Position numbers and translations under genes: made by a program. From Minisyncoccota bacterium (GTDB lineage Bacteria; Patescibacteriota; Minisyncoccia; Phycocordibacterales; CAJBRS01), in assembly GCA_017881075.1 (NCBI GenBank), contig JADGRH010000006.1, forward strand, positions 117,666 through 181,665: a stretch of 64,000 nucleotides of DNA. The letters are read 5' to 3'. The notes beneath the pieces were generated by a model. It was given only the letters and a program-made list of their open reading frames with translations. It was not told the origin of the DNA and ran no database searches. Positions 1 through 64,000 of the stretch are shown here, piece by piece (position 1 is the first letter of the stretch; each line of letters opens with the position of its first letter).

Positions 1-1
1 G

Positions 2-229
2 GACCCAAGAAATCCTACTCAAACCGCAAAATTCTATAGTAAAAGTAAATACTACGCCGCTTACTTGGCTGATCCGAATAATAAACTGAAAAAAGATAAG
101 TTATGGTATGAACTCCCCTCTTCTCAAGTAATAAGACAATTGGCTCCGGCGCATAGTATTGCTAAAAAAGATTTATATAAAGCTGATAATTACTGTTTAC
201 AACTTAAGCATCTGAATGAGGGTATATAA
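2..229 (+). CDS. partial CDS (C-terminal 75 codons of a gene starting upstream of the window), hypothetical
   Basis: Frame 2 is open from the window edge to TAA at 227-229. It ends just before the -10 box of the next gene. Confidence 0.3.
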   Translation, partial: DPRNPTQTAKFYSKSKYYAAYLADPNNKLKKDKLWYELPSSQVIRQLAPAHSIAKKDLYKADNYCLQLKHLNEGI

Positions 230-250
230 ATTGAATGATTCCAAATCGAG

Positions 251-256
251 TATAAT
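251..256 (+). promoter_or_regulatory. -10 box TATAAT 9 nt upstream of ATG 266, implying a leaderless or near-leaderless mRNA
   Basis: TATAAT at 251-256. The same arrangement recurs at 1506-1511, 2955-2960, 25463-25468 and 45736-45741. Confidence 0.4.
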
Positions 257-265
257 TAAACCATT

Positions 266-1495
266 ATGAGTAAAAAAGTCTCTGTGATTGGAGTTTTGGT
301 TCTATGTTTAATTATTTTTTCCTTAACTTTAACTTCTCTCCACTCCCAAACCTACACCTCCGTCCCTCCCACCTTCCAATTCACCCGTAACCTCGGCCTC
401 GGTAACCGCGGTCAGGATGTAGAGAACCTCCAGTGTATATTAGGAGTGACACAGACGACCGGATATTACGGTCCCATCACTGCAGCCGCCGTTCTCCAGT
501 TTCAAAACGCTCACCCTACAGAGGTTCTTACTCCGATAGGTTTAACCGCTGGCACTGGCTACATGGGCTCATCCACCAGAGCTTATCTAAACACACAAAT
601 CTCACAGAATGCTTCATCATCTATCCCAACTTGTCCGACCTATATTCCTCTCACGCCAACAGAACCAACACCTGCACCAATCACATATCAACCTCAGCCA
701 CTACCACAACCTACACAGCCGACACAACCGACCCAAAATACCCAACCACCTCAACAGTTACCTATCACCCCCATCATCAATCCAGATGGTACGGTGAGTT
801 ACCTCAATCCAAATGCAACCTCCACCCTTAATCCTTACGGAACAATTATTAGTCCATACGGAACTACCAACCCTTACAATCCCTACCAGTCAATTCTACC
901 AACTTATAGAAGTCTCAATTCTTCTAATAATTCTCAAGGCTATACAAATTCAAATGCAGCAAATGCAACGGCAGCAATAAATGTTTCGCAGGGTACCGGC
1001 AGTATTGCAGGCTTACCAACAGTCGGCGTCTATAATCCAACAATGAGAAGAAATGAACCGTATGCACACGTTGTCACGGATTCATCCGGGTCTCCTTTTG
1101 TTGGAGATATTGTTACCACTTTCGGAGGTCCAAGAGATCATGACATTGATCCAGTGACCGGTCATGATCTTAACCTCAACCATTTACCCATCTATCCTGC
1201 CTGCACCGCCCACAGTTTAAATCCAAATGCTTATTACATGGCCTTTAGGTGGGATTACACCAAACCACAAACAACTTTCGCTAAACTTCGAAGTTCTTAT
1301 GTTCGTTTTTATAATCCAAAAACCAGATTGTATGCTTTAGCTATGCCGGTGGATTGGGGGCCGTCCCCTGTCTCCCCATCAAAAGCCACCATAGATGTAA
1401 GCGAAGGAACTCTGAAAGCTTTAGGAGCTGAGGGTGGAGACAAGATCTATTTTCAAATGGTGCCCGCCAGCGGTCCTTTGAAGTCCCCGTGTTGA
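266..1495 (+). CDS. secreted protein: N-terminal peptidoglycan-binding (PG_binding_1-like) module, P/T/Q-rich linker, C-terminal RlpA-like double-psi beta-barrel (putative lytic transglycosylase)
   Basis: Signal-peptide-like N-terminus. Motif NLGLGNRGQDVENLQCILGV..GYYGPITAAAVLQFQ. C-terminus VDWGPSPVS.SKATIDVSEGTLKALG resembles the RlpA DPBB tail. Confidence 0.7.
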   Translation: MSKKVSVIGVLVLCLIIFSLTLTSLHSQTYTSVPPTFQFTRNLGLGNRGQDVENLQCILGVTQTTGYYGPITAAAVLQFQNAHPTEVLTPIGLTAGTGYMGSSTRAYLNTQISQNASSSIPTCPTYIPLTPTEPTPAPITYQPQPLPQPTQPTQPTQNTQPPQQLPITPIINPDGTVSYLNPNATSTLNPYGTIISPYGTTNPYNPYQSILPTYRSLNSSNNSQGYTNSNAANATAAINVSQGTGSIAGLPTVGVYNPTMRRNEPYAHVVTDSSGSPFVGDIVTTFGGPRDHDIDPVTGHDLNLNHLPIYPACTAHSLNPNAYYMAFRWDYTKPQTTFAKLRSSYVRFYNPKTRLYALAMPVDWGPSPVSPSKATIDVSEGTLKALGAEGGDKIYFQMVPASGPLKSPC

Positions 1496-1520
1496 ATTTT
1501 TCTGATATAATTAAAATATT

Positions 1521-2849
1521 ATGATGAGAAAATATTTCTTATTTGGTTTTCTAGCCATATTCTTAATTTCCCTCCCTCTCTCTATTAACTCCCAAACCTA
1601 CACCTCCGTCCCCCAAAACTTCCAATTCACCCGCAATCTAGGATTGGGTAACCGCGGTCAAGATGTGGAAAATCTTCAATGTATTCTCGGCGTTACCGAT
1701 CCGACTGGATATTATGGAACTATTACCTCTGCCGCTGTGCTCCAATTCCAAAATACTCACGCCGCCGATATCCTTACACCAGTAGGTTTAACCTCTGGCA
1801 CTGGCTACTTTGGTGCATCCACCAGAACTTACATCAACACCCAAATACAGAATGCTTCCTCATCCTCATCCTCATCCTCATCCTCATCCTCATCCTCATC
1901 CATTGTCCCAAGCTGTCCCACCTATACTCCTCCGACACCACTGCAGCCACAACAACCTCCTACCCCATATACTCCACCACCGCTTCCAACTCAACCGACA
2001 CAACCGACCACCCCACCCGGCACCGTCTCATGCCCGACAGGTTACAGCTGTATTCAGACTCCCAACCAAAACCAGAATCAGGGAGGGTTGCCGGCAGTTC
2101 CTTCCTTTGGACAGAATGGTGGGTTGAATGGGGGAAATCAGTATCAGCAACAACAATGCAATAGTTCGGAGGAAAATTTTTATGCTACGCATGGTGGCCG
2201 GAACGCATTGACGGAAGCGGCTTGGCAGTCTTGTTCTTACAATCAGCAGACTCAAAATACTCCTACCACCAATGCTCCACCACCGCCGGCCTCTAACGCG
2301 CCGGCACAGGATAATTTTTATGCAGTTAATGCGGATTCCTACATACTCGGACAATATAGGAATGGAGGTGATTGCTCACAGAATCAGGGTTACCAAAATT
2401 GTCCCGGACACCCACACTATTACACTACTCACCTTGCTAACCCCACACGTAGATGTGCCATTGACCCCACGATCGCATATTTAGAAAAAGACTTATTGCC
2501 CAAAGCTTTTCCTGGAGTTACTTTTAGCAGTGACTGTAGAACACCCAATGACAATCCTCCGAATCCTCCGGACAATGTGCATTATCCTGGCTTAGCAGTT
2601 GATATTCAGAAAAATGGTGGTCCTATAACAAAGGAAGTGGGTGACAAATTGGTAATTTGGGCTCAGAGGCCGGAAAATTTGATTTTAGGTTTAAAACAAA
2701 TTATTTTTGATGAAAAATCATGGAGATTCGTATCCTATAGCGATGCCTCCGGTCAACATTCTCACTGGATTGGCCCACTACAATTTGGTTGCCAAGGCGA
2801 AGGAGATAGTTGTCACCATGTTCACGTTCATTTTTCTGTAGGCGGTTAA
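1521..2849 (+). CDS. secreted protein: PG-binding module + poly-Ser/Pro linker + C-terminal LAS/M15-like zinc peptidase domain
   Basis: Paralog of 266-1495 with the same N-terminal module. C-terminal HYPGLAVDIQ ... CHHVHVHF matches the H-x(n)-D / H-x-H zinc ligand pattern of VanY/M15 peptidases. Confidence 0.65.
   Translation: MMRKYFLFGFLAIFLISLPLSINSQTYTSVPQNFQFTRNLGLGNRGQDVENLQCILGVTDPTGYYGTITSAAVLQFQNTHAADILTPVGLTSGTGYFGASTRTYINTQIQNASSSSSSSSSSSSSSSIVPSCPTYTPPTPLQPQQPPTPYTPPPLPTQPTQPTTPPGTVSCPTGYSCIQTPNQNQNQGGLPAVPSFGQNGGLNGGNQYQQQQCNSSEENFYATHGGRNALTEAAWQSCSYNQQTQNTPTTNAPPPPASNAPAQDNFYAVNADSYILGQYRNGGDCSQNQGYQNCPGHPHYYTTHLANPTRRCAIDPTIAYLEKDLLPKAFPGVTFSSDCRTPNDNPPNPPDNVHYPGLAVDIQKNGGPITKEVGDKLVIWAQRPENLILGLKQIIFDEKSWRFVSYSDASGQHSHWIGPLQFGCQGEGDSCHHVHVHFSVGG
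1857..1901 (+). repeat. hexanucleotide SSR (TCCTCA) x7.5 encoding poly-Ser inside CDS 1521-2849
   Basis: Direct tandem repeat read from sequence. It is in-frame, so copy-number changes vary linker length and do not shift the frame. Confidence 0.9.
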
Positions 2850-2965
2850 GAAAAGGGAGAAAATAGCAACGGCGATGCCCCCTTGCCACATCACCCACGT
2901 GCATTTCGGCATTAACTAAGCTATAATTTAAGCCGAGGGAAACACTTTCGTTTTTATAATAAACC

Positions 2966-4315
2966 ATGCAAAATAAACACTCTTTGGCCCGATATTTCTC
3001 TCTTCTTTTGATTATTGGTATTTTTTTCTCTCCAATCCCTGTTCTTTATGCACAAAATTCCCCAAATTACGACTATTCTCTGGTTCCAAACACCTACTCT
3101 TTTAATAGAGACTTTGGTAATCCTACCCAAGATCCGGCAGGCCAAAATGACGTTTCCTATTTACAATGTATTCTTGGCATGAGTCCAACCGGCTATTTCG
3201 GCTCGATCACCCAAGCCACCCTAAAAACATTTCAAGAGAATCACGCTGAAGCAGTTCTTACTCCGGTAGGTTTAACCACCGGTACTGGATATTTAGGTAG
3301 CAGTACCAGAGCTTACATCAATGCTCAACTAGTGACCGATGGTTCCACCACGGGTCCTCATTGCAGTGCTCCTACAAACACCACTGATCAATATGGTAAT
3401 CCAATCGGTACTCAATATCCTAACAATACCAACCCGTATCAAACGAATCCAAACAACAATAATCAACCCGCTAACAGTCAAAACTCGCTTCTCCCTCTCC
3501 TTCCCTACTTTATGATGATGTCACAAGGAGGAGGAGCACCACATTTGGTAAATCCAAATCAGCAGAATTCAACAAATAATCAAACTCCGTATTATCCACC
3601 AACAACTACTACCACTACAAATCCTCCAGCCGGTCCAGCTAATCCAGCTAATCCAGTTAATCCAGCTAATCCTCAACAAAATCCTCTAGCAAATAATTAC
3701 GGGAACCCACTATCATGTCAGTCGCCTAATACTTTTAATTACGCAACCGGAAAATGTGTAACTCCAGATGGTTGTAATTTGCCGCAAGTCTTTAATTTCC
3801 CAATGGGAAAGTGTGTAGATCCAAGTGGAACATCTCAGACTCCTCCGACCTCTAGCCAATCTAATCCGGACCACATCTTTGCTGGTCCAGTTGTTTATGA
3901 TTCTATGGATGCTGTTAACCGAGGTAATGAAATTTATTTGGGCAATGATGACAGACCATGTAGGCGCAGTGAGCCACACATGTTTTTAATTATCGTGAAT
4001 AATAGATATATATCTTCCGGTGATGGATCTCTTTACTTATTATTTGATGAAAATCAGACCAAGCTTGGAGGCCAACTAGTTGCTAGTCAAAATAATCTGG
4101 CTCCTGCGGCTGAACTTCTTAAAACAGGCCAGTGTATAACAGGTGACTTTATCCCCAACTCTACTCGTCTCAATGGATACCAAAGTAATTTTTGTCAGGA
4201 TTATACTCGATATGGCCAGCCACGCGTAGGTAGTACCGCTTGGCCGGTGGATGGGATTTTGAATAATATTGAAGTAAGTGCCAACGGAGCATGCTCTACA
4301 AATGTTCCACACTAA
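2966..4315 (+). CDS. secreted protein: PG-binding module + N/Q/P-rich linker with (PAN)n repeats + Cys-containing C-terminal domain of unknown function
   Basis: Third paralog. Motif VSYLQCILGMSPTGYFGSITQATLKTFQENH. TATAAT lies 5 nt before the ATG. Confidence 0.65.
   Translation: MQNKHSLARYFSLLLIIGIFFSPIPVLYAQNSPNYDYSLVPNTYSFNRDFGNPTQDPAGQNDVSYLQCILGMSPTGYFGSITQATLKTFQENHAEAVLTPVGLTTGTGYLGSSTRAYINAQLVTDGSTTGPHCSAPTNTTDQYGNPIGTQYPNNTNPYQTNPNNNNQPANSQNSLLPLLPYFMMMSQGGGAPHLVNPNQQNSTNNQTPYYPPTTTTTTNPPAGPANPANPVNPANPQQNPLANNYGNPLSCQSPNTFNYATGKCVTPDGCNLPQVFNFPMGKCVDPSGTSQTPPTSSQSNPDHIFAGPVVYDSMDAVNRGNEIYLGNDDRPCRRSEPHMFLIIVNNRYISSGDGSLYLLFDENQTKLGGQLVASQNNLAPAAELLKTGQCITGDFIPNSTRLNGYQSNFCQDYTRYGQPRVGSTAWPVDGILNNIEVSANGACSTNVPH
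3635..3670 (+). repeat. 9-nt tandem repeat CCAGCTAAT x4 (encodes PANPANPVNPANP)
   Basis: Read directly from the sequence. It is in-frame. Confidence 0.85.
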
Positions 4316-4345
4316 GATGATTAAAAGCTAATTAAAATTATATTT

Positions 4346-6199
4346 GTGAGAAAAATTATTCTTCAATCTATTAAATTTACCCTAGTTCTATCCATTGTTC
4401 TTTCCAACATCTTCTTTCTTCTCCCCTCCCAAACTCTAGCCGTCGTCGTCAACGGCACGGGCACTCCTCCGCCTACAAATATTCCTCCAGTCGCTGGCAC
4501 CGATCCACAGCAACCATTTAATGTTACTTCTAATCCGCCTGCTAACACTGCGAACCCGGCAATCATCAACTCAGTCATTCCCACCTACACTAATGATCGT
4601 TGGTCCGAGAGCACTCTTCGAAGTCAATTTAATCAATATGGCATTGATGTGAACAATGGTGTTCAACTTTATGGTCTTGGTAATTTTGCTGTCACCGGAG
4701 CAGTATCCCTGAAAAAAACTGTTGACTATTACACTAGCGCAGTGCGAGTAAGTAGCGTTCCTCTTTCAAATCTGACAGTCACAGCCGGAACCGATACTTA
4801 TAATACAGACCAGCCAGTTCTTGATATTACCAGTAATCCAAATCTTGATTATTTCATCAATCATCTCGCCACTTCTCGGGGGAGTAGTAATTACGGCCAG
4901 CTCTATCAATTAGGAGATGATTATTTTTTCCAGAACAATAATTCCTGGCATATAATTTTTGGTCCAAGCAATGGCGCCTTCGTTAAAAACACTATCAATT
5001 TCTTTGGTATCGTTCGAGACAATTTTGCCGTGCCTCACCCTGTCATTACCGATACCAACACTCCTTCTGTCGTTTCTTTTCCTCGCAATCTAGGCGTAGG
5101 TACTAAGGGTCAAGATGTTCACGATCTTCAGCAATTACTTAATGCTGATTCTTACACCACAGTAGCTAGCACAGGTGATGGTTCACCCGGCCACGAAACA
5201 CAATATTTTGGAGTGAAAACCCAAGATGCGGTGAAACGATATCAATATAAAGATAATGAGATCCTTGATGCGGCCGCTATCACCACTCCGACTGGTTTCT
5301 TTGGCACATTTAGCCGAGCGGCCATGGCTTCTTATGGAAATTATCTGAACGCTCTAAAGAACAATCAAAATAGAGCCACTCTAGCCTATCCTACTCCGAC
5401 GAAGCCATTAGAAGATATTCCGCTTAATGGTAATGCTCCTGTCAGCAATCCAAACAATGGTACTCCAAATAATAATCCCGCTCCGGCTACTCCAATTTCT
5501 CTAAACACTACTCCCACCGCCCCGACTTACAATTTCACTAATGGTCCGCCTAATCCATATGCTTCCACTACCGATCCTTACGCTCCTCTTCCGCCAGATC
5601 CGACTTTAAACAATACGCCGGTCTTTGATCAACCAAACTACGTTGGTATTCAAGATCCGAATATTGCTGTCAATCAGACTCCAAATTCTTCTCAACCAAC
5701 CTCACCTTCAAGCATAAATCAATATTTGCCAACGATTTTCTCGGTGATGCAGATGCTTCAAAGAGGAGGATTCTCCTTGCCGGGGCTGGGCGGGGCGCAT
5801 GCTCCGGGGGCGGGCGGGGCGCCGGCGGCTAGTGGGTTACCGGATTATGGCGGTAAGACTTCTTACAACTCTTTCTATTTTAAGAGTGATCCATATAGAC
5901 CTTGTGGCTGTAGCGCTCAAGAAACATATTTGATCATTAATGATAATTCCAGAAGTTCTACCAGGACACCTAGTCCGATTGTTTTGCTTCAAACTCAAGC
6001 AACCTCTTTGATCACTGGCCCCTTAATGATAGGAGCCTGTGCAATAGGTAAATATTTACCACCAACGGCCTGCAGTAGTTGGGTTCTAAGAGGTAATGTT
6101 AACGTTTGTCAGCCAGGTCCGGGAGATGAATTTCCGTGGGCCATACCTTTCGGAACTATAAAAACAGTAGAGTCTCAATCAAATTCTTGTAGCCAGTAA
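4346..6199 (+). CDS. large secreted protein with internal PG-binding module (GTG start)
   Basis: Hydrophobic N-terminus. Internal FPRNLGVGTKGQDVHDLQQLL...FGVKTQDAVKRYQ. P/N/T-rich low-complexity region. Gly-rich segment GLGGAHAPGAGGAPAASG. Confidence 0.6.
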   Translation: MRKIILQSIKFTLVLSIVLSNIFFLLPSQTLAVVVNGTGTPPPTNIPPVAGTDPQQPFNVTSNPPANTANPAIINSVIPTYTNDRWSESTLRSQFNQYGIDVNNGVQLYGLGNFAVTGAVSLKKTVDYYTSAVRVSSVPLSNLTVTAGTDTYNTDQPVLDITSNPNLDYFINHLATSRGSSNYGQLYQLGDDYFFQNNNSWHIIFGPSNGAFVKNTINFFGIVRDNFAVPHPVITDTNTPSVVSFPRNLGVGTKGQDVHDLQQLLNADSYTTVASTGDGSPGHETQYFGVKTQDAVKRYQYKDNEILDAAAITTPTGFFGTFSRAAMASYGNYLNALKNNQNRATLAYPTPTKPLEDIPLNGNAPVSNPNNGTPNNNPAPATPISLNTTPTAPTYNFTNGPPNPYASTTDPYAPLPPDPTLNNTPVFDQPNYVGIQDPNIAVNQTPNSSQPTSPSSINQYLPTIFSVMQMLQRGGFSLPGLGGAHAPGAGGAPAASGLPDYGGKTSYNSFYFKSDPYRPCGCSAQETYLIINDNSRSSTRTPSPIVLLQTQATSLITGPLMIGACAIGKYLPPTACSSWVLRGNVNVCQPGPGDEFPWAIPFGTIKTVESQSNSCSQ

Positions 6200-6988
6200 T
6201 TAAAGGGTTAAGTTTCTCCAATCTTCCAAACTCAAATCTTCCGCTCTGGCTTTTTCGGAGATTTGAGACCGCCGGAATTTCTCTTCCCAGGGAATTTCGG
6301 CGGTTTCTTTTAATTGGCGCAAATTACTGATCAAAAATTTGCGCTTGTGAGCAAAGCCAGCTTTTATGAGCTCAAAAAATTTTTCCTCTTCAATTTTGCT
6401 GTCGTGGAAAAATTTTTTGGAAATGTTCTCGATTAATAAAATAGCAGAATCTACTTTAGGTGCCGGCGCAAAATAGCGCGCCGACACCGTTTTGATGTAT
6501 TTCGGCTTGCCGTAAGCCTTAACACTAAGTGAGAGCAAGCTTTCTTTGCCGTCATTTGCCACAATTCTTTTAGCCACTTCTTTTTGAAGCATTAATACCA
6601 TTCGTTTTGGCTGGATGTCTCCAGAGAGAAACTTGCGTAAAAATATTCCGGTGATGTAATAGGGAATGTTGGCAACAATAGAATAGGTGTTAGGTTTTAG
6701 GTTATAGGTTTTAGGATTGAAGTTGAGGATATCGTCGTGCACCAATTCCAACTTTCTCGTCAATATCTCTTCCTTAAATTTTTCTTCCAGTAGAGGAACT
6801 AGCCGGTCATCCTTCTCTACCACCACCAACCGGGGCGCTGACGCCAATAATTCTTGCGTCAGCGCCCCTTTCCCCGGACCAACTTCCAGCACATTATCGC
6901 CACTTTTAATATCCGCTATCCGAACAATATCGGAAAGAATTTTTTTCGAATGTAGAAAATTTTGCCCCAATGATTTTTTTGCTCTCAT
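6200..6988 (-). CDS. rsmA: 16S rRNA (adenine1518/1519-N6)-dimethyltransferase
   Basis: Motifs LGQNFL, VLEVGPGKGALT and NIPY. Confidence 0.9.
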   Translation of the reverse strand: MRAKKSLGQNFLHSKKILSDIVRIADIKSGDNVLEVGPGKGALTQELLASAPRLVVVEKDDRLVPLLEEKFKEEILTRKLELVHDDILNFNPKTYNLKPNTYSIVANIPYYITGIFLRKFLSGDIQPKRMVLMLQKEVAKRIVANDGKESLLSLSVKAYGKPKYIKTVSARYFAPAPKVDSAILLIENISKKFFHDSKIEEEKFFELIKAGFAHKRKFLISNLRQLKETAEIPWEEKFRRSQISEKARAEDLSLEDWRNLTL

Positions 6989-8916
6989 ATATAAATAGTT
7001 TTTTCACTCAGATTTTCCTCGCTCTCTAGCGATTCTTCATCAAGATCAATAATAAACTCCGAAGGAATGCTAACCTGTTTTGCTCCAAAGATTGTCCGGA
7101 CTGATGCGTATGTAAGATAAAGTTTTATTTTAGCTCGGGTAAGAGCAACATAAAAAAGTCTTCGCTCCTCTTCCTCTTCTTCCCCACTCAATTCTTCCTC
7201 ACTTAATCTTTTGTGTGGAAACAAATCACTTTCAAGCCCACTGACAAACACATAAGAAAATTCCAAACCTTTGGATGCATGAACCGTCATTAATTTAACC
7301 GAGCTGGTTTTTTCTTCCATCTCGTCTTGATCCGACGCCAATGATGCGTCCGCCAATAACTTTTCAATTCCCTCTTCTGGTGGCAAGTAGTCGTACTTAG
7401 TGGCTAGTGTTGCCAACTCTTTAATGTTTTCCAGTCGATTCTCATCTTCTTCCTTCCCTTTTCTATACATTTCTTCCATACCGCTTGCTTTGATGACGTA
7501 TTTAATAGTGTCTGACGGCTTTGATTTCAAGGCCATCATTTGAATTTGTACTAGAAGATTGCGGAAATTTGCCAGCCTCTCCTTCATTGAGGTTGGCAAG
7601 CCCTCTTCTTGCTTTGCGGTAATCTTAAGCAAGGTCAATTTTCCAATGCCACGCGCCGGCACATTAATAACCCGTTTAATGTCCGAAAAACTATCCGGAT
7701 TGAGAGCCGCCCGAAGATATGAAAGCGTATCTTTTACTTCCTTTCTCTCAAAAAATCGAACACCTAAAATTTGATACGGCACCTCTCTCATTAAAAAGGC
7801 TTCTTCCAGTACGCGTGATTGAAAATTAGCCCGATATAGAACAGCGATCTCTTTCGGTGCCACGCCACTCTCAATTAACTCGGCCGATTTCCGAGAAATG
7901 AAATCGGCCTCGTCCGTCTCATCATATGCGGCATACAATCCGATCTTTGCTCCACCTTTTTTATTCGTAAAAAGTTTTTTATCTTTTCGATGAATATTTT
8001 TTTCGATAATAAGATTGGCCGCATTTAAAATTATTTCAGTCGATCGATAATTTTCTTCAAGTAATACTACTTTCGCTTCAGGATAATCTTCCTCAAAACT
8101 TAAAATGTTTCTAATATCCGCCCCACGCCAGCTATAAATATTTTGATCCACATCTCCCACCACACAAATATTTTTTTCTTTCCTAGCTAAGAGTTTAGCA
8201 ATAGTGTATTGAACTCGATTGGTATCCTGATACTCGTCAATGTGAATGTATTTCCAAATGTTTTGATAGTGAGCAAGGATCAAAGGGTTTCGTTTTAGTA
8301 AGTCCGCGCTTTTCAGAAGCAGATCATCAAAATCCAAAGCTCTTTCTCTTTTTAATATCTTTTCGTACTCGGCCCAGACCGACGATACAATCTTGCCGAA
8401 ATAATCCCGACCAGACTCTTCCTCATAATCCCCTTGGCTAATGTTGTCTCCTTTTTGGCGAGAAATGACATGAAGAATCTTTGTCGGCTCAAATTTTTTC
8501 GGATCCAGAGATAAAATCTCCAAACCCTCTTTCACCGCTCGTTTTGAGTCACTGCGATCATAGATGGAAAAGTGTCGTGGCAGATCAAGCAACTTTGAGT
8601 TTTCTTTGATGATGTGAACGCCCAAGGAGTGAAAAGTAGAGACAAAAGGGCGCTCCGATGACGAGATTGGCAGGTTCAATTCCTTGTCATTTTTTAAAAG
8701 TTCGTACACCCGCTCTCTCATTTCCTTGGCTGCTTTGTTGGTGAAGGTGATGGCCAGGATATTTGCCGGCGCTACCCCAGTTTTAATCAAGTGGAGGATA
8801 CGGTGGGTGATAGTCTTAGTCTTCCCCGCTCCGGCGCCGGCCAAAATTAAAAGAGGACCCTCCGTTTGGAGTACAGCGGCCTTTTGCCTTTCATTTAAGC
8901 CATTTAAATCATTCAT
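6985..8916 (-). CDS. pcrA: ATP-dependent DNA helicase UvrD/PcrA family
   Basis: N-terminus LNERQKAAV...GAGAGKTKTITHRI (Walker A). Length 643 aa. Confidence 0.9.
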   Translation of the reverse strand: MNDLNGLNERQKAAVLQTEGPLLILAGAGAGKTKTITHRILHLIKTGVAPANILAITFTNKAAKEMRERVYELLKNDKELNLPISSSERPFVSTFHSLGVHIIKENSKLLDLPRHFSIYDRSDSKRAVKEGLEILSLDPKKFEPTKILHVISRQKGDNISQGDYEEESGRDYFGKIVSSVWAEYEKILKRERALDFDDLLLKSADLLKRNPLILAHYQNIWKYIHIDEYQDTNRVQYTIAKLLARKEKNICVVGDVDQNIYSWRGADIRNILSFEEDYPEAKVVLLEENYRSTEIILNAANLIIEKNIHRKDKKLFTNKKGGAKIGLYAAYDETDEADFISRKSAELIESGVAPKEIAVLYRANFQSRVLEEAFLMREVPYQILGVRFFERKEVKDTLSYLRAALNPDSFSDIKRVINVPARGIGKLTLLKITAKQEEGLPTSMKERLANFRNLLVQIQMMALKSKPSDTIKYVIKASGMEEMYRKGKEEDENRLENIKELATLATKYDYLPPEEGIEKLLADASLASDQDEMEEKTSSVKLMTVHASKGLEFSYVFVSGLESDLFPHKRLSEEELSGEEEEEERRLFYVALTRAKIKLYLTYASVRTIFGAKQVSIPSEFIIDLDEESLESEENLSEKTIYI

Positions 8917-9045
8917 AACTCCGAAACTATATCACGAAATTAGTTATCCACACCCCTTTTTTGACCTCATTGACACCCTCTCTGAGGGAGCTATGATTAC
9001 TTTCATACCGAATTTCCGAGTGGTTTTGGGGGCAACCCCATTTTT

Positions 9046-10227
9046 TTGTGGAAATGGCAGAATGAGGGATTTATCATTAATCTTAGGCTTATTTTACCAT
9101 ACAGTAGGATTCCAAGCCGGTTTTCGGCCTCTCTAAAGCCCAAAAGTCTTATCACAAGCCTCTTCTATGGAAGGCTCATATTATCATTAGTATTACTAAG
9201 CTTGCCAGGCAATACCCAGGCAAGTGTTTTTTCATTTGTTGGCCATCTATTTGCTGGCACCAACGCCAACGCTAGCGCCTCGGATATAGTCCAAGAATCC
9301 TCCAATTCCCAGAAAATGCCTCTTCTCCAGCTGGCTCTAAACACTAATCCTACCCCATACAATAAAGAACCCGACTTAAATGTGGTGGGAGAGGCACTTC
9401 TCGCTGTAAGCGGTCCTGAAGGGGCGGCTTCCGAATCTTCCTCAGTCGTTCGTCCTTCTAATGATCAGATCAGCCTTTATACTGTCCGAGAGGGCGATAC
9501 TCTTTCAAGTATTGCCAACCTTTTTAATGTTACGGTTAATACCATTCGGTGGGCCAACGATCTGAATTCTGGCTCTACTATCAAAAAAGGACAAGTTTTA
9601 ATTATCTTACCGATCTCTGGAGTTAAATATACGGTTAAGAAGGGGGATACAGTTCAGAGTATAGCTAAGTCATACGGTGGTGATGTTGGTGAAATTAATA
9701 GTTTCAACAATCTCGAGGTAGGCCAAAAACTGTCAGTTGGAGATGAGGTTGTTATTCCCGACGGAGAACTTAGCAGTGGCGTCCAAACTTCTTCCGAAAA
9801 TTCATCAAATGGATCTAAAACTACGGTCACCAAGAGTGGTAAAACTACTGCCGGCCCAACTAGTGGCACCTATATTGATTCAAGCGGCTATTTCCGCCGA
9901 CCACTTGACGGAGGCGTTCGCACTCAAGGTATACATGGACACAATGGTGTTGACTGGGGATCTCCGGTAGGCACCCCGATCCACGCCGCCGCTTCTGGCC
10001 AAGTGATTATCAGTAAAAATAGCGGTTGGAATGGTGGCTATGGCGACTATGTGGTAATCAGCCACCCTAATGGTACGCAGACTCTTTATGCTCACATGAG
10101 CAAGACGGCAGTTTCTGGTGGAGCGAACGTGGAGAAAGGAGAAGTTATCGGCTACATTGGCCTGACCGGCGAAACCACCGGCCCCCATGTCCACTTTGAA
10201 GTTCGAGGAGCCAAAAATCCGTTCTAA
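9046..10227 (+). CDS. secreted LysM (x2) + M23 family peptidase (TTG start, uncertain)
   Basis: Two LysM motifs (YTVREGDTLSSIA, YTVKKGDTVQSIA). M23 motifs HNGVDWG...GYGDYVVISH...GPHVHFEV. A signal-like hydrophobic stretch lies ~40 aa in. Confidence 0.8.
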   Translation: MWKWQNEGFIINLRLILPYSRIPSRFSASLKPKSLITSLFYGRLILSLVLLSLPGNTQASVFSFVGHLFAGTNANASASDIVQESSNSQKMPLLQLALNTNPTPYNKEPDLNVVGEALLAVSGPEGAASESSSVVRPSNDQISLYTVREGDTLSSIANLFNVTVNTIRWANDLNSGSTIKKGQVLIILPISGVKYTVKKGDTVQSIAKSYGGDVGEINSFNNLEVGQKLSVGDEVVIPDGELSSGVQTSSENSSNGSKTTVTKSGKTTAGPTSGTYIDSSGYFRRPLDGGVRTQGIHGHNGVDWGSPVGTPIHAAASGQVIISKNSGWNGGYGDYVVISHPNGTQTLYAHMSKTAVSGGANVEKGEVIGYIGLTGETTGPHVHFEVRGAKNPF

Positions 10228-11795
10228 TCGATTTTCTTTGGTCTATATTGTAGAGCTTCTAGCATATGCTGGGGTTCCACATGTTCGGCTCCTTCGAGGT
10301 CGGCGATAGTTCGAGCTAATTTAATTAGACGATGGTATGCGCGGGCGGAGATATCCAATTTATAAGCAGCATTGTCTAAAATATCTTTTACTTTTTCTCT
10401 AAGTGGGATCAAATTCAAAATATTTTTTGGTTTTATTGCACTATTAGTTAGAATTTTAAGCCCATGTTTTCGAAAACGGGTTTGTTGGATGGCTCTGGCC
10501 TTGAGAATTCGTTTTTTTACTTCGTCAGTTTTTTCCCCCAGTCCTTTTAATCCCAACTTTTTATAATCAACTTCAGAAACTTCCAACCAAAGATCTACCC
10601 GATCAATGATTGGTCCGGAAATTTTGCGTCGATAGCTCTGAAGACTAACTTGTCTGCAGGTACATTCTTTATTTTTCGTTCCACGATTGCCACATGGGCA
10701 TGGATTCATTGCGGCAATCAAAATAAAATCAGCGGGGAAAATAGCAGAGCTTTTTGCTCTGGAAACACTAACGACCCTTTCCTCCAATGGTTCACGCAAA
10801 GCGTCTATTGCTCTTCTATCAAACTCCGGAAACTCATCCATAAAAAGAACGCCTCGATGAGCCAGTGTTACCTCCCCGGGCTTCGGAATAGTGCCACCGC
10901 CGATTAGTGATGGATACGAAGCGGTATGATGAGGCGAACGAAATGGTGGGTAGAGCACCAAGGGCTTATCCGACAAGGTCCCCGCAACCGAATGAATGGA
11001 GGTGGCCTCAAGTATTTCCTGGAAAGTAAGTGGTGGTAGGAGATGAGCAAAAGCCTTGGCTAGCATTGTTTTTCCCGTTCCCGGAGGTCCGAACATCAGG
11101 GCATTGTGGCCACCTGCCGCGGCGATCTCGAGCCCGCGCTTTGCCCCTTCCTGACCTTTAATATCGGCAAAATCTACCTCGTAATCACTCGTTTCATAAT
11201 CGATTTTAGTCACTGGTGTTGGTATTAGTTTGGGCGAAACCGGAACGGTTTCGCCCTCCCCCGTTTCTTCTTCCACTTTCTCATTCAGATGTTCAATCAC
11301 TTCACCCAGAGTAGCAAGACCAAAAATATTTATGCCCGAAATAATTGCTGCCTCTTTCACATTTTCCATCGGAACGTAAACCTCTCTGAATTTTCTTTTT
11401 TTTGCTTCTATCACCAAAGGCAACACTCCCTTAATTGGCCGCACTTTCCCGTCGAGCGATAATTCTCCCAAAAAAAGTTTTCCCTTGGGATCAAACTTAA
11501 TTTCTTCTGCCGCTAATAGATAGCCGAGAGCCATGGCCAAATCAAAACTCGGCCCCTCCTTTTTCAGATCAGCCGGAGCAAGTGAAATGACCACCTTTTG
11601 ATTTTTATGTTTAGGTGAAGTGAAGCCAGAATTTTTGATAGCCGCACCGATTCGGTCGCGAGATTCTTCCACTGCCTTGTCAGGAAGGCCCACCACTAAA
11701 AAAGAATAGAGCCCTTTTGAAAGATCAATCTCCACATCAATAATCCTCGCTTTTAAAAGATTACTTTGAGCGCTGAATACTTTGGCAAAACTCAT
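10224..11795 (-). CDS. YifB/ComM family Mg-chelatase-like AAA+ ATPase
   Basis: GPPGTGKTMLA Walker A. VLFMDEFPEF. C-terminal Mg-chelatase-like domain. Confidence 0.85.
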   Translation of the reverse strand: MSFAKVFSAQSNLLKARIIDVEIDLSKGLYSFLVVGLPDKAVEESRDRIGAAIKNSGFTSPKHKNQKVVISLAPADLKKEGPSFDLAMALGYLLAAEEIKFDPKGKLFLGELSLDGKVRPIKGVLPLVIEAKKRKFREVYVPMENVKEAAIISGINIFGLATLGEVIEHLNEKVEEETGEGETVPVSPKLIPTPVTKIDYETSDYEVDFADIKGQEGAKRGLEIAAAGGHNALMFGPPGTGKTMLAKAFAHLLPPLTFQEILEATSIHSVAGTLSDKPLVLYPPFRSPHHTASYPSLIGGGTIPKPGEVTLAHRGVLFMDEFPEFDRRAIDALREPLEERVVSVSRAKSSAIFPADFILIAAMNPCPCGNRGTKNKECTCRQVSLQSYRRKISGPIIDRVDLWLEVSEVDYKKLGLKGLGEKTDEVKKRILKARAIQQTRFRKHGLKILTNSAIKPKNILNLIPLREKVKDILDNAAYKLDISARAYHRLIKLARTIADLEGAEHVEPQHMLEALQYRPKKID

Positions 11796-11854
11796 CCCTC
11801 CATCTTAAATGGTTCGAGATGAGTTTTCGCTAAAACATTCTTAAATTTTTCTTT

Positions 11855-11875
11855 ATAAGAGGTTAAACCTCTTAT
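11855..11875 (-). terminator. 21-nt perfect palindrome ATAAGAGGTTAAACCTCTTAT immediately 3' of dksA (hairpin, weak U-tract)
   Basis: Palindrome read from the sequence. Confidence 0.35.
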
Positions 11876-11879
11876 TTAC

Positions 11880-12266
11880 CTAGACTAAACGAGCATTGAT
11901 ATCTTTCTTGCAAGTTCTGGCAGCGGGATTTGCTTCCAGCCTGTCCGTCTCAATAGCTTCTCCACAGACTTCACAAACTCCATAAGTACCATCTTCTATT
12001 TTCCCCAAAGCAAGCTTAACATCGTTCAACTGAGGCTCCAATTCTTTCAGAATAGCCGCATCGCCCTCAAAACTTTCAAATTTATCTGCCACTTCGTTTC
12101 GGTCCGCTCTCTCAATGTCCATATCTTCTGATTTAGCCTCCCAGTCGGCCGGATTAGAAGGATTCTTCTGAGCCACCTTTTGCACCTGGGAAAGAAGAAG
12201 AGCTCGCTCTTTTTGGAGTTTCTTTTTAAACACACTTAAATCGATATTGAGGTTATTTTTCTTCAT
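11880..12266 (-). CDS. dksA: DksA/TraR family C4 zinc-finger transcription factor
   Basis: C-terminal CEVCGEAI...ARTC four-Cys finger. Coiled-coil N-terminus. Confidence 0.75.
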   Translation of the reverse strand: MKKNNLNIDLSVFKKKLQKERALLLSQVQKVAQKNPSNPADWEAKSEDMDIERADRNEVADKFESFEGDAAILKELEPQLNDVKLALGKIEDGTYGVCEVCGEAIETDRLEANPAARTCKKDINARLV

Positions 12267-12320
12267 AAATTTATTGTCTTGGGTAGTATATCACACCACC
12301 TATCGGAGTCTATTTTAGTT

Positions 12321-13415
12321 CTATTTTTCCTGGCCAGTTTGAATATAACGCCCAACTATCTCTTTAAAAGCCTCTTCACCCTGGGTGAAAATAACGGTAT
12401 GTGGGTCTATAAAAGAATAAAGAAAGACAATTTTACCGCTTGAATCGGTAATGACTCGGGTGTCTCGGTTCTGAATTAGTCGATCTTTGAATGGCTCTGT
12501 CGGAGAAGTTCGAATAAGCGGAGAAAGAGTAAAGGTTGTATTTGAAGTGGTGGCAGTGCTACTCGAAGCTGTGGTGGTGCTGATCGAATTTGTAATGACA
12601 GGGGCTTGAAGAATGGAAAAGAGGGGTGTCATATCCTGCTGCAGAGTTCCTTCCCACTCAAGCATTCCGGCAAAGGCAATTTCATAGGAGTCGCTTCTCA
12701 ATATCATAAACACTTCGCTACTGTTATTACTCGTTTGGTAGATGCCAAGCATGTAAATATCTTGAATAGAACGAAAAATCGGGGCCGGAATGCGAGTGTT
12801 AAGAAGAGTGGTGAGACGACTGCCGGAAATAAGGTGCCTTGCTCCAAGTTCTATCGAAGTAGAAGTGCCTACATCTTTTTCGGTGACAATTAAATTCTCT
12901 ATTGTTCCTGATGGACGAGCGAGACGTTTTATCTTGCCAACTTCATTGACCAAAATATTCGGATCAGCTATATCCAATTTCAACTCTGTATTTTTTTCAG
13001 CGTAGACTAAATTTTTAGGGAGATTTAAAACATTGTTTTGATTAGTGCCACGCAGAAAAAAGAAATAACCGATTATGGCAATGCCAGCAATTACAAGAGC
13101 AGCACTTAGGACAAAGAAGAGCACTGATCTTTTTGAATCAATCGATACCGCTTCCTTGGTAAGGCCCTGTGCCTCCTGGCGTTTTTTTTCCGCTAAAGCT
13201 ATTTTGATTACCGAGACATTATCTTTCTTGATGGCCTCCGCCACATCGCTCTGATACGTCTTTAGAGGCCTCATCGGATCTTCCAGTTTCTTCTCCTTAG
13301 CATGAGCAACGGCCTCCTTCAGTTTTGCCGCTTGATCTACGGAAGGAGGCCGCACAAGACCAGGTTCTCTAATTGATCCTAGATTTGGATTTTTTTCATT
13401 TTCTAAAGGTGGCAT
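12321..13415 (-). CDS. hypothetical single-pass membrane protein
   Basis: Long ORF with one TM helix (VLFFVLSAALVIAGIAIIGYFFFL). No recognisable domain. Confidence 0.55.
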   Translation of the reverse strand: MPPLENEKNPNLGSIREPGLVRPPSVDQAAKLKEAVAHAKEKKLEDPMRPLKTYQSDVAEAIKKDNVSVIKIALAEKKRQEAQGLTKEAVSIDSKRSVLFFVLSAALVIAGIAIIGYFFFLRGTNQNNVLNLPKNLVYAEKNTELKLDIADPNILVNEVGKIKRLARPSGTIENLIVTEKDVGTSTSIELGARHLISGSRLTTLLNTRIPAPIFRSIQDIYMLGIYQTSNNSSEVFMILRSDSYEIAFAGMLEWEGTLQQDMTPLFSILQAPVITNSISTTTASSSTATTSNTTFTLSPLIRTSPTEPFKDRLIQNRDTRVITDSSGKIVFLYSFIDPHTVIFTQGEEAFKEIVGRYIQTGQEK

Positions 13416-13446
13416 GCGCTAATTTTACACTAGCCTGTTTCAAAAA

Positions 13447-15549
13447 CTAGGCGGTTGGTTTTTTGATGAAGTTTGGATCGGCTTGTTTGATGGAGAGGGC
13501 GATGCGGCCGCGTTCGTCTGTGCCTTTCACCATGATAGGCACGGTCTGGCCTTCTTTCAGAAATTGACCGATATTCTCTATTCGGAAGGAGGCAATTTCG
13601 GAGACATGCACCAATCCTTCAGTAGAGGTGCCGATCTTCACAAAGGCTCCGAAGTCCATGATCTTGACCACTACGCCTTCAAAACGCTCGCCAGGCATGT
13701 ATTCATGAGTCATTTCCTCCACAATAGCCTTGGCTTTCTCAGCCGAGCCGCCGGTTCCAGTGAAGAAGACAGTTCCGTCATCTTCAATATCAATTTCAGC
13801 GCCCGTCCTCTCTTTAATATCTTTAATAGTCTTTCCTCCCCCGCCAATAACTAGACCAATTTGATCTGGTTTAATTTTAATTGAGATAATTTTTGGTGCT
13901 CTTGGAGAAATATCGGCACGAGGGGCAACAATTTCTTTCTCGATCACATCAATAATTTGTAAACGAGCCGCTTTTGCTTTCTCCAATGCCTCTCCCAGAA
14001 TTTTTAGAGTAATGCCTCCGACTTTCACATCCATTTGCACTGCCGTCACTCCCGTTCGCGTTCCTGCTACCTTAAAATCCATATCACCATGATGGTCTTC
14101 TGGTCCTTGAATGTCAGTGAGCAGTACATAATTATCATCATCTTTCATCATCAGTCCCGAAGCGATGCCGGCAACAGGAGATTTAATTGGCACCCCACCA
14201 TCCATCAAAGCTAGCGTAGAAGCGCAGACAGAACCCATTGAAGTAGAGCCATTTGATGCCATTGATTCTGAAACGAGACGAATAGTGTAAGGAAATTCCT
14301 CCTTTGGAGGAAGAACCATTGAGAGAGCTTTTTCGGCCAGATTGCCGTGGCCGATCATTCGACGATTGGCGCCACCCATTCTACCGGTCTCACCCACTGA
14401 AAACGGCGGAAAATTATAATGATGCATAAAACGTTTCTTGGTTTGCAATTCCATACCATCAATTGTTTGTGAATCGCCCGGTCCGCCAAGAGTAAGAGCT
14501 GAAAGGACGTGAGTTCCTCCGCGATAGAAAATGCCGGAGCCATGAAGCATCGGAGAGATACCGCCGGCCTGGGCAAAGAGTGGCCTTAAATCGTCCATGC
14601 CGCGACCGTCAGGCCTGCGCTTCTTCTCGATCGCTTCCTTATGTATCAAATCATTCACCTTTTCTTCAAAATATTCTTCAGCCAAAGATTTTTTCTCTTC
14701 CGGAAGAGTTTCAACATAAAGAGCCATCCACTCCACCTTCAATTCTTCTGATTCCTTCTTCCCCGGACCGGAGAAAACGGAAGCTTCTATTCGGGACTCA
14801 ATCTTTTCTTTAAAAATAGCTACTGCTGCCCCATTTATTTCTATTGCTTCAATGATTTTTTTCTCTTTACCAACTTCCTTTATTATTTTTGTCTGAAATT
14901 GCTGTAATTTTTCTATTTCAGCAGAAGCAAACTGAAGAGCTGCCGATAGATTTTCATTAGAAGTCTCTTGTGCTCCTACTTCTATCATGTTTATCTTTCC
15001 ATCTTTGCCACAAGCTACTAAATCGAGAGTGGCGGTAGCTCTTTGGTTATAGGTAGGATTGAGAATAAAGCCCGTATTATCTGGAGATTTTACTGCTCGC
15101 ACCGCACTCACTGGTCCGTTCCATGGAATGTCGGAGGTACTAATAGCCAAGGATGTCGCTATTACAGCCAAAATATCCGGATCATCCTCGTCAATCGATA
15201 GAACAGTTATTACTACCTGAATATCATGTCTAATATGCTGTTCAAAAAGCGGTCGGATAGTTCGGTCCACAATTCGGCCGGACAGAATAGCTTCATCAGA
15301 CGGCCGGCCTTCGCGCCTTGTGAACTGCCCACCCAAAATCCGGCCGGCCGCGTAAAACTTTTCCTCGTAATCAACAGTCAAAGGAAAGAAATCAGAATCT
15401 TTCGGTTTCTTCGACATCACGGCAGTAGCAAAGACGACGGTGTTGCCGTATTTAACCATTACCGAACCATTGGCCTGATCCGCCAGGTCATTAAACTCCG
15501 CTGTTAAAGTTTTTCCTCCTACTTCAATCGAATATTCTTTTTTTTGCAT
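13447..15549 (-). CDS. pnp: polyribonucleotide nucleotidyltransferase (PNPase)
   Basis: Two RNase PH domains. KH (GGGGKTIKDI) and S1 domains at the C-terminus. Confidence 0.95.
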   Translation of the reverse strand: MQKKEYSIEVGGKTLTAEFNDLADQANGSVMVKYGNTVVFATAVMSKKPKDSDFFPLTVDYEEKFYAAGRILGGQFTRREGRPSDEAILSGRIVDRTIRPLFEQHIRHDIQVVITVLSIDEDDPDILAVIATSLAISTSDIPWNGPVSAVRAVKSPDNTGFILNPTYNQRATATLDLVACGKDGKINMIEVGAQETSNENLSAALQFASAEIEKLQQFQTKIIKEVGKEKKIIEAIEINGAAVAIFKEKIESRIEASVFSGPGKKESEELKVEWMALYVETLPEEKKSLAEEYFEEKVNDLIHKEAIEKKRRPDGRGMDDLRPLFAQAGGISPMLHGSGIFYRGGTHVLSALTLGGPGDSQTIDGMELQTKKRFMHHYNFPPFSVGETGRMGGANRRMIGHGNLAEKALSMVLPPKEEFPYTIRLVSESMASNGSTSMGSVCASTLALMDGGVPIKSPVAGIASGLMMKDDDNYVLLTDIQGPEDHHGDMDFKVAGTRTGVTAVQMDVKVGGITLKILGEALEKAKAARLQIIDVIEKEIVAPRADISPRAPKIISIKIKPDQIGLVIGGGGKTIKDIKERTGAEIDIEDDGTVFFTGTGGSAEKAKAIVEEMTHEYMPGERFEGVVVKIMDFGAFVKIGTSTEGLVHVSEIASFRIENIGQFLKEGQTVPIMVKGTDERGRIALSIKQADPNFIKKPTA

Positions 15550-15649
15550 AACGCTTGTTAGCGTTCAAATTATAAATCTGAAGAAAGATCTTCAAATCTA
15601 GGTATTTGGACGCTAAATTAACTTCTAATATCTAAATCCTAGCACAAAA

Positions 15650-16159
15650 TTATTTTTTATTCAGCAAGTACTTTTTAGGGTTGAGATCAAGATCAATGAA
15701 ATCATCCACCGTTTCCTTCAGTTTTCCGGAGGCGGATTTGCCGAATGAGACCCCTTCCACCTGACAACCATTCATTTGGAGGTATTCTACGAGGGGAATA
15801 AAGTCGCCGTCGCCGGAAACAATAACCACTGCATCCAGTTTTGCGGACAATTTAATAGCGTCAACAGCCAATCCAACGTCCCAGTCCGCCTTTTTACTGC
15901 CACTAGAGAAAATCTGAAGGTTTTTAGTCTTTGTTTCAATACCCATCTTTACCAAAGCCTCAAAAAAATTCTTTTCGTCCCCTGCTTCGGTGGTAATAAC
16001 ATAAGCTATAGCTCTGACCAAGATTCGTCCGGCCAAAGTATCCTTTAAAATGGCGCCAAAATTAACTCTGGCGTGATAGAGGTTCTTGGCACTATGATAA
16101 AGATTCTGGGCATCAATGAAAATCCCAACTCGCTGTTCTTTGTGTTTAATAACGGCCAT
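15650..16159 (-). CDS. NYN/LabA-like (DUF88) domain protein
   Basis: N-terminus VGIFIDAQNLYHSA... DGDFIPLV, typical of NYN nuclease folds. Confidence 0.65.
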   Translation of the reverse strand: MAVIKHKEQRVGIFIDAQNLYHSAKNLYHARVNFGAILKDTLAGRILVRAIAYVITTEAGDEKNFFEALVKMGIETKTKNLQIFSSGSKKADWDVGLAVDAIKLSAKLDAVVIVSGDGDFIPLVEYLQMNGCQVEGVSFGKSASGKLKETVDDFIDLDLNPKKYLLNKK

Positions 16160-16179
16160 TAATTAGGTTTTAGGAACGC

Positions 16180-16446
16180 TTATCTCTTAAGATCTAACTT
16201 CTTTAAAACCGCCTGATACCGTTTGATGTCCTTTTTCTGCAGATATTTCAAATGGCTCTGGCGATCGGCTACCAACTGTAGTAATCCGCGTCGAGAATGG
16301 TTGTCTTTGAGGTTTTTCTTCAAATGTTTAGCCAATTCATCAATCCTTTTGGAAATTATAGAAATTTGTACCTCCGGAGAGCCCGTATCGGTCTCATGTA
16401 CCCGTGTTTCCTTGATAATTCGCTGTTTTTTGGTCTTTGTTAACAT
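16180..16446 (-). CDS. rpsO: 30S ribosomal protein S15
   Basis: 88 aa. GSPEVQISIISKRIDELAKHLKKNLKDNHSRRGLLQLV. Confidence 0.95.
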   Translation of the reverse strand: MLTKTKKQRIIKETRVHETDTGSPEVQISIISKRIDELAKHLKKNLKDNHSRRGLLQLVADRQSHLKYLQKKDIKRYQAVLKKLDLKR

Positions 16447-16516
16447 TTGAGCATTCTAGCATAAAAGGCCATTTTTTGCAATTTTTAGCCTTTTTGGTCT
16501 CCTATTTGCTATAATA

Positions 16517-17461
16517 TTGTGCGACATGACTCTTCAAGAATTAAAACGTCAATATCTGGAACACATTGAGATAGAAAAGGGGCGGAGTTTAAATACGGTG
16601 CGGAATTATGAGCACTACCTGGATCGATTTTTGGAATTTTCAAAAGCGAAGAGTCCGAGTGATATTACAGACGAGGTTCTTCGCGAATATCGCCTGTGGT
16701 TGAATCGTCAAAGCGCCGGAGCGAAGAATATCAAAGAGACCGACACTCTAAAGAAGCGCACCCAAAATTATTATCTCATCGCTCTCCGGTCTTTCTTGAA
16801 ATACCTGGCCAAAAGAAAGATCACTTCCCTCTCACCGGAAACAATTGAGCTCGCCAAGGTACCCGAACGCTCGCTCGATCTCATTTCTGGTGATGATCTC
16901 AAACGATTACTCAAGGCCCCAGAGAAAGAAAAGAATGAGCTGAAAAAACTAAGAGATAGAGCCATTTTAGAGCTATTTTTCTCTACCGGTCTTCGTGTCT
17001 CCGAGCTCTGTTCTCTCTCGCGGGACCTCGATATGGGCAAGGATGAGTTCTCTATTCGAGGAAAAGGCGAGAAAGTAAGAGTAGTTTTCTTATCTGATGA
17101 AGCAAAAGCGGCAGTGAAAAAATATTTAGCCAAGAGAGTAGACGTGCAAGACGCCATGTTTGTTCAGCTGCAAAGTCCTATCGGAAAAAGTAAAGAAGCT
17201 AAAGAACTCAATCGTCTCACTCCCCGCTCTATTGAAAGAATCGTCAAAAATTACGCTATCAAGGCCGGTATTTCTAAAAAAGTAACCCCTCACGTTCTTC
17301 GTCACAGCTTTGCCACCGATCTTCTGGAAAACGGCGCCGACCTCCGATCCGTTCAGATGCTTCTCGGCCACGCCAATATCACCACTACCCAGATCTACAC
17401 CCACGTGACCGACAAACATCTGAAAGATATCCATAAAAATTTTCATAACAAGAGAAAATAA
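16517..17461 (+). CDS. xerC: tyrosine site-specific recombinase XerC/XerD family
   Basis: C-terminus HVLRHSFATDLLENGADLRSVQMLLGHANITTTQIYTHV. Confidence 0.85.
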   Translation: MCDMTLQELKRQYLEHIEIEKGRSLNTVRNYEHYLDRFLEFSKAKSPSDITDEVLREYRLWLNRQSAGAKNIKETDTLKKRTQNYYLIALRSFLKYLAKRKITSLSPETIELAKVPERSLDLISGDDLKRLLKAPEKEKNELKKLRDRAILELFFSTGLRVSELCSLSRDLDMGKDEFSIRGKGEKVRVVFLSDEAKAAVKKYLAKRVDVQDAMFVQLQSPIGKSKEAKELNRLTPRSIERIVKNYAIKAGISKKVTPHVLRHSFATDLLENGADLRSVQMLLGHANITTTQIYTHVTDKHLKDIHKNFHNKRK

Positions 17462-17520
17462 GTCGAAATAAACAAAAACACCTCCACGCACAAGGCACGA
17501 AGGTGTTCTGGGTCAATCCT

Positions 17521-17712
17521 TTAAGAAGCGGTTGCGCTTAAGCCGGCGCCGTCGTCAATGTCTTTGCCGTAAAGCTGCAAAAACAGGTTGTCTTTTTGCG
17601 GCTCATGGACGCGAGTCCCAGCACGTATCGGATGTTCCGGTTCTTGCGGTTCGGCTTGAGAAAACTGCACCACGTTTGATTCTGCGTCGGCATTGCTTCC
17701 AGATGTATTCAT
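17521..17712 (-). CDS. small hypothetical ORF (63 aa) in otherwise unassigned 410-bp gap
   Basis: ORF only, with no obvious SD. Confidence 0.2.
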   Translation of the reverse strand: MNTSGSNADAESNVVQFSQAEPQEPEHPIRAGTRVHEPQKDNLFLQLYGKDIDDGAGLSATAS

Positions 17713-17874
17713 CAGTTGGTTTTCTTCTTCATGGGTTTGGTTTTTTTGTGCTTACCTCTCGATTACTTGATCGAAAAGCTCTGGGGAATAATTATATGCT
17801 TATACTTGATAAGAACAAGTCAATAAATAAAAATGTTGGTGATAACTTTTTTCTTATTTTGATAAGATTAATTC

Positions 17875-18645
17875 ATGAAGATTATTTCCTGGAATGTTAA
17901 TGGCATAAGGGCGTGGCACAAGAAAGGTTATCTAGATTGGTTTCTCGCCGAGGATCTGGATATTCTCTGTCTTCAGGAAACCAAGGCTCATCCGGAGCAA
18001 TTAGTAGAGGAACTGCGGAACCCGAAAGGTTACCACTCCTACTTTGATCATTCAAAAGGTAAAAAAGGCTACAGCGGGGTCGCCGTTTACACTAAAATCA
18101 AGCCGGAAAAAATAGAATATGGTCTCGGAGTGGAAACGCTTGATCAAGAGGGTCGGTTTATCGCTCTTCACTTTAAGGATTTCGTTCTAATCAATACCTA
18201 CTTCCCTAACGGTGGAGGCGGGCCCATCAGACTTAAATACAAGCTCGATTATTACAAGGCCTATTTGAAATACGCCGAGAGCCTTAGAAAAAAAGGCAAA
18301 AAGATCATCTTCTGCGGAGATATAAACACCGCCCATACCGAGATCGACCTCGCCCGGCCAAAAGAGAACGCTTCACACACGGGCTTTCTGCCCATAGAGC
18401 GGGCATGGCTTGATAAAGTAGTAGAACATGGCTATATTGACGTCTTTCGTCATTTCTACCCCAATAAAAGAGAGGCTTATACCTATTGGGATATGTATAC
18501 TCATGCCCGAGATCGCAATGTCGGCTGGCGCATAGACTACTTTTTTGTCACTCCCAATCTCATCAAAAAAGTGAAAAAGATTGAAATCTTAAGGGAAGTA
18601 TATGGCTCTGACCATTGTCCTATTTTATTGGAAATAGACCTTTAG
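17875..18645 (+). CDS. xth: exodeoxyribonuclease III
   Basis: MKIISWNVNGIRA...LCLQETK...SDHCPI. Confidence 0.95.
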   Translation: MKIISWNVNGIRAWHKKGYLDWFLAEDLDILCLQETKAHPEQLVEELRNPKGYHSYFDHSKGKKGYSGVAVYTKIKPEKIEYGLGVETLDQEGRFIALHFKDFVLINTYFPNGGGGPIRLKYKLDYYKAYLKYAESLRKKGKKIIFCGDINTAHTEIDLARPKENASHTGFLPIERAWLDKVVEHGYIDVFRHFYPNKREAYTYWDMYTHARDRNVGWRIDYFFVTPNLIKKVKKIEILREVYGSDHCPILLEIDL

Positions 18646-18648
18646 AAA

Positions 18649-18668
18649 GTTATCCCCAGTTATCCCCA
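18649..18668 (+). repeat. tandem direct repeat GTTATCCCCA x2 (8/9 match to DnaA box TTATCCACA)
   Basis: Read from the sequence. Confidence 0.5.
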
Positions 18669-18672
18669 CAAG

Positions 18673-18707
18673 TGTCCTTTACATGTCCTATAGATGTCCT
18701 ATATAAT
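18673..18707 (+). promoter_or_regulatory. promoter TTTACA-N18-TATAAT overlapped by three 11-bp-phased direct repeats TGTCCT(T/A)TA
   Basis: TGTCCT at 18673, 18684 and 18695. -35 at 18678-18683 and -10 at 18702-18707. Confidence 0.5.
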
Positions 18708-18768
18708 AACCATCAGAGATTCGCTTTCGAGATTGGCCTTATCCCTCTGCCAGTTAAGAACTAGCGCC

Positions 18769-18784
18769 GTCCTTTAAAAAGGAC
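18769..18784 (+). promoter_or_regulatory. perfect palindrome GTCCTTTAAAAAGGAC sharing the GTCCT half-site
   Basis: Read from the sequence. Confidence 0.5.
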
Positions 18785-18852
18785 ATCTTGTAACAAGTTA
18801 ATTTATCCCATTTGGGACAAATTCGTTCAACTTCTACTTGGTGTCTCTTTGT

Positions 18853-18897
18853 CAAGAGCCACCTTCACCTTTAAAAATAGCTGATCGTGGCTCTTTT
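18853..18897 (+). terminator. hairpin AGAGCCAC...GTGGCTCT + TTTTT (plus-strand oriented)
   Basis: 8-bp stem, long loop and a T5 tract. Confidence 0.4.
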
Positions 18898-18905
18898 TCA
18901 TTTAT

Positions 18906-20402
18906 TTATTCCACCCAATATTTCTTTCTGATCTCTTTTACTTTTTCTTCTTCAAAGTCCTCCTTTTTTTCTTTGCCCTTCTCCCCCATTTCTTGTAATT
19001 CTTTTTCGGATAATTTACTTAGAGTTTTAGCCTGCCCCAAAAGATATTTTTTAGTATTTAAACTAGGGTTCTCTAGGACTTCTTCAAGTAGGGCGTGCAA
19101 AATATAACCAATCTTGGGTCCCGGAACCAAGTTAAGGTCTTCCATAAGAGCATTACCATTGACTTTCAGCATGGAAACTGAGACTGGATCGTGCATGACC
19201 TCCTCAATCATTGATTTATATTTTCGCAGGCGATACGGATTTTCTTTCGGCCGGCCGGTTCCTACCCTATCGCAGATTCGCAGATTCATTAGATCCCAGA
19301 CATGTTCCTTGCCGACATTTTTTACCAATCGTCGTACCGCAGACAAAGTGATCTGTTCTGTATCGGAGAAAAACATATGCCAACGAATTAATTTAATCAC
19401 CACGTCTATGGTTTTTTTAGAAAATCGGAGATCAGCCAAAATCTTTGTAGCTATTCTTGCTCCAACAACATCGTGTCCGTAAAAAGTCCAATCTTTTTTC
19501 TCATCCGACCAACGACGAGTAGCTGGTTTTCCAATGTCGTGAAGTAATGCCGCTAGCCGAATTTCCAATGGCCATTTTTTGTCGGCGGCACACTGAAGAC
19601 TTCTGAGCAAATGCTCAAAGACGTCATAGGTGTGCGCCTGATTTTGTTTAATGCCGATAGCTTTTTTTAACTCAGGAATAATGTAGGTCAAAATACCCAT
19701 ATTATTAGCCATAATTAAGGCTTCCATTGGTTTTTCCGATATGAGAATACGAACGAATTCGTCGTGAATTCTTTCTCGAGCAATGTTTTTCAGGAGCTTT
19801 CCGTGCGTCTCAATAGCTTTTTCTGTTCCCTTTTCAATACTAAATCCCAGTTCGGCCGAGAGTCTGACCACCCGCATTATTCGGAGACCATCTTCTTTGA
19901 AACGTTCGTTAGGGTCTTCCACTGTTCGGATAATTTTATTTTTAATGTCCTCTTCTCCTTTATATAAATCAACAACCTTTCCCTTATATATATTGCTTTT
20001 ACTTTTTTCAATGGAAAGGGCGATGGCGTTAATGGTGAAATCACGTCTTTTAAGATCATCTTCTAATTTATTACTGAAAATAACCTGATCAGGGTGACGG
20101 TTGTCCGAATATTTAGCTTCCAGTCGATATGGTGTCACCTCCACTACCTTTAAAGACTCATCTGCAACCTCTTCATTCACTACCCCTACCGTACCGTAAT
20201 CGTTTTCGTAAAAAGTTTTGGGAAATATGGCTACAATATCCTCGGGCTTGGCATTAGTAGTAATGTCCCAATCCCTCGGTATTTTTTTTAGAAGCAGATC
20301 TCGAACACATCCACCAATCAAATAGGCCTCAAAATCGGCACTTTTCAATTTGTCGGTTATTCGTGAAACCTCGGGAGGAATAGCGAATTCTTTATCTTTC
20401 AT
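18906..20402 (-). CDS. cca: CCA-adding tRNA nucleotidyltransferase with HD domain
   Basis: GGCVRDLLL...DWD polymerase-beta motif. HD motif LAALLHDIGKP. Start trimmed to MKDKEF because the upstream 33 codons of the ORF read through tRNA-Arg. Confidence 0.85.
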   Translation of the reverse strand: MKDKEFAIPPEVSRITDKLKSADFEAYLIGGCVRDLLLKKIPRDWDITTNAKPEDIVAIFPKTFYENDYGTVGVVNEEVADESLKVVEVTPYRLEAKYSDNRHPDQVIFSNKLEDDLKRRDFTINAIALSIEKSKSNIYKGKVVDLYKGEEDIKNKIIRTVEDPNERFKEDGLRIMRVVRLSAELGFSIEKGTEKAIETHGKLLKNIARERIHDEFVRILISEKPMEALIMANNMGILTYIIPELKKAIGIKQNQAHTYDVFEHLLRSLQCAADKKWPLEIRLAALLHDIGKPATRRWSDEKKDWTFYGHDVVGARIATKILADLRFSKKTIDVVIKLIRWHMFFSDTEQITLSAVRRLVKNVGKEHVWDLMNLRICDRVGTGRPKENPYRLRKYKSMIEEVMHDPVSVSMLKVNGNALMEDLNLVPGPKIGYILHALLEEVLENPSLNTKKYLLGQAKTLSKLSEKELQEMGEKGKEKKEDFEEEKVKEIRKKYWVE

Positions 20403-20413
20403 AATTAATTTTG

Positions 20414-20485
20414 TGCGCCTGGCAGGACTCGAACCCACAATACGACGTCCGAAGCGTCGCGTGATATCCATTTCACCACAGGCGC
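20414..20485 (-). tRNA. tRNA-Arg (anticodon TCG)
   Basis: Cloverleaf folded by hand. Acceptor GCGCCTG/CAGGCGC. Anticodon stem CGACG/CGTCG with loop CTTCGGA. T-loop TTCGAGT. Confidence 0.75.
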
Positions 20486-20575
20486 AATTGACCCTTATCA
20501 TACGAGAAATAAGGAATAAAACAAAATATGATTGAAATGAGAAGAAAATATATTATAATGATCGTCTTACTCATT

Positions 20576-20646
20576 GCGGGTATGGTTTAGTGGTAGAATG
20601 AGTCCTTGCCAAGGACTAGACGGGAGTTCGATTCTCCCTACCCGCA
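20576..20646 (+). tRNA. tRNA-Gly (anticodon GCC)
   Basis: Acceptor GCGGGTA/TACCCGC. Anticodon stem AGTCC/GGACT with loop TTGCCAA. T-arm GGGAG-TTCGATT-CTCCC. Confidence 0.85.
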
Positions 20647-20661
20647 CAGATCAGTTTTTTT

Positions 20662-20699
20662 AAAGACAAAAAGACCTATTTTCGGGTCTTTTTGTCTTT
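20662..20699 (+). terminator. rho-independent terminator (AAAGACAAAAAGACC / GGTCTTTTTGTCTTT), bidirectional
   Basis: 15-bp perfect stem flanked by A- and T-tracts. Confidence 0.8.
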
Positions 20700-20873
20700 A
20701 ATGAAACGGCCAACTTTATAGGTTTTTTGATAATAACTGTGGATAACTCAGTGGATATGTGTATAAAGGACATGTCTTTTAGTAATATATGTTTCACATG
20801 AAACTGTTATTTATGAAACATCATTTTAACTATATTTTAAGGCTTTTTCATATCGATATGCTTTAATTATCGG

Positions 20874-21254
20874 ATGTGGAATAAAGAAATAGGTAAGATT
20901 GGAGAAGATATTGCTTGTAAGTTTCTTGTGAAACGCCGATTTAGCCTTATTGATAGGAATTACCTCAAGAAATATGGTGAAATTGATATTGTGGCAAGTA
21001 AGGGCGGTTTAGTTCATTTTATTGAGGTGAAAACTGTTTCATGTGAAAACTTGGACTTTAATAGATCTTCGGATCGTTACCGACCCGAAGATAATGTTCA
21101 CCCATATAAAGTAAAACGACTCAAAAGGGTTATTCAGGTCTATTTGATACAGAAACGTGTCTATTGCGATTGGCAATTTCACGTTATCACTGTCCTTTAT
21201 GATCCCGTCAGAAGGGAAGCGAAGGTAGATTTTTTAGAGGATTTGATTTTATAA
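20874..21254 (+). CDS. yraN: YraN/UPF0102 family endonuclease-like protein (GTG start)
   Basis: GEDIACKFL...GEIDIVASKGGLVHFIEVKT. Confidence 0.7.
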   Translation: MWNKEIGKIGEDIACKFLVKRRFSLIDRNYLKKYGEIDIVASKGGLVHFIEVKTVSCENLDFNRSSDRYRPEDNVHPYKVKRLKRVIQVYLIQKRVYCDWQFHVITVLYDPVRREAKVDFLEDLIL

Positions 21255-21257
21255 ATG

Positions 21258-21330
21258 TCGGGGCGCCGGGATTCGAACCCGGAGTCGCTTGATCCCAAAT
21301 CAAGAATGTTAGCCGTTACACCACGCCCCG
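21258..21330 (-). tRNA. tRNA-Pro (anticodon TGG)
   Basis: Acceptor CGGGGCG/CGCCCCG. Anticodon stem CTTGA/TCAAG with loop TTTGGGA. T-arm CCGGG-TTCGAAT-CCCGG. Confidence 0.85.
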
Positions 21331-21432
21331 TTAAATAAGATGATGGCTAGTTTAACACGATAAAATAGAAATAACCATTCTAAATTGACTTTTCAGATAA
21401 CTTGTTGTATCTTCGTGTAAGGGAGGATAAGA

Positions 21433-21810
21433 ATGGCACATACATTTATAAAAAGAAGTGATAGGAGAAAGCTTTCTCAAGGTCGAGCGGCCCGCAGAGG
21501 TTCTTTGCGGGGCAGGGAACTTGAAAGGACGGTTACCGAACACCTGGAGAGAATGAAGAATTCTAAACAGATAACTGATTACATTGCTCATCAACCGAAT
21601 TCCAAAGAAGATCACGAGGGCAGAGACTTTACGGTAAGATTCGGAGAAGGGGAATGTGCTCAGGAACATTCGTTTGGAGTTACCATCTCCTTACGAAAAT
21701 TTCATCGAACACAAGGGCCGCAAAATCAGGTGAAACAATTCTGTTTCCCGATAGGCACTAACAGAGAGACCATTATCAAGAGGATTTTAGGTCTTAGGGT
21801 CCAGAACTAG
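21433..21810 (+). CDS. hypothetical protein (125 aa)
   Basis: Strong RBS AAGGGAGG 7 nt upstream of ATG. No recognisable domain. A competing antisense ORF was rejected. Confidence 0.45.
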   Translation: MAHTFIKRSDRRKLSQGRAARRGSLRGRELERTVTEHLERMKNSKQITDYIAHQPNSKEDHEGRDFTVRFGEGECAQEHSFGVTISLRKFHRTQGPQNQVKQFCFPIGTNRETIIKRILGLRVQN

Positions 21811-21878
21811 CCGTCGAAAGATGGCATTTTATTTTTTAGTCATTTAGTATATTATTAGTTAAATAATTTTTATTTACT

Positions 21879-22754
21879 GTGAAAATAGTCACCCATAGCG
21901 GTAGTTTCCACCAAGACGAGTTGTTTGCGGTGGCCACATTGCAGTTGGTTTATCCGGATGCCGAAATTATTCGGACTCGTGATCCGGAAGTTATTGCCAG
22001 TGGAGATATTGTGGTAGATATAGGGGGAATTTATGATCCGGCACAAAATAAATTTGATCATCATCAGGAAGGGGGAGCGGGGAAGCGTGGAAATGGTATT
22101 CCGTACGCCGCGTTTGGATTAGTTTGGAAAAAATTCGGCCGCCAAATCTGTGGCGGCCGAGCAGAAGCAGCAGATTTGATGGATAGAAAGATGATCCAAG
22201 CCATTGATGCCTCGGATAATGGAGTTTTGGTCTACACCCCGGTCAATCGTGAGATTCAGCCATATCTTTTTGATAGTTTTCTGAATGCCATTACTCCAAC
22301 TTGGCGAGAAGGGAAAAGTATTGATGACGCTTTTATACAAATATTAGCTATCGTTAAATTAGTGCTGACAAAAGAAATAGAAAAAGCCAGATATTTTTTT
22401 GAAGAGACGGAATTGGTGCGAAAAGCTTATAAAGAGTCGGAAGATAAAAGAATTATTGTACTTGATCATCCATATCCCTGGAAAAGCGTTCTGACAAAAT
22501 TTCCCGAGCCGCTCTATGTGATCTATCAGGATCAAAATACAAAAGAGTGGGTGATCATGGCCATGAAAAAAGATCCCCGAGCTTTTATTTATCGAAAACT
22601 ATTTCCTCAAAGCTGGGCCGGAAAGGTAGGGAAGCCACTGGCAGAAGTTACCGGCGTTCCAGATGCCGTTTTCTGCCACAATAAGCGCTTTATCGCCAAG
22701 GCATGGTCTAAAGAAAGCGCAATAAAGATGGCTAAAATGGCCCTGGATAATTAA
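21879..22754 (+). CDS. MYG1/UPF0160 family metal-dependent hydrolase (GTG start)
   Basis: N-terminus MKIVTHSGSFHQDELFAVATL matches the MYG1 signature THxGxFHxDE. Confidence 0.6.
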   Translation: MKIVTHSGSFHQDELFAVATLQLVYPDAEIIRTRDPEVIASGDIVVDIGGIYDPAQNKFDHHQEGGAGKRGNGIPYAAFGLVWKKFGRQICGGRAEAADLMDRKMIQAIDASDNGVLVYTPVNREIQPYLFDSFLNAITPTWREGKSIDDAFIQILAIVKLVLTKEIEKARYFFEETELVRKAYKESEDKRIIVLDHPYPWKSVLTKFPEPLYVIYQDQNTKEWVIMAMKKDPRAFIYRKLFPQSWAGKVGKPLAEVTGVPDAVFCHNKRFIAKAWSKESAIKMAKMALDN

Positions 22755-22757
22755 TTT

Positions 22758-24134
22758 ATGAACGAGAAGTATTCGGAAGCGATCGAGAATTACAAAAAAG
22801 ATCCCTCGCTTTTCTTATCGCATTCGTTGGTGGAAAATGATGAATTGCTTGCCTCTTTTGGCATCTCCATTCCGAACAAAAGTGCCCTACCGGAAGTTTT
22901 TTTGAAATTATATCCCCAAGATTTCATGGTGGAAGAGGTTCTGAAGAACGGGGAAGTCTGTACTGCCGAGTTTAAACCACTAGAGATGCTTAGCACTTCC
23001 GGAAAATCTTTTCATGTCACGTTGGTGAAATGCAATATCGGTACCTTGGAAGCGGCTGAGGAAATTGCCAAACAACTTGCTGTTCCGGTAAACTCTGTCG
23101 GCTACGCCGGCCTGAAAGACAACGACGCCATTACTTCACAGAGAATTTCTTTGACCAGTATTGCAGCGGAAAAGATTTCCGGCATCAGACATCCGTCTTT
23201 CTTTCTGAAGGACATTGAAGAAAACGGATTGATAATAAAAAAGGGCGAATTAAAAGGGAATCGATTCACCATTTTGCTTAGAACCAGAGGGAATGATCCG
23301 GCAGGAAAGAAGGCTTTATTGGACAGCTTAAAATTGATTCAGGAAAATGGATTTTATAATTTTTACTATCTCCAGCGGTTCGGGGCGCCTCGTTTGTTGA
23401 ATCATTACTGCGGGTTTCTGGTACTGCAGGGAAATTACAAAGAAGCCGTCCTTGCCGCTCTTTGTCAAAAAGGGAAAACGGACTTGAATCACATCAATAA
23501 AATCAGAGAAGAAGCCTCGGCCCATTTTGGAGAGTGGAAATATCTTCACGATCTTTTTCTTCCTCATGGAAAAGATCTCTATTATGAAATTCGGCTGGTA
23601 GAGCACCTCGCGAAGCATCCGGAAGATTTTGAAGGAGCTCTTCGCAATGTCCCAGACCTTGTCACCATCTGGGTTTACGCCTCTTCTTCTTGGCTATTCA
23701 ATAATAGACTGTCATCACTGATCAAGAGTTCAAATAACAAAATTCCAAAAACCCTTCCTTTGTTTTTAAGTAGTGATCAATCCAATTGGGAAAGTTATCG
23801 GTCTCTGCTTTCCAAACTTCTGGCCTACCCGCCCAACTTTGGAAATATTTTGAAGGTTTTGCCAGGGCTCGGGCTATGGTCGCGATACGTCAACACCAAA
23901 GCTAAATTTATTTTAAACGGAACTGAGACGATCGATGAGGGGATAGTTCTCTCTTTTACTCTGGGTAGGGGAGAATACGCCACAACTTTATTGGCTCATG
24001 TATGCAACATGATCTCTTATGCTCCTCCGCAGGACATCAGCTTCAATCCGGTAGATAGTATCTCATCCAATGGAAATCCTTTAAAAGAGACCTTTGAGGG
24101 CTTCGCCGAGGCCAAAAAGCCAGTCTTTGCTTGA
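22758..24134 (+). CDS. truD: tRNA pseudouridine synthase TruD/Pus7 family
   Basis: GYAGLKDNDAITSQ (catalytic Asp motif) and FYYLQRFGAPR. Confidence 0.7.
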   Translation: MNEKYSEAIENYKKDPSLFLSHSLVENDELLASFGISIPNKSALPEVFLKLYPQDFMVEEVLKNGEVCTAEFKPLEMLSTSGKSFHVTLVKCNIGTLEAAEEIAKQLAVPVNSVGYAGLKDNDAITSQRISLTSIAAEKISGIRHPSFFLKDIEENGLIIKKGELKGNRFTILLRTRGNDPAGKKALLDSLKLIQENGFYNFYYLQRFGAPRLLNHYCGFLVLQGNYKEAVLAALCQKGKTDLNHINKIREEASAHFGEWKYLHDLFLPHGKDLYYEIRLVEHLAKHPEDFEGALRNVPDLVTIWVYASSSWLFNNRLSSLIKSSNNKIPKTLPLFLSSDQSNWESYRSLLSKLLAYPPNFGNILKVLPGLGLWSRYVNTKAKFILNGTETIDEGIVLSFTLGRGEYATTLLAHVCNMISYAPPQDISFNPVDSISSNGNPLKETFEGFAEAKKPVFA

Positions 24135-24158
24135 CTTTTTCCTTGAATATGGTATACT
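24131..24158 (+). promoter_or_regulatory. near-consensus sigma70-type promoter TTGACT-N16-TGgTATACT (extended -10) overlapping the truD stop
   Basis: Read from the sequence. It drives the GC-rich gene downstream. Confidence 0.55.
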
Positions 24159-24370
24159 AGCGGGCAGAACTCCTAATAGGTTTGTTGAAGAAATTTCTCT
24201 GTATCTTGGCCACTAGCGGCTGAGAGCAGGGGTTCCGGACGGCGCTTCTGTGCCGTCAAATTGCTCCCCGCACTGTGTGCGGTACGACAATGGATATAAC
24301 GAGGGCGGAATAATTCCGTACAACAAAAATTCCTCTAAAATTTCAGAGAATTGATTTAGGACTGAACAAG

Positions 24371-25387
24371 ATGGTAAAACCAAATAGAAATCACAGGCAA
24401 GGCGGTGTTTTCGGAATGCTGATGGCGCGAGTCATCATCACCACCGACCGTATCGCGGGTAACAACTACACCGCGATCGGCGTCGTTCCAACGGAAATCG
24501 TGGACGGCGACACTCATCTCGGCGAACATCGTGACGAGATTATCGGTCAGGACCTTCAGCCCCACCACAGACTGCGTAATGCCGTCGTCGTGGTCGAGCC
24601 AAAAGGCAATCGGTTCGTTCCTCTACTTTCAAAGGATCTGACCGGTAACGACCCTCTCCCCGGAGTCGGGGAAGAGATCATGATGTTGTTCCGGGTCAAT
24701 AGTCCCGAAGGCGATAACCGCAGCATCGTTGAGCGGGCATTTGCCCTGTCGTGGTCGACGGTCGAGGCTTACAGTCGAGGCGGCGAAGAAGCGGCGAAGA
24801 AAAACGAGGACCTGCCCGAGCTCAAGAACGAGATCGATGTCGAATACCGCAGTCTCTGGCGGATGACGTCGGAGTCGGCGCGGATCACCATCGGATGGAT
24901 GACCCCGCAGAAGCTTGCGGACAAGCTGCACTTCCTCAATCGCGGCCTGGTGCCAGCGGACGCCAAGTGGTTCCGTCGGGACCCCGAGATCGGCAAGCAG
25001 CTGGTCGAAGCCGATGAGGACACCCGGAAGGCGATCATCCAACAGATGCAGACCGGCGTGGAATCGAGCGCGCGGCCGAAGGCGCTGACCATGATGCGGA
25101 CGGGCGTCGTCCAAAAGCAGGAACGCCGTTCTCAGCCGAAGCAGCGCACCGAGCGCCTCGGCCCAGTCGAGAAGGAGATCCTGGCAGAGCATCGGAGTGA
25201 TGGGCAACCTCACTCGAGCCTCATCCAGTTCCCTGCGACTGCAGAGCCGAGCGCAACGGCCAAGCGCCCCGCGCCAAAGGCCAAAGCCCCGCGCAAAGGC
25301 GACGGCAAGAAAAGCAAGAAGCGCGACCCTCGGCGCCGTTCGGATCAACGGATCGACGGTGACGAAGATGCGGCGATGATCGCCTAA
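24371..25387 (+). CDS. hypothetical protein encoded in a ~60% GC island, with a basic AKP-rich C-terminal tail
   Basis: AGGA RBS 8 nt upstream. GC3-rich codon usage unlike its neighbours. C-terminus KRPAPKAKAPRKGDGKKSKKRD. Confidence 0.5.
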   Translation: MVKPNRNHRQGGVFGMLMARVIITTDRIAGNNYTAIGVVPTEIVDGDTHLGEHRDEIIGQDLQPHHRLRNAVVVVEPKGNRFVPLLSKDLTGNDPLPGVGEEIMMLFRVNSPEGDNRSIVERAFALSWSTVEAYSRGGEEAAKKNEDLPELKNEIDVEYRSLWRMTSESARITIGWMTPQKLADKLHFLNRGLVPADAKWFRRDPEIGKQLVEADEDTRKAIIQQMQTGVESSARPKALTMMRTGVVQKQERRSQPKQRTERLGPVEKEILAEHRSDGQPHSSLIQFPATAEPSATAKRPAPKAKAPRKGDGKKSKKRDPRRRSDQRIDGDEDAAMIA

Positions 25388-25426
25388 ATAAGAAAAGTCC
25401 ACAGAGGTTCGAATCCAATGTGGCGA

Positions 25427-25460
25427 GCGGTTGAGTTTACGAACTCAGCCGCTTTTTTTT
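25427..25460 (+). terminator. rho-independent terminator GCGGTTGAGTT-tacg-AACTCAGCCGC-T8
   Basis: 11-bp stem with one G-U pair, followed by a T8 tract. Confidence 0.85.
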
Positions 25461-25477
25461 GTTATAATTTTAGGGCA

Positions 25478-25774
25478 ATGTCAAAGAAATTCATAAAAAA
25501 TGTAGAAGATTTTTTCTGCGATCACTGCGGAGAAGTTGTGAAAGGTAATGGTTATACCAATCATTGCCCGAAGTGTCTTTGGAGTAAGCATGTGGATGTG
25601 GATCCGGGGGATAGGGCTAGCGAATGTGGGGGAATGATGGAGCCGATTAGGATTGAAGAGAAGGGCGGGGAGCACTCTATTGTTCATAAGTGTATTAAAT
25701 GTGGTGCGGAGAAGAAGAATAAGATGGCGGTGGGGGATGATTTTGAGAAAGTTATCGATATAACAGGAAATTAA
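25478..25774 (+). CDS. RNHCP-domain zinc-ribbon protein
   Basis: CDHCGE...TNHCPKCLWSKHVD...CGGM...CIKCG. TATAAT lies 9 nt upstream of the ATG, so the mRNA is leaderless. Confidence 0.6.
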   Translation: MSKKFIKNVEDFFCDHCGEVVKGNGYTNHCPKCLWSKHVDVDPGDRASECGGMMEPIRIEEKGGEHSIVHKCIKCGAEKKNKMAVGDDFEKVIDITGN

Positions 25775-25784
25775 TCTCAATTGT

Positions 25785-25885
25785 CTGGTGTGGCCCGCAT
25801 CCTTTCCGTTCGTTTTTCTCCGCAGACTCCGAAGAAACGACCGTAAACTCTGCGGGAACAGCCTGGACCATTGGGTATTGCACAG
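25785..25885 (+). repeat. copy A of a ~105-nt GC-rich intergenic repeat family (shared termini CCTGGTCCCCCGCATCC ... CGGGAACAGCCTGGAC-TTGG-ATTGCA)
   Basis: Aligned by eye with copies at 32845-32947 and 34270-34378. Confidence 0.75.
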
Positions 25886-26085
25886 TTCTCATGTAGTGGT
25901 GCGGCTACTCTAGGTTCTAATTGATAAGCGAAAACCACCAGCATTTTCTTTAATGAGGAAACTGTTTGACGAGTTTACGAATTGCCTGCCGAAGGAGACA
26001 ACGGCTTCGACTCGACTGGAGGCGGTGCAATCGTTAACGAGGAGTTTTCCGAGTTAAAGAAAATGCTGGGGGTTGGAGCGAGAAG

Positions 26086-27339
26086 TTAATGAGGTAGATA
26101 CGAAACCAATTCCTGCTCGTCGTGTGCTTTGAAATTGGCGGCGACGGTGGAGAGGTTGCGATTTAAGAACGCAGAAAGAGAAAGTCCGGCGCTTCGTTGT
26201 AGGTCTCTATTTATATAGGAAAGAGTGAGGGCCTGGAGATCTTTCAGATTGGAATGAAGGTCGGGAATGGTAGTGGCAATAAGACCGATCAATTTCCCGT
26301 CGGTATTGACGATACCACCGCCGGAGGCGCCTCGCTCGGCGATAGGGGTACCAGTGGTGCGAATGAGATCGGCGCCTCCTCCGGAAGCAAAAGTGTAATT
26401 TGTGACGATGGAAAGATTATCAGTTTCAATTCTCAAATTTCTAATTACCTCATTGGAGCTTAGGGCCCCGGCCGGATAACCAACAGCCAAAATTGGAGTG
26501 TTATCGCCGAGCGAAGTATCAGTGGTATCGACTGGTATGGAAGAGAAATTTCGCGGTAGGGTATCACCATTGACTGCTCCGTTAACAAGAAGCAAGGCAT
26601 AGTCTCCCTCACCCGTCTCTTCCGATTGATTGCTTTGATTTACCTCACTGCCGTGCGCCCGAAGCCATGCAGGTGAGATATAGAGTACGGTCGCTTTGTA
26701 GAAAGAAACGGCCGGCGAGCCTTTGCGAATGAAGCAATTTTTATTTGGGTTATCTAAATAATCTGCTAGAAGGATTTGATCTGCCACGTGAGCGTTAGTG
26801 AGAATTACTCCACGATTGTCTATAACCACACCACTGCCGGTGACGATAGTAATATTGTTTCCTACTTGGGTAGTGCAATAAATATTGACGACGGATGCGA
26901 TGGGATTTGATGTAGTGGGCGGGTTAGGATTAGTAGAAGTGGAGGTTGAGGTTGGAGTTGCTGTTGGAAGTGTAGGAATAGCTGGTGCTTGAGGAGCAGT
27001 GGAAGAGGACGGCCCATTGCTGGAAAGAGGAATTGGAGTGAAGGTAGGCACTTGAATGGCTAATGTCGGAAGTTTTTGTTTTTTAGTAGGAGTAGGTTTT
27101 TTTAGAATATTTTCTGGTGAGCTAGTGCTGTATGCGGTAGGGAGAAGTGGGGCGTAAGTCTGGAACGTGGTACTAGCGGGCCCGCCTAGACTCGAAAAAA
27201 TGCTAGTCGAGGCTGGTCGCTCCAAACCGGGGAGAGTTATGGCTGGAGAGGGAAGATGAGTAGACAGAGGAATGTATGGTAACCCTAAGAACGAGCCGAT
27301 GCTGAGAAGAATGGAAATAAAATGAGATGCGGCATTCAT
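26086..27339 (-). CDS. secreted trypsin-like (S1C/HtrA-like) serine protease with P/T-rich linker
   Basis: TNAHVADQ (His), GDYALLLV (Asp) and GASGGG (Ser). Confidence 0.7.
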   Translation of the reverse strand: MNAASHFISILLSIGSFLGLPYIPLSTHLPSPAITLPGLERPASTSIFSSLGGPASTTFQTYAPLLPTAYSTSSPENILKKPTPTKKQKLPTLAIQVPTFTPIPLSSNGPSSSTAPQAPAIPTLPTATPTSTSTSTNPNPPTTSNPIASVVNIYCTTQVGNNITIVTGSGVVIDNRGVILTNAHVADQILLADYLDNPNKNCFIRKGSPAVSFYKATVLYISPAWLRAHGSEVNQSNQSEETGEGDYALLLVNGAVNGDTLPRNFSSIPVDTTDTSLGDNTPILAVGYPAGALSSNEVIRNLRIETDNLSIVTNYTFASGGGADLIRTTGTPIAERGASGGGIVNTDGKLIGLIATTIPDLHSNLKDLQALTLSYINRDLQRSAGLSLSAFLNRNLSTVAANFKAHDEQELVSYLPH

Positions 27340-27346
27340 ATGTATT

Positions 27347-27420
27347 TGGTGCGGGATGGGGGAATCGAACTCCCGACCACAGTTTGGAAAACTGTCGTTT
27401 TACCACTAAACTAATCCCGC
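27347..27420 (-). tRNA. tRNA-Gly (anticodon TCC), CCA encoded
   Basis: Acceptor GCGGGAT/ATCCCGC. Anticodon stem ACAGT/ACTGT with loop TTTCCAA. T-loop TTCGATT. 3' end ACCA. Confidence 0.8.
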
Positions 27421-27467
27421 TCTTCTTCGCCACAAATATAACAGATAAGGCCTTTTTTGCAAAAAAA

Positions 27468-27496
27468 GAGTCGCGCCGGAGGCGCGACTCTTTTTT
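27468..27496. terminator. bidirectional terminator GAGTCGCGCC-gga-GGCGCGACTC flanked by A7 and T6
   Basis: 10-bp perfect stem. Confidence 0.8.
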
Positions 27497-27520
27497 AAGT
27501 GGGCGAAGTTAAGATATTAA

Positions 27521-27793
27521 TTACTTAACAGCGTCTTTCAAAGCTTTAGCGGCTCTGAATTTTGGAACTCTCATGGCTTTGACCTGGATTGATTCGCCGG
27601 TTCGAGGATTTCGAGCGGTTCGAGCGGCTCGCTGTTTGGCGACGAAAATGCCGAGGCCGGAGATTGAAACTTCCTCACCTTTTTTCAGAGTATTAACGAT
27701 CGAGTCGATAACGGTGTCCATTACCTGTTCTGCCTGAACCCGAGTTCCCCCGAGGACCTGCTGAATGGCTTCTACAATTCCTGCTTTATTCAT
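27521..27793 (-). CDS. hup: HU family DNA-binding protein
   Basis: 90 aa. GLGIFVAKQRAARTARNPRTGE. Confidence 0.95.
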   Translation of the reverse strand: MNKAGIVEAIQQVLGGTRVQAEQVMDTVIDSIVNTLKKGEEVSISGLGIFVAKQRAARTARNPRTGESIQVKAMRVPKFRAAKALKDAVK

Positions 27794-27917
27794 CTTGCTT
27801 ATATTTATAGCTTATAAATACCTCGACCTCTTTAATGTTGATATAAATGATTATATATTAGGCCCTTTTTAGTGCAATAGGGTGATTTTCCACATACCAA
27901 TGGGCACCATTGGTATT

Positions 27918-29450
27918 CTATCTAGCAAATTCAATAGCTCGGTTTTCGCGAATAACTGTAACCTTTATTTCTCCAGGATATTTCAATTCCTGTTCAATCT
28001 TTTCCGCTATATCCTGAGCCATTTTTTTGGCGTCGAGATCAGAGACTTCACTTGGAGTAACAAAGATGCGGATCTCACGGCCGGCCTGAAGGGCGTATGA
28101 TTTCTCCACTCCTTTGAAACCCTTGGCAATAGCCTCAAGATCACCAAGTCGCTTCAGATAGTTCTCCATGCTGTCGCGGCGGGCGCCAGGGCGCCCGCCG
28201 GAAATAGAGTCGGCGGTTTGAACAATAATAGACTCAACGGTTTCGTAAGGATATTCTTCATGATGTGCCTGCATGGCCTTGACGATATCCTCATGCGCTC
28301 CGAATTTTTGCAGAATTCGGCGACCGATCTCCACGTGTGTCCCGGCTACTTCATGATCTACCGCCTTACCGATGTCGTGAAGAAGAGCGCCGGCTTTGGC
28401 TATTTGCACATTTGCTCCGAGCTCTTCGGCGAGCATACCGGCAATGTGAGCCATCTCAATTGAGTGTTGCAAAACATTTTGACCATAGCTGGTTCGAAAA
28501 TAGAGTCGGCCGAGAATGGAAATAATTCGTGGATCAAGATTAATGACGCCGGTTTCGTATACGGCCTGCTCACCTTTTTCTTTAATAATATTATTGATCT
28601 CCAGTTTGGCCTTTTCTACTTCCTTCTCGATCTTGGCTGGCTGAATACGGCCATCCAAAATGAGATTCTCCAAAGCCAGCCGTGCCACTTGTCTGCGGAC
28701 CGGATCAAAGGAAGAAATGGTAATGGAGCCAGGTGTATCGTCCACAATGATTTCCACACCCGTTTCGCGCTCAAAAGCCTTAATATTTCGGCCTTCCTTG
28801 CCGATAATTTTGCCTTTAATCTCATCCGATGGAATAGCAACGTGGGTGGTGAAGAGATCGGCGGATACGGACGTAGCCAGTCTTTGAATGGTAGTGGAAA
28901 GTATGTCTTTAGCTTTCTGTTCCAATTTATCTTGACCAAATATTTCCATTTTCTTCATTCTGGCCAGAATATCTTCCTCGTATTTTTTCTCCACACTCCC
29001 GAGGAGTTCATTTTTAGCTTCTTCCTGACTAAGGCCAGAGATTTTTTCAAGCTCTGCTCGCTTCTGGGCCTCCAGATTATCGACTTTTTCTTTGATATCC
29101 TTTATCTCAATGACTTTCACCTTGAGAGTTTCAACTTCTTTATCAATATCTCCTTGACGAGTATCCAGGAGTTCTTCTTTCTTGATCAGACGATCTTCAG
29201 TTTTCTTCGACTTCTCCTCCTTTTCCTTAATATCTTCGCGGATCTCTCTAAGGGTTTCAGTGGCCTCCTTTTCCGCGGCCAGGGTTATTTTCTTGGCCTC
29301 TTCTTTAGCATCAAGCATCATCTGCTTGATCTCGATCTCCATTGAACCTTTTTTACCAAGAGCAATAATCAGTCGGAGAAAATATCCGAGAGCAATGCCA
29401 ACTAAGCCGGTCGATGCCAGCATCAGAACTACTATTTTTAATGAAATCAT
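27918..29450 (-). CDS. rny: ribonuclease Y
   Basis: N-terminal TM helix, coiled coil, KH domain and HD domain (LLHDIGKAVDHE). Confidence 0.9.
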   Translation of the reverse strand: MISLKIVVLMLASTGLVGIALGYFLRLIIALGKKGSMEIEIKQMMLDAKEEAKKITLAAEKEATETLREIREDIKEKEEKSKKTEDRLIKKEELLDTRQGDIDKEVETLKVKVIEIKDIKEKVDNLEAQKRAELEKISGLSQEEAKNELLGSVEKKYEEDILARMKKMEIFGQDKLEQKAKDILSTTIQRLATSVSADLFTTHVAIPSDEIKGKIIGKEGRNIKAFERETGVEIIVDDTPGSITISSFDPVRRQVARLALENLILDGRIQPAKIEKEVEKAKLEINNIIKEKGEQAVYETGVINLDPRIISILGRLYFRTSYGQNVLQHSIEMAHIAGMLAEELGANVQIAKAGALLHDIGKAVDHEVAGTHVEIGRRILQKFGAHEDIVKAMQAHHEEYPYETVESIIVQTADSISGGRPGARRDSMENYLKRLGDLEAIAKGFKGVEKSYALQAGREIRIFVTPSEVSDLDAKKMAQDIAEKIEQELKYPGEIKVTVIRENRAIEFAR

Positions 29451-29591
29451 AGGCGAATGGATCTCGCTTTAGACTTTATGAAGATGATCTATGAAGTTTT
29501 TAGAATTAGTTTCATTGAAAAAAATGACATCTCTTTAGTGGTCAAAAGCTAAAATCAAAATTATATGTTTAATGTCTTTAGGATACAGCAT

Positions 29592-30197
29592 CTAAAGAAT
29601 CTTGTCTATAAGGCCGTATTTTTTGGCCTCTTCGGCATTCATGAAATAGTCGCGATCAACATCCTTGGCCACCTGGTCCAGGGACTTGCCGGTGTTTTTG
29701 GCTAGGATTTTATTGAGGTTTTCTCTGATGCGGACGATTTGTTTGGCGGTGATCTCAATGTCGGTGGCTCGGCCTTCGGCTCCGCCGGAAGGCTGATGGA
29801 TCATTATTTCGGCATTAGGCAGAGCAAAACGTTTTCCTTTCTTTCCGGCGGAAAGAATGATGGCGCCGCCGGAGGCGGCGAGGCCGACACAGATAGTGGC
29901 GACATCATTTTTGATGTAATTCATGGTGTCTAACATGGCGAGGGTGGCAGTGACTGATCCCCCGGGAGAATTTATATAGAGGTTAATATCTTTTTTGGGA
30001 TCCTCAAATTGGAGGAAAAGAAGTTGGGCGATAACGATATTGGCCATCTGATCATCAATGGCGCCGCCGAGGAAGATGACGTTCTCGCGAAGAAGGCGGG
30101 AGTAAATATCATAGGCGCGCTCGCCGAATTGGGATTTTTCGATAACTGTGGGGATTAACATATGGGGAAAGTATATTAAATCGGTTTTAAAATGCAA
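29592..30197 (-). CDS. clpP: ATP-dependent Clp protease proteolytic subunit
   Basis: [10 protein letters not shown]...MIHQPSGG. Confidence 0.95.
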
Positions 30198-30233
30198 ATG
30201 GCGCTCTGGCTGGACTTATGAAACAATTAAGGA

Positions 30234-30962
30234 ATGAGGCTACACCGGTTTTTAATTGAAGAGGTTATAGGGGGAGCGGAGGAGATCATGATTACCGACT
30301 CCGAGCTTATTCACCAGTGGAAGAACGTTTTTCGGTTTACGACCGGGACACGGCTAATCCTTTTTGATGGTTCCGGTTTTGAATATCTGGGTTTGATTGA
30401 TCGACTCTCTAATCTTGGAGCCAAGGTCAGAATCTTAAGCAAGGAAGACAAAAATAACGTTCCATATCCAGAAATTTGTCTTTTTGCCGCTCTGATTAAG
30501 AAAGATAATTTTGAGTGGATTATTGAAAAGGCGACTGAACTTGGGGTTTCACAAATTGTGCCGGTTCTCTGTGACCGAAGTGAGAAGAAGGGACTGAACA
30601 TGGTCCGAGCAAAGAAGATCATGAAAGAGGCGAGCGAGCAGTCGGGAAGGGTAAAGTTGCCCAGGTTGAATGAGCCTCAAGCGCTTGAGGATTTACTGAA
30701 AAGTATAAAGATTGGAGATGAAGAAAACTTAAAAATTTTCTCAATAGATCCGAAAGGAAAGATAAAATTTGGAAACTTAGCTTCCAAATGGAAAGAGGTT
30801 AAAGAAATTGGGGTTTTGGTGGGGCCGGAAGGGGGGTGGAGTGAAAGGGAATTGGAGCTTTTCCGTCTGAAAAAGATCCCAATCTATAGTCTCGGCCCTC
30901 AAATCCTCCGGGCCGAGACGGCAGCTATCGCAGTTGCATCTCTACTTATTTTAGGAGAATGA
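30234..30962 (+). CDS. rsmE: 16S rRNA (uracil1498-N3)-methyltransferase RsmE family
   Basis: MRLHRF... VLVGPEGGWSEREL. Confidence 0.65.
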   Translation: MRLHRFLIEEVIGGAEEIMITDSELIHQWKNVFRFTTGTRLILFDGSGFEYLGLIDRLSNLGAKVRILSKEDKNNVPYPEICLFAALIKKDNFEWIIEKATELGVSQIVPVLCDRSEKKGLNMVRAKKIMKEASEQSGRVKLPRLNEPQALEDLLKSIKIGDEENLKIFSIDPKGKIKFGNLASKWKEVKEIGVLVGPEGGWSERELELFRLKKIPIYSLGPQILRAETAAIAVASLLILGE

Positions 30963-30990
30963 ATTATCGAAGTCTGACTTCAATAATTCA
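30960..30990. repeat. palindrome family member: TGAATTATCGAAGTC-T-GACTTCAATAATTCA
   Basis: 31-nt near-perfect palindrome between the convergent rsmE and tig genes. Confidence 0.8.
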
Positions 30991-32025
30991 TTATTTCTTC
31001 TCCTCTAAAAATCGCCACACTAATTCATTAGTGAGTAACTGTTCGATGTAGATGCGGACACGAGACGGGTCGGCGTCTTTGTGGTGGGAGAGGAGATGCT
31101 TGGTTTCTTTTTCAACATCCTCTTTTGCCGGCTCAATCTTTTCGAGAAGGGCAATTTTCTGTAAGATTAATTCCATCTTGGCACGTTTTTCAGCTTCATT
31201 TTTCCATTCACCTTTTATTTCCTCTTCAGTCTTTCCGATCTGTTTAAAATAATCTTCAATTTTTATTCCCATACCACTAACATTGCTTTTGAATTGAGTG
31301 AGCATTTTTTCCTGTTCACTTTCCACCAGGATTTTCGGGACCACCACACTCGTGGCGGCAATAATTTTCTCAATAGTTTCTAAACGACGTTTTTCCCGCA
31401 GACGCAATTCTTTCTCGTTTCGTAAATTTTCTCGTAGTTGATTTTTAAAATCTTCCACGTCTTTGAATTCACCGAATTGTTTTACTAATTCATTGGTCAG
31501 CGGGGTGAGAGGCGGCGGCACGGCATTTTCCGCCGCCGCCTTTTCGGGCGATAGGTTCTTTTGAAAACGCAAAAGAGCCTCTTCAAATTCTTGATCGGTA
31601 ACTTCGGCTTTTTCATCTTTCCCCATGATTGCCTTAGCCAATTTTTTATAATCTGGCAACTTAACCTCTGGCACCATAGCCACTTTTATTTTAAAACCCA
31701 GAGGATTGCCGGCCGCAAGTTTAGTGATGGAAACTTGCGGCCGACCGACAGGGTTGATCTTTACTTCAATCAGTATCTTTAAATAAAAATTTTCTAGGGC
31801 GAGCGAGGCGGCTTCTTCAAGAATGCCGAGATCACCGACCTTCTCAATCAGCACCTTCTCCGGAATATGACCTTTGCGAAAGCCATCAATTGTTAGTCGC
31901 TCGTTCAATCTTTTAATGGCCTCAACGCGATGTCTAGCCACGGCTTCAACCGATATTTCTCCTTCAATTTCAATTTCCGAATCAGGCAACTGATTCGTCT
32001 TTAAGATTTTGAATTCCTCCTTCAT
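30991..32025 (-). CDS. tig: trigger factor (short form)
   Basis: IDGFRKGHIPEKV matches trigger factor IDGFRKGKVP. Adjacent to clpP. Confidence 0.75.
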   Translation of the reverse strand: MKEEFKILKTNQLPDSEIEIEGEISVEAVARHRVEAIKRLNERLTIDGFRKGHIPEKVLIEKVGDLGILEEAASLALENFYLKILIEVKINPVGRPQVSITKLAAGNPLGFKIKVAMVPEVKLPDYKKLAKAIMGKDEKAEVTDQEFEEALLRFQKNLSPEKAAAENAVPPPLTPLTNELVKQFGEFKDVEDFKNQLRENLRNEKELRLREKRRLETIEKIIAATSVVVPKILVESEQEKMLTQFKSNVSGMGIKIEDYFKQIGKTEEEIKGEWKNEAEKRAKMELILQKIALLEKIEPAKEDVEKETKHLLSHHKDADPSRVRIYIEQLLTNELVWRFLEEKK

Positions 32026-32219
32026 TAGGTAGTGGTAGCGCTTAGGCCAATGACAACGCCACTTGTGCTAGTCGAGGTAGGAAATGAGGAATGATTAATC
32101 CTTGGCCCAATTTTAAATCTCCAAAAATAATATGCGCCGAGAAGTAGCACTAAGACGACAATGATAATGCCAATTACTCCTCCGACAGATGAAGCTCCAA
32201 GTTTTAAATTTCTTTTCAT
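32025..32219 (-). CDS. small membrane protein (64 aa)
   Basis: One TM helix VIGIIIVVLVLLLGAYYFW. Start overlaps the tig stop. Confidence 0.4.
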   Translation of the reverse strand: MKRNLKLGASSVGGVIGIIIVVLVLLLGAYYFWRFKIGPRINHSSFPTSTSTSGVVIGLSATTT

Positions 32220-32222
32220 GAA

Positions 32223-32771
32223 TTACTTTGGAAATTTTTCTTGATAGATTTTTATGGATTTATTTACTGCTTCCATTGCCTCTGCTTTTCCTTTTATTTC
32301 ACCAATAGTAACAACATTACTCTCACCTTTTAAAGTTTTATATGTTTCAAAAAAGTGCTGAATTTCGCGAATAGTGTGTTTATTAACATCCTTCAGATCT
32401 TTAATCTCTTCCCAGCGTCTGTCTTTCACCGGCACGGCAATAACTTTACAATCCGATTCGCCGTCATCAATCATTTCCATCATTGCTACCGGTCTGACTT
32501 CCACTAACACTCCTACTTGAATAGGAAAAGTGGAGAGAACAATAATATCGAGAGCATCCCCATCTTCCCACAGTGTTTGCGGAGCAAATCCATAATCAAC
32601 TGGGTACGCAGCGGAGGAATAATTGGCACGATCAAGAGCGATAAGACCGGTCTTCTTGTCTATTTCATATTTATTATTTGAGCCTTTTGGAATTTCAATA
32701 ATGGTATTGAATTCTTCGGGGGCTTTGTCTCCTAGGGGCACATCGTGCCAGAGGTTCATTCCGTGTGTCAT
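32223..32771 (-). CDS. ppa: inorganic pyrophosphatase
   Basis: EIPKGSNNKYEIDK...DGDALDIIVL. Confidence 0.9.
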   Translation of the reverse strand: MTHGMNLWHDVPLGDKAPEEFNTIIEIPKGSNNKYEIDKKTGLIALDRANYSSAAYPVDYGFAPQTLWEDGDALDIIVLSTFPIQVGVLVEVRPVAMMEMIDDGESDCKVIAVPVKDRRWEEIKDLKDVNKHTIREIQHFFETYKTLKGESNVVTIGEIKGKAEAMEAVNKSIKIYQEKFPK

Positions 32772-32844
32772 GGTTTTATTATATCAAATATTAATTGACT
32801 CGCGCCACGAACGTACAATTTCAAGCGATATTAATAGGAATATC

Positions 32845-32947
32845 ACCCTGGTCCCCCGCATCCTTTCCGTTCGACTTTTCCTCCCAGAACCTCGGAAAAG
32901 CGACCGTAAACTCTGCGGGAACAGCCTGGACGTTTGGGCATTGCAAA
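32845..32947 (+). repeat. copy B of ~105-nt GC-rich repeat family (same orientation as copy A)
   Basis: Terminal 19 nt and 31 nt are identical to copy A. Confidence 0.75.
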
Positions 32948-32976
32948 ATGTTTATTTGGTGGCGGCGATAAACTTT

Positions 32977-34152
32977 TTACTTGGTTTCAGTATCACTTTT
33001 TTCAACTTCCCCTTCCGCAATCGTCTCACCCTTAGCTGATCGAATATCAATTCTCCACCCAGTGAGCTTAGCGGCCAATCTTACGTTTTGCCCACCTTTG
33101 CCGATAGCGAGTGACTGCTGATCTTCTGTCACTTCTACTACGGCGGTGTTCTCTTCCTGATTAATAGCGACATTCAGAACCTTGGCGGGGGAGAGAGCGT
33201 CCTCAATGAACTGCTCTGCTCCTGGTGACCATTCAATAATATCAATTTTTTCGCCGCCAAGCTCGCTCATAACGGTGGAAACTCGAACGCCACGTTGTCC
33301 TACCATTGAGCCTACCGGATCAATATGTGGATCATTGGAAGCAACGGCAATTTTAGAGCGGGAGCCAGCCTCGCGAGCAATAGCCTTTACTTCAACGCTA
33401 CCGCTCGGGATTTCCGGCACCTCGGATTCAAAAAGCTTAGCCAAGAATTTTGGATGAGCCCGGGAAAGCCGCAGAAAAATTCCGCGAGGGGTTTCCTCCA
33501 CTCTTGAAAGATACATTCTTACTCGCTCTCCTTGTCGGTAGTGCTCTCCGGGTATTTGCTCTTCGTAGGGAAGGATTCCGCTGGCTCGCCCCATATCCAT
33601 GAAGATGTTTCCGCGTTCTACTCTTTGGACGGTGCCACTAACTATCTCTCCCTCGCGTTTGCCGTATTCAGAAAGGACGGAAGTCTTTTCAGCTTCACGA
33701 ATTTTCTGAATGATCACTTGCTTGGCTGTCTGAGCGGCGATTCGGCCGTAATCACTCTTGGCCTCGAGTGGAAAAATTAATTCCTCACCGACTTCAACAC
33801 CCTTTTTAATTTTACGAGCATCGTCGATCAAAATGTGATGTTCCGGATTGAATCGCACCTTCAATTCGCCCTCGAGGCTCTCGGGGTGATCACTCCATTT
33901 CTCCGGTGTCTCTTCCCCTTCTTCTTCAAAAACTACTTTGGATTCGTCCACGACGATCTTTACCTGAAAGAAGTCGGCTTTACCGCTTGAGAGATCGAAT
34001 TTGGCCCGGATATATTGACCGCGTTTGCCATACTCTTTTTTATAAGCAGTAGCCAGGGCCATCTCAATAGCTTCAAGGATTTTCTCACGAGGAATACCTC
34101 GCTCTTCTTCAAGCTGATCTAAAACTGAATGAATAACTTTTAAGTCGAACAT
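32977..34152 (-). CDS. nusA: transcription termination/antitermination factor NusA
   Basis: NusA N-terminal, S1 and two KH domains. GGKGGQNVRLAAKLTGW. Confidence 0.95.
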   Translation of the reverse strand: MFDLKVIHSVLDQLEEERGIPREKILEAIEMALATAYKKEYGKRGQYIRAKFDLSSGKADFFQVKIVVDESKVVFEEEGEETPEKWSDHPESLEGELKVRFNPEHHILIDDARKIKKGVEVGEELIFPLEAKSDYGRIAAQTAKQVIIQKIREAEKTSVLSEYGKREGEIVSGTVQRVERGNIFMDMGRASGILPYEEQIPGEHYRQGERVRMYLSRVEETPRGIFLRLSRAHPKFLAKLFESEVPEIPSGSVEVKAIAREAGSRSKIAVASNDPHIDPVGSMVGQRGVRVSTVMSELGGEKIDIIEWSPGAEQFIEDALSPAKVLNVAINQEENTAVVEVTEDQQSLAIGKGGQNVRLAAKLTGWRIDIRSAKGETIAEGEVEKSDTETK

Positions 34153-34269
34153 GTTATAGCTGTTAGGAATTAGTAATAATTTTTTAAAAAAGAAGTTCGC
34201 CGGAAGGCGAACTAATAATTAAACTTTATTCTTTTTAAATCATTTGTCAATCCCCGCCACTAAAAGGTC

Positions 34270-34378
34270 TGCTGTGCAATATCCAAACGTCCAGGCTGTT
34301 CCCGGAGAGCTCGTGAACGACACTTCTGGAGTCTTCGGAAGAATGTCGGGCAGGAGCGATACGGGGGACCAGGGTTGT
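34270..34378 (-). repeat. copy C of ~105-nt GC-rich repeat family (inverted relative to A and B)
   Basis: The reverse complement ends ...GGGAACAGCCTGGACGTTTGGATATTGCACAG and starts CAACCCTGGTCCCCCG. Confidence 0.75.
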
Positions 34379-34393
34379 CCACATTCTTTAGAT

Positions 34394-34422
34394 TGCTTTA
34401 ATCACCAATTCTCTCTATTATA
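34394..34422 (+). promoter_or_regulatory. promoter TTGCTT-N17-TATTAT for gene 34448
   Basis: Read from the sequence. Confidence 0.45.
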
Positions 34423-34447
34423 TGAGCGTAATCTCTTTATCTAGATA

Positions 34448-35569
34448 ATGAAAAAAACTTCTTATCTTTTAGTCATTCTTCTCTCATTTGTGGTCTTTTC
34501 TGTAGTGGTTGCTACTACCACTACCCTTTATAATGTAAAGGGTTATTCATGGTCTTCTAATGTCGGTTGGGTAAAGGCTGATCCTACTAACGGAGGAGTT
34601 TTTATGAGTAACGACGGTACTCTTTCGGGTTATGCTTGGGCAAATCCTTACGATAGTCGTGACGGTAGCAAAAATCTTGGTTGGCTAAGTTTTAAAGCGT
34701 CCGACATTTCTGGCTGTCCTTCTGGTCCTGGTACTTGTCCTGCCACGGTAACCTCAACGACCACCAACAGCACCGTTACCGGCTGGGCTCGTTTTATAGC
34801 ACATGATGTTTTACCTAACACATATTATACCGGATGGGTCCATCTTAGCGGCACAGCTACTAACGGCTCTCCTTACGGCGTTACATATGATGCATCGGCT
34901 AAAACTCTTAATGGATATGCTTGGGGCGGTAATGTAGTAGGTTGGATTCATATAAGTTTCAGTATAGAGGGTACCTGTGAACTCGCTACTGCCCCAGCAG
35001 CGCCTACCGGCCTTCAGGCTTCGGCGGCCAGTTGCAACGAAGTGGATCTATCATGGATCGCACCACCCGCTACTAATCCTCCAGTATCAGGTTACTATAT
35101 TTATAGAAATGGCCAGTTAGTATTTAGTAGCATTTCACCTTCTGCTATAGACACCACTGTCATCCCAGGACAAAATTATAGTTATCGAGTCTCCGCCTAT
35201 ATCGGTGGCGCTTGTCAGTTCGTTGAAGGGGGACAAAGCTCTTTAGTGAACGTTAACACTCCGAATAGTTGCAATACCGGCCAACCGGCCCTGTCATTAA
35301 AATGTTTCCCAACCAATGTTATCAAAGGAGCATCAGCAACTCTTAACTGGACAGCTTCTTCCGGTGGTTCTTGCACTATCACCGGCACGGATCCTAAATT
35401 TTCGCCGGTAACTTTCTCTGTTGATGATAAAGGAGGCAGTGGATCTGTTCCGACAGGACCAATCACTCAAACTCGTGATTACAATATGACTTGTACTGGA
35501 GCAAAGGGCGCGGAAAGTGTCAGCACCAAGGGTACCTGCTACGTATCGGCTGAATATCAACATTTTTAA
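34448..35569 (+). CDS. secreted protein with fibronectin type III-like domain
   Basis: Signal peptide. PTGLQASAASCNEVDLSWIAPP...YYIYRNGQ...YSYRVSAY. Confidence 0.6.
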   Translation: MKKTSYLLVILLSFVVFSVVVATTTTLYNVKGYSWSSNVGWVKADPTNGGVFMSNDGTLSGYAWANPYDSRDGSKNLGWLSFKASDISGCPSGPGTCPATVTSTTTNSTVTGWARFIAHDVLPNTYYTGWVHLSGTATNGSPYGVTYDASAKTLNGYAWGGNVVGWIHISFSIEGTCELATAPAAPTGLQASAASCNEVDLSWIAPPATNPPVSGYYIYRNGQLVFSSISPSAIDTTVIPGQNYSYRVSAYIGGACQFVEGGQSSLVNVNTPNSCNTGQPALSLKCFPTNVIKGASATLNWTASSGGSCTITGTDPKFSPVTFSVDDKGGSGSVPTGPITQTRDYNMTCTGAKGAESVSTKGTCYVSAEYQHF

Positions 35570-35575
35570 ACCATC

Positions 35576-35884
35576 ATGAACGAAGATAATTCATTTTTTT
35601 TAAGATATAAAACAAGTATTCTAATCATAATAGTGGCTATCTTTGTAGTGGCGGGGATCCTGCTATGGATGGGCACATTGAAAAATATCATTCCCATAAA
35701 TCAAAAACAATCAGGAAACACTCTTACAGAGGAGCAAATTCAGGCTATAATAAAAGATCGGCCGATAGGACCGGGAACTCTGACCACCAAACAAAGGAGC
35801 GCTATTTTAAACGATAAGCCGACAGGGACATCAACTCTTAGTGCAGAACAAAGAAATCAAATTTTAAACGATAAACCAAAATAA
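35576..35884 (+). CDS. small membrane protein with tandem ILNDKP(T/K) repeats
   Basis: N-terminal TM helix. Repeated SAILNDKPTG / NQILNDKPK. Confidence 0.5.
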   Translation: MNEDNSFFLRYKTSILIIIVAIFVVAGILLWMGTLKNIIPINQKQSGNTLTEEQIQAIIKDRPIGPGTLTTKQRSAILNDKPTGTSTLSAEQRNQILNDKPK

Positions 35885-35904
35885 TTAATCATTAAAAAAT
35901 TAAT

Positions 35905-36519
35905 ATGAAAAATCTAAGCAAAAAATTATTAGGTCCGGTTCAGGTGGTGATTCTGGCAATACTATTCAGTGTTGGTGGCAGTTATCTCTATGCCGCCGTT
36001 TCGGGGTGGTCAGAACCGGGATGTGCCGCGCCAGGTTGTAATGCCACCGCTCCTCTAAATATTTCTACTGACCCGCAAATTAAAGATGGTCCATTATATG
36101 TAGGTAATGTTCCAATGCAGAGTGGCATTGGTTTTCAAGTAGTAAATGGTAATGTTGCAATTGGTAACATTACGCCAACAAATAAGCTAACTGTCGCCGG
36201 AGATATTGGTGCTACTGCTTTCTATTACAGTTCTGACAGAAGTTTGAAGACAAATATTACTCCACTCCAAGATTCTCTGTCAAAAATAACCGAACTCCAA
36301 GGTGTATCTTTTAATTGGAAAAACGGCGGAGCGAAAAGTGATGGATTGATTGCTCAAGATGTGGAAAAAGTTTATCCAGAGTTGGTAAATACTGATCCAA
36401 AGACTGGATTAAAATCATTAGAATATGCCAATCTTGTGGCTCCACTGATTGAGGCAATTAAAACACAACAGAAAGAAATTGATGATCTAAAAGTCCAGAT
36501 TAAAGCATTGCAGAAATAA
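35905..36519 (+). CDS. membrane-anchored Gly-rich protein with C-terminal Peptidase_S74 / tail-fibre intramolecular chaperone (CIMCD) domain
   Basis: SDRSLKTNITPL...GLIAQDVEKVYPELV...LVAPLIEAIKTQQKEIDDLK matches the endosialidase chaperone domain consensus. Confidence 0.75.
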   Translation: MKNLSKKLLGPVQVVILAILFSVGGSYLYAAVSGWSEPGCAAPGCNATAPLNISTDPQIKDGPLYVGNVPMQSGIGFQVVNGNVAIGNITPTNKLTVAGDIGATAFYYSSDRSLKTNITPLQDSLSKITELQGVSFNWKNGGAKSDGLIAQDVEKVYPELVNTDPKTGLKSLEYANLVAPLIEAIKTQQKEIDDLKVQIKALQK

Positions 36520-36552
36520 ATAGTTCGATGATTCTCACTATAAAAAACTAAA

Positions 36553-37560
36553 ATGAAATTTACTTTTTTCTCAAAAGTAAAAAAATGGAAGTCTGTTTAC
36601 GCCATTATTGGTGTGATTAGTTTATTTATATTGATAGGCGTGGCATATGCGGCAACCCAGATCCGTTGTAACGGGAATCCAACCAATATGAGCGGTCACT
36701 TATGGGATTGTTATAGAGTGAACAACGGTCAAACAGTCCGAGTAGGAGATCCGAATAGTCCGATAGCTGAATGGAATCACTGCCAAGATGTAACTTACAA
36801 TCCCAATCCAGTACCTCCAAATGTGGCTGGTATTTTTATTCCAACAGACAAAGCGGACCAATGGCAGAGACTATGGGATCCCACTTCTCGTAGCAATCCC
36901 TTACCGAATGGCTTGTCTCTGGCGAATTGTCCCAACCAGCCTCCATCAACCAACTACACTCTCACTGTCACAACATCTGGAACAGGCTCGGGTACTGTCA
37001 CGAGCAACGTAGGAAATATCAATTGCGGATCAATTTGTTCTCAACAATTCCCGAGTGGAACGGCTGTAACCTTAACTGCTAGTCCGTCGGCAGGTTCTAC
37101 CTTCACTGGCTGGAGTCTGGTAGGATGTCCTAACACAGGAACATGCCCCGTCACTTTAAACAGCGACATTACAGTCAATGCCACCTTCACTCTCACAGGA
37201 GGAACATGTTCGACTTATGAAGCCGTTGGATCCTCGGGAGCGATAGATGGTGCTGGAGGAGGGTCCGGGCCGCCATGTAATGATGGCCCAGCAAATGGAA
37301 GCCTTACTTGTGCAAGATTTCTTGCAAAGGGAGAAGTAGATACATGGGTGGGACCTTCATCTGACGAAAAAACTCTTGCATATGGGGCCATTGATAGTGT
37401 CATTTGGGGACTAGTTAACCCACCCCCGGGTAGTGTGTACAAAAATGGTACTGATCGTAACGGATATGCATGGGACACCGAAGCCGACTATGAGACTTCA
37501 AACGAAAAGGGTTCCAGATACGGCTATTTCCTGCACATATCAAAAGATATTTGTCTTTAA
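36553..37560 (+). CDS. secreted protein with divergent InlB B-repeat-like domain
   Basis: Signal peptide. TLTVTTSGTGSGTVTS...GSICSQQFPSGTAVTLTASPSAGSTFTGWS. Confidence 0.55.
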   Translation: MKFTFFSKVKKWKSVYAIIGVISLFILIGVAYAATQIRCNGNPTNMSGHLWDCYRVNNGQTVRVGDPNSPIAEWNHCQDVTYNPNPVPPNVAGIFIPTDKADQWQRLWDPTSRSNPLPNGLSLANCPNQPPSTNYTLTVTTSGTGSGTVTSNVGNINCGSICSQQFPSGTAVTLTASPSAGSTFTGWSLVGCPNTGTCPVTLNSDITVNATFTLTGGTCSTYEAVGSSGAIDGAGGGSGPPCNDGPANGSLTCARFLAKGEVDTWVGPSSDEKTLAYGAIDSVIWGLVNPPPGSVYKNGTDRNGYAWDTEADYETSNEKGSRYGYFLHISKDICL

Positions 37561-37593
37561 GAGTGAGATTGAGGTCTATGTTATAATTTCCGT

Positions 37594-39342
37594 GTGTATA
37601 TAAACGAAAAGCAGTTAAAGGAGTTCATTCTCGACTCTGGCTTAGTCACCCGGAAGGATTTTGATTCTTCAGAAAAAGAAGCGGAGGGAAAAAAGACCAG
37701 CATCGGGGAAATCCTAGTAAATAAAGGCAAGCTGAACGAAGATGATCTTCGTCGTATTCAGGCCTATGTCTTGGGAATCCCCTTTGTGGATCTGAAAGAT
37801 CAAAAAATTGATTTTCAAGTGCTCTCACTCATTCCAGAACCGATCGCCAGAAATCATAACATCGTCCCATTCAAGCAGTCGGGCGGTAACTTAGAAGTAG
37901 CTATGCTCGACACGGACGATTTGAGTGCCATTGAATTTGTTAAAAAGAAAGTAGATTTACGTATTCTCCCGCGTCTTACCAACACCGATTCCATGAAAGC
38001 CGTTCTTCTGCAGTATCAGAAATCTCTGAAGGCTGACTTCGGAGATATCATTCAAAAAGAAGCTACCATTCTTAAAAATTTAGCCGAAGGAGGGGATGGG
38101 GCGAGCGAGAGTGATCTAAAAAAACTAGCCGAAGATTTACCGGTAATCAGAATTGTGGATACTCTTTTAAAGCATGCCATCTTGCAGGATGCTTCCGATA
38201 TTCATATTGAGCCGCAAGAAACAGAGGTGTTGGTGCGCTATCGTATTGATGGCCTTCTTCATGATGCCATGGTCTTGCCGAAAAACGCCGGAGCGAGTAT
38301 TACAGCCAGAATCAAGGTTCTTTCAAGCTTAAAATTGGACGAAAAACGTCTACCGCAGGACGGCCGATTCAAGATTGATATGAATAGTGAAAAGGTTTCT
38401 TTTCGTGTCTCCATCTTGCCTACATATTATGGCGAGAAGACGGTGATGCGACTTCTGCGAGAAAACGTTTCCGGGTTCACCCTGGAAGGTCTTGGTTTCC
38501 ATGGTCCGGCTTTGGAGCTTGTTCATGAAGGAACTAGGCTGGCAAATGGCTTGATTCTCACTACTGGTCCTACCGGCTCGGGCAAAACCACCACCCTTTA
38601 TACCATTCTGGATATTTTAAATACTCCGGATGTTAATATTTCCACCGTCGAGGATCCGGTAGAGTATCAGATGAAAAGAATAAATCAAAGTCAGGTGAAG
38701 CCGGACATAGGCTTCACCTTTTCTTCCGGGCTCCGTTCATTAGTGCGTCAGGATCCGGATATTATTATGGTCGGAGAGATCCGTGATAATGAGACGGCTT
38801 CACTGGCTATTAATGCCGCCTTGACGGGCCACTTAGTGCTTTCTACTTTGCATACGAACTCGGCCGCCGGCGCCATCCCACGTCTTCTTGATATGAAAGT
38901 TGAACCATTCCTATTGGTTTCCACATTAAATATCGTTATTGCCCAACGTCTGATTCGTCGCTTGACTGCGAGCAAGGAAAAATATTTCCTGACCAAGGCC
39001 GAAGTCGTCAGTCTTTCAAAAACCATTAACCTTGATCGTGTTCTGAAGTCTCTAAAAGAAGAGAAGATCGTCGAGCCTGGAGCGACATGGGAAAAGATTC
39101 CGTTTTATAAGCCAAAAGCCTCAGCCGAATCGGAAGATGGCTACAAGAGTCGGTTGGGCATTCATGAAGTTCTGCGGGTAAGCCCGACTATTAAGGATCT
39201 TATTATTCGTGGCGCCACTTCGGCCGCGGTTGAAGAGCAAGCCAAAAAGGAGGGAATGCTGACCATGATTGAAGATGGTATCTTTCAATGTGTTCAAGGG
39301 GTGACCACTATTGAAGAGGTACTTAGAGTGGTGTCGGAGTGA
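37594..39342 (+). CDS. pilB: type IV pilus assembly ATPase PilB/GspE family (GTG start)
   Basis: N-terminal GSPII_E_N domain. Walker A GPTGSGKTTTLY. Asp and His boxes. Confidence 0.9.
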   Translation: MYINEKQLKEFILDSGLVTRKDFDSSEKEAEGKKTSIGEILVNKGKLNEDDLRRIQAYVLGIPFVDLKDQKIDFQVLSLIPEPIARNHNIVPFKQSGGNLEVAMLDTDDLSAIEFVKKKVDLRILPRLTNTDSMKAVLLQYQKSLKADFGDIIQKEATILKNLAEGGDGASESDLKKLAEDLPVIRIVDTLLKHAILQDASDIHIEPQETEVLVRYRIDGLLHDAMVLPKNAGASITARIKVLSSLKLDEKRLPQDGRFKIDMNSEKVSFRVSILPTYYGEKTVMRLLRENVSGFTLEGLGFHGPALELVHEGTRLANGLILTTGPTGSGKTTTLYTILDILNTPDVNISTVEDPVEYQMKRINQSQVKPDIGFTFSSGLRSLVRQDPDIIMVGEIRDNETASLAINAALTGHLVLSTLHTNSAAGAIPRLLDMKVEPFLLVSTLNIVIAQRLIRRLTASKEKYFLTKAEVVSLSKTINLDRVLKSLKEEKIVEPGATWEKIPFYKPKASAESEDGYKSRLGIHEVLRVSPTIKDLIIRGATSAAVEEQAKKEGMLTMIEDGIFQCVQGVTTIEEVLRVVSE

Positions 39343-39354
39343 TAGAATGATCTT

Positions 39355-40569
39355 ATGAAATTCAAATACAGCGCCACAAACAGCCAAGGAGAAACTCATG
39401 AGGGGATCAAAGATGCGCCTGATAAATTTACTTTCTACCGCAATTTAAAAAAAGACGGCGAAACAATCGTTTGGGTGAAAGAAGTAAGAGGAGGAGGACT
39501 TTCCTCTATTAATTTCAGCTTTGGTCTTTTTGGTCGGATCAAGATGCACGACAAGATCGTCTTTGCCAGAAATCTCGGAGGAATGATTGAGGCCGGGCTG
39601 TCCTTATCGCGAGGGTTGTCTGTTCTTGAGAGACAAACCAAGAACAAGAAGTTAAAAGCGACCTATAAATCGCTGAATGATTCCATTGCCGCCGGCAAAA
39701 CTTTTCATGATGCTATGGCGGAATTCCCAAACGTTTTTAACACCCTTTTTATTTCCATGGTCAAGGCAGGGGAGGAAGGAGGTAATCTTGCCGGCTCCCT
39801 AAAGCAGATCGCTTCGCAGACGGAAAAAACTTACCTGCTTCAGAAAAAAATTAAGGGGGCAATGATCTACCCAGCCGTTATTGTTTCAGTGATGATTTTG
39901 ATTGGGGTTTTAATGATGATCTTTGTGGTGCCGAGCCTGACCGCCACTTTTAAGGAATTGAATGCCCCACTCCCAGGTAGCACTCTTTTCATTATTGCCA
40001 TCAGTGATTTTCTGGCAAAAAATTATATTTTATCGGCTCTGATACTCATTATCTTGGTCGTCGGTATCTACTTAGTAGCCAAGACTAAAAAAGGCAAGAG
40101 ATTCCTTGATTATGTCATCTTACATATTCCGATTGTTGCGCCACTGGTTAAAGAAACTAATGCCGCTCGCACCACCAGAACTTTATCAGCCCTTCTTCGC
40201 TCCGGTGTTGATTTAATTCTGGCCGCTCAAATTACCGGCGAAGTTCTTCAAAATTCTTATTACAAGGAGGTTTTGAAGGAGGTGGAAGTGAAAGTGACCA
40301 AGGGCGATCCTATTTCCGGGTTGTTTTTAGAAAAAGAAAAACTTTATCCGGTTTTCGTTGGCGAGATGATTAGTGTCGGCGAAGAGACCGGCCAGCTTTC
40401 CGAAATGCTTGTCGGGGTAGCTGATTTTTATGAAGAAGAGGTGGAACAAAAAACCAAGGATATGTCTACAATTATTGAACCATTTTTAATGGTCTTTATT
40501 GGTTTAGTAGTCGGTTTCTTTGCTGTTTCTATGATCACCCCTCTTTATACCGTAATGAATAATATATAA
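39355..40569 (+). CDS. pilC: type IV pilus inner-membrane platform protein PilC/GspF
   Basis: Two GspF repeats and three TM segments. Confidence 0.85.
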   Translation: MKFKYSATNSQGETHEGIKDAPDKFTFYRNLKKDGETIVWVKEVRGGGLSSINFSFGLFGRIKMHDKIVFARNLGGMIEAGLSLSRGLSVLERQTKNKKLKATYKSLNDSIAAGKTFHDAMAEFPNVFNTLFISMVKAGEEGGNLAGSLKQIASQTEKTYLLQKKIKGAMIYPAVIVSVMILIGVLMMIFVVPSLTATFKELNAPLPGSTLFIIAISDFLAKNYILSALILIILVVGIYLVAKTKKGKRFLDYVILHIPIVAPLVKETNAARTTRTLSALLRSGVDLILAAQITGEVLQNSYYKEVLKEVEVKVTKGDPISGLFLEKEKLYPVFVGEMISVGEETGQLSEMLVGVADFYEEEVEQKTKDMSTIIEPFLMVFIGLVVGFFAVSMITPLYTVMNNI

Positions 40570-40580
40570 GAGCAGAGCTT

Positions 40581-42359
40581 ATGCTAAGAGCTATTCGTGG
40601 ATTCACTCTAATTGAGACTCTGGTCAGTATTGCCATCTTTGTTATTTTAGTGATGGTTGTATCCCAAACTAGTTTTACTATCGTTCGACAAGCGAGAGCC
40701 TATCGAGAAAACACTACGGTCTCGGGATTGGCAGATCAATATATAGAAATCGCCAGAAATTTACCTTATTCTCAAATAGGCACTTTGAGCGGTAATCCTC
40801 ATGGTAATCTTCCCGATCAACCAAATGCCACCAACGTTACATTTAATCTCAATACTTATCAAATTTACTATGTTGTAAATTACATAGATGATCCTGCAGA
40901 TGGAACAATCCTGGCTGGTACGGATCCCACCCCAAATGATTATAAACAGCTTAAATTGTATATAAAAAACACCGCTACCGGATTCACCAGCACTTTCTTA
41001 AGCAATATTTCACCCAAAGGTCTTGAAAATTTGAGTAGCGGCGGAGCCCTCAACATTAAAGTCTTTGACGCTGTTGGACAGCCAATTCCTAACGCCACCA
41101 TCAATATTACCAACACCTCCTTAACTCCAAATATTAATTTGACTCGGACAAGTGATGCTAACGGTAATTGGACTGAAGTGGGATTGCCGGATAGTGCCAA
41201 TAGTTATCACCTAGTGGTGACAAAAAACGGTTATTCGACCGACCGCACTTATGCCATAAGCGGCCAAAATCCCAACCCGACTAAACCGGATGGTACCATT
41301 TCAAATGGGCAGGTTACTCAGATTAGTTTCTCCATTGATCAATTAAGTAATCTACTATTCAATACTCTAGATCAGACCTGCAGTGCCATATCGGCAGTTG
41401 GTCTTCAGGTGCGTGGTTCGAAATTGATCGGCACGCCGAGTGTAGTGAAATTTGATAATTCCTATACATCAAATGGTGCCGGTCAGGTGTCGCTGAATAA
41501 TATTGAGTGGGATAATTACACTCCGGCCCTTAGCACTATAAGCTACATGATCTATGGTTCTTCTCCCATTCAGCAGATTAGTTTACTTCCCAACACTACA
41601 CAACAGTTTACTTTAATCCTTGGTCCGCACACCAGCAACAGTTTATTAGTCATTGTTAAAGACGCCTCGACTGGTAATCCGATCGAAGGAGCTAGTGTTC
41701 TATTAAACAAGGGAAATTCTCCCATAAATACTAAACTAACAGGAGGTAGTATATGGGCTCAGCAAGACTGGTCGGGAGGATCGGGACAAACTACTTTCAG
41801 TGATATGACTAAGTATGATCAAGATGATGGCAATATCAACACCACAGATACACCAACAGCTCTTCGTTTAAGGCACTCCGGATTATCTTACGCTTCCTCG
41901 GGGTTTTTGGTTTCTTCAACATTTGATACCGGGACGGCTTCAAGTTCTTACACTACTCTAAATTGGCAGCCTACTTCTCAAGATCCAACCACTCTTCTTA
42001 AATTCCAAATTGCCACTAGCAATAGCACCTCAACTTGGAATTTCCTAGGACCTGACGGTACGGTTAATACTTATTATAGTGTTCCGGGGACTACGATTAA
42101 CAGCTCTAATAATGGTAATCGTTTTGTCCGATATAAAGTCTATCTCTCTACAACAAATAGCTCCAAGACTCCGGTGTTGACTAGTCTTAGTCTTAATTAT
42201 GTTCCTGGTTGTTTTACCCCTGGGCAAGTAATGTTTCCCGGCCTTCAAACTGGTTCAGATTATGGAGTAGGGGTAAGTATGTCAGGATTTCAAACGGAAA
42301 CTATCAATAACTTGAATATTAACGGTTATAATGTATTAAATGTATTACTCGGCCATTAA
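40581..42359 (+). CDS. large prepilin-type (class III signal) pilin-like protein
   Basis: N-terminus RGFTLIETLVSIAIFVIL with the G/FTLIE cleavage motif. 592 aa. Confidence 0.75.
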   Translation: MLRAIRGFTLIETLVSIAIFVILVMVVSQTSFTIVRQARAYRENTTVSGLADQYIEIARNLPYSQIGTLSGNPHGNLPDQPNATNVTFNLNTYQIYYVVNYIDDPADGTILAGTDPTPNDYKQLKLYIKNTATGFTSTFLSNISPKGLENLSSGGALNIKVFDAVGQPIPNATINITNTSLTPNINLTRTSDANGNWTEVGLPDSANSYHLVVTKNGYSTDRTYAISGQNPNPTKPDGTISNGQVTQISFSIDQLSNLLFNTLDQTCSAISAVGLQVRGSKLIGTPSVVKFDNSYTSNGAGQVSLNNIEWDNYTPALSTISYMIYGSSPIQQISLLPNTTQQFTLILGPHTSNSLLVIVKDASTGNPIEGASVLLNKGNSPINTKLTGGSIWAQQDWSGGSGQTTFSDMTKYDQDDGNINTTDTPTALRLRHSGLSYASSGFLVSSTFDTGTASSSYTTLNWQPTSQDPTTLLKFQIATSNSTSTWNFLGPDGTVNTYYSVPGTTINSSNNGNRFVRYKVYLSTTNSSKTPVLTSLSLNYVPGCFTPGQVMFPGLQTGSDYGVGVSMSGFQTETINNLNINGYNVLNVLLGH

Positions 42360-42972
42360 AAACTCTAAACATACAGCATTTACTCTAATAGAGACTCTGG
42401 TATCAATATCCATCTTTACTATTCTGATGTTGGGTATCGGAGTTCTATTTAAAGGGGTTTACTCTAATTCAAATCAACAAAAGATATCAATAGACAATAC
42501 TGACCAAGCCAGAATAATTATATTCAACTTTGCCAATGAGTTAAGAAATGTTACTCTCGGAAACGACGGATCTTATCCTTTAAACCAGGCCGGCGATTCG
42601 CAGGTTATTCTATTTACAAGTTATGGCGCAACGGGTTCAAACGTCAATAGAGTTAGATACTATAGTTCCAGTACTAAATTATATAAAGGTATCGTCACTC
42701 CATCGGGCAATCCATTAACTTACAACCTCGCTTCTGAAGTGAACACTCCAATCCTGAATGGTCTTAGCGGCACCTCATCCATATTTTTTTATTACGATGG
42801 TAATTATAGCGGTACTAGCACCCCGCTTAGCCAACCGGTCAACCTCACCCAAGTGAAGTTTATTAAAATGAATTTAATTGTTCTTAAACAAGATGTCACT
42901 AATGCCACAGGCACCTTTTCAATCGCCGCCGGAGCAACCCTCCGAAATCTAAAAACTAATTTGGGTAATTAA
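42340..42972 (+). CDS. type IV pilin-like protein
   Basis: N-terminus KHTAFTLIETLVSISIFTIL. Confidence 0.7.
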   Translation: MYYSAIKNSKHTAFTLIETLVSISIFTILMLGIGVLFKGVYSNSNQQKISIDNTDQARIIIFNFANELRNVTLGNDGSYPLNQAGDSQVILFTSYGATGSNVNRVRYYSSSTKLYKGIVTPSGNPLTYNLASEVNTPILNGLSGTSSIFFYYDGNYSGTSTPLSQPVNLTQVKFIKMNLIVLKQDVTNATGTFSIAAGATLRNLKTNLGN

Positions 42973-42977
42973 TAGAG

Positions 42978-44369
42978 ATGAAAAGACCCGCACTTAAAAA
43001 AAATGGTGATACCTTAGTCTTACTTTTGATCATCGTCTTTCTTTTTACCGTCATGATGTTGCCAATCATTAATATCTTGATCCTAAAATCAAGAGTACTA
43101 AACTCTACCGTTAATAAAGAGAAGGCCTATCAAGTGGCAGAAGCAGGTATAAATTATTATCAATGGCATTTGGCTCACTACCCGGCAGATTATCAGGATG
43201 GCACTAACCACGGCGGTCCATACGTTCATAATTATACTGATTTTGATACAGAGAAAACTGTTGGACAGTACAGTCTTACTATCACACCCCCGGACGTCGG
43301 ATCAACCATTGTAACTATTCAATCAAAAGGTTTGACTACGGATAATCCGAATGTGACCAGAACCATAACTGCTCGTTACGGCATTCCTTCGCTTGCCCAA
43401 TATTCTTTTTTAAGCAATGACGTCATCTGGATCGGCAGCGACGAAACAGTCAGTGGGGAATTGCAATCAAATAACGGAGTACGATTTGATGGTGTCGGCA
43501 ATGCTCCTATCCAATCAGCTAAATCGACCTATACTTGTCCAAGTACCCAAGGAAGTCCGTGCCCGACTACCGAGAATGGGGTATGGGGAAGTGCAACACA
43601 GGCAGTTAAAAATTTTTGGCAATTTCCTGTGCCGGCGGTAGACTTTTCAACCCTAACATCCAATCTGGCCTCTCTTAAAAGTCTGGCGCAAGCTTCCGGC
43701 GGGATCTATCTTCCTCCCTCGAATGCCCAAGGTTATTCATTGGTTTTCAATAACGACAGCACCATAAGCATATATAAAGTCACTAGTCGTCTTTCAAATC
43801 CGACCGGCTGGGATGTTAATTCTAATCCTCATAATGAATATACCGATTACAACACTAGAACCTTGCTCTATAGCAAGGCCATGCCGACAAACGGCATTGT
43901 CTATATAGAAGACAATACCTGGGTTGAAGGCACTGTGAGGGGAAGAGTAATGGTCGCCGCCGCTCAATTACCATATAATCCTTCTACTGCACCGACGATC
44001 TATCTTCCCAAGAATATTGTCTATTCGGCCAAAGACGGAACAAATGTTCTAGGCTTACTCTCGCAGAAAGATCTTATCGTTACTTATCACGCTCCCAATA
44101 TTTTAGAGATTGATGCTGCTTTAATCAGTCAAAATGGTAGTGTCCAATTTTTATATTATCCGAATGATATAAAAACCAGTATTACTGTCTTTGGCTCGAT
44201 CATGACATTTGGGCAATGGACCTGGACCTGGGTTGATGGTTCCAATAATGTTGTGTCAGGGTATGCGACAACAAATGATACTTATGACGGCAATTTACTT
44301 TACGGTCCTCCTCCCAGTTTCCCAATATCAACATCAGGCTATCAACCCTTGAGTTTTACCAGTAATTAA
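42978..44369 (+). CDS. PilX_N-like minor pilin / pilus-associated protein
   Basis: N-terminal TM helix, then KEKAYQVAEAGINYYQWHL, resembling PilX_N. Confidence 0.5.
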   Translation: MKRPALKKNGDTLVLLLIIVFLFTVMMLPIINILILKSRVLNSTVNKEKAYQVAEAGINYYQWHLAHYPADYQDGTNHGGPYVHNYTDFDTEKTVGQYSLTITPPDVGSTIVTIQSKGLTTDNPNVTRTITARYGIPSLAQYSFLSNDVIWIGSDETVSGELQSNNGVRFDGVGNAPIQSAKSTYTCPSTQGSPCPTTENGVWGSATQAVKNFWQFPVPAVDFSTLTSNLASLKSLAQASGGIYLPPSNAQGYSLVFNNDSTISIYKVTSRLSNPTGWDVNSNPHNEYTDYNTRTLLYSKAMPTNGIVYIEDNTWVEGTVRGRVMVAAAQLPYNPSTAPTIYLPKNIVYSAKDGTNVLGLLSQKDLIVTYHAPNILEIDAALISQNGSVQFLYYPNDIKTSITVFGSIMTFGQWTWTWVDGSNNVVSGYATTNDTYDGNLLYGPPPSFPISTSGYQPLSFTSN

Positions 44370-44376
44370 AATATTT

Positions 44377-44715
44377 ATGAAATTAATGAAAATTTTAATT
44401 CTTCTATTCTTCGGTTTCCAATTGATCTACGCCACGAGCGCAATGGCGGCGAAATTGGCCCCTTTTCCAAGTAGCGCATCATTACAGCCAATCCCTGTCT
44501 TTACCCATCCTAATGTTTCTGGCAATGTCAATCATACCGGTATTAAGAGTACTGATTATCAGAATACTAACGCACCAATAGTAAATAATTCAAACGCAAG
44601 TAATACAGAAACAGAAACTAAGAGCTCTTATGGTGTGTGGTTTTGGTTTTCCATCTGGCTCGCTATTCTCTCCTTATTTTTTGCTCTGGTTCTCACAATA
44701 AAAAGGAAAAAATAA
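44377..44715 (+). CDS. small secreted protein with C-terminal TM anchor + KRKK
   Basis: Signal peptide. C-terminus VWFWFSIWLAILSLFFALVLTIKRKK. Confidence 0.45.
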   Translation: MKLMKILILLFFGFQLIYATSAMAAKLAPFPSSASLQPIPVFTHPNVSGNVNHTGIKSTDYQNTNAPIVNNSNASNTETETKSSYGVWFWFSIWLAILSLFFALVLTIKRKK

Positions 44716-44806
44716 ACCCCAAAAATTTAGACTAAGTCGGACCTCTTCTCATCTACTCTCCCTTGAGTTCGAGTCCTTGATCCCCGGGGAGAAATGTAAA
44801 AATAAA

Positions 44807-44848
44807 AAACGCTACCCTGGAGTCATTCAAGTAGCGTTTGTGTTGAAG
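44807..44848 (-). terminator. terminator AAACGCTAC...GTAGCGTTT + U-rich tract (minus-strand sense)
   Basis: 9-bp stem. On the minus strand it is followed by TTTTATTTTTAC. Confidence 0.6.
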
Positions 44849-45493
44849 TTAAGGACCTCGATAGCCCAGGTATTCTGATACCAGGTTGCTGCCCATTTCA
44901 TCACCATCCAGCATTATTAACTCCTGAAGCGGCGTCCGCCCAGAGCGCTGGTCTTGATGAACACTCTCTCTGCCCTTCCTTCTGTTTCCAAACCCTACGC
45001 ATCCGCGCATTTTTGAGGCAGAGAGGGGGAGGCAACCCCAGAGAGTACGGTCTTTAGCTCTGATGCTATTGGAATCAAGAGCTCCTGTCGAATCGACACA
45101 TTTACCCTCGTCGTCGAAGCAAAACTCGTAGGTAAACAGAGGAGTGTCAGACTGTGAGGTGTGACCCCGAACAGTAAGCACAACCTTTTCGTCTTTTCGA
45201 TGGAAGAAGAAACTCAATCTCTCCGATTGCAAGAGCCTATCGGTATAGGGCCTGGGCTCCCAGCTTTCCGCCCTCGTATTGTCTTGAGGACGAAACAAAC
45301 CCGCTGTGTGAGCAGCATTGAGTTCTCTCGACATCGTAAGCTGCTCCATAACGCCGCTTACCTCATAAGCTTGGATGTTTCCCATAAGTCGGAGGGCTGC
45401 AAGGTAAGCGGGGGTTGCTTTGGTTTCTTTTCGGCAGGCTTTTCGCCAGGTTTTCAGTTGCCTGCTACATTTCATATTTTCTGTCGTTATCAT
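44849..45493 (-). CDS. hypothetical protein (214 aa) in GC-elevated (~50%) island
   Basis: ORF with atypical composition. No recognisable domain. Confidence 0.4.
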   Translation of the reverse strand: MITTENMKCSRQLKTWRKACRKETKATPAYLAALRLMGNIQAYEVSGVMEQLTMSRELNAAHTAGLFRPQDNTRAESWEPRPYTDRLLQSERLSFFFHRKDEKVVLTVRGHTSQSDTPLFTYEFCFDDEGKCVDSTGALDSNSIRAKDRTLWGCLPLSASKMRGCVGFGNRRKGRESVHQDQRSGRTPLQELIMLDGDEMGSNLVSEYLGYRGP

Positions 45494-45599
45494 CGTGATT
45501 CTTCCTTTCGGTTTGGCTCACTATGGCCGTTTTGGGGACAGCATGACGCTGTCTTGTCTAAATTCAAATTATAATAAAAATTAGGTTTTGTCTAGACTA

Positions 45600-45725
45600 A
45601 AATCCGACACCCAGGTTCCAACATCGTACCTGCCCGCACTTGCGGTAGCTAGGCAGGCGGGCCAGCCCCCCAGAGTAAAACCCGATATCCGATGTCGGAC
45701 ATCTTGTGAGGGAACAGGGTTATAT
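45600..45725. ncRNA. candidate structured GC-rich RNA element (nested stems TCCGACA/TGTCGGA, CCTGCC/GGCAGG, CCGC-ACTT-GCGG)
   Basis: Hand-folded. Strand and function unknown. Confidence 0.25.
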
Positions 45726-45735
45726 ATGAGTGTGT

Positions 45736-45741
45736 TATAAT
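45736..45741 (+). promoter_or_regulatory. extended -10 (TGtTATAAT) 6 nt upstream of tpiA ATG; leaderless
   Basis: Read from the sequence. Confidence 0.45.
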
Positions 45742-45747
45742 TTCCTC

Positions 45748-46500
45748 ATGTCACGACGAAAAAAGATTGTTGTTGCTAATTGGAAGATGAATCCGGAGTC
45801 TTTGACTGAGGCTTTGAAGATTTTTACCGGCATCAAAAAAGCGGCTCGAAGAACAAATCAAGTTCAGACCATCATTTGTCCTCCGAATTTGTATTTAACT
45901 GAATTAAAAAAATATTATCACCCACTTGGCGCCCAAGATGTGTCTGTAGAAATCAAAGGAGCACATACTGGGGAAATTAGTGCCGAAATGCTTAAGAAAA
46001 GTGGTGCTGACTATGTTATTGTTGGTCACTCCGAGCGTCGAACGATGGGGGAAACAAATGAAGTAGTAAACAAGAAGATCCAGGCGGCGCTTAGTGAAAA
46101 GCTCAAGATCATTCTTTGTGTCGGGGAATCGGAGAGGGATGAAAATGGAGAATATCTTAATTTTGTTAAAATTCAACTGAGGCATTCTCTTAAACACATT
46201 AATCATAGACAAATAAAAAATATTTTAATTGCTTATGAGCCGATCTTTGAGGTTGGCCGGAAAGGTTTTCAAGCTATGGAACCTCATGATATTCATCAAA
46301 TGATGATATTCATTCGTAAACACCTGATTGAACACTTTAATGATCGCGCCGCCGCTCGAGTGCCAATTCTTTACGGTGGCTCGGGGAGCTCTGCGAATGC
46401 TGCGAAGATTGTGAAAGAAGGGGCAGTGGATGGGTTACTAATCGGCCGGCAGAGTTTAGATCCGGAGAAATTTAGTAAAATTATTAAATCAGTCAGTTAA
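45748..46500 (+). CDS. tpiA: triosephosphate isomerase
   Basis: VVANWKMN, IAYEPIFE and YGGS. Start moved to MSRRKK. Confidence 0.9.
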   Translation: MSRRKKIVVANWKMNPESLTEALKIFTGIKKAARRTNQVQTIICPPNLYLTELKKYYHPLGAQDVSVEIKGAHTGEISAEMLKKSGADYVIVGHSERRTMGETNEVVNKKIQAALSEKLKIILCVGESERDENGEYLNFVKIQLRHSLKHINHRQIKNILIAYEPIFEVGRKGFQAMEPHDIHQMMIFIRKHLIEHFNDRAAARVPILYGGSGSSANAAKIVKEGAVDGLLIGRQSLDPEKFSKIIKSVS

Positions 46501-46609
46501 TTTAAAACTAACCGCTCGCTCACGAACTTTTTTGGAGACCGCTCCGGGGCGCTTGCCCAAGTCTTAGTCTCCAAAAAAGTTGTAAGCTTCGCGTTCAGTT
46601 TCCTAAAAA

Positions 46610-47731
46610 ATGAAATTCGGATTAAAAAGTATTAAAGAAGTCGAAAATCTACAGGGAAAGAAAGTGATCCTGCGGCTTGATCTTAATGTGCCGGAAGAAA
46701 ATGGTCAGATAAAAGATGATTTTCGAATTTTGAAATTACTGCCGGTCTTGGATTTTCTACGAGAGAATGGGGCAATATCATTAGTAATTAGCCATCTTGA
46801 TGCCGTTGGCGAATCTTTGGAGCCGGTTGCCCAATATTTGAATCAGAAATTTCCAACCACTTTTTTTAAAGATATTTTTAGTGAAGAGGTGCAACAAAAA
46901 ATGAAGAGCGCCGAAAACGGAGAGGTTATTCTTTTTGAGAATATTCGTCAGTATCCGGAAGAAGAAAAAAATAATGAAGACTTTAGTAAGAAAATTGCCG
47001 CTCTTGGCGATCTTTATGTAAACGATGCCTTTCCAGCCTCGCATCGTAAGCATGCATCAATCATTGGCGTACCAAAATTTCTGCCGCATTATGCCGGTAT
47101 TCAATTTGAGAAAGAAATAGAGCATCTTTCTCTGCATGATAATCCGGAAAGACCATTCCTTTTTATTTTAGGGGGGGCAAAATTTGAAACGAAGCTTCCT
47201 TTGATTCAAAAGTTTTTGAGCAAGGCAGATAAATGCTTCGTGGCTGGGGCTCTAGCAAACGACTTTTTCAAAGCTAAGGGTTGGGAGGTAGGAAGGTCTG
47301 TTATTTCCGATATTCCATTTGATCGATCCATTTTGAAGAATGAAAAATTAATTTTACCCACGGATGTTGTGGTGGAGAACGGACAGGGAGTCGAAGCCAA
47401 GGATGCATCCCTAATCGCTGTAGGCGACAAGATCGTAGATGCCGGCCCGAAGTCGTTGCAGCAACTCAGAGGACTCATCAAGGAAGCGAAATTGATCATT
47501 TGGAATGGCCCACTTGGTTTTTACGAGAATGGTTTTAATCAGCCAACACTTGATTTGGCCAAAATGATCGGGGGAAGCGTAGCCACTTCCGTCATCGGTG
47601 GTGGCGACACCATCGCCGCTATTGAAACTCTCGGCATCCAGGACAAATTTACTTTTGTTTCCACTGGCGGCGGCGCGATGCTGGACTTCTTACTGGATGA
47701 AACCTTGCCGGGGATTGAGGCCTTGAAATAG
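46610..47731 (+). CDS. pgk: phosphoglycerate kinase
   Basis: VILRLDLNVP... GGGA..DF. Confidence 0.9.
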   Translation: MKFGLKSIKEVENLQGKKVILRLDLNVPEENGQIKDDFRILKLLPVLDFLRENGAISLVISHLDAVGESLEPVAQYLNQKFPTTFFKDIFSEEVQQKMKSAENGEVILFENIRQYPEEEKNNEDFSKKIAALGDLYVNDAFPASHRKHASIIGVPKFLPHYAGIQFEKEIEHLSLHDNPERPFLFILGGAKFETKLPLIQKFLSKADKCFVAGALANDFFKAKGWEVGRSVISDIPFDRSILKNEKLILPTDVVVENGQGVEAKDASLIAVGDKIVDAGPKSLQQLRGLIKEAKLIIWNGPLGFYENGFNQPTLDLAKMIGGSVATSVIGGGDTIAAIETLGIQDKFTFVSTGGGAMLDFLLDETLPGIEALK

Positions 47732-47796
47732 TGTCAAAGACTGTCTTTGACATGCCTGTAATGGTTTGTTAAGGTGAAAATAGAAAGATTCCACCT

Positions 47797-48057
47797 ATGA
47801 AATTTGTAAGGAAGTCGATTTGGGTATTAGTTGCGGCTCTTATACTCTCATTTAATATTGTTTGTTGGAGGCTGATACCCTATCTAATAAATCATGATGC
47901 CACGAAAGAAATTCTCGCGGTCGTCTTTGGGATCATAATTCTTGTTATCCTCCCTTCCGCATTTTTCTTTTTACTTCTTCTGCGCTATTCGCCCTGGAGA
48001 TGGCCAAGAATCCAAAAGAGTATAGAGCCTCTATTTGGAGAAGAACGGCGCGTCTAA
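47797..48057 (+). CDS. small membrane protein (86 aa)
   Basis: Two predicted TM helices. Confidence 0.4.
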   Translation: MKFVRKSIWVLVAALILSFNIVCWRLIPYLINHDATKEILAVVFGIIILVILPSAFFFLLLLRYSPWRWPRIQKSIEPLFGEERRV

Positions 48058-48098
48058 AAACGACGCCGATTTTATTTTTCTAATTCCTTTTTATTGAA

Positions 48099-48121
48099 TG
48101 ACCGAAGTCTGACTTCGGTCA
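48099..48121. repeat. palindrome family member: TGACCGAAGTC-T-GACTTCGGTCA (23-nt perfect)
   Basis: Lies between convergent genes and abuts the trmB-like stop codon. Confidence 0.85.
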
Positions 48122-48910
48122 TCACTTGTTGTCACTCATCTGCCAGAGAGTTTCATAAACAGCTTTCATGCTTTCGGCGATGCTTCGGCTTTGGATAATG
48201 ATTCCATGCTCTCTGCCTTTTGATAAAGACATAATGCCAATACGATCAGCATAAATATCAATTTCATTTTTGAAGTTGTATAAGTCCGGTGGTAAGAAAC
48301 GGACGGTGCGAAGCTCTTTCTGGTTTCGTTCTGTTGAAAATTCCTTCATTGCTCTTTCAGTTTTGGGAATAATTCCGCGAGTAGGAATAGCTAAAGCTGT
48401 TCGCCGCTCCCAATAATTATTTAAGAACTCTTCGCCGAAGCTATACTCTATTGATTCAACAGAGGAAAAAGACAAGATCTCTCGAGGCTTATTTTTTAAG
48501 GTATCGTTTAAAACCTCTCTCACTCCATCCACTCCTTCATAAAAAAGAACAACAGGCTTATCTTCGGCGGAAGAAAAATTCGCTTCAAATTCATTTTTTA
48601 ACGACTCTGCCCTTTTCAATAAGTCGGTGACGGCTTCCTGTTTTGATTCTAGCCTTGCCACAATATCCGAATATTCCATCGGCACGAAATACTTAGTCCG
48701 ATTATTCTTTTTAGCTCGTATCTTTACAAAGCCTTTAGCCGAGAGCCGTTTCAAGGCCTCATAGGCGGTGACTCTATTAAGGCCAGCTACTTTGGCGATA
48801 CCACTCGCCGAACCAGACCCAATATCTAAAGTGGCCAAATAAGCCCCAATCTCGGCCTTATTTAAGCCCAGTTCGGTTAAAAACTGTCTCATTTCCGGTC
48901 TAATATTCAT
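48122..48910 (-). CDS. TrmB-like HTH transcriptional regulator
   Basis: N-terminal winged-helix region ...IAKVAGLNRVTAYEALKRLSAKGFV. Confidence 0.5.
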   Translation of the reverse strand: MNIRPEMRQFLTELGLNKAEIGAYLATLDIGSGSASGIAKVAGLNRVTAYEALKRLSAKGFVKIRAKKNNRTKYFVPMEYSDIVARLESKQEAVTDLLKRAESLKNEFEANFSSAEDKPVVLFYEGVDGVREVLNDTLKNKPREILSFSSVESIEYSFGEEFLNNYWERRTALAIPTRGIIPKTERAMKEFSTERNQKELRTVRFLPPDLYNFKNEIDIYADRIGIMSLSKGREHGIIIQSRSIAESMKAVYETLWQMSDNK

Positions 48911-49081
48911 GTTTGTAGTATACGATTTACAACATAAAATGCAAGTATATATCTGATTTTATCTTTAATAATAAGCCGATTCTAGCTTTTTGGTCTTTTA
49001 ACTACTCATATTTGTAAATCATAATTTACTATAAGTGCTTATCGATGTACTCTTTACTCAGGAATTTGGCTTTAAATAGGT

Positions 49082-49588
49082 GTGCCATTGAACACCAGAA
49101 GAAGAAACTTGAAAATGAAATGGAAATCATATTCAGTAGTTCAGATTAAGACTCACAAAGTTACAACAATTGATGACCTCATCAGGGGGATAAGGATTTC
49201 CAAAATCCGAATGACTCCTAGCGGGCATCAACTTATAGAGAATGAACGACATTCCTCTTGGGAAGGGGAAGCCGAAGTTAGATTCTATAAGTGGAAAAAA
49301 GATTTGTATGTTGGTCGCATTCTGCTCTGTCAGTTAAGAGCACTTCTTTTACTTCAACCACAAGGAGGAAAAGGAGCCTTACTCACTGGAAAAGGCGAAC
49401 TGAATACTTTCAATATCCAAATGAGAAGTGGAGTGAGTTGGGCTATAGATGTGTGGTATGAAGACGGATGGAATATAACCGCATCTGATCCAAACATTGG
49501 TTCGAGTGACGATCGTTTCTCCACGATTGCTGTGGCGGAAGTGATGATGAGGTTAGAGTCTATCCCCGGCCCTCGCTACGAAAATTAA
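49082..49588 (+). CDS. hypothetical protein (168 aa)
   Basis: ORF only. Confidence 0.35.
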   Translation: MPLNTRRRNLKMKWKSYSVVQIKTHKVTTIDDLIRGIRISKIRMTPSGHQLIENERHSSWEGEAEVRFYKWKKDLYVGRILLCQLRALLLLQPQGGKGALLTGKGELNTFNIQMRSGVSWAIDVWYEDGWNITASDPNIGSSDDRFSTIAVAEVMMRLESIPGPRYEN

Positions 49589-49632
49589 AACGCTGTAACT
49601 AAAGACCTCGCATGAGAAATTGTGCGGGGATT

Positions 49633-50046
49633 TTATTTTTCTAATTCTTTTTTGATTTTTGCTGATACCGCTTTACTCTCACCTTCTTTGTAGATTAGAT
49701 GGCGGCCATGATAGCCGCCGTCATTACTGAATCGGGGGATAACGTGAATATGAGTGTGGAAGACATCTTGCCCGCCCGCTTTCTCGTTATTCATGACTAT
49801 GTTGATACCGTCGGCATCCAATCCATGTTTGATTGCCGTAGCCATTTTCTTGACAGTTAGCATTAAGCGGCAGAATTCTTCATCCGGGGTGGTGTAAATA
49901 TTCTCAAAATGATCTTTAGTTACTACTAAGGTGTGACCGAGGTTGTTCGGGTGAATATCAAGGAAGGCAAAAGTATATTCATCTTCATAAATTTTTTCTG
50001 AAGGAATCTCTCCTTTCACTATTTTGCAAAAGATACAATCTGACAT
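49633..50046 (-). CDS. HIT family (histidine triad) hydrolase
   Basis: CIFCKI... HTHIHVIPR. Confidence 0.9.
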   Translation of the reverse strand: MSDCIFCKIVKGEIPSEKIYEDEYTFAFLDIHPNNLGHTLVVTKDHFENIYTTPDEEFCRLMLTVKKMATAIKHGLDADGINIVMNNEKAGGQDVFHTHIHVIPRFSNDGGYHGRHLIYKEGESKAVSAKIKKELEK

Positions 50047-50081
50047 AATAGTATTTTAACATATCCATCATATCCTCCAGC

Positions 50082-50110
50082 AAAATAACGAAGTCAGACT
50101 TCGTTATTTT
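50082..50110. repeat. palindrome family member: AAAATAACGAAGTC-A-GACTTCGTTATTTT (29-nt perfect)
   Basis: Lies between the divergent HIT and recJ genes. Confidence 0.85.
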
Positions 50111-50126
50111 AGAACAAATTTAACTA

Positions 50127-51860
50127 TTGTTTATCCTGAATGTGTTAAGATGTTTCAAAATGAAGACCTACAAAGTTAGAGAAGAACTCAGAGATATTGA
50201 TCGAGAAGCTCTGAAATCCTACCCGGAATTTTTGCAACACCTCCTGTTTCATCGTGGCCTCCGGAGTGAGGAGGCCGCGGAAGAGTTTCTCTTTCCTCAT
50301 TATGAGAATGGCACTCACGATCCGTATCTGATGAAAGATATGGAGAAAGCGGTGAAGCGAATCATGAAGGCTATTGATAATGACGAAAAAACCATTATTT
50401 TCAGCGATTTTGATGCCGATGGTATTCCCGGCGCTGTCGTTCTGCACGATTTTTTTAAGAAGATCGGTTACAACAACTTTGAGAATTACATTCCGGATCG
50501 ACACAACGAAGGCTACGGTCTCAACGTGGATGCGATCACTAAGTTTAAAGAACTCGGAGCAACACTTCTCATCACTATTGATTGCGGCATTTCAAATTTC
50601 AAAGAAGTAGAGAAAGCTAATGAATTCGGTATTGACGTTATTATCACTGATCACCACTTACCTCATAAAAAATTACCAGCCGCTTATGCCATCATTAATT
50701 CCAAACAAGAAGATTGCGACTACCCGTTCAAAATGCTCTGCGGTGCCGGCGTGGTTTTTAAATTAGTACAGGCAATTCTGAAGAAAAAAAGATTCAGCAT
50801 TAAAGAGGGAATGGAAAAATGGTATTTAGACATGGTAGGTTTTGCCACTCTTTCTGACATGGTGCCACTTCACGGTGAGAATCGCATCTTTGCTCACTAT
50901 GGCTTGATGGTCTTGCGCAAATCTCCGCGCCTTGGTCTTTTGGAGCTTTTGCGTCGGGCGGATATCAATCCTCGCAATCTTTCCGAAGATGATATTTCCT
51001 TCAGCCTAACACCGAAGATTAATGCTGCTTCCCGCATGGGTTCGCCCCACTCCGCTTTTGAATTATTTAAGACGAATGACCAGGTACGAGCCAAAGAATT
51101 ATCGGAAGACCTATTCAAATTAAATGATGAAAGAAAAGGAGTGGTAGCGGCTATGTTGAAAGAAATGCGGAAGGTAATCGAAAAAAGAGAGATTGGTGAA
51201 GTAATCGTATTGGGAAATCCGAAATGGCGGCCAGGGGTTTTGGGCCTGGCCGCCAACAACCTTGCAGACGAATATCAGAAGCCGGTATTTCTCTGGGGAA
51301 GGGAAGGGAGCGGCCTGCTTAAAGGGTCAGGCCGCTCAAACGGATTGATTGACCTTTCTGTTTTGCTTAAGGAGGTCAATCCAGAAATCATTTCCGATTA
51401 TGGAGGTCACGCCTTCGCCGGCGGCTTCACTGTTGTTATCGATAAAGTCCATTTACTGGAAGAAGAATTAAATCGGGCATACGAGAAGACTAAAATGGTA
51501 ACAGTCTTGTCGGAAAATTTTGTAGACAAGAAACTTTCCATGAACGAGGTGAACTGGGAACTCTATAAATTGATTGCCAAGCTCGCTCCTTACGGAGAAG
51601 GGAATCCAAAACCAATGTTCTTGTTTGAAGGAGCGAAAATAAAAACTATGAAGCAATTCGGCAAGACCGCTAATCACCTTGAATTAATGTTTGAAAATGA
51701 AAAAGGCAAAAAGATCAAAGCTATCGGCTTTTTCATGAACGAAGGCAGTTTCAGTAAACCAATGAAGGCCGGTCAAAAAATCGATCTAGTGGCCACCTTT
51801 GAAAAATCCAATTTTCGCAATTTTCCCGAGCTAAGGCTACGCATCGTTGACATTTTATAG
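50127..51860 (+). CDS. recJ: single-stranded-DNA-specific exonuclease RecJ (DHH/DHHA1)
   Basis: IIFSDFDADGIPG and ITDHH. Confidence 0.85.
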   Translation: MFILNVLRCFKMKTYKVREELRDIDREALKSYPEFLQHLLFHRGLRSEEAAEEFLFPHYENGTHDPYLMKDMEKAVKRIMKAIDNDEKTIIFSDFDADGIPGAVVLHDFFKKIGYNNFENYIPDRHNEGYGLNVDAITKFKELGATLLITIDCGISNFKEVEKANEFGIDVIITDHHLPHKKLPAAYAIINSKQEDCDYPFKMLCGAGVVFKLVQAILKKKRFSIKEGMEKWYLDMVGFATLSDMVPLHGENRIFAHYGLMVLRKSPRLGLLELLRRADINPRNLSEDDISFSLTPKINAASRMGSPHSAFELFKTNDQVRAKELSEDLFKLNDERKGVVAAMLKEMRKVIEKREIGEVIVLGNPKWRPGVLGLAANNLADEYQKPVFLWGREGSGLLKGSGRSNGLIDLSVLLKEVNPEIISDYGGHAFAGGFTVVIDKVHLLEEELNRAYEKTKMVTVLSENFVDKKLSMNEVNWELYKLIAKLAPYGEGNPKPMFLFEGAKIKTMKQFGKTANHLELMFENEKGKKIKAIGFFMNEGSFSKPMKAGQKIDLVATFEKSNFRNFPELRLRIVDIL

Positions 51861-51896
51861 ATGTGAATTACCATTGAATTTAGAAAGATATTTCAT

Positions 51897-53504
51897 ATGA
51901 TAACTACATTAAAAACTCTCACACGAGAGGCATTTGCGGATATTAAGGAGGAAATGAAAGTTCGTCGGACCTCAGAGGTCTTTCTTCTTTTTCCTCTTGG
52001 CAGTCAGTTTGACCATCTGATTAAACTGGCCCTTGCGAAATTGGGAGTCTATTGTTTGGTGGCAGATCCGAAGACTCTCCGAGCAACCGACGTCAAAAAA
52101 CTCGCTCCTAAGGGAATCATTCTCTCCGGAGGCCCTGCTTCAGTTTATGCCGAGAACGTAGAATTTGACCGTGAAATTTTTGGTCTGGGTATTCCCGTAC
52201 TCGGTATCTGCTTTGGTTTCCAGATGTGGGCTCACCATGTTGGTGTTGAAGTTGTGTCATCCGACAAAAAAGAGTTTAGCGTTCACCGCCTAAATATTTT
52301 GTTGCCCGATTCACCACTATTTAAGGATTTCAAAAATCTGAATGTTCAACAAAATCATGGAGACAAGATTCTACCCAATGAAAAGATATTTCAAACATTA
52401 GCCGCCACAGACAACTCTCCCGTGGCGGCCGGTAGAAAAGGTCATTTGTGGGGTGTTCAGTTTCATCCGGAAGTCTCGGCTACGCCGGACGGCTTGAAAA
52501 TATTAGAGAACTTCTGTTTTTCCATCTGCGGAGCGCAGGATCGTTTTCCGGCGGTGGACGCGGCAAAGGAAAAAGTCTCTCACCTACAGGAAACTCTGGG
52601 AAGCGATAAGAAAGTGCTTCTGGCACTCTCCGGTGGATCCGATTCCTCGGTAGTAGCATATCTCTTAAAACAGGTGTTTGGTCAAACAATTGGACGCGTG
52701 CGGGCGATCTACATCAAAGGGATAGATCGTCCTGACGATGAAAAAGATGTCCGGAGATTCTTTGGTGGAGAACCTTGGCTGGAACTTCAGGTGGTTGACG
52801 CCACGACCGCATTTCTGGAAGTGCTTAGGGGTAAACCGAGCATGAAGGAAAAGAGAATTGCCATGCGAGGTGTTTATAAAAGGATATTGGAGGAAGAGGG
52901 GCAAAAATTCGGAGCGGATTTCATCGCTCAAGGAACTCTCTACACCGATATCTCCGAAAGCGGAGGAGGTTATGATGTTGGCTCGCGCAAAGCGGAGATC
53001 AAACTCCATCATAATACTAACCTCGGCTTCTCTATTCCGGAGCTAACGCCTCTAGACGAATATGTCAAAGACAGCGCTCGGGATATTGGCGCCGCAATCG
53101 GCGTGCCCAAGGAGCTTCTACTCAGGCATCCTTTTCCTGGACCCGGTTTGGTGGTTCGAATTGAAGGAGAAGTCACTGCGGAGAATCTCAAAGTCGCACG
53201 GGAGGTGGACTCTATCTATATTGAGGAACTTCGTAAGAGTGGTATTTATCAAACGGTCTGGCAGGCCGGAGCAGTGGTGACGCAATCTGTAACTACTTGC
53301 ACTCAAGGCGACGAGGCTGGTAATGGTCTAGTCATTGCTCTGTGGGCAGTTTGGAGTGTTAATGGTTTTACCGCTGAAGCAGCTGAACTGCCGTGGGAGT
53401 TTCTTTCCGGTCTCGCCAAGAGGATTACTAATGAAGTTCGCTCTGTGGGGTCGGTGGTCTATCGACTCACTGACAAGCCTCCGAGCACTATTGAGTGGGG
53501 TTAA
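51897..53504 (+). CDS. guaA: GMP synthase (glutamine-hydrolysing)
   Basis: GATase ICFGFQ...H.E. ATP-PPase SGGSDSSV. Confidence 0.9.
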   Translation: MITTLKTLTREAFADIKEEMKVRRTSEVFLLFPLGSQFDHLIKLALAKLGVYCLVADPKTLRATDVKKLAPKGIILSGGPASVYAENVEFDREIFGLGIPVLGICFGFQMWAHHVGVEVVSSDKKEFSVHRLNILLPDSPLFKDFKNLNVQQNHGDKILPNEKIFQTLAATDNSPVAAGRKGHLWGVQFHPEVSATPDGLKILENFCFSICGAQDRFPAVDAAKEKVSHLQETLGSDKKVLLALSGGSDSSVVAYLLKQVFGQTIGRVRAIYIKGIDRPDDEKDVRRFFGGEPWLELQVVDATTAFLEVLRGKPSMKEKRIAMRGVYKRILEEEGQKFGADFIAQGTLYTDISESGGGYDVGSRKAEIKLHHNTNLGFSIPELTPLDEYVKDSARDIGAAIGVPKELLLRHPFPGPGLVVRIEGEVTAENLKVAREVDSIYIEELRKSGIYQTVWQAGAVVTQSVTTCTQGDEAGNGLVIALWAVWSVNGFTAEAAELPWEFLSGLAKRITNEVRSVGSVVYRLTDKPPSTIEWG

Positions 53505-53511
53505 TTCAGCA

Positions 53512-53546
53512 AGCCGTGCGGGCAACTTTCTCGCACGGCTTTTTTA
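53512..53546 (+). terminator. rho-independent terminator AGCCGTGCG...CGCACGGCT-T6
   Basis: 9-bp stem followed by a T-tract. Confidence 0.8.
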
Positions 53547-53600
53547 ATTTGCTTATTTAAAACATAGCTGGTAGAGTCATATTTTAGAAGCCTCCTTAAT

Positions 53601-54089
53601 ATGAATATCACCAATTCTGAATCTAATCGGATTTCTTCGACGGCGTTGTCTCAGAGCCCCAGTTCCTTGTATGAATACATTAAGTGTCATTTCCTCTCCC
53701 GCAAATATCTTGGCGAAGAGATGAAGAATATGCCTTTAGAATTTTGTAACGGCATTACCGTTGTCAGATGTCGCTACTGCGCAGTGAGGGAGAGATGGGG
53801 AGAAAGATTTTTCATTATCCAAATCTTTCTTTTGGGCACTGAAGATTCTAAGAACCTTCACAATATTGAAGAATACAGTGTGGGGGAAGAGGGAATTGTC
53901 GGCATCCACGAAATTAATAATGCTCGACTAGTTACTTTTCCATCAGCCGATCAGTTTAGCTGGCCAGCACTTGTATCCAATAAAGTAAAAGAAGTGGCTG
54001 CGGTAGCAGTTCTAGTTTTCCTCAAGGGGGTCTTAGACCACCCGACGATGAAGTGCAAGAAGATTTCTCTGACGAGCTTATCGAGGTAA
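53601..54089 (+). CDS. questionable hypothetical ORF (162 aa)
   Basis: ORF only. Upstream sequence is CCTCCTT rather than an SD. Confidence 0.25.
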   Translation: MNITNSESNRISSTALSQSPSSLYEYIKCHFLSRKYLGEEMKNMPLEFCNGITVVRCRYCAVRERWGERFFIIQIFLLGTEDSKNLHNIEEYSVGEEGIVGIHEINNARLVTFPSADQFSWPALVSNKVKEVAAVAVLVFLKGVLDHPTMKCKKISLTSLSR

Positions 54090-54140
54090 TTCTCGATGGG
54101 CTTTTTAATTTGGGCTTGCATTAAATGATATAATTTTTTC

Positions 54141-54881
54141 ATGAATAAGATTGTCATTTTTACCGACGGCGCTTCGCGAGGCAATCCCGGTCCGGGTGGC
54201 TGGGGCGCTGTAATAGCTTATAGGAATCAGCTTATAGCTTATAGCAAAAAGGAAAGTGTAATTGAGTTGGGAGGAAGAGAGACTAATACAACCAACAACA
54301 GAATGGAATTAATAGCGGCAATCAAAGCTTTAGAATACATTTCCTATAAGCTAAAACCTATAAGCTATAAGCTAGATATTTACACCGACTCTTCCTATTT
54401 GATAAATGGCATCACCAAATGGGTAAGTGCCTGGCGAATGAATGATTGGCGCACAAAGGCCAAAAAAGAAGTTTTAAATCGCGAACTCTGGGAGGAGTTG
54501 GTAGAGCAGACGGAAAACAAGAATATTGAATGGAAATATTCTGGCGGTCATAGCGGCATCGCCGGTAATGAAAGGTGTGATGAGATCGCAACGGAATTTG
54601 CCGATGGTAAAGAAGTAAATTTACACAACAGCGCGCTTTCAAAATACCCGATTGATATTTTGAATTTTAATTTTAATGAGGCGAAAACTCAAAAAAAGGC
54701 GGCCCTTCGGCGGCACTCAGGGCTTGCAGCCTACTCCTACGTCAGTATGGTAGACGGTAAAATAAAAACCCACAAATCCTGGCCCGACTGCGAAAAGCGC
54801 GTCAAAGGCAAGAGTGGAGCAAGGTTTAAGAAAGCAACGAGTGCTGCTCAAGAAAAAGAAATTATTAGCGCTTGGGAATAG
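54141..54881 (+). CDS. rnhA: ribonuclease HI with C-terminal hybrid-binding (Cauli_VI-like) domain
   Basis: IFTDGASRGNPGPGGWG... C-terminus YSYVSMVDGKIKTHKSWPDCEKRVKGKSGARFKKATS matches the HBD consensus. Confidence 0.85.
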   Translation: MNKIVIFTDGASRGNPGPGGWGAVIAYRNQLIAYSKKESVIELGGRETNTTNNRMELIAAIKALEYISYKLKPISYKLDIYTDSSYLINGITKWVSAWRMNDWRTKAKKEVLNRELWEELVEQTENKNIEWKYSGGHSGIAGNERCDEIATEFADGKEVNLHNSALSKYPIDILNFNFNEAKTQKKAALRRHSGLAAYSYVSMVDGKIKTHKSWPDCEKRVKGKSGARFKKATSAAQEKEIISAWE

Positions 54882-54935
54882 ATTTTTTTATCTTCTCTTT
54901 AAATAAATTTTAACTCTTGCGCATAAACTTCAGGA

Positions 54936-56339
54936 ATGAAGTTTTACGTTTTTGTCTGGAGTTTTTTTGGCGTTGTTTTTCTTGCCTCGGTTTTCCATTG
55001 GCCGCTTTGGCCGTTTCACAATCACGATCCCAATTTCTATTCTCACCTTAATGAAGTCGTAACCATTCGCGGAATTATAGTGGATGAGCCGGATCAAAGA
55101 GAAAACAATACCAATCTAATAATTCTACCGACAAAAATTAATGACAAGTCTTTTTCTACTAAAGAAAAATTAATTGCTCGAGCTCCATCATATTCCACTT
55201 TTCAATACGGAGATGAGGTTGAAGTAAGGGGGAAGTTGGAATTGCCGGAAATGATCGATTCGGATAATGGTCGTACTTTCAATTATCCCGAATATCTGGC
55301 AAAAGATAATATCTATTATTTGATAAATAGGGCGGAGGTCAAGGTAATTTCAAGCGGCCATGGAAATATCGTTAAAAGAAATCTTTTCAAAATCAAGCAT
55401 GCCTTTCTCTCTAATCTCAATGAATTATTACCTGAACCGCATTCCGGTTTCATGGGTGGCTTGATTATTGCCGGAAAGAAATCTTTGCCGGCCGATATTT
55501 TGGCCGAATTTCAGAGAACTGGAACACTGCAGATAGTTGTTCTCTCCGGCTACAACATTACTATTGTGGCCGAAGCAATGATGAAAATGTTTTCATTTTT
55601 ACCAAGCGCCGGCGGATTGATAGCCGGCGCTGGGAGCATCATTCTTTTTTCAATTATGGCGGGTGGCGCGTCTACGATAGTCCGCGCCGCCGTCATGGCC
55701 TTGATCTCCATTCTCGGTAAGGCTACTCACCGTGTTTATGATGCCAAACGAGCCCTCTTTATGGCCGGTTTTTTAATGGTACTTCAGAATCCAAAGATAT
55801 TGACCTATGACCCTTCATTTCAGCTTAGTTTTATGGCTACTTTGGGGTTAATGGTTCTCTCGCCATTCTTCGAGCAACGTCTATTATGGATTCCAGAAAA
55901 ATTCCAACTTAGGGCAATGGCTTCAGCAACTCTTGCCAGCCAAGTTTTCGTCACTCCGATTATTTTCTACCAGATCGGCCAGGTTTCTCTTGTTTCCGTG
56001 CCAACCAACATGCTAATGCTCATTCTTGTTCCAACAATAATGTTGATCGGTTTTATCACGGGGCTTGTGGGGTTTGTCAGCCACTTGGTCGCAATGCCTT
56101 TTGCCTTCATTTCGTATTTTTTACTTTCATACGAGCTTTTTGTGTTAAAATTTTTTGCCAATATTCCTTTTGCTTTGATCTCAATTCCATTTCCGTTCTG
56201 GGTGTTAGCCGGCGTTTACGGTTTTTATGTTTTTATCTTTTTTAAGAGGAGAAAAAATACCAGCCAAATAACAAAAGAAAGCGCCGCCGTAGGCGGCGCT
56301 TTCTCAAGAATTAAAGACATTAAGATCCTAGAGGACTAA
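54936..56339 (+). CDS. comEC: ComEC/Rec2 family DNA-uptake channel (DUF4131 + competence domain; no MBL domain)
   Basis: Multi-pass membrane protein. LQIVVLSGYNITIV. Confidence 0.8.
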   Translation: MKFYVFVWSFFGVVFLASVFHWPLWPFHNHDPNFYSHLNEVVTIRGIIVDEPDQRENNTNLIILPTKINDKSFSTKEKLIARAPSYSTFQYGDEVEVRGKLELPEMIDSDNGRTFNYPEYLAKDNIYYLINRAEVKVISSGHGNIVKRNLFKIKHAFLSNLNELLPEPHSGFMGGLIIAGKKSLPADILAEFQRTGTLQIVVLSGYNITIVAEAMMKMFSFLPSAGGLIAGAGSIILFSIMAGGASTIVRAAVMALISILGKATHRVYDAKRALFMAGFLMVLQNPKILTYDPSFQLSFMATLGLMVLSPFFEQRLLWIPEKFQLRAMASATLASQVFVTPIIFYQIGQVSLVSVPTNMLMLILVPTIMLIGFITGLVGFVSHLVAMPFAFISYFLLSYELFVLKFFANIPFALISIPFPFWVLAGVYGFYVFIFFKRRKNTSQITKESAAVGGAFSRIKDIKILED

Positions 56340-56935
56340 ATTACTTTATCGAATCTCTCTTCCACTTTCTGCCAGTTGAGATTCTCAAAAAAAGCTTCAA
56401 TATATTTTTTCTTTTCCGACGGCGCATAATCCAACATGTAGGAATGTTCCCACATATCAAGGCCAAGAATGAATCGGAGGGAAGTAAGATGCCCCAAATG
56501 TTGTTCCTCCACCCAGGTATTGAGAAGTTTGCCGGTTCGTGAATCCAAGTAAAGAACTGCCCAGCCAATTCCTCGTGTCATAGCGACAGCCTTAAATTGA
56601 GAAAGCCAAGTTTCGAAACTGCCATACTGATCAACGATGCTTTTATAAAAAGTTCCGGCAGCGCTTGCCTCAATCGCCGATCCCTCAAACTGTTCAAAGT
56701 AGTATTCATGATTTCTCATTCCGTCGAACTCAAAGCCGAAGCGACGTTGTAGCTCACCCATAACGTAAGTATTTTTCTCTGTGTCGATAGAATACTCCTT
56801 AAGTTTTTCTCGGATGAGATTAGTGTGTTTGACGTACCCAGTGTAGAGCTTAAGGTGCTCCTCAATGGTCTTTTTCGAAATCCCCTTTAATTCCGGAATA
56901 TTAAATTTTTGCTCAACATAATTTTCTGGAGGCAT
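56336..56935 (-). CDS. sodA: Fe/Mn superoxide dismutase
   Basis: DMWEHSYMLDY plus N-terminal His motifs. Confidence 0.85.
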   Translation of the reverse strand: MPPENYVEQKFNIPELKGISKKTIEEHLKLYTGYVKHTNLIREKLKEYSIDTEKNTYVMGELQRRFGFEFDGMRNHEYYFEQFEGSAIEASAAGTFYKSIVDQYGSFETWLSQFKAVAMTRGIGWAVLYLDSRTGKLLNTWVEEQHLGHLTSLRFILGLDMWEHSYMLDYAPSEKKKYIEAFFENLNWQKVEERFDKVI

Positions 56936-57002
56936 AGTTTTTATATTAAATTAATAATAATTTCATCTCACATGTTTATAATATCAGATTCTGTCTGATC
57001 TG

Positions 57003-57091
57003 GTGCCCACTCGCATGCCTCCGTTCGACGTTCTTTCGGAAACCTCAAGAAGTCGCCCAGAGTCAAGCTCGCAACACCTCGGCCTTTAAGT
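57003..57091 (+). repeat. left copy of ~85-bp inverted repeat (~95% identical to 59064-59148 rc)
   Basis: Aligned by eye; the central ~70 nt are identical. Confidence 0.85.
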
Positions 57092-57147
57092 GATAAATTA
57101 TGTATTAATCACTTCACCAACGCACTAATATTATAGACGTTTCAAAC

Positions 57148-58014
57148 ATGAAATATTTCAAAACACATTTTTCTCTCGTTTTAATTGGTTTCTTAGTGCT
57201 ACTAAATTCAGCCATTTGGTACGCCACGATCTGGGAAGACCACGGCAATGTCTTAAAAGTGGCCTTTTTGAACATTGGCCAAGGCGACTCAATTTTCATT
57301 GAGTCGCCAAACGGCAACAAGATAATGATCGATGGCGGGCCGGTGGGGAATAAGACTGAAAGTGAGCTCGCCAAACAATTACCATTTTATGATCGTCATC
57401 TTGACTTGATCATACTGACTCATCCCGATGCCGATCATGTTGTTGGTTTCCAATCAATTTTAAATGATTACAAAGTAGATAAAGTAATGGAGCCTGGCTC
57501 AAACACTGATACGGCAACTTATAAAAAAATTGAGGAAACAATAACAACTGAAAAAATTCCTAAGACTCTGGCTCGGAGGGGAATGCGAATCGTTTTAGAT
57601 CAAAAGCGAAAAATATATCTAACCATTCTCTTTCCGGATCGCGATCCTGCAACCTGGGATACAAACACGAGCTCAATTGTGGCGCGACTCACGTATGGTC
57701 ACGATTCTTTTCTTTTTCAAGGAGATTCGCCTCAGGTAATTGAGAATTATCTCGTTTCAATTGACGGAACTACTCTCAAAAGTGATGTCTTGAAAGCTGG
57801 TCATCATGGTTCTAAGACATCCACCAGCGATTTATATGTTCAAACTGTTCAGCCAACCTACACTATTATCTCGGCCGGTCTGAACAATCGCTATGGTTTT
57901 CCTCATCAACAAACGATTGATATCTTAAATAAATATCACACTAAAATATTAAAGACCTACGAAATGGGGACGATAGTGATGAGGTCCGATGGGGAGAAAA
58001 TTTCAGTTAAATAA
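57148..58014 (+). CDS. MBL-fold metallo-hydrolase (ComEC C-terminal lactamase_B-like domain encoded separately)
   Basis: ILTHPDADHVVGF... GHHGSKTSTS. Signal/TM at the N-terminus. Confidence 0.75.
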   Translation: MKYFKTHFSLVLIGFLVLLNSAIWYATIWEDHGNVLKVAFLNIGQGDSIFIESPNGNKIMIDGGPVGNKTESELAKQLPFYDRHLDLIILTHPDADHVVGFQSILNDYKVDKVMEPGSNTDTATYKKIEETITTEKIPKTLARRGMRIVLDQKRKIYLTILFPDRDPATWDTNTSSIVARLTYGHDSFLFQGDSPQVIENYLVSIDGTTLKSDVLKAGHHGSKTSTSDLYVQTVQPTYTIISAGLNNRYGFPHQQTIDILNKYHTKILKTYEMGTIVMRSDGEKISVK

Positions 58015-58249
58015 CCCCCGCCTTCTTTAGGGTGGCGTAGGCGCCGTTCTTCTGGATGGTTTTGATAGCTTTAGTTGAAAGGGTGATGCTTACGAATTTT
58101 TTCAATTCAGGAATGTAGATTCTTTTCTTCTGGAGATTCGGATATTTACGCACTTTTCCGGTAGGGTTAAACTGCGTCGCTCGAGTGCGATTGCTGTAAC
58201 CTCCGGCCATCCGGGAACCCACCTTTGTAATTGCGCAAACTTTTGCCAT
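58007..58249 (-). CDS. rpmB: 50S ribosomal protein L28
   Basis: MAKVCAITKVGSRMAGGYSNRTRATQ. Confidence 0.85.
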   Translation of the reverse strand: MAKVCAITKVGSRMAGGYSNRTRATQFNPTGKVRKYPNLQKKRIYIPELKKFVSITLSTKAIKTIQKNGAYATLKKAGVI

Positions 58250-58290
58250 AAGATTTTCATGCTACCATATTAAATATATATTTAGCAAAC

Positions 58291-58908
58291 ATGGATCCCA
58301 CCTCATTAATTTTTTCGATAATAATTCTGCTCCTATCCGTAATAATTCACGAGGTCTCACATGGCTATGCGGCTGAAGCTTTGGGCGATCCGACGGCGCG
58401 ATATGCTGGCAGATTAACCATGAACCCTATTCCACATCTTGATCTTTTCGGCTCAATTCTTTTACCTTTCCTTCTTGTCATTACCGGATCGCCATTTCTC
58501 ATTGGTTGGGCTAAACCCGTACCATACAATCCATACAATTTACGCAATCAACGCTGGGGAGAGGCAATTGTTGCTGGCGCTGGTCCGGCTGTTAATATCA
58601 TCATTGCTCTTTTCTTTGGCTTGATTCTCCGCTTTGCCACCCTCTCCCTTTCCGCGTCGCTTGTTAGTATTATGAGCACCATTGTTATCATCAACATTCT
58701 CCTCGCCGTTTTTAATCTTGTTCCTATTCCTCCCCTCGATGGTTCTAAGATTCTTTTTTCCATTTTGCCGTATGGCGCTCGAGGCATCCGCTTCGGCCTC
58801 GAGCGCTACGGCTTTGTTCTCGTCCTGATCTTTGTTTTCTTCTTATGGCAATACGTTTCGCCAGTAATTTTCCATATCTTTTCTTTTATTACGGGGATCC
58901 AGGGGTAG
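58291..58908 (+). CDS. site-2 protease (peptidase M50) family membrane metalloprotease
   Basis: HEVSHGYAA (HExxH) and NLVPIPPLDGSKIL. Confidence 0.65.
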   Translation: MDPTSLIFSIIILLLSVIIHEVSHGYAAEALGDPTARYAGRLTMNPIPHLDLFGSILLPFLLVITGSPFLIGWAKPVPYNPYNLRNQRWGEAIVAGAGPAVNIIIALFFGLILRFATLSLSASLVSIMSTIVIINILLAVFNLVPIPPLDGSKILFSILPYGARGIRFGLERYGFVLVLIFVFFLWQYVSPVIFHIFSFITGIQG

Positions 58909-59063
58909 TCAGCCTCCAGCCGCATTAGTATTTCTTGCCTGCGGTGCGACGCTCTGGAAAAGGCAATTCTAGCAGTACTTTCGCTATCCTCGGCAGCGAA
59001 ATACTAATGCGACTTCCGGCTTCCTTTCCACATCAGTGATAGTGATAGGTAATAAAAATGTAA

Positions 59064-59148
59064 CTTAAAGGACGAGGTGTTGCGAGCTTGACTCTGGGCG
59101 ACTTCTTGAGGTTTCCGAAAGAACGTCGAACGGAGGCATGCGAGCGGA
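59064..59148 (-). repeat. right copy of ~85-bp inverted repeat
   Basis: See the left copy at 57003-57091. Confidence 0.85.
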
Positions 59149-59232
59149 CACGATCTGTATTTACAAGGTTGCATTTTCTGCTTCTCTGTATTACATTATT
59201 ACCTACGCCACGAGGCGCATTTTCATTAAGAA

Positions 59233-59646
59233 ATGCCAACAATCAACCAACTAATCAAACGAAAAAGAACCAAACCGGTCCGCAAAGTGCGAGCGGTCGC
59301 TTTGACGCGCACATTTAATACTTTGGAAAATCGACCCGGCTACAACCCATCTCCATTCAAACGAGGTGTCTGTACTAAAGTGACGACCAAGACTCCGAAA
59401 AAGCCAAACTCCGCTATTCGAAAGATTGCTAGAGTACGACTCACTAACGGCCTGGAAGTGACGGCTTACATTCCCGGCGAAGGTCACAACTTGCAGGAAC
59501 ACTCCGTAGTCTTGCTTCGCTCCGGAAAAGTAAAAGACATCGGCGTACGCTACACCATCGTTCGCGGAGTACTCGATGCTACCGGTGTGGAAAAAAGACG
59601 AAAGGTTCGCAGTATGTATGGGACAAAGAAACCTAAAAAATCATAA
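59233..59646 (+). CDS. rpsL: 30S ribosomal protein S12
   Basis: [12 protein letters not shown]... Confidence 0.95.
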
Positions 59647-59651
59647 TCTAA

Positions 59652-60122
59652 ATGCGAAGAAAAGTAAGAAATAGAAATATCGTTGGTCCGGATCCAACTT
59701 ATGAATCAGAGAAAGTCTCTAAGTTCATCAACTATTGCATGGAAAGAGGGAAGAAGAATGCCGCTCGTAAAGTAGTCTACGGCGCCATGGAAGCCATCAA
59801 AGAAAAGACTAAAACTGAGAATCCTATGGAAGTTTTTGACACTGCTCTAAAAAACACTGCTCCACAAATGGAAGTGCGATCTCGACGAGTGGGAGGCGCG
59901 AACTATCAAGTGCCACGGGAAGTGCGACCTGAAAGACGACAACAGCTCTCCATGCGATGGATTATTGATGCCGCCCGATCTAAAAAAGGCCAACCAATGC
60001 ATCTCAAATTAGCCGATGAATTGATTGCTGCCTCCAAAAACGAAGGCGAAGCTGTCAAGAAACGCGAAAATACTCACAAGATGGCCGAGGCCAACAAGGC
60101 TTTTGCCCATTTTGCGTGGTAA
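59652..60122 (+). CDS. rpsG: 30S ribosomal protein S7
   Basis: MRRKVRNRNIV... Confidence 0.95.
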   Translation: MRRKVRNRNIVGPDPTYESEKVSKFINYCMERGKKNAARKVVYGAMEAIKEKTKTENPMEVFDTALKNTAPQMEVRSRRVGGANYQVPREVRPERRQQLSMRWIIDAARSKKGQPMHLKLADELIAASKNEGEAVKKRENTHKMAEANKAFAHFAW

Positions 60123-60182
60123 TTTTCGCTTATTGATAAATATCGTCCAAAAAAGATCAAAAGCCAAGTAATTTAGTAAATT

Positions 60183-60201
60183 ATCGAAGTCAGACTTCGT
60201 T
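60183..60201. repeat. palindrome family member: ATCGAAGTC-A-GACTTCGTT
   Basis: Lies between rpsG and the inserted gene. Confidence 0.8.
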
Positions 60202-60230
60202 AAATCTAGAATGTGTGGTATTGTGTAGCC

Positions 60231-60974
60231 ATGAAATCCACCCAAAAAGGCTTTATTATTCCACTTCTCGTCGCTATCATTGCTGTTCTTGCTATTGGTG
60301 GCGGGATATATGTCTATAGCCAGCATCAGAAGATTGCAGAGCAACAGGCGGAATTGAATACTAACGCAACGCTTAACACCGATAATAGCGGCCCAGTACC
60401 GACGTTGAGGAATTATGATAATTCAACAACTACGATTACTACAAGTGCTTCTACTAACACTTCGGTAAATGGATCTGCGAATGTTAATTCAAATCCACCT
60501 CCTCCCGTGGCTGACACAGATGAAAGTATCTTTAATCGTGTTCGGTTTACTTTACCATCATTCAATAATCCAAATATAACAAATAGTTTTAATTTCAGTG
60601 ATGAGGTGAATTATGATGGGCGTACTATAAAAATTGCTCGTCCAGAGAATGGTAGCGCATATACACTTAACAGGTTTATCATTGATATGAAATCGGCAAA
60701 AGCAGTTACTGAGATTAGATTAAATGGCGGCGCTACGGCAGGTATGGATTATCTTGTGCTGGTGTCAGATCTCGGCTCTGTTCCTAAACAAATTGCGTAT
60801 AAAATGATTTCTGCTGGTTATTCTGTGAGGGTAAATTCAATGAATTTTGCTGACGATGTTGTCACAGTGAATGTGACAATAGTTGCTCCCAACGGAAATG
60901 GCGTAGCTGGTCCTTTCGAGACCAAAAATTGGAAATTTTCTACCAAAAATAATACTATCATTCAAATACAATAG
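60231..60974 (+). CDS. hypothetical N-terminally anchored protein inserted between rpsG and fusA
   Basis: TM helix FIIPLLVAIIAVLAIGGG. N/S/T-rich region. Start could alternatively be 60213. Confidence 0.5.
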   Translation: MKSTQKGFIIPLLVAIIAVLAIGGGIYVYSQHQKIAEQQAELNTNATLNTDNSGPVPTLRNYDNSTTTITTSASTNTSVNGSANVNSNPPPPVADTDESIFNRVRFTLPSFNNPNITNSFNFSDEVNYDGRTIKIARPENGSAYTLNRFIIDMKSAKAVTEIRLNGGATAGMDYLVLVSDLGSVPKQIAYKMISAGYSVRVNSMNFADDVVTVNVTIVAPNGNGVAGPFETKNWKFSTKNNTIIQIQ

Positions 60975-61046
60975 TTAGTTTGCCAACCTTCCAGATAAAT
61001 GCTATTTTATTCTCACGGCTCGAGGAGTCGTTTTATTTAACTTTTT

Positions 61047-63188
61047 ATGAACAGAGATTATCCATTAGAAAGAGTCCGAAATTTCGGAATTATAGCCCAC
61101 ATCGACGCCGGAAAGACCACTACTTCCGAGCGTATTCTCTTTTACACCGGTGAATCGCATAAGATCGGCGAGGTGCATGAGGGAAATACTATCACCGACT
61201 GGATGGAACAGGAGCGTGAACGAGGAATTACTATTACCGCCGCCGCTATCACTTGTTTCTGGAATCCGACTTACATGGGCGCGGATGTTTCGCTCAAGAA
61301 CCGTTTTAATATTATTGACACCCCCGGCCACATCGATTTCACCGCCGAAGTGAAGCGATCACTGCGAGTCCTCGACGGCGCCGTCGTTGTTTTTGATGGC
61401 GTAGCTGGTGTAGAGCCTCAATCCGAGACTAACTGGCGATATGCCGACGACGGAAACGTGCCTCGTATCTGTTTCATCAATAAGCTTGATCGTATTGGTG
61501 GCAGTTTTGAACGCTCATTTCAGTCAATCCTTGATCGGCTGACCAAGAACGCTATTCGTATGCAGATCCCGATGGGAGTGGAAGATAAATTCGAAGGGGT
61601 GATTGATCTCCTGAAAATGAAGGCCTACTATTTTGAAGGCACAATGGGTATTCAGATCCGCGAAGCGGAAATCCCGCCTGAATATTTGGAAGAAGCGAAA
61701 AAATACCGTCACGAATTAATTGAAAAGATTGTTGAGCAAGACGATATTCTTATGAGTGCCTATCTCGAAGGAAAGGAGCCATCGTATGAGGATCTGAAAA
61801 AAACCTTGCGTAAAGCCACTATTGAGGTGAAGCTCGTTCCTGTTTTCACTGGTTCTGCCCTGAAGAACAAGGGGGTGCAACTTATCTTGGATGCCGTCGT
61901 TGATTATCTGCCATCGCCACTTGATATTCCGCCGGTTCGAGGTATTGATCCAAAAACAGGCGATGAAATGTTTCGCAAAGCTTCGGATGAAGAACCTTTT
62001 GCCGCACTTGCTTTCAAACTGCAATCCGATCCGTTTGTCGGCCAGCTAACATTCTTTCGTGTTTATTCCGGAACGATTGAAGCTGGTTCATATATTTATA
62101 ATGCAACTACCGGTGATAAAGAACGGCTCGGACGAATCGTGCGTCTGCAAGCTGATAAGCGTGAAGAGGTGAAGAAGGTCTTTTCCGGAGAGATTGCCGC
62201 CGCCGTTGGATTAAAAAGTGCTAGAACTTCCCATACTTTTTGTGACGAGAACAATCCAATCATCATTGATCCTATTAAATTCGTGGATCCGGTAGTATCG
62301 CTTCGCATTGAACCAAAGACTAAGGCGGATCAGGAAAAGATGGGCATGGCCATGAAGAAACTTTCGGATGAAGATCCTACTTTTAAAGTAAGCACCAATA
62401 CCGAGACGATGGAGACGATTATTTCCGGTATGGGCGAGCTTCATTTGGAAATTATGATTGATAGAATGAAGCGGGAATTCGGTGTGGAAGCTAATGTCGG
62501 TAAGCCGCAAGTAGCTTACAGAGAAACTATTACCGGCACGGCAGAAGCGGAACATAAATACATCAAACAATCCGGAGGAAAAGGTCAGTATGGTCACGTT
62601 AAGATCATTTTGAAACCGATGGAGCCAGTTGAAGAAGGAAAGAAAATTCCCAAAAATGTCAGCCGATATGACGATTTTGAATTCATTAACAGTATTAAAG
62701 GAGGAGTTATTCCGATTGAATTTATTCCAGCTGTGGAGAAAGGAGTGCGTGAAGCGATGGAGAGGGGAATCGTGGCCGGATTCAAGATGGTAAATGTTTC
62801 TTGCGATCTTATTTACGGCTCCTATCACGATGTGGACTCATCCGAAATTGCCTACAAAATTGCCGGCTCCCAAGCCTTTCAAGATGCTGCTAAGCGCGCA
62901 CGACCGGTAATTCTTGAACCAATTATGAAATTGGAAGTAATCGTTCCGGAAAAATTCATGGGCGACATTACCGGAAATCTCAATTCAAAACGAGCTCAAA
63001 TCGATGGTATGGAAGATCGTGGAATGTTAAAAGTCATCCGAGCAAGCGTTCCTCTTTCGGAAATGTTTGGCTACATCACCTCACTCCGCTCCATGACCGA
63101 AGGCCGCGGCTCGGCAAATATGGAATTTGATCACTATGAAGTTGTACCACCCCAAGTAGAAAAATCTATAGTTGAAGCGAGAAAATAA
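61047..63188 (+). CDS. fusA: elongation factor G
   Basis: AHIDAGKTT and DTPGHIDF. Confidence 0.95.
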   Translation: MNRDYPLERVRNFGIIAHIDAGKTTTSERILFYTGESHKIGEVHEGNTITDWMEQERERGITITAAAITCFWNPTYMGADVSLKNRFNIIDTPGHIDFTAEVKRSLRVLDGAVVVFDGVAGVEPQSETNWRYADDGNVPRICFINKLDRIGGSFERSFQSILDRLTKNAIRMQIPMGVEDKFEGVIDLLKMKAYYFEGTMGIQIREAEIPPEYLEEAKKYRHELIEKIVEQDDILMSAYLEGKEPSYEDLKKTLRKATIEVKLVPVFTGSALKNKGVQLILDAVVDYLPSPLDIPPVRGIDPKTGDEMFRKASDEEPFAALAFKLQSDPFVGQLTFFRVYSGTIEAGSYIYNATTGDKERLGRIVRLQADKREEVKKVFSGEIAAAVGLKSARTSHTFCDENNPIIIDPIKFVDPVVSLRIEPKTKADQEKMGMAMKKLSDEDPTFKVSTNTETMETIISGMGELHLEIMIDRMKREFGVEANVGKPQVAYRETITGTAEAEHKYIKQSGGKGQYGHVKIILKPMEPVEEGKKIPKNVSRYDDFEFINSIKGGVIPIEFIPAVEKGVREAMERGIVAGFKMVNVSCDLIYGSYHDVDSSEIAYKIAGSQAFQDAAKRARPVILEPIMKLEVIVPEKFMGDITGNLNSKRAQIDGMEDRGMLKVIRASVPLSEMFGYITSLRSMTEGRGSANMEFDHYEVVPPQVEKSIVEARK

Positions 63189-63198
63189 AAAAGATAAA

Positions 63199-63226
63199 AG
63201 GGCGACCGCTACGCGGTCGCCCTTTT
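63199..63226 (+). terminator. rho-independent terminator GGGCGACCG-ctacg-CGGTCGCCC-TTTT
   Basis: Read from the sequence. Confidence 0.85.
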
Positions 63227-63333
63227 ATCTTTCCTTTAGCGAAAATTCATCTCGGATTAGTAGAATTACGGCAAATGATTGTCGATGTCATTTTGCCTTT
63301 GAGTTTACGTCTTTAATTGTGTATATTAATCAC

Positions 63334-63579
63334 ATGTCAAAAGAATTTGAATATAAAGTTGAATATGAAACCGATAAAGAGACCGGCCAGATCAGCGCTA
63401 CCATTCCGGAATTGAACTATCTATCCGATTACGGCGATACATTCGCCGAAGCGGAAGCCAACATTAAGGAGGCGGTAATAGGTTATCTGGAAGTCCTCCA
63501 GATGGAGAAGAGAGAAATTCCAAAGCCTGCCATAAGAAAAGAAGGCACTTATATAAAAATTTTGGTTCCAAGTCTATAA
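63334..63579 (+). CDS. hicB: HicB-like (UPF0150) antitoxin
   Basis: EYKVEYETDKETGQISATIPELNYLSDYGDTFAEAEANIKEAV. Start trimmed to MSKEF. Confidence 0.7.
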   Translation: MSKEFEYKVEYETDKETGQISATIPELNYLSDYGDTFAEAEANIKEAVIGYLEVLQMEKREIPKPAIRKEGTYIKILVPSL

Positions 63580-63806
63580 TGCCAAAACTCGGGCGGCTCT
63601 CCGCTCGCAAAGTGCTTCAGAAGCTGAAACGGGCTGGCTTTATTGAAACACATCAGCGCGGCAGCCATTTATATTTGAAGAGTGCTAACGGCGCTCGAAT
63701 TACGACTGTGCCGATTCATGGTTCAAAAGATATTGATATTGGAACACTTCATAATATTGTAGTAAAACAGGCGGGGTTGTCTGTGGAAGAATTTAATGAA
63801 TTATAG
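63579..63806 (+). CDS. hicA: HicA-like mRNA interferase toxin
   Basis: RKVLQKLKRAGFIETHQRGSHLYLK. TAATG overlap with hicB. Confidence 0.75.
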   Translation: MPKLGRLSARKVLQKLKRAGFIETHQRGSHLYLKSANGARITTVPIHGSKDIDIGTLHNIVVKQAGLSVEEFNEL

Positions 63807-63847
63807 AAATAGCCGAACTTGACTTCTATCTAAAAGGAGCTAATTTA

Positions 63848-64000
63848 ATGATAGAAATTGTCATTATGAAAATACCATTTTTGGCTGTTTTAGTGGTTCC
63901 CTTCGGCATCATTGTTTGGGACATGTTTTCGGCTCGGCTAATCGCTAAGTACCGTCCACGTTTTGATCTTGTTTTGGAGAAAGACAAGGACTACAAAGTG
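63848..64000 (+). CDS. partial CDS (N-terminus), membrane protein
   Basis: AAGGAG SD 8 nt upstream. Hydrophobic N-terminus. Runs off the window. Confidence 0.35.
   Translation, partial: MIEIVIMKIPFLAVLVVPFGIIVWDMFSARLIAKYRPRFDLVLEKDKDYKV

Follow-up and report, generated by a model that had tools for sequence, protein, structure and literature searches.

The four palindromes that recur in the window, by which we mean the whole 64-kb stretch of DNA that was analysed, are probably REP elements and belong to a RAYT-associated family of CPR bacteria (Patescibacteria). The window copies belong to this family by both sequence and structure, and the palindrome is physically associated with a transposase gene in other CPR contigs. 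A REP-like element was one of several candidates put forward in a first-pass annotation of this DNA, and it gains support because, in related CPR contigs, this palindrome is found on either side of a gene for a RAYT-like Y1 transposase. The element is thus of a known kind, found in a lineage for which we are aware of no report: a search of the literature returned no paper linking REP or RAYT with CPR, and searches on uptake sequences, terminators and LexA motifs in CPR returned nothing relevant.

In a pattern scan of the window, the exact core CGAAGTCNGACTTCG (CGAAGTC-W-GACTTCG) was located at 48103-48117, 50089-50103 and 60185-60199, and a core that differs by one mismatch in the last base, CGAAGTCTGACTTCA, at 30968-30982. 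No match to CGAAGTCNGACTTCG was obtained in 100 dinucleotide shuffles of the window, so that the recurrence of a palindrome at four intergenic sites, three with the exact core and one with a one-mismatch core, is real. The copies are listed below with their scores in a covariance model, R1, which was built without the window.

30960-30990, REP copy 1, TGAATTATCGAAGTCTGACTTCAATAATTCA, exactly between the stop codons of rsmE (plus strand) and tig (minus strand), R1 score 32.0 bits, E 1e-9
48098-48122, REP copy 2, ATGACCGAAGTCTGACTTCGGTCAT, adjoining the stop codon of a gene for a TrmB-like HTH protein (minus strand), R1 score 33.1 bits, E 3.6e-10
50082-50110, REP copy 3, AAAATAACGAAGTCAGACTTCGTTATTTT, in the spacer between the divergent HinT and recJ genes, R1 score 41.6 bits, E 1.3e-13
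60181-60203, REP copy 4, TTATCGAAGTCAGACTTCGTTAA, with an imperfect lower stem, 61 nt past rpsG, R1 score 33.1 bits, E 3.8e-10

The palindrome of copy 1 is arranged as 15+1+15 nt with a single mismatch in the core, C:A as written and U.G when the minus strand is read, while copies 2 (12+1+12) and 3 (14+1+14) are perfect. Copy 4 is an imperfect palindrome at 60183-60201, in which a T:T apposition beside the core is followed by three pairs and then by A:A. The 15-nt core had been described as invariant, which is true of only three of the four copies because the fourth site (30968-30982) carries one mismatch. Flanks that differ in sequence yet stay complementary were likewise recovered in three copies, the one at 60183-60201 being only partially paired, and the palindrome previously delimited as 48099-48121 is indeed perfect but extends by one more base on each side. 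Folding predicted a hairpin with a 3-nt loop for all four copies, with a z-score of -5.8 for site 1 on the minus strand. The flanks of the window copies pair to ±14 or ±15, further than the family average, which may point to an additional local function. Outside the hairpin the four sites are not similar to each other, which rules out a larger MITE around it.

The gene contexts given in the first-pass annotation were also borne out. Two copies are located between convergent genes (rsmE/tig and ORF86/TrmB-like), one between divergent genes (HinT/recJ) and one after rpsG, the last of these just upstream of a promoter-like site and the ATG (60231) of a window-specific membrane ORF that precedes fusA. 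When positions were checked relative to gene ends, three of the four copies were found directly past stop codons or gene ends. All four are intergenic singlets, with no doublets among them, and no additional copy was present in the 9.7 kb to the left of the window.

To describe the structure of the family, we used a set of 103 distinct copies from which the window copies were left out. The pair at ±8 was CG in 50, UA in 20, GC in 17 and AU in 3 of these copies, the pairs at ±11 and ±12 likewise covaried, and no pairing was seen outside ±12. The covariation score was reached by none of 500 shuffles and collapsed in slid controls. Selection on structure and not on sequence alone, which had been proposed from the flanks of the window copies, is thus upheld by covariation at ±8, ±11 and ±12 in 103 independent copies. 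The family unit is a hairpin of about 25 nt, N-TA-N-CGAAGTC-W-GACTTCG-N'-TA-N, in which the apex and the TA are conserved throughout the family while positions ±8, ±11 and ±12 vary but remain paired. Its foot is NTAN: of 107 copies, 105 have the T and 106 the A, and G is found at the first position in 34 and at the fourth position in 18; the foot tetranucleotides in the window are TTAT, TGAC, ATAA and TTAT. Copy 2 carries a compensated change at ±10, where it has G:C versus T:A in the family. When applied to the window, R1 retrieved exactly the four sites (32-41.6 bits, E <= 1e-9), the next score being 9.5 bits. Rfam searched across the window gave no match at the sites at the gathering threshold, and a permissive Rfam search of 48000-50200, which includes two of the sites, gave nothing credible.

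Several other hairpins are present in the window. Perfect AT-rich palindromes with centres of 1-3 nt are found at 11855-11875, 47732-47752 and 27894-27916, each starting 0-4 nt from a stop codon; the genes concerned encode a DksA-like protein, PGK and RNase Y, and the palindromes are unrelated in sequence and are not recognised by the REP model. The dksA-proximal palindrome at 11855-11875 exists as described in the first-pass annotation, but it does not belong to the family. Very long and perfectly paired bidirectional terminators flanked by A-runs and T-runs are located at 27462-27496, 63190-63232, 20660-20701 and 56276-56304, one of them inside the overlapping ends of the convergent genes for ComEC and superoxide dismutase. 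A GACTC...GAGTC hairpin with a T-run just upstream of fusA (window 61016-61040) is conserved in relatives (L002, 18010-18040; L003, 17760-17785) and could be either an attenuator or a terminator for the unit before it.

Oriented by their centre base, the window copies have A/T at ±9 and mostly T/A at ±10, and we therefore scanned a metagenome collection with TANCGAAGTCWGACTTCGNTA (TA-N-core-N-TA). The scan yielded 104 stretches with 121 core sites, compared to a chance estimate of about 5-10; the stretches come from groundwater and sediment contigs with GC contents of 36 to 63%. Several contigs contained two or three copies, or doublets spaced 25-26 nt from centre to centre, most of which were inverted (inverted in L204, L206, L241, L249 and L274; direct in L228). 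The copy number of the family seems to be low. The 15-mer alone was too unspecific for genome and viral collections: the genome collection gave at least 117 stretches, mostly singletons and from all phyla, for an estimated 1100 or so chance matches, and the viral contigs gave 55 single matches, which is at chance level. In four stretches from the genome scan (L072, L092, L115 and L171) canonical terminators of unrelated phyla have this 15-mer at their apex, and palindromic queries thus preferentially retrieve hairpins by chance. A copy inside leuS in L148 was first taken as such a chance match, but is probably a family member since its contig also carries a RAYT homologue (P0277).

In several metagenomic contigs (L223, L200) two palindromes are separated by about 750 nt with an ORF of 234-248 aa between them. 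The encoded protein matches the Pfam family Y1_Tnp (PF01797; E 1e-9), and among the NCBIfam models it fits best to NF047646, REP-associated tyrosine transposase (E 8.5e-8, versus 9e-3 for the IS200 model), although at 31-33 bits it scores below the curated cut-off of 80 bits. The Y1/HUH transposase gene adjoins the palindrome in at least 9 of the 104 stretches and in a separately fetched Kaiserbacteria genome (L287, GCA_026396675.1; Parcubacteria group), where it is located between palindromes at 9965 and 10709, and tblastn placed homologues beside REPs in L240, L213, L189, L192, L205 and L273. Wherever a contig covers both sides of the gene, a palindrome is present at each (L223, L200, L192, L189, L240, L213, L287), and the flanking copies are inverted, as indicated by opposite centre bases in the left and the right copy. 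In the metagenome stretches, far more copies occur without the gene than with it. The Kaiserbacteria locus also contains a row of T4SS_pilin genes.

A total of 674 homologues of the transposase were retrieved at E <= 1e-10, one of which is labelled RayT by JGI, and the HUH motif NHFHLL and the tyrosines Y127, Y140 and Y144 were invariant in 22 homologues. The fold search is no more than indicative, as it started from a low-confidence AlphaFold model of the protein (pLDDT 58.8); the top 30 Foldseek matches in the PDB were all Y1 transposases (IS200, IS608, ISDra2 and the RAYT structure 4ER8), with weak E-values of 6e-3 or higher. A single-sequence search of the PDB gave no match, and a profile search matched only ISDra2 (E 0.13). 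The gene was located beside a gene for an S1-domain protein and pth at the following positions.

L223, 4426-5130, RAYT-like gene
L200, 2178-2924, RAYT-like gene
L287, 10001-10708, RAYT-like gene

The same neighbourhood is found in L189 and L213, making five contigs with homologues of 61-100% identity. In three other contigs (L261, L222 and L242) the palindrome is located between the S1 gene and pth with no transposase gene, which suggests that the gene was lost and the repeat left behind. The locus thus looks like one of vertical inheritance with occasional loss. Searches that included tblastn identified no RAYT gene in the 64-kb window or in the 9.7 kb to its left. The DNA just left of the window (L290, 1-2600) encodes type IV secretion-like proteins (a TraG-like ATPase, a TraC-like protein and PrgI).

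Many of the metagenomic copies are inside genes, and the family is therefore not strictly extragenic. At least 32 metagenomic sites are located in frame within genes, as singles or as doublets. The hosts are genuine housekeeping genes of CPR-like contigs and encode HisRS (9 contigs, in a linker between domains), an EEP nuclease (9 contigs) and AlaRS (4 contigs), and further in-frame copies were seen in genes for LeuRS, MnmA, Dus, TGT and an FAD oxidase. In-frame copies are found at these positions.

L230, 5040, in-frame copy
L206, 4581, in-frame copy
L260, 9760, in-frame copy
L277, 399, in-frame copy
L148, 6331, in-frame copy
L274, 3686 and 3711, in-frame copies
L206, 8172 and 8198, in-frame copies
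L238, 5451, in-frame copy
L190, 4832, in-frame copy

The in-frame copies are translated as xKSDFx, YRS(L/Q)TSV or EVRLR, and base-pair covariation in the coding copies alters two amino acids together (P..G versus S..D). The LeuRS segment that contains a copy and its counterpart in a homologue lacking the copy are equally long, which implies that an in-gene copy is not always a simple insertion; for the HisRS copy, the comparison proteins are paralogues. The metagenomic CPR copies, as opposed to the window copies, are in this respect similar to the Rickettsia palindromic elements, which Ogata et al. (2000) reportedly found in a reduced genome, likewise in frame within housekeeping genes. The Rickettsia elements are 100-150 bp in size and are not known to have a dedicated transposase, whereas the CPR elements are 21-50 nt.

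The window belongs to a CPR MAG (Parcubacteria/Paceibacteria): its RecJ and trigger factor proteins have 100% matches on a MAG contig of 204,808 bp, and the next relatives of the two proteins are 59-79% identical and annotated as Paceibacterota or Parcubacteria. A comparison with three syntenic relatives of the window showed that all four copies are located at junctions with differing gene content, and the copies thus flag sites of lineage-specific gene gain. Two relatives had no copy of the palindrome in their syntenic DNA, of which about 40 kb was covered in each, and the HinT/recJ spacer is 113 nt in the window versus 30 nt in all three relatives. The genes that are extra in the window encode a TrmB-like regulator and an ORF of no assigned function (48122-49588), GMP synthase and another ORF of no assigned function (51897-54089), and, between rpsG and fusA (60231-60974), a membrane-anchored ORF that belongs to no known family.

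We also observed an extended -10-like element, TGnTAnnAT, a few bases before apparent gene starts with no Shine-Dalgarno sequence, which suggests that the mRNAs of the genes concerned are leaderless or nearly so. Upstream of recJ, relatives have the element conserved as well.

Window 50143-50151, -10-like element of recJ
Window 50053-50061, minus strand, -10-like element of HinT
Window 60216-60224, -10-like element of the ORF at 60231
L002, L003 and L005, near 9975-9990, -10-like element
L287, near 9985, -10-like element

The positions of the copies could also be accounted for if the hairpins were primarily bidirectional terminators or stabilisers of mRNA 3' ends, their shared apex being due to a host RNA-binding factor rather than to mobile DNA. 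The location of three of the four copies at gene ends fits with such a role, as do the A-run and T-run flanks of site 3, which resemble those of the canonical bidirectional terminators at 27462-27496 and 63190-63232, the sole mismatch of site 1, which on the strand of the tig mRNA amounts to a U.G wobble, and a canonical terminator at the equivalent place after rpsG in one relative (L002). However, a U-rich tail is present only at site 3 (on both strands) and site 1 (on the plus strand) and missing at sites 2 and 4, site 3 is between divergent genes, and site 2 already adjoins a canonical terminator about 30 nt upstream (48044-48075). The same sequence furthermore flanks the transposase gene and occurs inside coding regions elsewhere, and relatives do without the palindrome at the same junctions. 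We therefore regard termination as an unlikely primary function, while a secondary terminator role for the window palindromes is possible; terminator and mRNA-stabilising side roles have been reported for REPs. The nature of the flanked gene bears on another explanation, by which the palindromes derive from an ordinary insertion sequence of the IS200/IS605 type (PATE-like), either as its end hairpins or as remnants, with no involvement of REP or RAYT. This is improbable given the far better match to the RAYT model than to the IS200 model, the single chromosomal neighbourhood (S1/pth) that is kept across homologues of 61-100% identity, the presence of the same palindrome at both flanks, and the excess of copies without the gene, even though the protein matches Y1_Tnp, has its best structural matches in the TnpA proteins of IS608 and ISDra2 and scores below the cut-off of the RAYT model.

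An operator of a dimeric transcription factor, such as the adjacent TrmB-like regulator, is in our judgement very improbable. Sites 3 and 4 are located 39-62 nt upstream of promoter-like sites, and the syntenic relatives are without both the TrmB-like gene and the palindromes, in agreement with an operator. Yet the compensatory changes at ±8, ±11 and ±12 are indicative of pairing and not of base-specific contacts, two of the sites are between convergent genes, three of the four cores are identical, which is unlike the degenerate sites of a regulon, and the family is tied to a transposase rather than to TrmB. The suggestion in the first-pass annotation that the palindrome might be a DNA uptake sequence, which would be read by the ComEC and type IV pilus machinery encoded in the window, fared poorly. 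It could draw on the 21-nt sequence that is common to many CPR lineages with GC contents of 36 to 63%. Known uptake sequences occur about once per kb; here, four copies were found in the roughly 74 kb that were read (the window plus 9.7 kb to the left), or about one per 16 kb in the window, none of them in a window gene. The half-site CGAAGTC is not enriched outside the palindromes in the window, contigs of 163 and 360 kb carry just two strict matches each, and neither stem covariation nor linkage to a transposase would be expected, so that an uptake function appears extremely improbable. The inverted pairs of the Neisseria DUS resemble the CPR palindromes in that a conserved word gives rise to hairpins downstream of genes in naturally competent hosts, but they have a density of about one per kb, act as a single 10-12-mer and are not associated with a transposase. 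An integron attC site was rejected as its pattern is the opposite, with a conserved base and a variable centre, whereas the apex is invariant and the outer stem variable in the palindromes studied here.

The interpretation of the palindromes as REP elements is in line with published systems. RAYT genes are characterised by flanking REPs, HUH and Y motifs, a single copy and doublets in inverted orientation (PMC3337134), and perfectly palindromic REPs with a 3-nt loop, in which the loop bases matter, have been described (PMC8266576); the CPR gene and palindrome match these hallmarks in the flanking repeats, the motifs, the inverted doublets and the 3-nt loop, and probably also in the single locus of the gene. 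The group 3 TnpA-REP system of Stenotrophomonas maltophilia (PMC8266576) likewise combines a short, perfectly palindromic hairpin, whose loop is 3 nt and whose apex is conserved, with dispersed copies without a gene and a Y1/HUH gene flanked by the same hairpins, and the bases of the loop and upper stem matter in that system. The CPR family differs from it in that the foot is NTAN, with an invariant TA, instead of GTAG, and that the element is almost fully symmetric and thus presents a nearly identical hairpin on both strands. The CPR transposase is also longer (234-248 aa) and falls under the curated RAYT threshold, the hosts are CPR bacteria, and the copy number is apparently low. With the REPINs of Pseudomonas fluorescens (PMC3116915, PMC3337134) the family shares inverted REP doublets, which in the metagenomic relatives are 25-26 nt apart from centre to centre, and what looks like a single-locus transposase with its own specific repeat type, but the window contains singlets only, the CPR spacers are much shorter and many copies elsewhere are within genes. 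The REP/BIME elements of E. coli, which are associated with TnpA-REP (structure 4ER8), are similarly extragenic hairpins near gene ends, but they are imperfect, require a bulge and have a strict GTAG (PMC8266576). The subterminal hairpins of IS200/IS605 elements are comparable in the fold of the transposase and in the recognition of hairpins in single-stranded DNA, and differ in that the left and right ends are unlike and that the whole element is multi-copy, while the CPR gene seems to keep to one locus between identical hairpins.

By analogy, the CPR transposase would recognise the hairpin folded in single-stranded DNA through its apex and the TA at its foot, and would cut and rejoin the DNA beside the hairpin, thereby seeding new copies. 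We infer that the transposase mobilises the copies and that the source genome of the window has, or once had, a RAYT-like gene. It may be that some of the copies, for example site 3, which is flanked by A/T runs, have since been co-opted as terminators or as stabilisers of mRNA 3' ends. More speculatively, and with considerable doubt on our part, the CPR could harbour a REP-RAYT system with an unusually rigid, near-symmetric 21-nt repeat that is common to lineages with GC contents of 36 to 63% and has settled not only in what little intergenic DNA there is but also, in frame, in loop and linker regions of essential genes. The RAYT-like enzyme would then be a domesticated processor of single-stranded DNA with a host function in reduced, naturally competent cells, and no leftover parasite.

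REP and RAYT have so far been studied mostly in large proteobacterial genomes. Their presence in the ultra-small and tightly packed genomes of CPR bacteria means that streamlined symbionts too retain such repeats. The family explains the recurrent palindromes that are visible in assemblies of CPR MAGs, and the covariance model together with the transposase family provides a ready means to annotate them. In genes for aminoacyl-tRNA synthetases and tRNA-modification enzymes, the in-frame copies make it possible to test whether mobile palindromes shape protein loops, and the copies at gene junctions mark where individual lineages have gained genes.

Follow-up and report, generated by a model that had tools for sequence, protein, structure and literature searches.

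Two spacers in the genome of a Minisyncoccota bacterium, one upstream of sodA and the other upstream of rpsL, contain almost the same sequence in opposite orientations, with three genes between them. This arrangement raises the question of whether the two sequences are the ends of a segment that can be flipped, a control element shared by sodA and the str operon, as had been proposed in an original prediction from the sequence, or copies of a repeat without either role. The analysis covered the whole stretch of DNA from which the locus was taken (64 kb; referred to as the window) together with syntenic DNA from relatives.

The inverted pair upstream of sodA and rpsL

A repeat search identified the pair of arms at 57003–57113 and 59041–59151 as by far the strongest repeat of the window, with 111 nt in each arm, 88 % complementarity and 1927 nt between them. 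Within the arms, the rpsL-side core and the reverse complement of the sodA-side core (Table 1) agree at 81 of 82 bases, 72 of them in one uninterrupted stretch, while the adjoining 20–27 nt on either side are only about 65 % identical. A 48-nt pattern from the core occurs exactly twice in the 64 kb, against an expectation of zero from 100 shuffles. Near-identical inverted repeats around a three-gene segment, with the MBL (ComEC-C), rpmB and M50 genes between the arms and sodA and rpsL outside, are therefore real and arranged as predicted. The inference of recent duplication or gene conversion from the high identity also holds, since a perfect core with diverged flanks would result from recent local copying or from a gene-conversion tract of about 80 nt.

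Several details of the prediction required correction. The 78-nt string quoted as identical in both copies is not identical, as GGACGAGG and GCGAGCGG on the rpsL side correspond to GGCCGAGG and GCGAGTGG on the sodA side, and its end is 71 nt from the ATG of sodA and 85 nt from that of rpsL, instead of 66 and 93 nt. The 9-bp internal hairpin is present but is only part of a much longer imperfect hairpin. The GGAGG-C-AUG motif is not credible as a start site, having a 1-nt spacer and being followed by short ORFs that are not conserved between the copies (10 versus 38 codons).

Table 1. Positions, in the window, of the repeat copies, neighbouring genes and predicted promoters
Feature	Position	Strand	Remarks
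Subfamily-2 copy	25778–25885	−	Convergent spacer, trypsin-like protease (−)/RNHCP gene (+); R1 match; R2 101.8 bits
Subfamily-2 copy	32840–32948	−	Spacer between nusA stop and ppa start; R1 14.9 bits, E 0.14, full length; R2 101.9 bits
Subfamily-2 copy	34272–34380	+	Divergent spacer, nusA (−)/fn3-domain gene (+); R1 match; R2 98.9 bits
sodA	56336–56935	−	
Predicted sodA extended −10 box	56978–56986	−	TGATATTAT; 3′ of element; aligns with TGCTATTAT in L012
Subfamily-1 copy, sodA side	56993–57101	−	R2 99.2 bits, E 5.5e-27
Internal parts, sodA-side copy	57004–57076; 57010–57091	−	Hairpin; near-identical core
Segment between subfamily-1 copies	57102–59052		MBL (ComEC-C), rpmB, M50; housekeeping genes, conserved order and orientation
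MBL/ComEC-C	57148–58014	+	
rpmB	58007–58249	−	
M50 protease gene	58291–58908	+	
Second long hairpin	58911–59021		Lineage-specific, not of the family; directly after M50 stop, 5′ of rpsL-side copy
Subfamily-1 copy, rpsL side	59053–59161	+	R2 96.5 bits, E 3e-26
Internal parts, rpsL-side copy	59078–59150; 59063–59144	+	Hairpin; near-identical core
Predicted rpsL core promoter	59169–59197	+	TTGCAT-N17-TACATT; 3′ of element; hexamers conserved
rpsL	59233–59646	+	

An inverted duplication might arise as an assembly artefact, as the sequence comes from a metagenome-assembled genome and assembly errors tend to occur at repeats. However, a second, unitig-based assembly (Logan, run SRR10489828; L004, L006 and L008) contains three of the four junctions at which the repeat passes into unique flanking DNA, the arms bear copy-specific differences and three more diverged copies lie elsewhere in the window, making an artefact extremely improbable. 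The Logan contigs break inside the repeat at these three junctions, as expected of a true repeat with differing flanks; the fourth junction, where the repeat meets the M50 side, did not appear among these contigs.

A family of at least five copies

Covariance model R1 was built from the sodA/rpsL pair only. Apart from the pair itself and reverse strands, its best three matches in the window were three diverged copies (subfamily 2), each aligned on a single strand along the entire model. These copies had already been grouped as a repeat family of their own in a repeat search. Model R3, built only from the three subfamily-2 copies, gave the rpsL copy as its best match beyond its own three copies and reverse strands, again at full length (14.3 bits, E 0.11). 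With covariance model R2 all five copies scored 96–102 bits and everything else in the window 18.8 bits or less. Identity between the subfamilies is only 41–48 % and the E-values of the cross-subfamily models are weak (0.1–0.9, to be read as rough values). The five copies are homologous to one another. They belong to a hairpin repeat of about 110 nt that lies between genes in one lineage of Patescibacteria and has at least five copies, of which the sodA/rpsL pair looks like the youngest.

Each copy is about 110 nt long, or about 130 nt with a 5′ extension seen in subfamily 2, and the window holds at least five in 64 kb, about one per 13 kb. The G+C content of the copies (49–58 %) compares with 43 % for the window and 21–46 % for the flanking spacers. 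Their coding capacity is not credible, with only short ORFs that differ between copies. The genes around the subfamily-2 copies were identified with Pfam; those following four of the copies are functionally unrelated (sodA, the rpsL operon, ppa and a gene for an fn3-domain protein), while the fifth copy lies in a convergent spacer.

A hairpin kept by compensatory changes

One long imperfect hairpin is common to all five copies and the imperfect palindrome extends over about 73 nt of the element. Compensatory changes were found in 10 of its 25 pairs, the count of pairs changed on both sides being 1–4 in controls with slid partners, and standard pairs occupy 85 % of the cells of the hairpin alignment; the observed values were reached by none of 500 shuffles. 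The long hairpin has been kept across the five copies by these changes. Folding of the rpsL-side hairpin gave −33.1 kcal/mol (z −3.3). In the pair, folding is more favourable on the gene-ward strand than on the opposite one (−33.1 versus −20.5 kcal/mol; 20 versus 16–18 standard pairs), whereas subfamily 2 has no strand asymmetry (21–22 standard pairs on either strand) and unremarkable folding energies (z −1.5 to +0.7).

Empty sites in relatives

All five copies are located in intergenic regions that are 60–310 nt longer than in the closest relatives, for which protein identity was 86–91 % for NusA, 77–85 % for MBL and 76–83 % for M50. The five sites are empty in the relatives available per site (L009/L015, L010/L017, L012, L018 and L025; 76–91 % protein identity). 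For example, the nusA–ppa spacer has 205 nt in the window versus 28–34 nt in L017 and L018, and the trypsin-like protease and RNHCP genes, which overlap in relatives, are separated by 311 nt. For the 34272 copy, comparison with L015, L017 and L018 placed the insertion next to a conserved TTGACA, with its 5′ side close to the −35 box of nusA. The R2 search of about 85 kb of syntenic relative DNA detected no copy; at the copy density of the window about three copies would be expected per 39-kb relative stretch, and the probability of finding none is about 0.05 for each. Judged by sequence comparison, each of the copies has been inserted relative to the nearest genomes at hand. The family may be mobile, given its presence here and its absence from what are fairly distant relatives. 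Absence of the repeat from close relatives had been set beforehand as evidence against the functional proposals, and the orthologous spacers of all relatives examined are without the element.

Position relative to the sodA and rpsL promoters

Core promoters were predicted between the element and both genes of the pair (Table 1). The rpsL hexamers are kept in L005, L009 and L025, with variation in the spacer, and the element is absent there in the DNA seen. In L012 the sodA −10 box stands as far from the start codon of sodA as it does in the window. With conserved predicted promoters between element and gene, the predicted primary transcripts and their 5′ UTRs would not include the element. The predicted −10 box lies about 19 nt from the element at sodA, about 40 nt from it at rpsL and more than 55 nt away elsewhere, and by these predictions every copy lies in spacer DNA outside the conserved core promoters. 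The proposal of a shared cis-regulatory DNA or RNA element for sodA and the str operon is therefore unsupported: relatives keep the core promoters yet are without the element, the element is upstream of the predicted transcripts, and the family also occurs at ppa, at the fn3-domain gene and in a convergent spacer. The repeat pair looks like a small mobile-type repeat and not like a shared gene switch.

Alternative functional explanations

The conserved hairpin could indicate that the copies are functional structured RNAs, either small RNA genes or leader or 3′-UTR modules in which the hairpin binds protein or is stabilising, on the assumption that the strand reading toward sodA and rpsL is transcribed. 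The compensatory changes, the raised G+C content and the better folding of the gene-ward strand of the pair are consistent with this, as are two substitutions in the 3′ stem strand of the pair that still pair, as G-U, and the sense orientation of both copies between co-directional genes. It is nevertheless unlikely, because the strand asymmetry and notable folding energies do not extend to subfamily 2, inspection by eye found no convincing promoter motif before the copies and no U-run after them, the element at the conserved promoters is upstream of the predicted transcription start, orthologous sites of relatives show no conservation, Rfam gave no match and the neighbouring genes are unrelated. 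A role at the DNA level, as a landing pad for a transcription factor or nucleoid protein that couples sodA and the str operon, and also ppa and the fn3-domain gene, is very unlikely. The sequence is palindromic, four of the five copies end 5–55 nt from the predicted promoter of the next gene and read toward it, and one is also close to the nusA −35 box. However, short spacers tolerate insertion almost only between a stop codon and the next −35 box, so that proximity to promoters is expected without any function. The variable spacing to the −10 box, the copy between convergent genes with no promoter to serve and the relatives that keep the same promoters without the element leave the predicted landing pad without support, and an imperfect palindrome of 75 bp far exceeds the usual length of an operator.

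Programmed flipping of the MBL–rpmB–M50 block between the arms is highly improbable. In favour of such a switch, the arms are inverted repeats of 82 bp with 99 % identity at a separation of 1.9 kb, the homogenised core suggests recombination between them and a XerC/D-like tyrosine recombinase, the nearest to the segment, is encoded 40 kb away (16517–17458). Against this, the order and orientation of the genes are the same in the window, in L009, in L010/L011 and in the part covered by L012, and the only products of the segment are the housekeeping proteins MBL, L28 and M50 protease, with no recombinase. Identity within the second inverted pair, around nusA, is only 68 %, and short-read contigs end in the repeat and so give no evidence on orientation. 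The flippable 2-kb segment of the original prediction thus lacks support as a programmed event. RecA-type inversion between the 82-bp arms is physically possible, but with identical arms a flip would keep the same sequence beside the sodA and rpsL promoters and would change little. It is likewise decidedly unlikely that the hairpin family is a functional module, new to the literature, which this Patescibacteria lineage has recruited beside the promoters of highly expressed housekeeping genes, whether as a structured RNA or DNA site bound by a host factor or as ends for a recombinase, perhaps Xer-like, that moves or flips the blocks between outward-facing pairs (nusA and MBL–rpmB–M50).

Database searches

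At the gathering threshold, Rfam 15 detected only four tRNAs in the whole window, and at E-values up to 10 nothing overlapped the elements in the two regions searched, one holding the pair and the other the nusA-flanking copies. Exact-word scans with four patterns, drawn from both subfamilies, were run against public genome, metagenome and viral contigs and returned either no matches or chance matches in coding or high-G+C DNA; among the matches in genome contigs, the flank of one (L001) was inspected and the other two, from unrelated phyla, were presumed to be due to chance. No matches were obtained by blastn with the rpsL-side spacer against phages and plasmids, or, at an E-value cut-off of 0.1, with both subfamilies against 5,426 E. 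coli genomes. A literature search found no relevant description of MITEs or palindromic repeats in Patescibacteria or the candidate phyla radiation.

Other known element types were also considered. A template/variable-repeat pair of a diversity-generating retroelement was rejected, both copies being intergenic and the annotated neighbours including no reverse transcriptase. An integron attC site was rejected on the sequence, with no R″/R′ core sites and no IntI, and an intrinsic terminator for want of a U-run after the hairpin, canonical terminators existing elsewhere in the window.

A probable lineage-specific repeat of the MITE/REP/ERIC kind

The copies probably belong to a family of intergenic repeats of the MITE/REP/ERIC kind that is specific to this lineage, non-coding, G+C-rich and imperfectly palindromic, with the arms as its youngest pair. 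Such a family would have multiplied by a non-autonomous mechanism resembling transposition, with the hairpin or palindrome as the feature required by the mobilising enzyme. The copies at sodA and rpsL would stem from a recent local copy event, or from older copies homogenised by a gene-conversion tract of about 80 nt. Their inverted arrangement around MBL–rpmB–M50 would be a by-product that allows rare RecA-mediated inversion without acting as a switch. If expression of sodA or rpsL is affected at all, this would follow incidentally from displacement of the DNA upstream of the promoters; on the sides of rpsL, ppa and the protease gene, the transcript of the upstream gene would also acquire a stable hairpin at its 3′ end. 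The ORFs scanned, which cover part of the window, included no transposase, RAYT or other gene for mobilisation, and neither defined terminal inverted repeats nor a parent IS element was found at the copies. A 4-bp repeat, TGTC, flanks the 34272 copy, with no comparable duplication at the other four sites, and the spacers of relatives are too diverged to fix the element termini by comparison.

Bacterial MITE-type or palindromic intergenic repeats include ERIC/IRU in enterobacteria, Correia/NEMIS in Neisseria, RUP and BOX in pneumococcus and RPE in Rickettsia. The elements described here resemble these in being short (about 110–130 nt), non-coding and intergenic, in having several diverged copies in both orientations, in folding as a whole into an imperfect hairpin, in their presence or absence between related genomes and in often lying beside promoters or in 3′ UTRs. 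They have no sequence similarity to ERIC/IRU or other E. coli families, and differ from MITE-type repeats in that terminal inverted repeats with defined ends, a target duplication and a parent IS element were not found and in that the host has a reduced Patescibacteria genome. REP/BIME elements share the palindromic hairpin unit and the inverted pairs, and a lack of target-site duplications would fit their single-strand HUH mechanism. However, REP units are 20–40 nt long with a conserved GTAG head, are mobilised by RAYT (TnpA-REP) and form inverted pairs tens of bases apart, whereas the hairpin here is about 73 nt, the pairs are 1.3–1.9 kb apart, GTAG precedes only the 25778 copy and no RAYT-like ORF is present in the scanned part of the window. 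Invertons also have inverted repeats around a short segment, but here there is no promoter-only cassette, adjacent invertase or evidence of a second orientation, and the arms belong to a dispersed family. Ribosomal-protein leaders and riboswitches are likewise structured, G+C-rich, sense-strand elements, as found here upstream of rpsL and other genes; unlike these, the element is not conserved at orthologous positions, lies upstream of predicted core promoters, accompanies unrelated genes and has no Rfam match.

The genomes of Patescibacteria (candidate phyla radiation) are small, tightly packed and usually described as repeat-poor. This family suggests that selfish or semi-selfish DNA can still settle in such compact genomes, beside the promoters of sodA, rpsL, nusA and ppa, that spacers can expand four- to six-fold within one lineage and that near-identical inverted copies can create recombination substrates around essential genes. 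In practice, such repeats break short-read assemblies and may be mistaken for regulatory motifs. The finding is a modest one of an ordinary kind and involves no new mechanism.

Additional features of the locus

The window contains two outward-facing inverted pairs, around nusA and around MBL–rpmB–M50, which is slightly more than random scatter predicts and is left unaccounted for by a repeat family. A second long hairpin (58911–59021), also detected as an inverted repeat by the repeat search, precedes the rpsL-side copy. It had no detectable similarity to another companion hairpin (25933–26074) when the two were compared as one family. It is absent from relatives, where the M50–rpsL spacer has 51–89 nt, and its two strands fold at −51 and −57 kcal/mol (z −3.8 and −4.8).

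Characterization of the inverted pair at sodA and rpsL

The original prediction of an inverted repeat at sodA and rpsL, enclosing the MBL (ComEC-C), rpmB and M50 genes, was borne out, as was its gene layout. The arms were the top-ranking repeat of the window (111 nt, 88 % complementarity), and 81 of 82 core positions matched (59063-59144 against the reverse complement of 57010-57091), with a perfect run of 72 nt. A 48-nt core pattern occurred exactly twice in the window, with zero occurrences expected by chance. The pair has a G+C content of 55–56 %, compared with 43 % for the window and 21–46 % for the flanking spacers. Each copy folds as a single, long, imperfect hairpin with several purine-purine internal loops on the strand reading toward sodA or rpsL (−33.1 kcal/mol, z −3.3; opposite strand −20.5 kcal/mol). 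No Rfam family matched the pair, either over the whole window at gathering scores or over the region at E up to 10. Some predicted details needed correction: a 78-nt string described as identical has two mismatches between the copies, and its end lies 71 nt from the sodA start codon and 85 nt from that of rpsL rather than 66 and 93 nt. A GGAGG-C-AUG motif was ruled out as a start site by its 1-nt spacer and by the short ORFs behind it, which differ between copies.

Identification of a wider repeat family

In an unfiltered search of the window with a covariance model of the pair (R1), the best matches other than the pair and its reverse strands were three full-length sites (G+C 57–60 %) with weak E values (0.14–0.9). 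The same three sites, here termed subfamily 2, were independently grouped as a repeat family by a plain repeat search, and align with the pair (subfamily 1) across ~100 nt, with common blocks GG-TGTT, GTCGAACGGA, ATGCG and a CAC(C)AGA tail. Reciprocally, a model of subfamily 2 (R3) had the rpsL copy as its top match once the three input sites and their reverse strands were set aside (full length, same strand, 14.3 bits, E 0.11) and also recovered part of the sodA copy. With a model of all five (R2), the copies scored 96–102 bits and everything else in the window at most 18.8 bits. Identity was 84 % between the subfamily 1 copies (109 model positions), 67–78 % among the subfamily 2 copies and 41–48 % between subfamilies. 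The sodA and rpsL repeats are members of a family with at least five copies and not an isolated pair; the shared element originally proposed has three further, diverged copies in the window.

Neighbours of the subfamily 2 copies were named by Pfam. The genes that follow the copies, namely sodA, ppa, the fn3-domain gene and the rpsL operon, have no obvious common theme, and the copy at 25778 has no gene downstream. Both copies between co-directional genes are in sense orientation, but these are the only orientation-informative copies and two cases are too few to establish a bias. nusA is flanked by a second outward-facing inverted pair (68 % identity).

Positions of the repeat copies and other features of the window, with spacer lengths
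Feature	Position (strand)	Setting	Spacer in window (nt)	Spacer in relatives (nt)
rpsL copy	59053-59161(+); hairpin 59078-59150	M50-rpsL	324	51–89
sodA copy	56993-57101(-); hairpin 57004-57076	sodA-MBL	212	63–149
Copy at 32840	32840-32948(-); R1 match 32846-32938(-)	nusA stop to ppa start	205	28–34 (L015: 116)
Copy at 34272	34272-34380(+); R1 match 34282-34374(+)	divergent spacer, nusA/fn3-domain gene	295	145–222
Copy at 25778	25778-25885(-); R1 match 25785-25876(-)	convergent ends, trypsin-like protease and RNHCP genes	311	genes overlap
Arms of inverted pair	57003-57113 / 59041-59151	around MBL-rpmB-M50
Predicted rpsL promoter	59169-59197	between element and rpsL
Predicted sodA −10	56978-56986(-)	between element and sodA
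nusA promoter and terminator	34185-34255(-)	upstream of nusA
ppa extended −10	32772-32800(-)	upstream of ppa
Split ComEC	54936-58014	sodA between parts
XerC/D-like gene	16517-17458	after 357-nt spacer
Long hairpins	58911-59021; 25933-26074	30–50 nt 5′ of a copy
Short hairpins	30958-30992; 48088-48122; 50079-50110; 60174-60211	intergenic
ATAGCTTATAG-type repeat	54213-54374	RNase H ORF (54141-54881)
Paralogous ORFs	266-4315	tandem

Conservation of the hairpin

RNAalifold applied to a MAFFT alignment of the family gave 25 pairs with compensatory changes in nine. In the model alignment, standard pairs filled 85 % of cells and ten pairs had changed on both sides, counts that represent effectively two lineages and few independent events. 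Only 1–4 pairs of this type arose when the partner strand was slid, and 0 of 500 shuffles equalled the observed values. In one stem, CCCGCA/UGCGGG of subfamily 2 is swapped in register for GC-GA-GC/GC-GA-GC in subfamily 1. As compensatory changes exceeded the controls, the hairpin or palindrome is under constraint, whether as RNA, single-stranded DNA or duplex palindrome. Strand asymmetry was confined to subfamily 1 (20 versus 16–18 standard pairs) and absent from subfamily 2, whose folding energies were unremarkable.

Comparison with relatives

The names attached to the closest proteins place the organism in Patescibacteria/Paceibacterota. Syntenic DNA was taken from the closest genomes available: L009 and L015 (a 209-kb contig, 39 kb read; MBL 81 %, NusA 89 %), L010 and L017 (GCA_038215155.1, 38.6 kb read; MBL 77 %, NusA 86 %), L012 (MBL 85 %), L018 (NusA 91 %) and L025 (M50 83 %). 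Gene order and orientation, among them sodA(-) MBL(+) rpmB(-) M50(+) rpsL(+), were unchanged wherever relatives could be compared. The R2 search found zero copies in all of these loci, and the element is thus absent from the corresponding spacers of the relatives examined. At the density of the window, ~3 copies would be expected per 39-kb stretch (probability of zero ~0.05 each). All five copy-bearing spacers are larger in the window than in relatives. Together, the enlarged spacers and lack of copies indicate that the family expanded in this lineage and that each copy seen is an insertion.

ComEC is split in the window into separate genes for its DUF4131+Competence and MBL parts, with sodA in between on the opposite strand, an arrangement common to relatives (L009, L010 and L012). 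The MBL-rpmB slot varies in relatives, holding a 109-aa ORF, a 90-aa ORF or an EamA transporter gene (L012).

Position of the copies relative to promoters

Promoters of rpsL and sodA were predicted from conservation and are not mapped transcription starts. The predicted rpsL promoter (TTGCAT-N17-TACATT) keeps its hexamers in L005, L009 and L025 with a varying spacer, and in relatives lies almost immediately behind the M50 stop. The predicted extended −10 of sodA, TGATATTAT, aligns with TGCTATTAT in L012 at an equal distance from the start codon. Because both promoters sit between element and gene, the predicted primary transcripts would not contain the element, which argues against the shared 5′ RNA originally proposed for sodA and rpsL. 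The geometry is not fixed, with ~19 nt from element to −10 box at sodA, ~40 nt at rpsL and more at ppa; on the nusA side, the element is inserted beside a conserved TTGACA. In ~50-nt spacers, the gap from stop codon to next −35 is almost the only one tolerating insertion, and so nearness to promoters requires no function.

Upstream of nusA, a canonical intrinsic terminator (AGTTCGCC-loop-GGCGAACT and T-run) comes after the conserved TTGACA promoter and ends ~45 nt before the start codon. This arrangement, found in three of three relatives (L015 ~9880-9960, L017 ~9900-9975 and L018 ~600-680), looks like a leader attenuator. At ppa, a perfect extended −10 (TGATATAAT) ends 6 nt ahead of the start codon, so the mRNA may be leaderless.

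Origin of the family and of the near-identical pair

Outside the 82-nt core, identity of the pair falls sharply. The 27-nt 5′ flank is ~65 % identical, above chance (an equally good score arose in 61 of 5000 shuffles), and the 20-nt 3′ flank has weak similarity (381 of 5000); both correspond to parts of the full-length subfamily 2 element. The core fits either a gene-conversion tract of ~80 nt between two older copies 1.9 kb apart or the recent local copying of a shorter core unit. Recent duplication or gene conversion, each among the causes originally suggested, thus holds, while strong purifying selection is unlikely since these positions are freely variable in subfamily 2.

The family is probably a non-autonomous palindromic repeat of the MITE/REP/ERIC kind, the hairpin of which would be needed for propagation and for which the inverted arrangement around MBL-rpmB-M50 would be a by-product. 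The element behaves like whole-length palindromic intergenic repeats, but has no sequence in common with the E. coli repeat families and departs from the definition of REP in size, GTAG head and RAYT gene, and no Rfam family matches it. No transposase was detected in the scanned ORFs of the window. The copies lack defined ends and a consistent duplication of the target site. Exact-word scans of genome, metagenome and viral contig collections found no copies beyond the source genome. The only recombinase in the scanned part of the window is an XerC/D-like tyrosine recombinase (Phage_integrase and SAM-like N-terminal domains), probably a housekeeping Xer.

A functional RNA family would account for a hairpin maintained by compensatory changes, for its G+C content and for the strand bias that subfamily 1 shows, but is unlikely given that promoter and terminator signals, orthologous conservation and a common gene theme are all absent. 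A DNA landing pad co-regulating sodA and rpsL, for which promoter proximity might be invoked, is more doubtful still. A programmed invertible segment is very improbable; the 82-bp arms may now and then allow inversion through RecA, which the gene-conversion signature makes slightly more plausible, but such a flip would leave identical sequence beside both outward promoters and hence have little obvious consequence. Least credible is an assembly artefact: a separate SRR10489828 assembly encodes the same proteins and its contigs end inside the repeat at three of four junctions, as k-mer assemblers break at true repeats with differing flanks. These breaks bear on the artefact reading and carry no orientation signal.

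Literature searches turned up no account of repeats of this kind in Patescibacteria. The family is of modest interest, mostly for illustrating how repeats enlarge spacers in a reduced genome and for cautioning that repeat copies can be misread as shared regulatory motifs.

Other repeats in the window

Two lineage-specific, long, stable hairpins near element copies resemble neither each other nor the family to any detectable degree. Four short hairpins with a common palindromic core, CGAAGTC[A/T]GACTTCG, and AT-rich pairing flanks are terminator-like and may form a second short repeat family. The inverted repeat of ATAGCTTATAG-type units has arms of 25–35 nt (complementarity 77–88 %). Three tandem paralogous ORFs (409, 442 and 449 aa; no Pfam match) have common 100–270 nt repeats and Pro/Thr-rich stretches with a 9-nt period.
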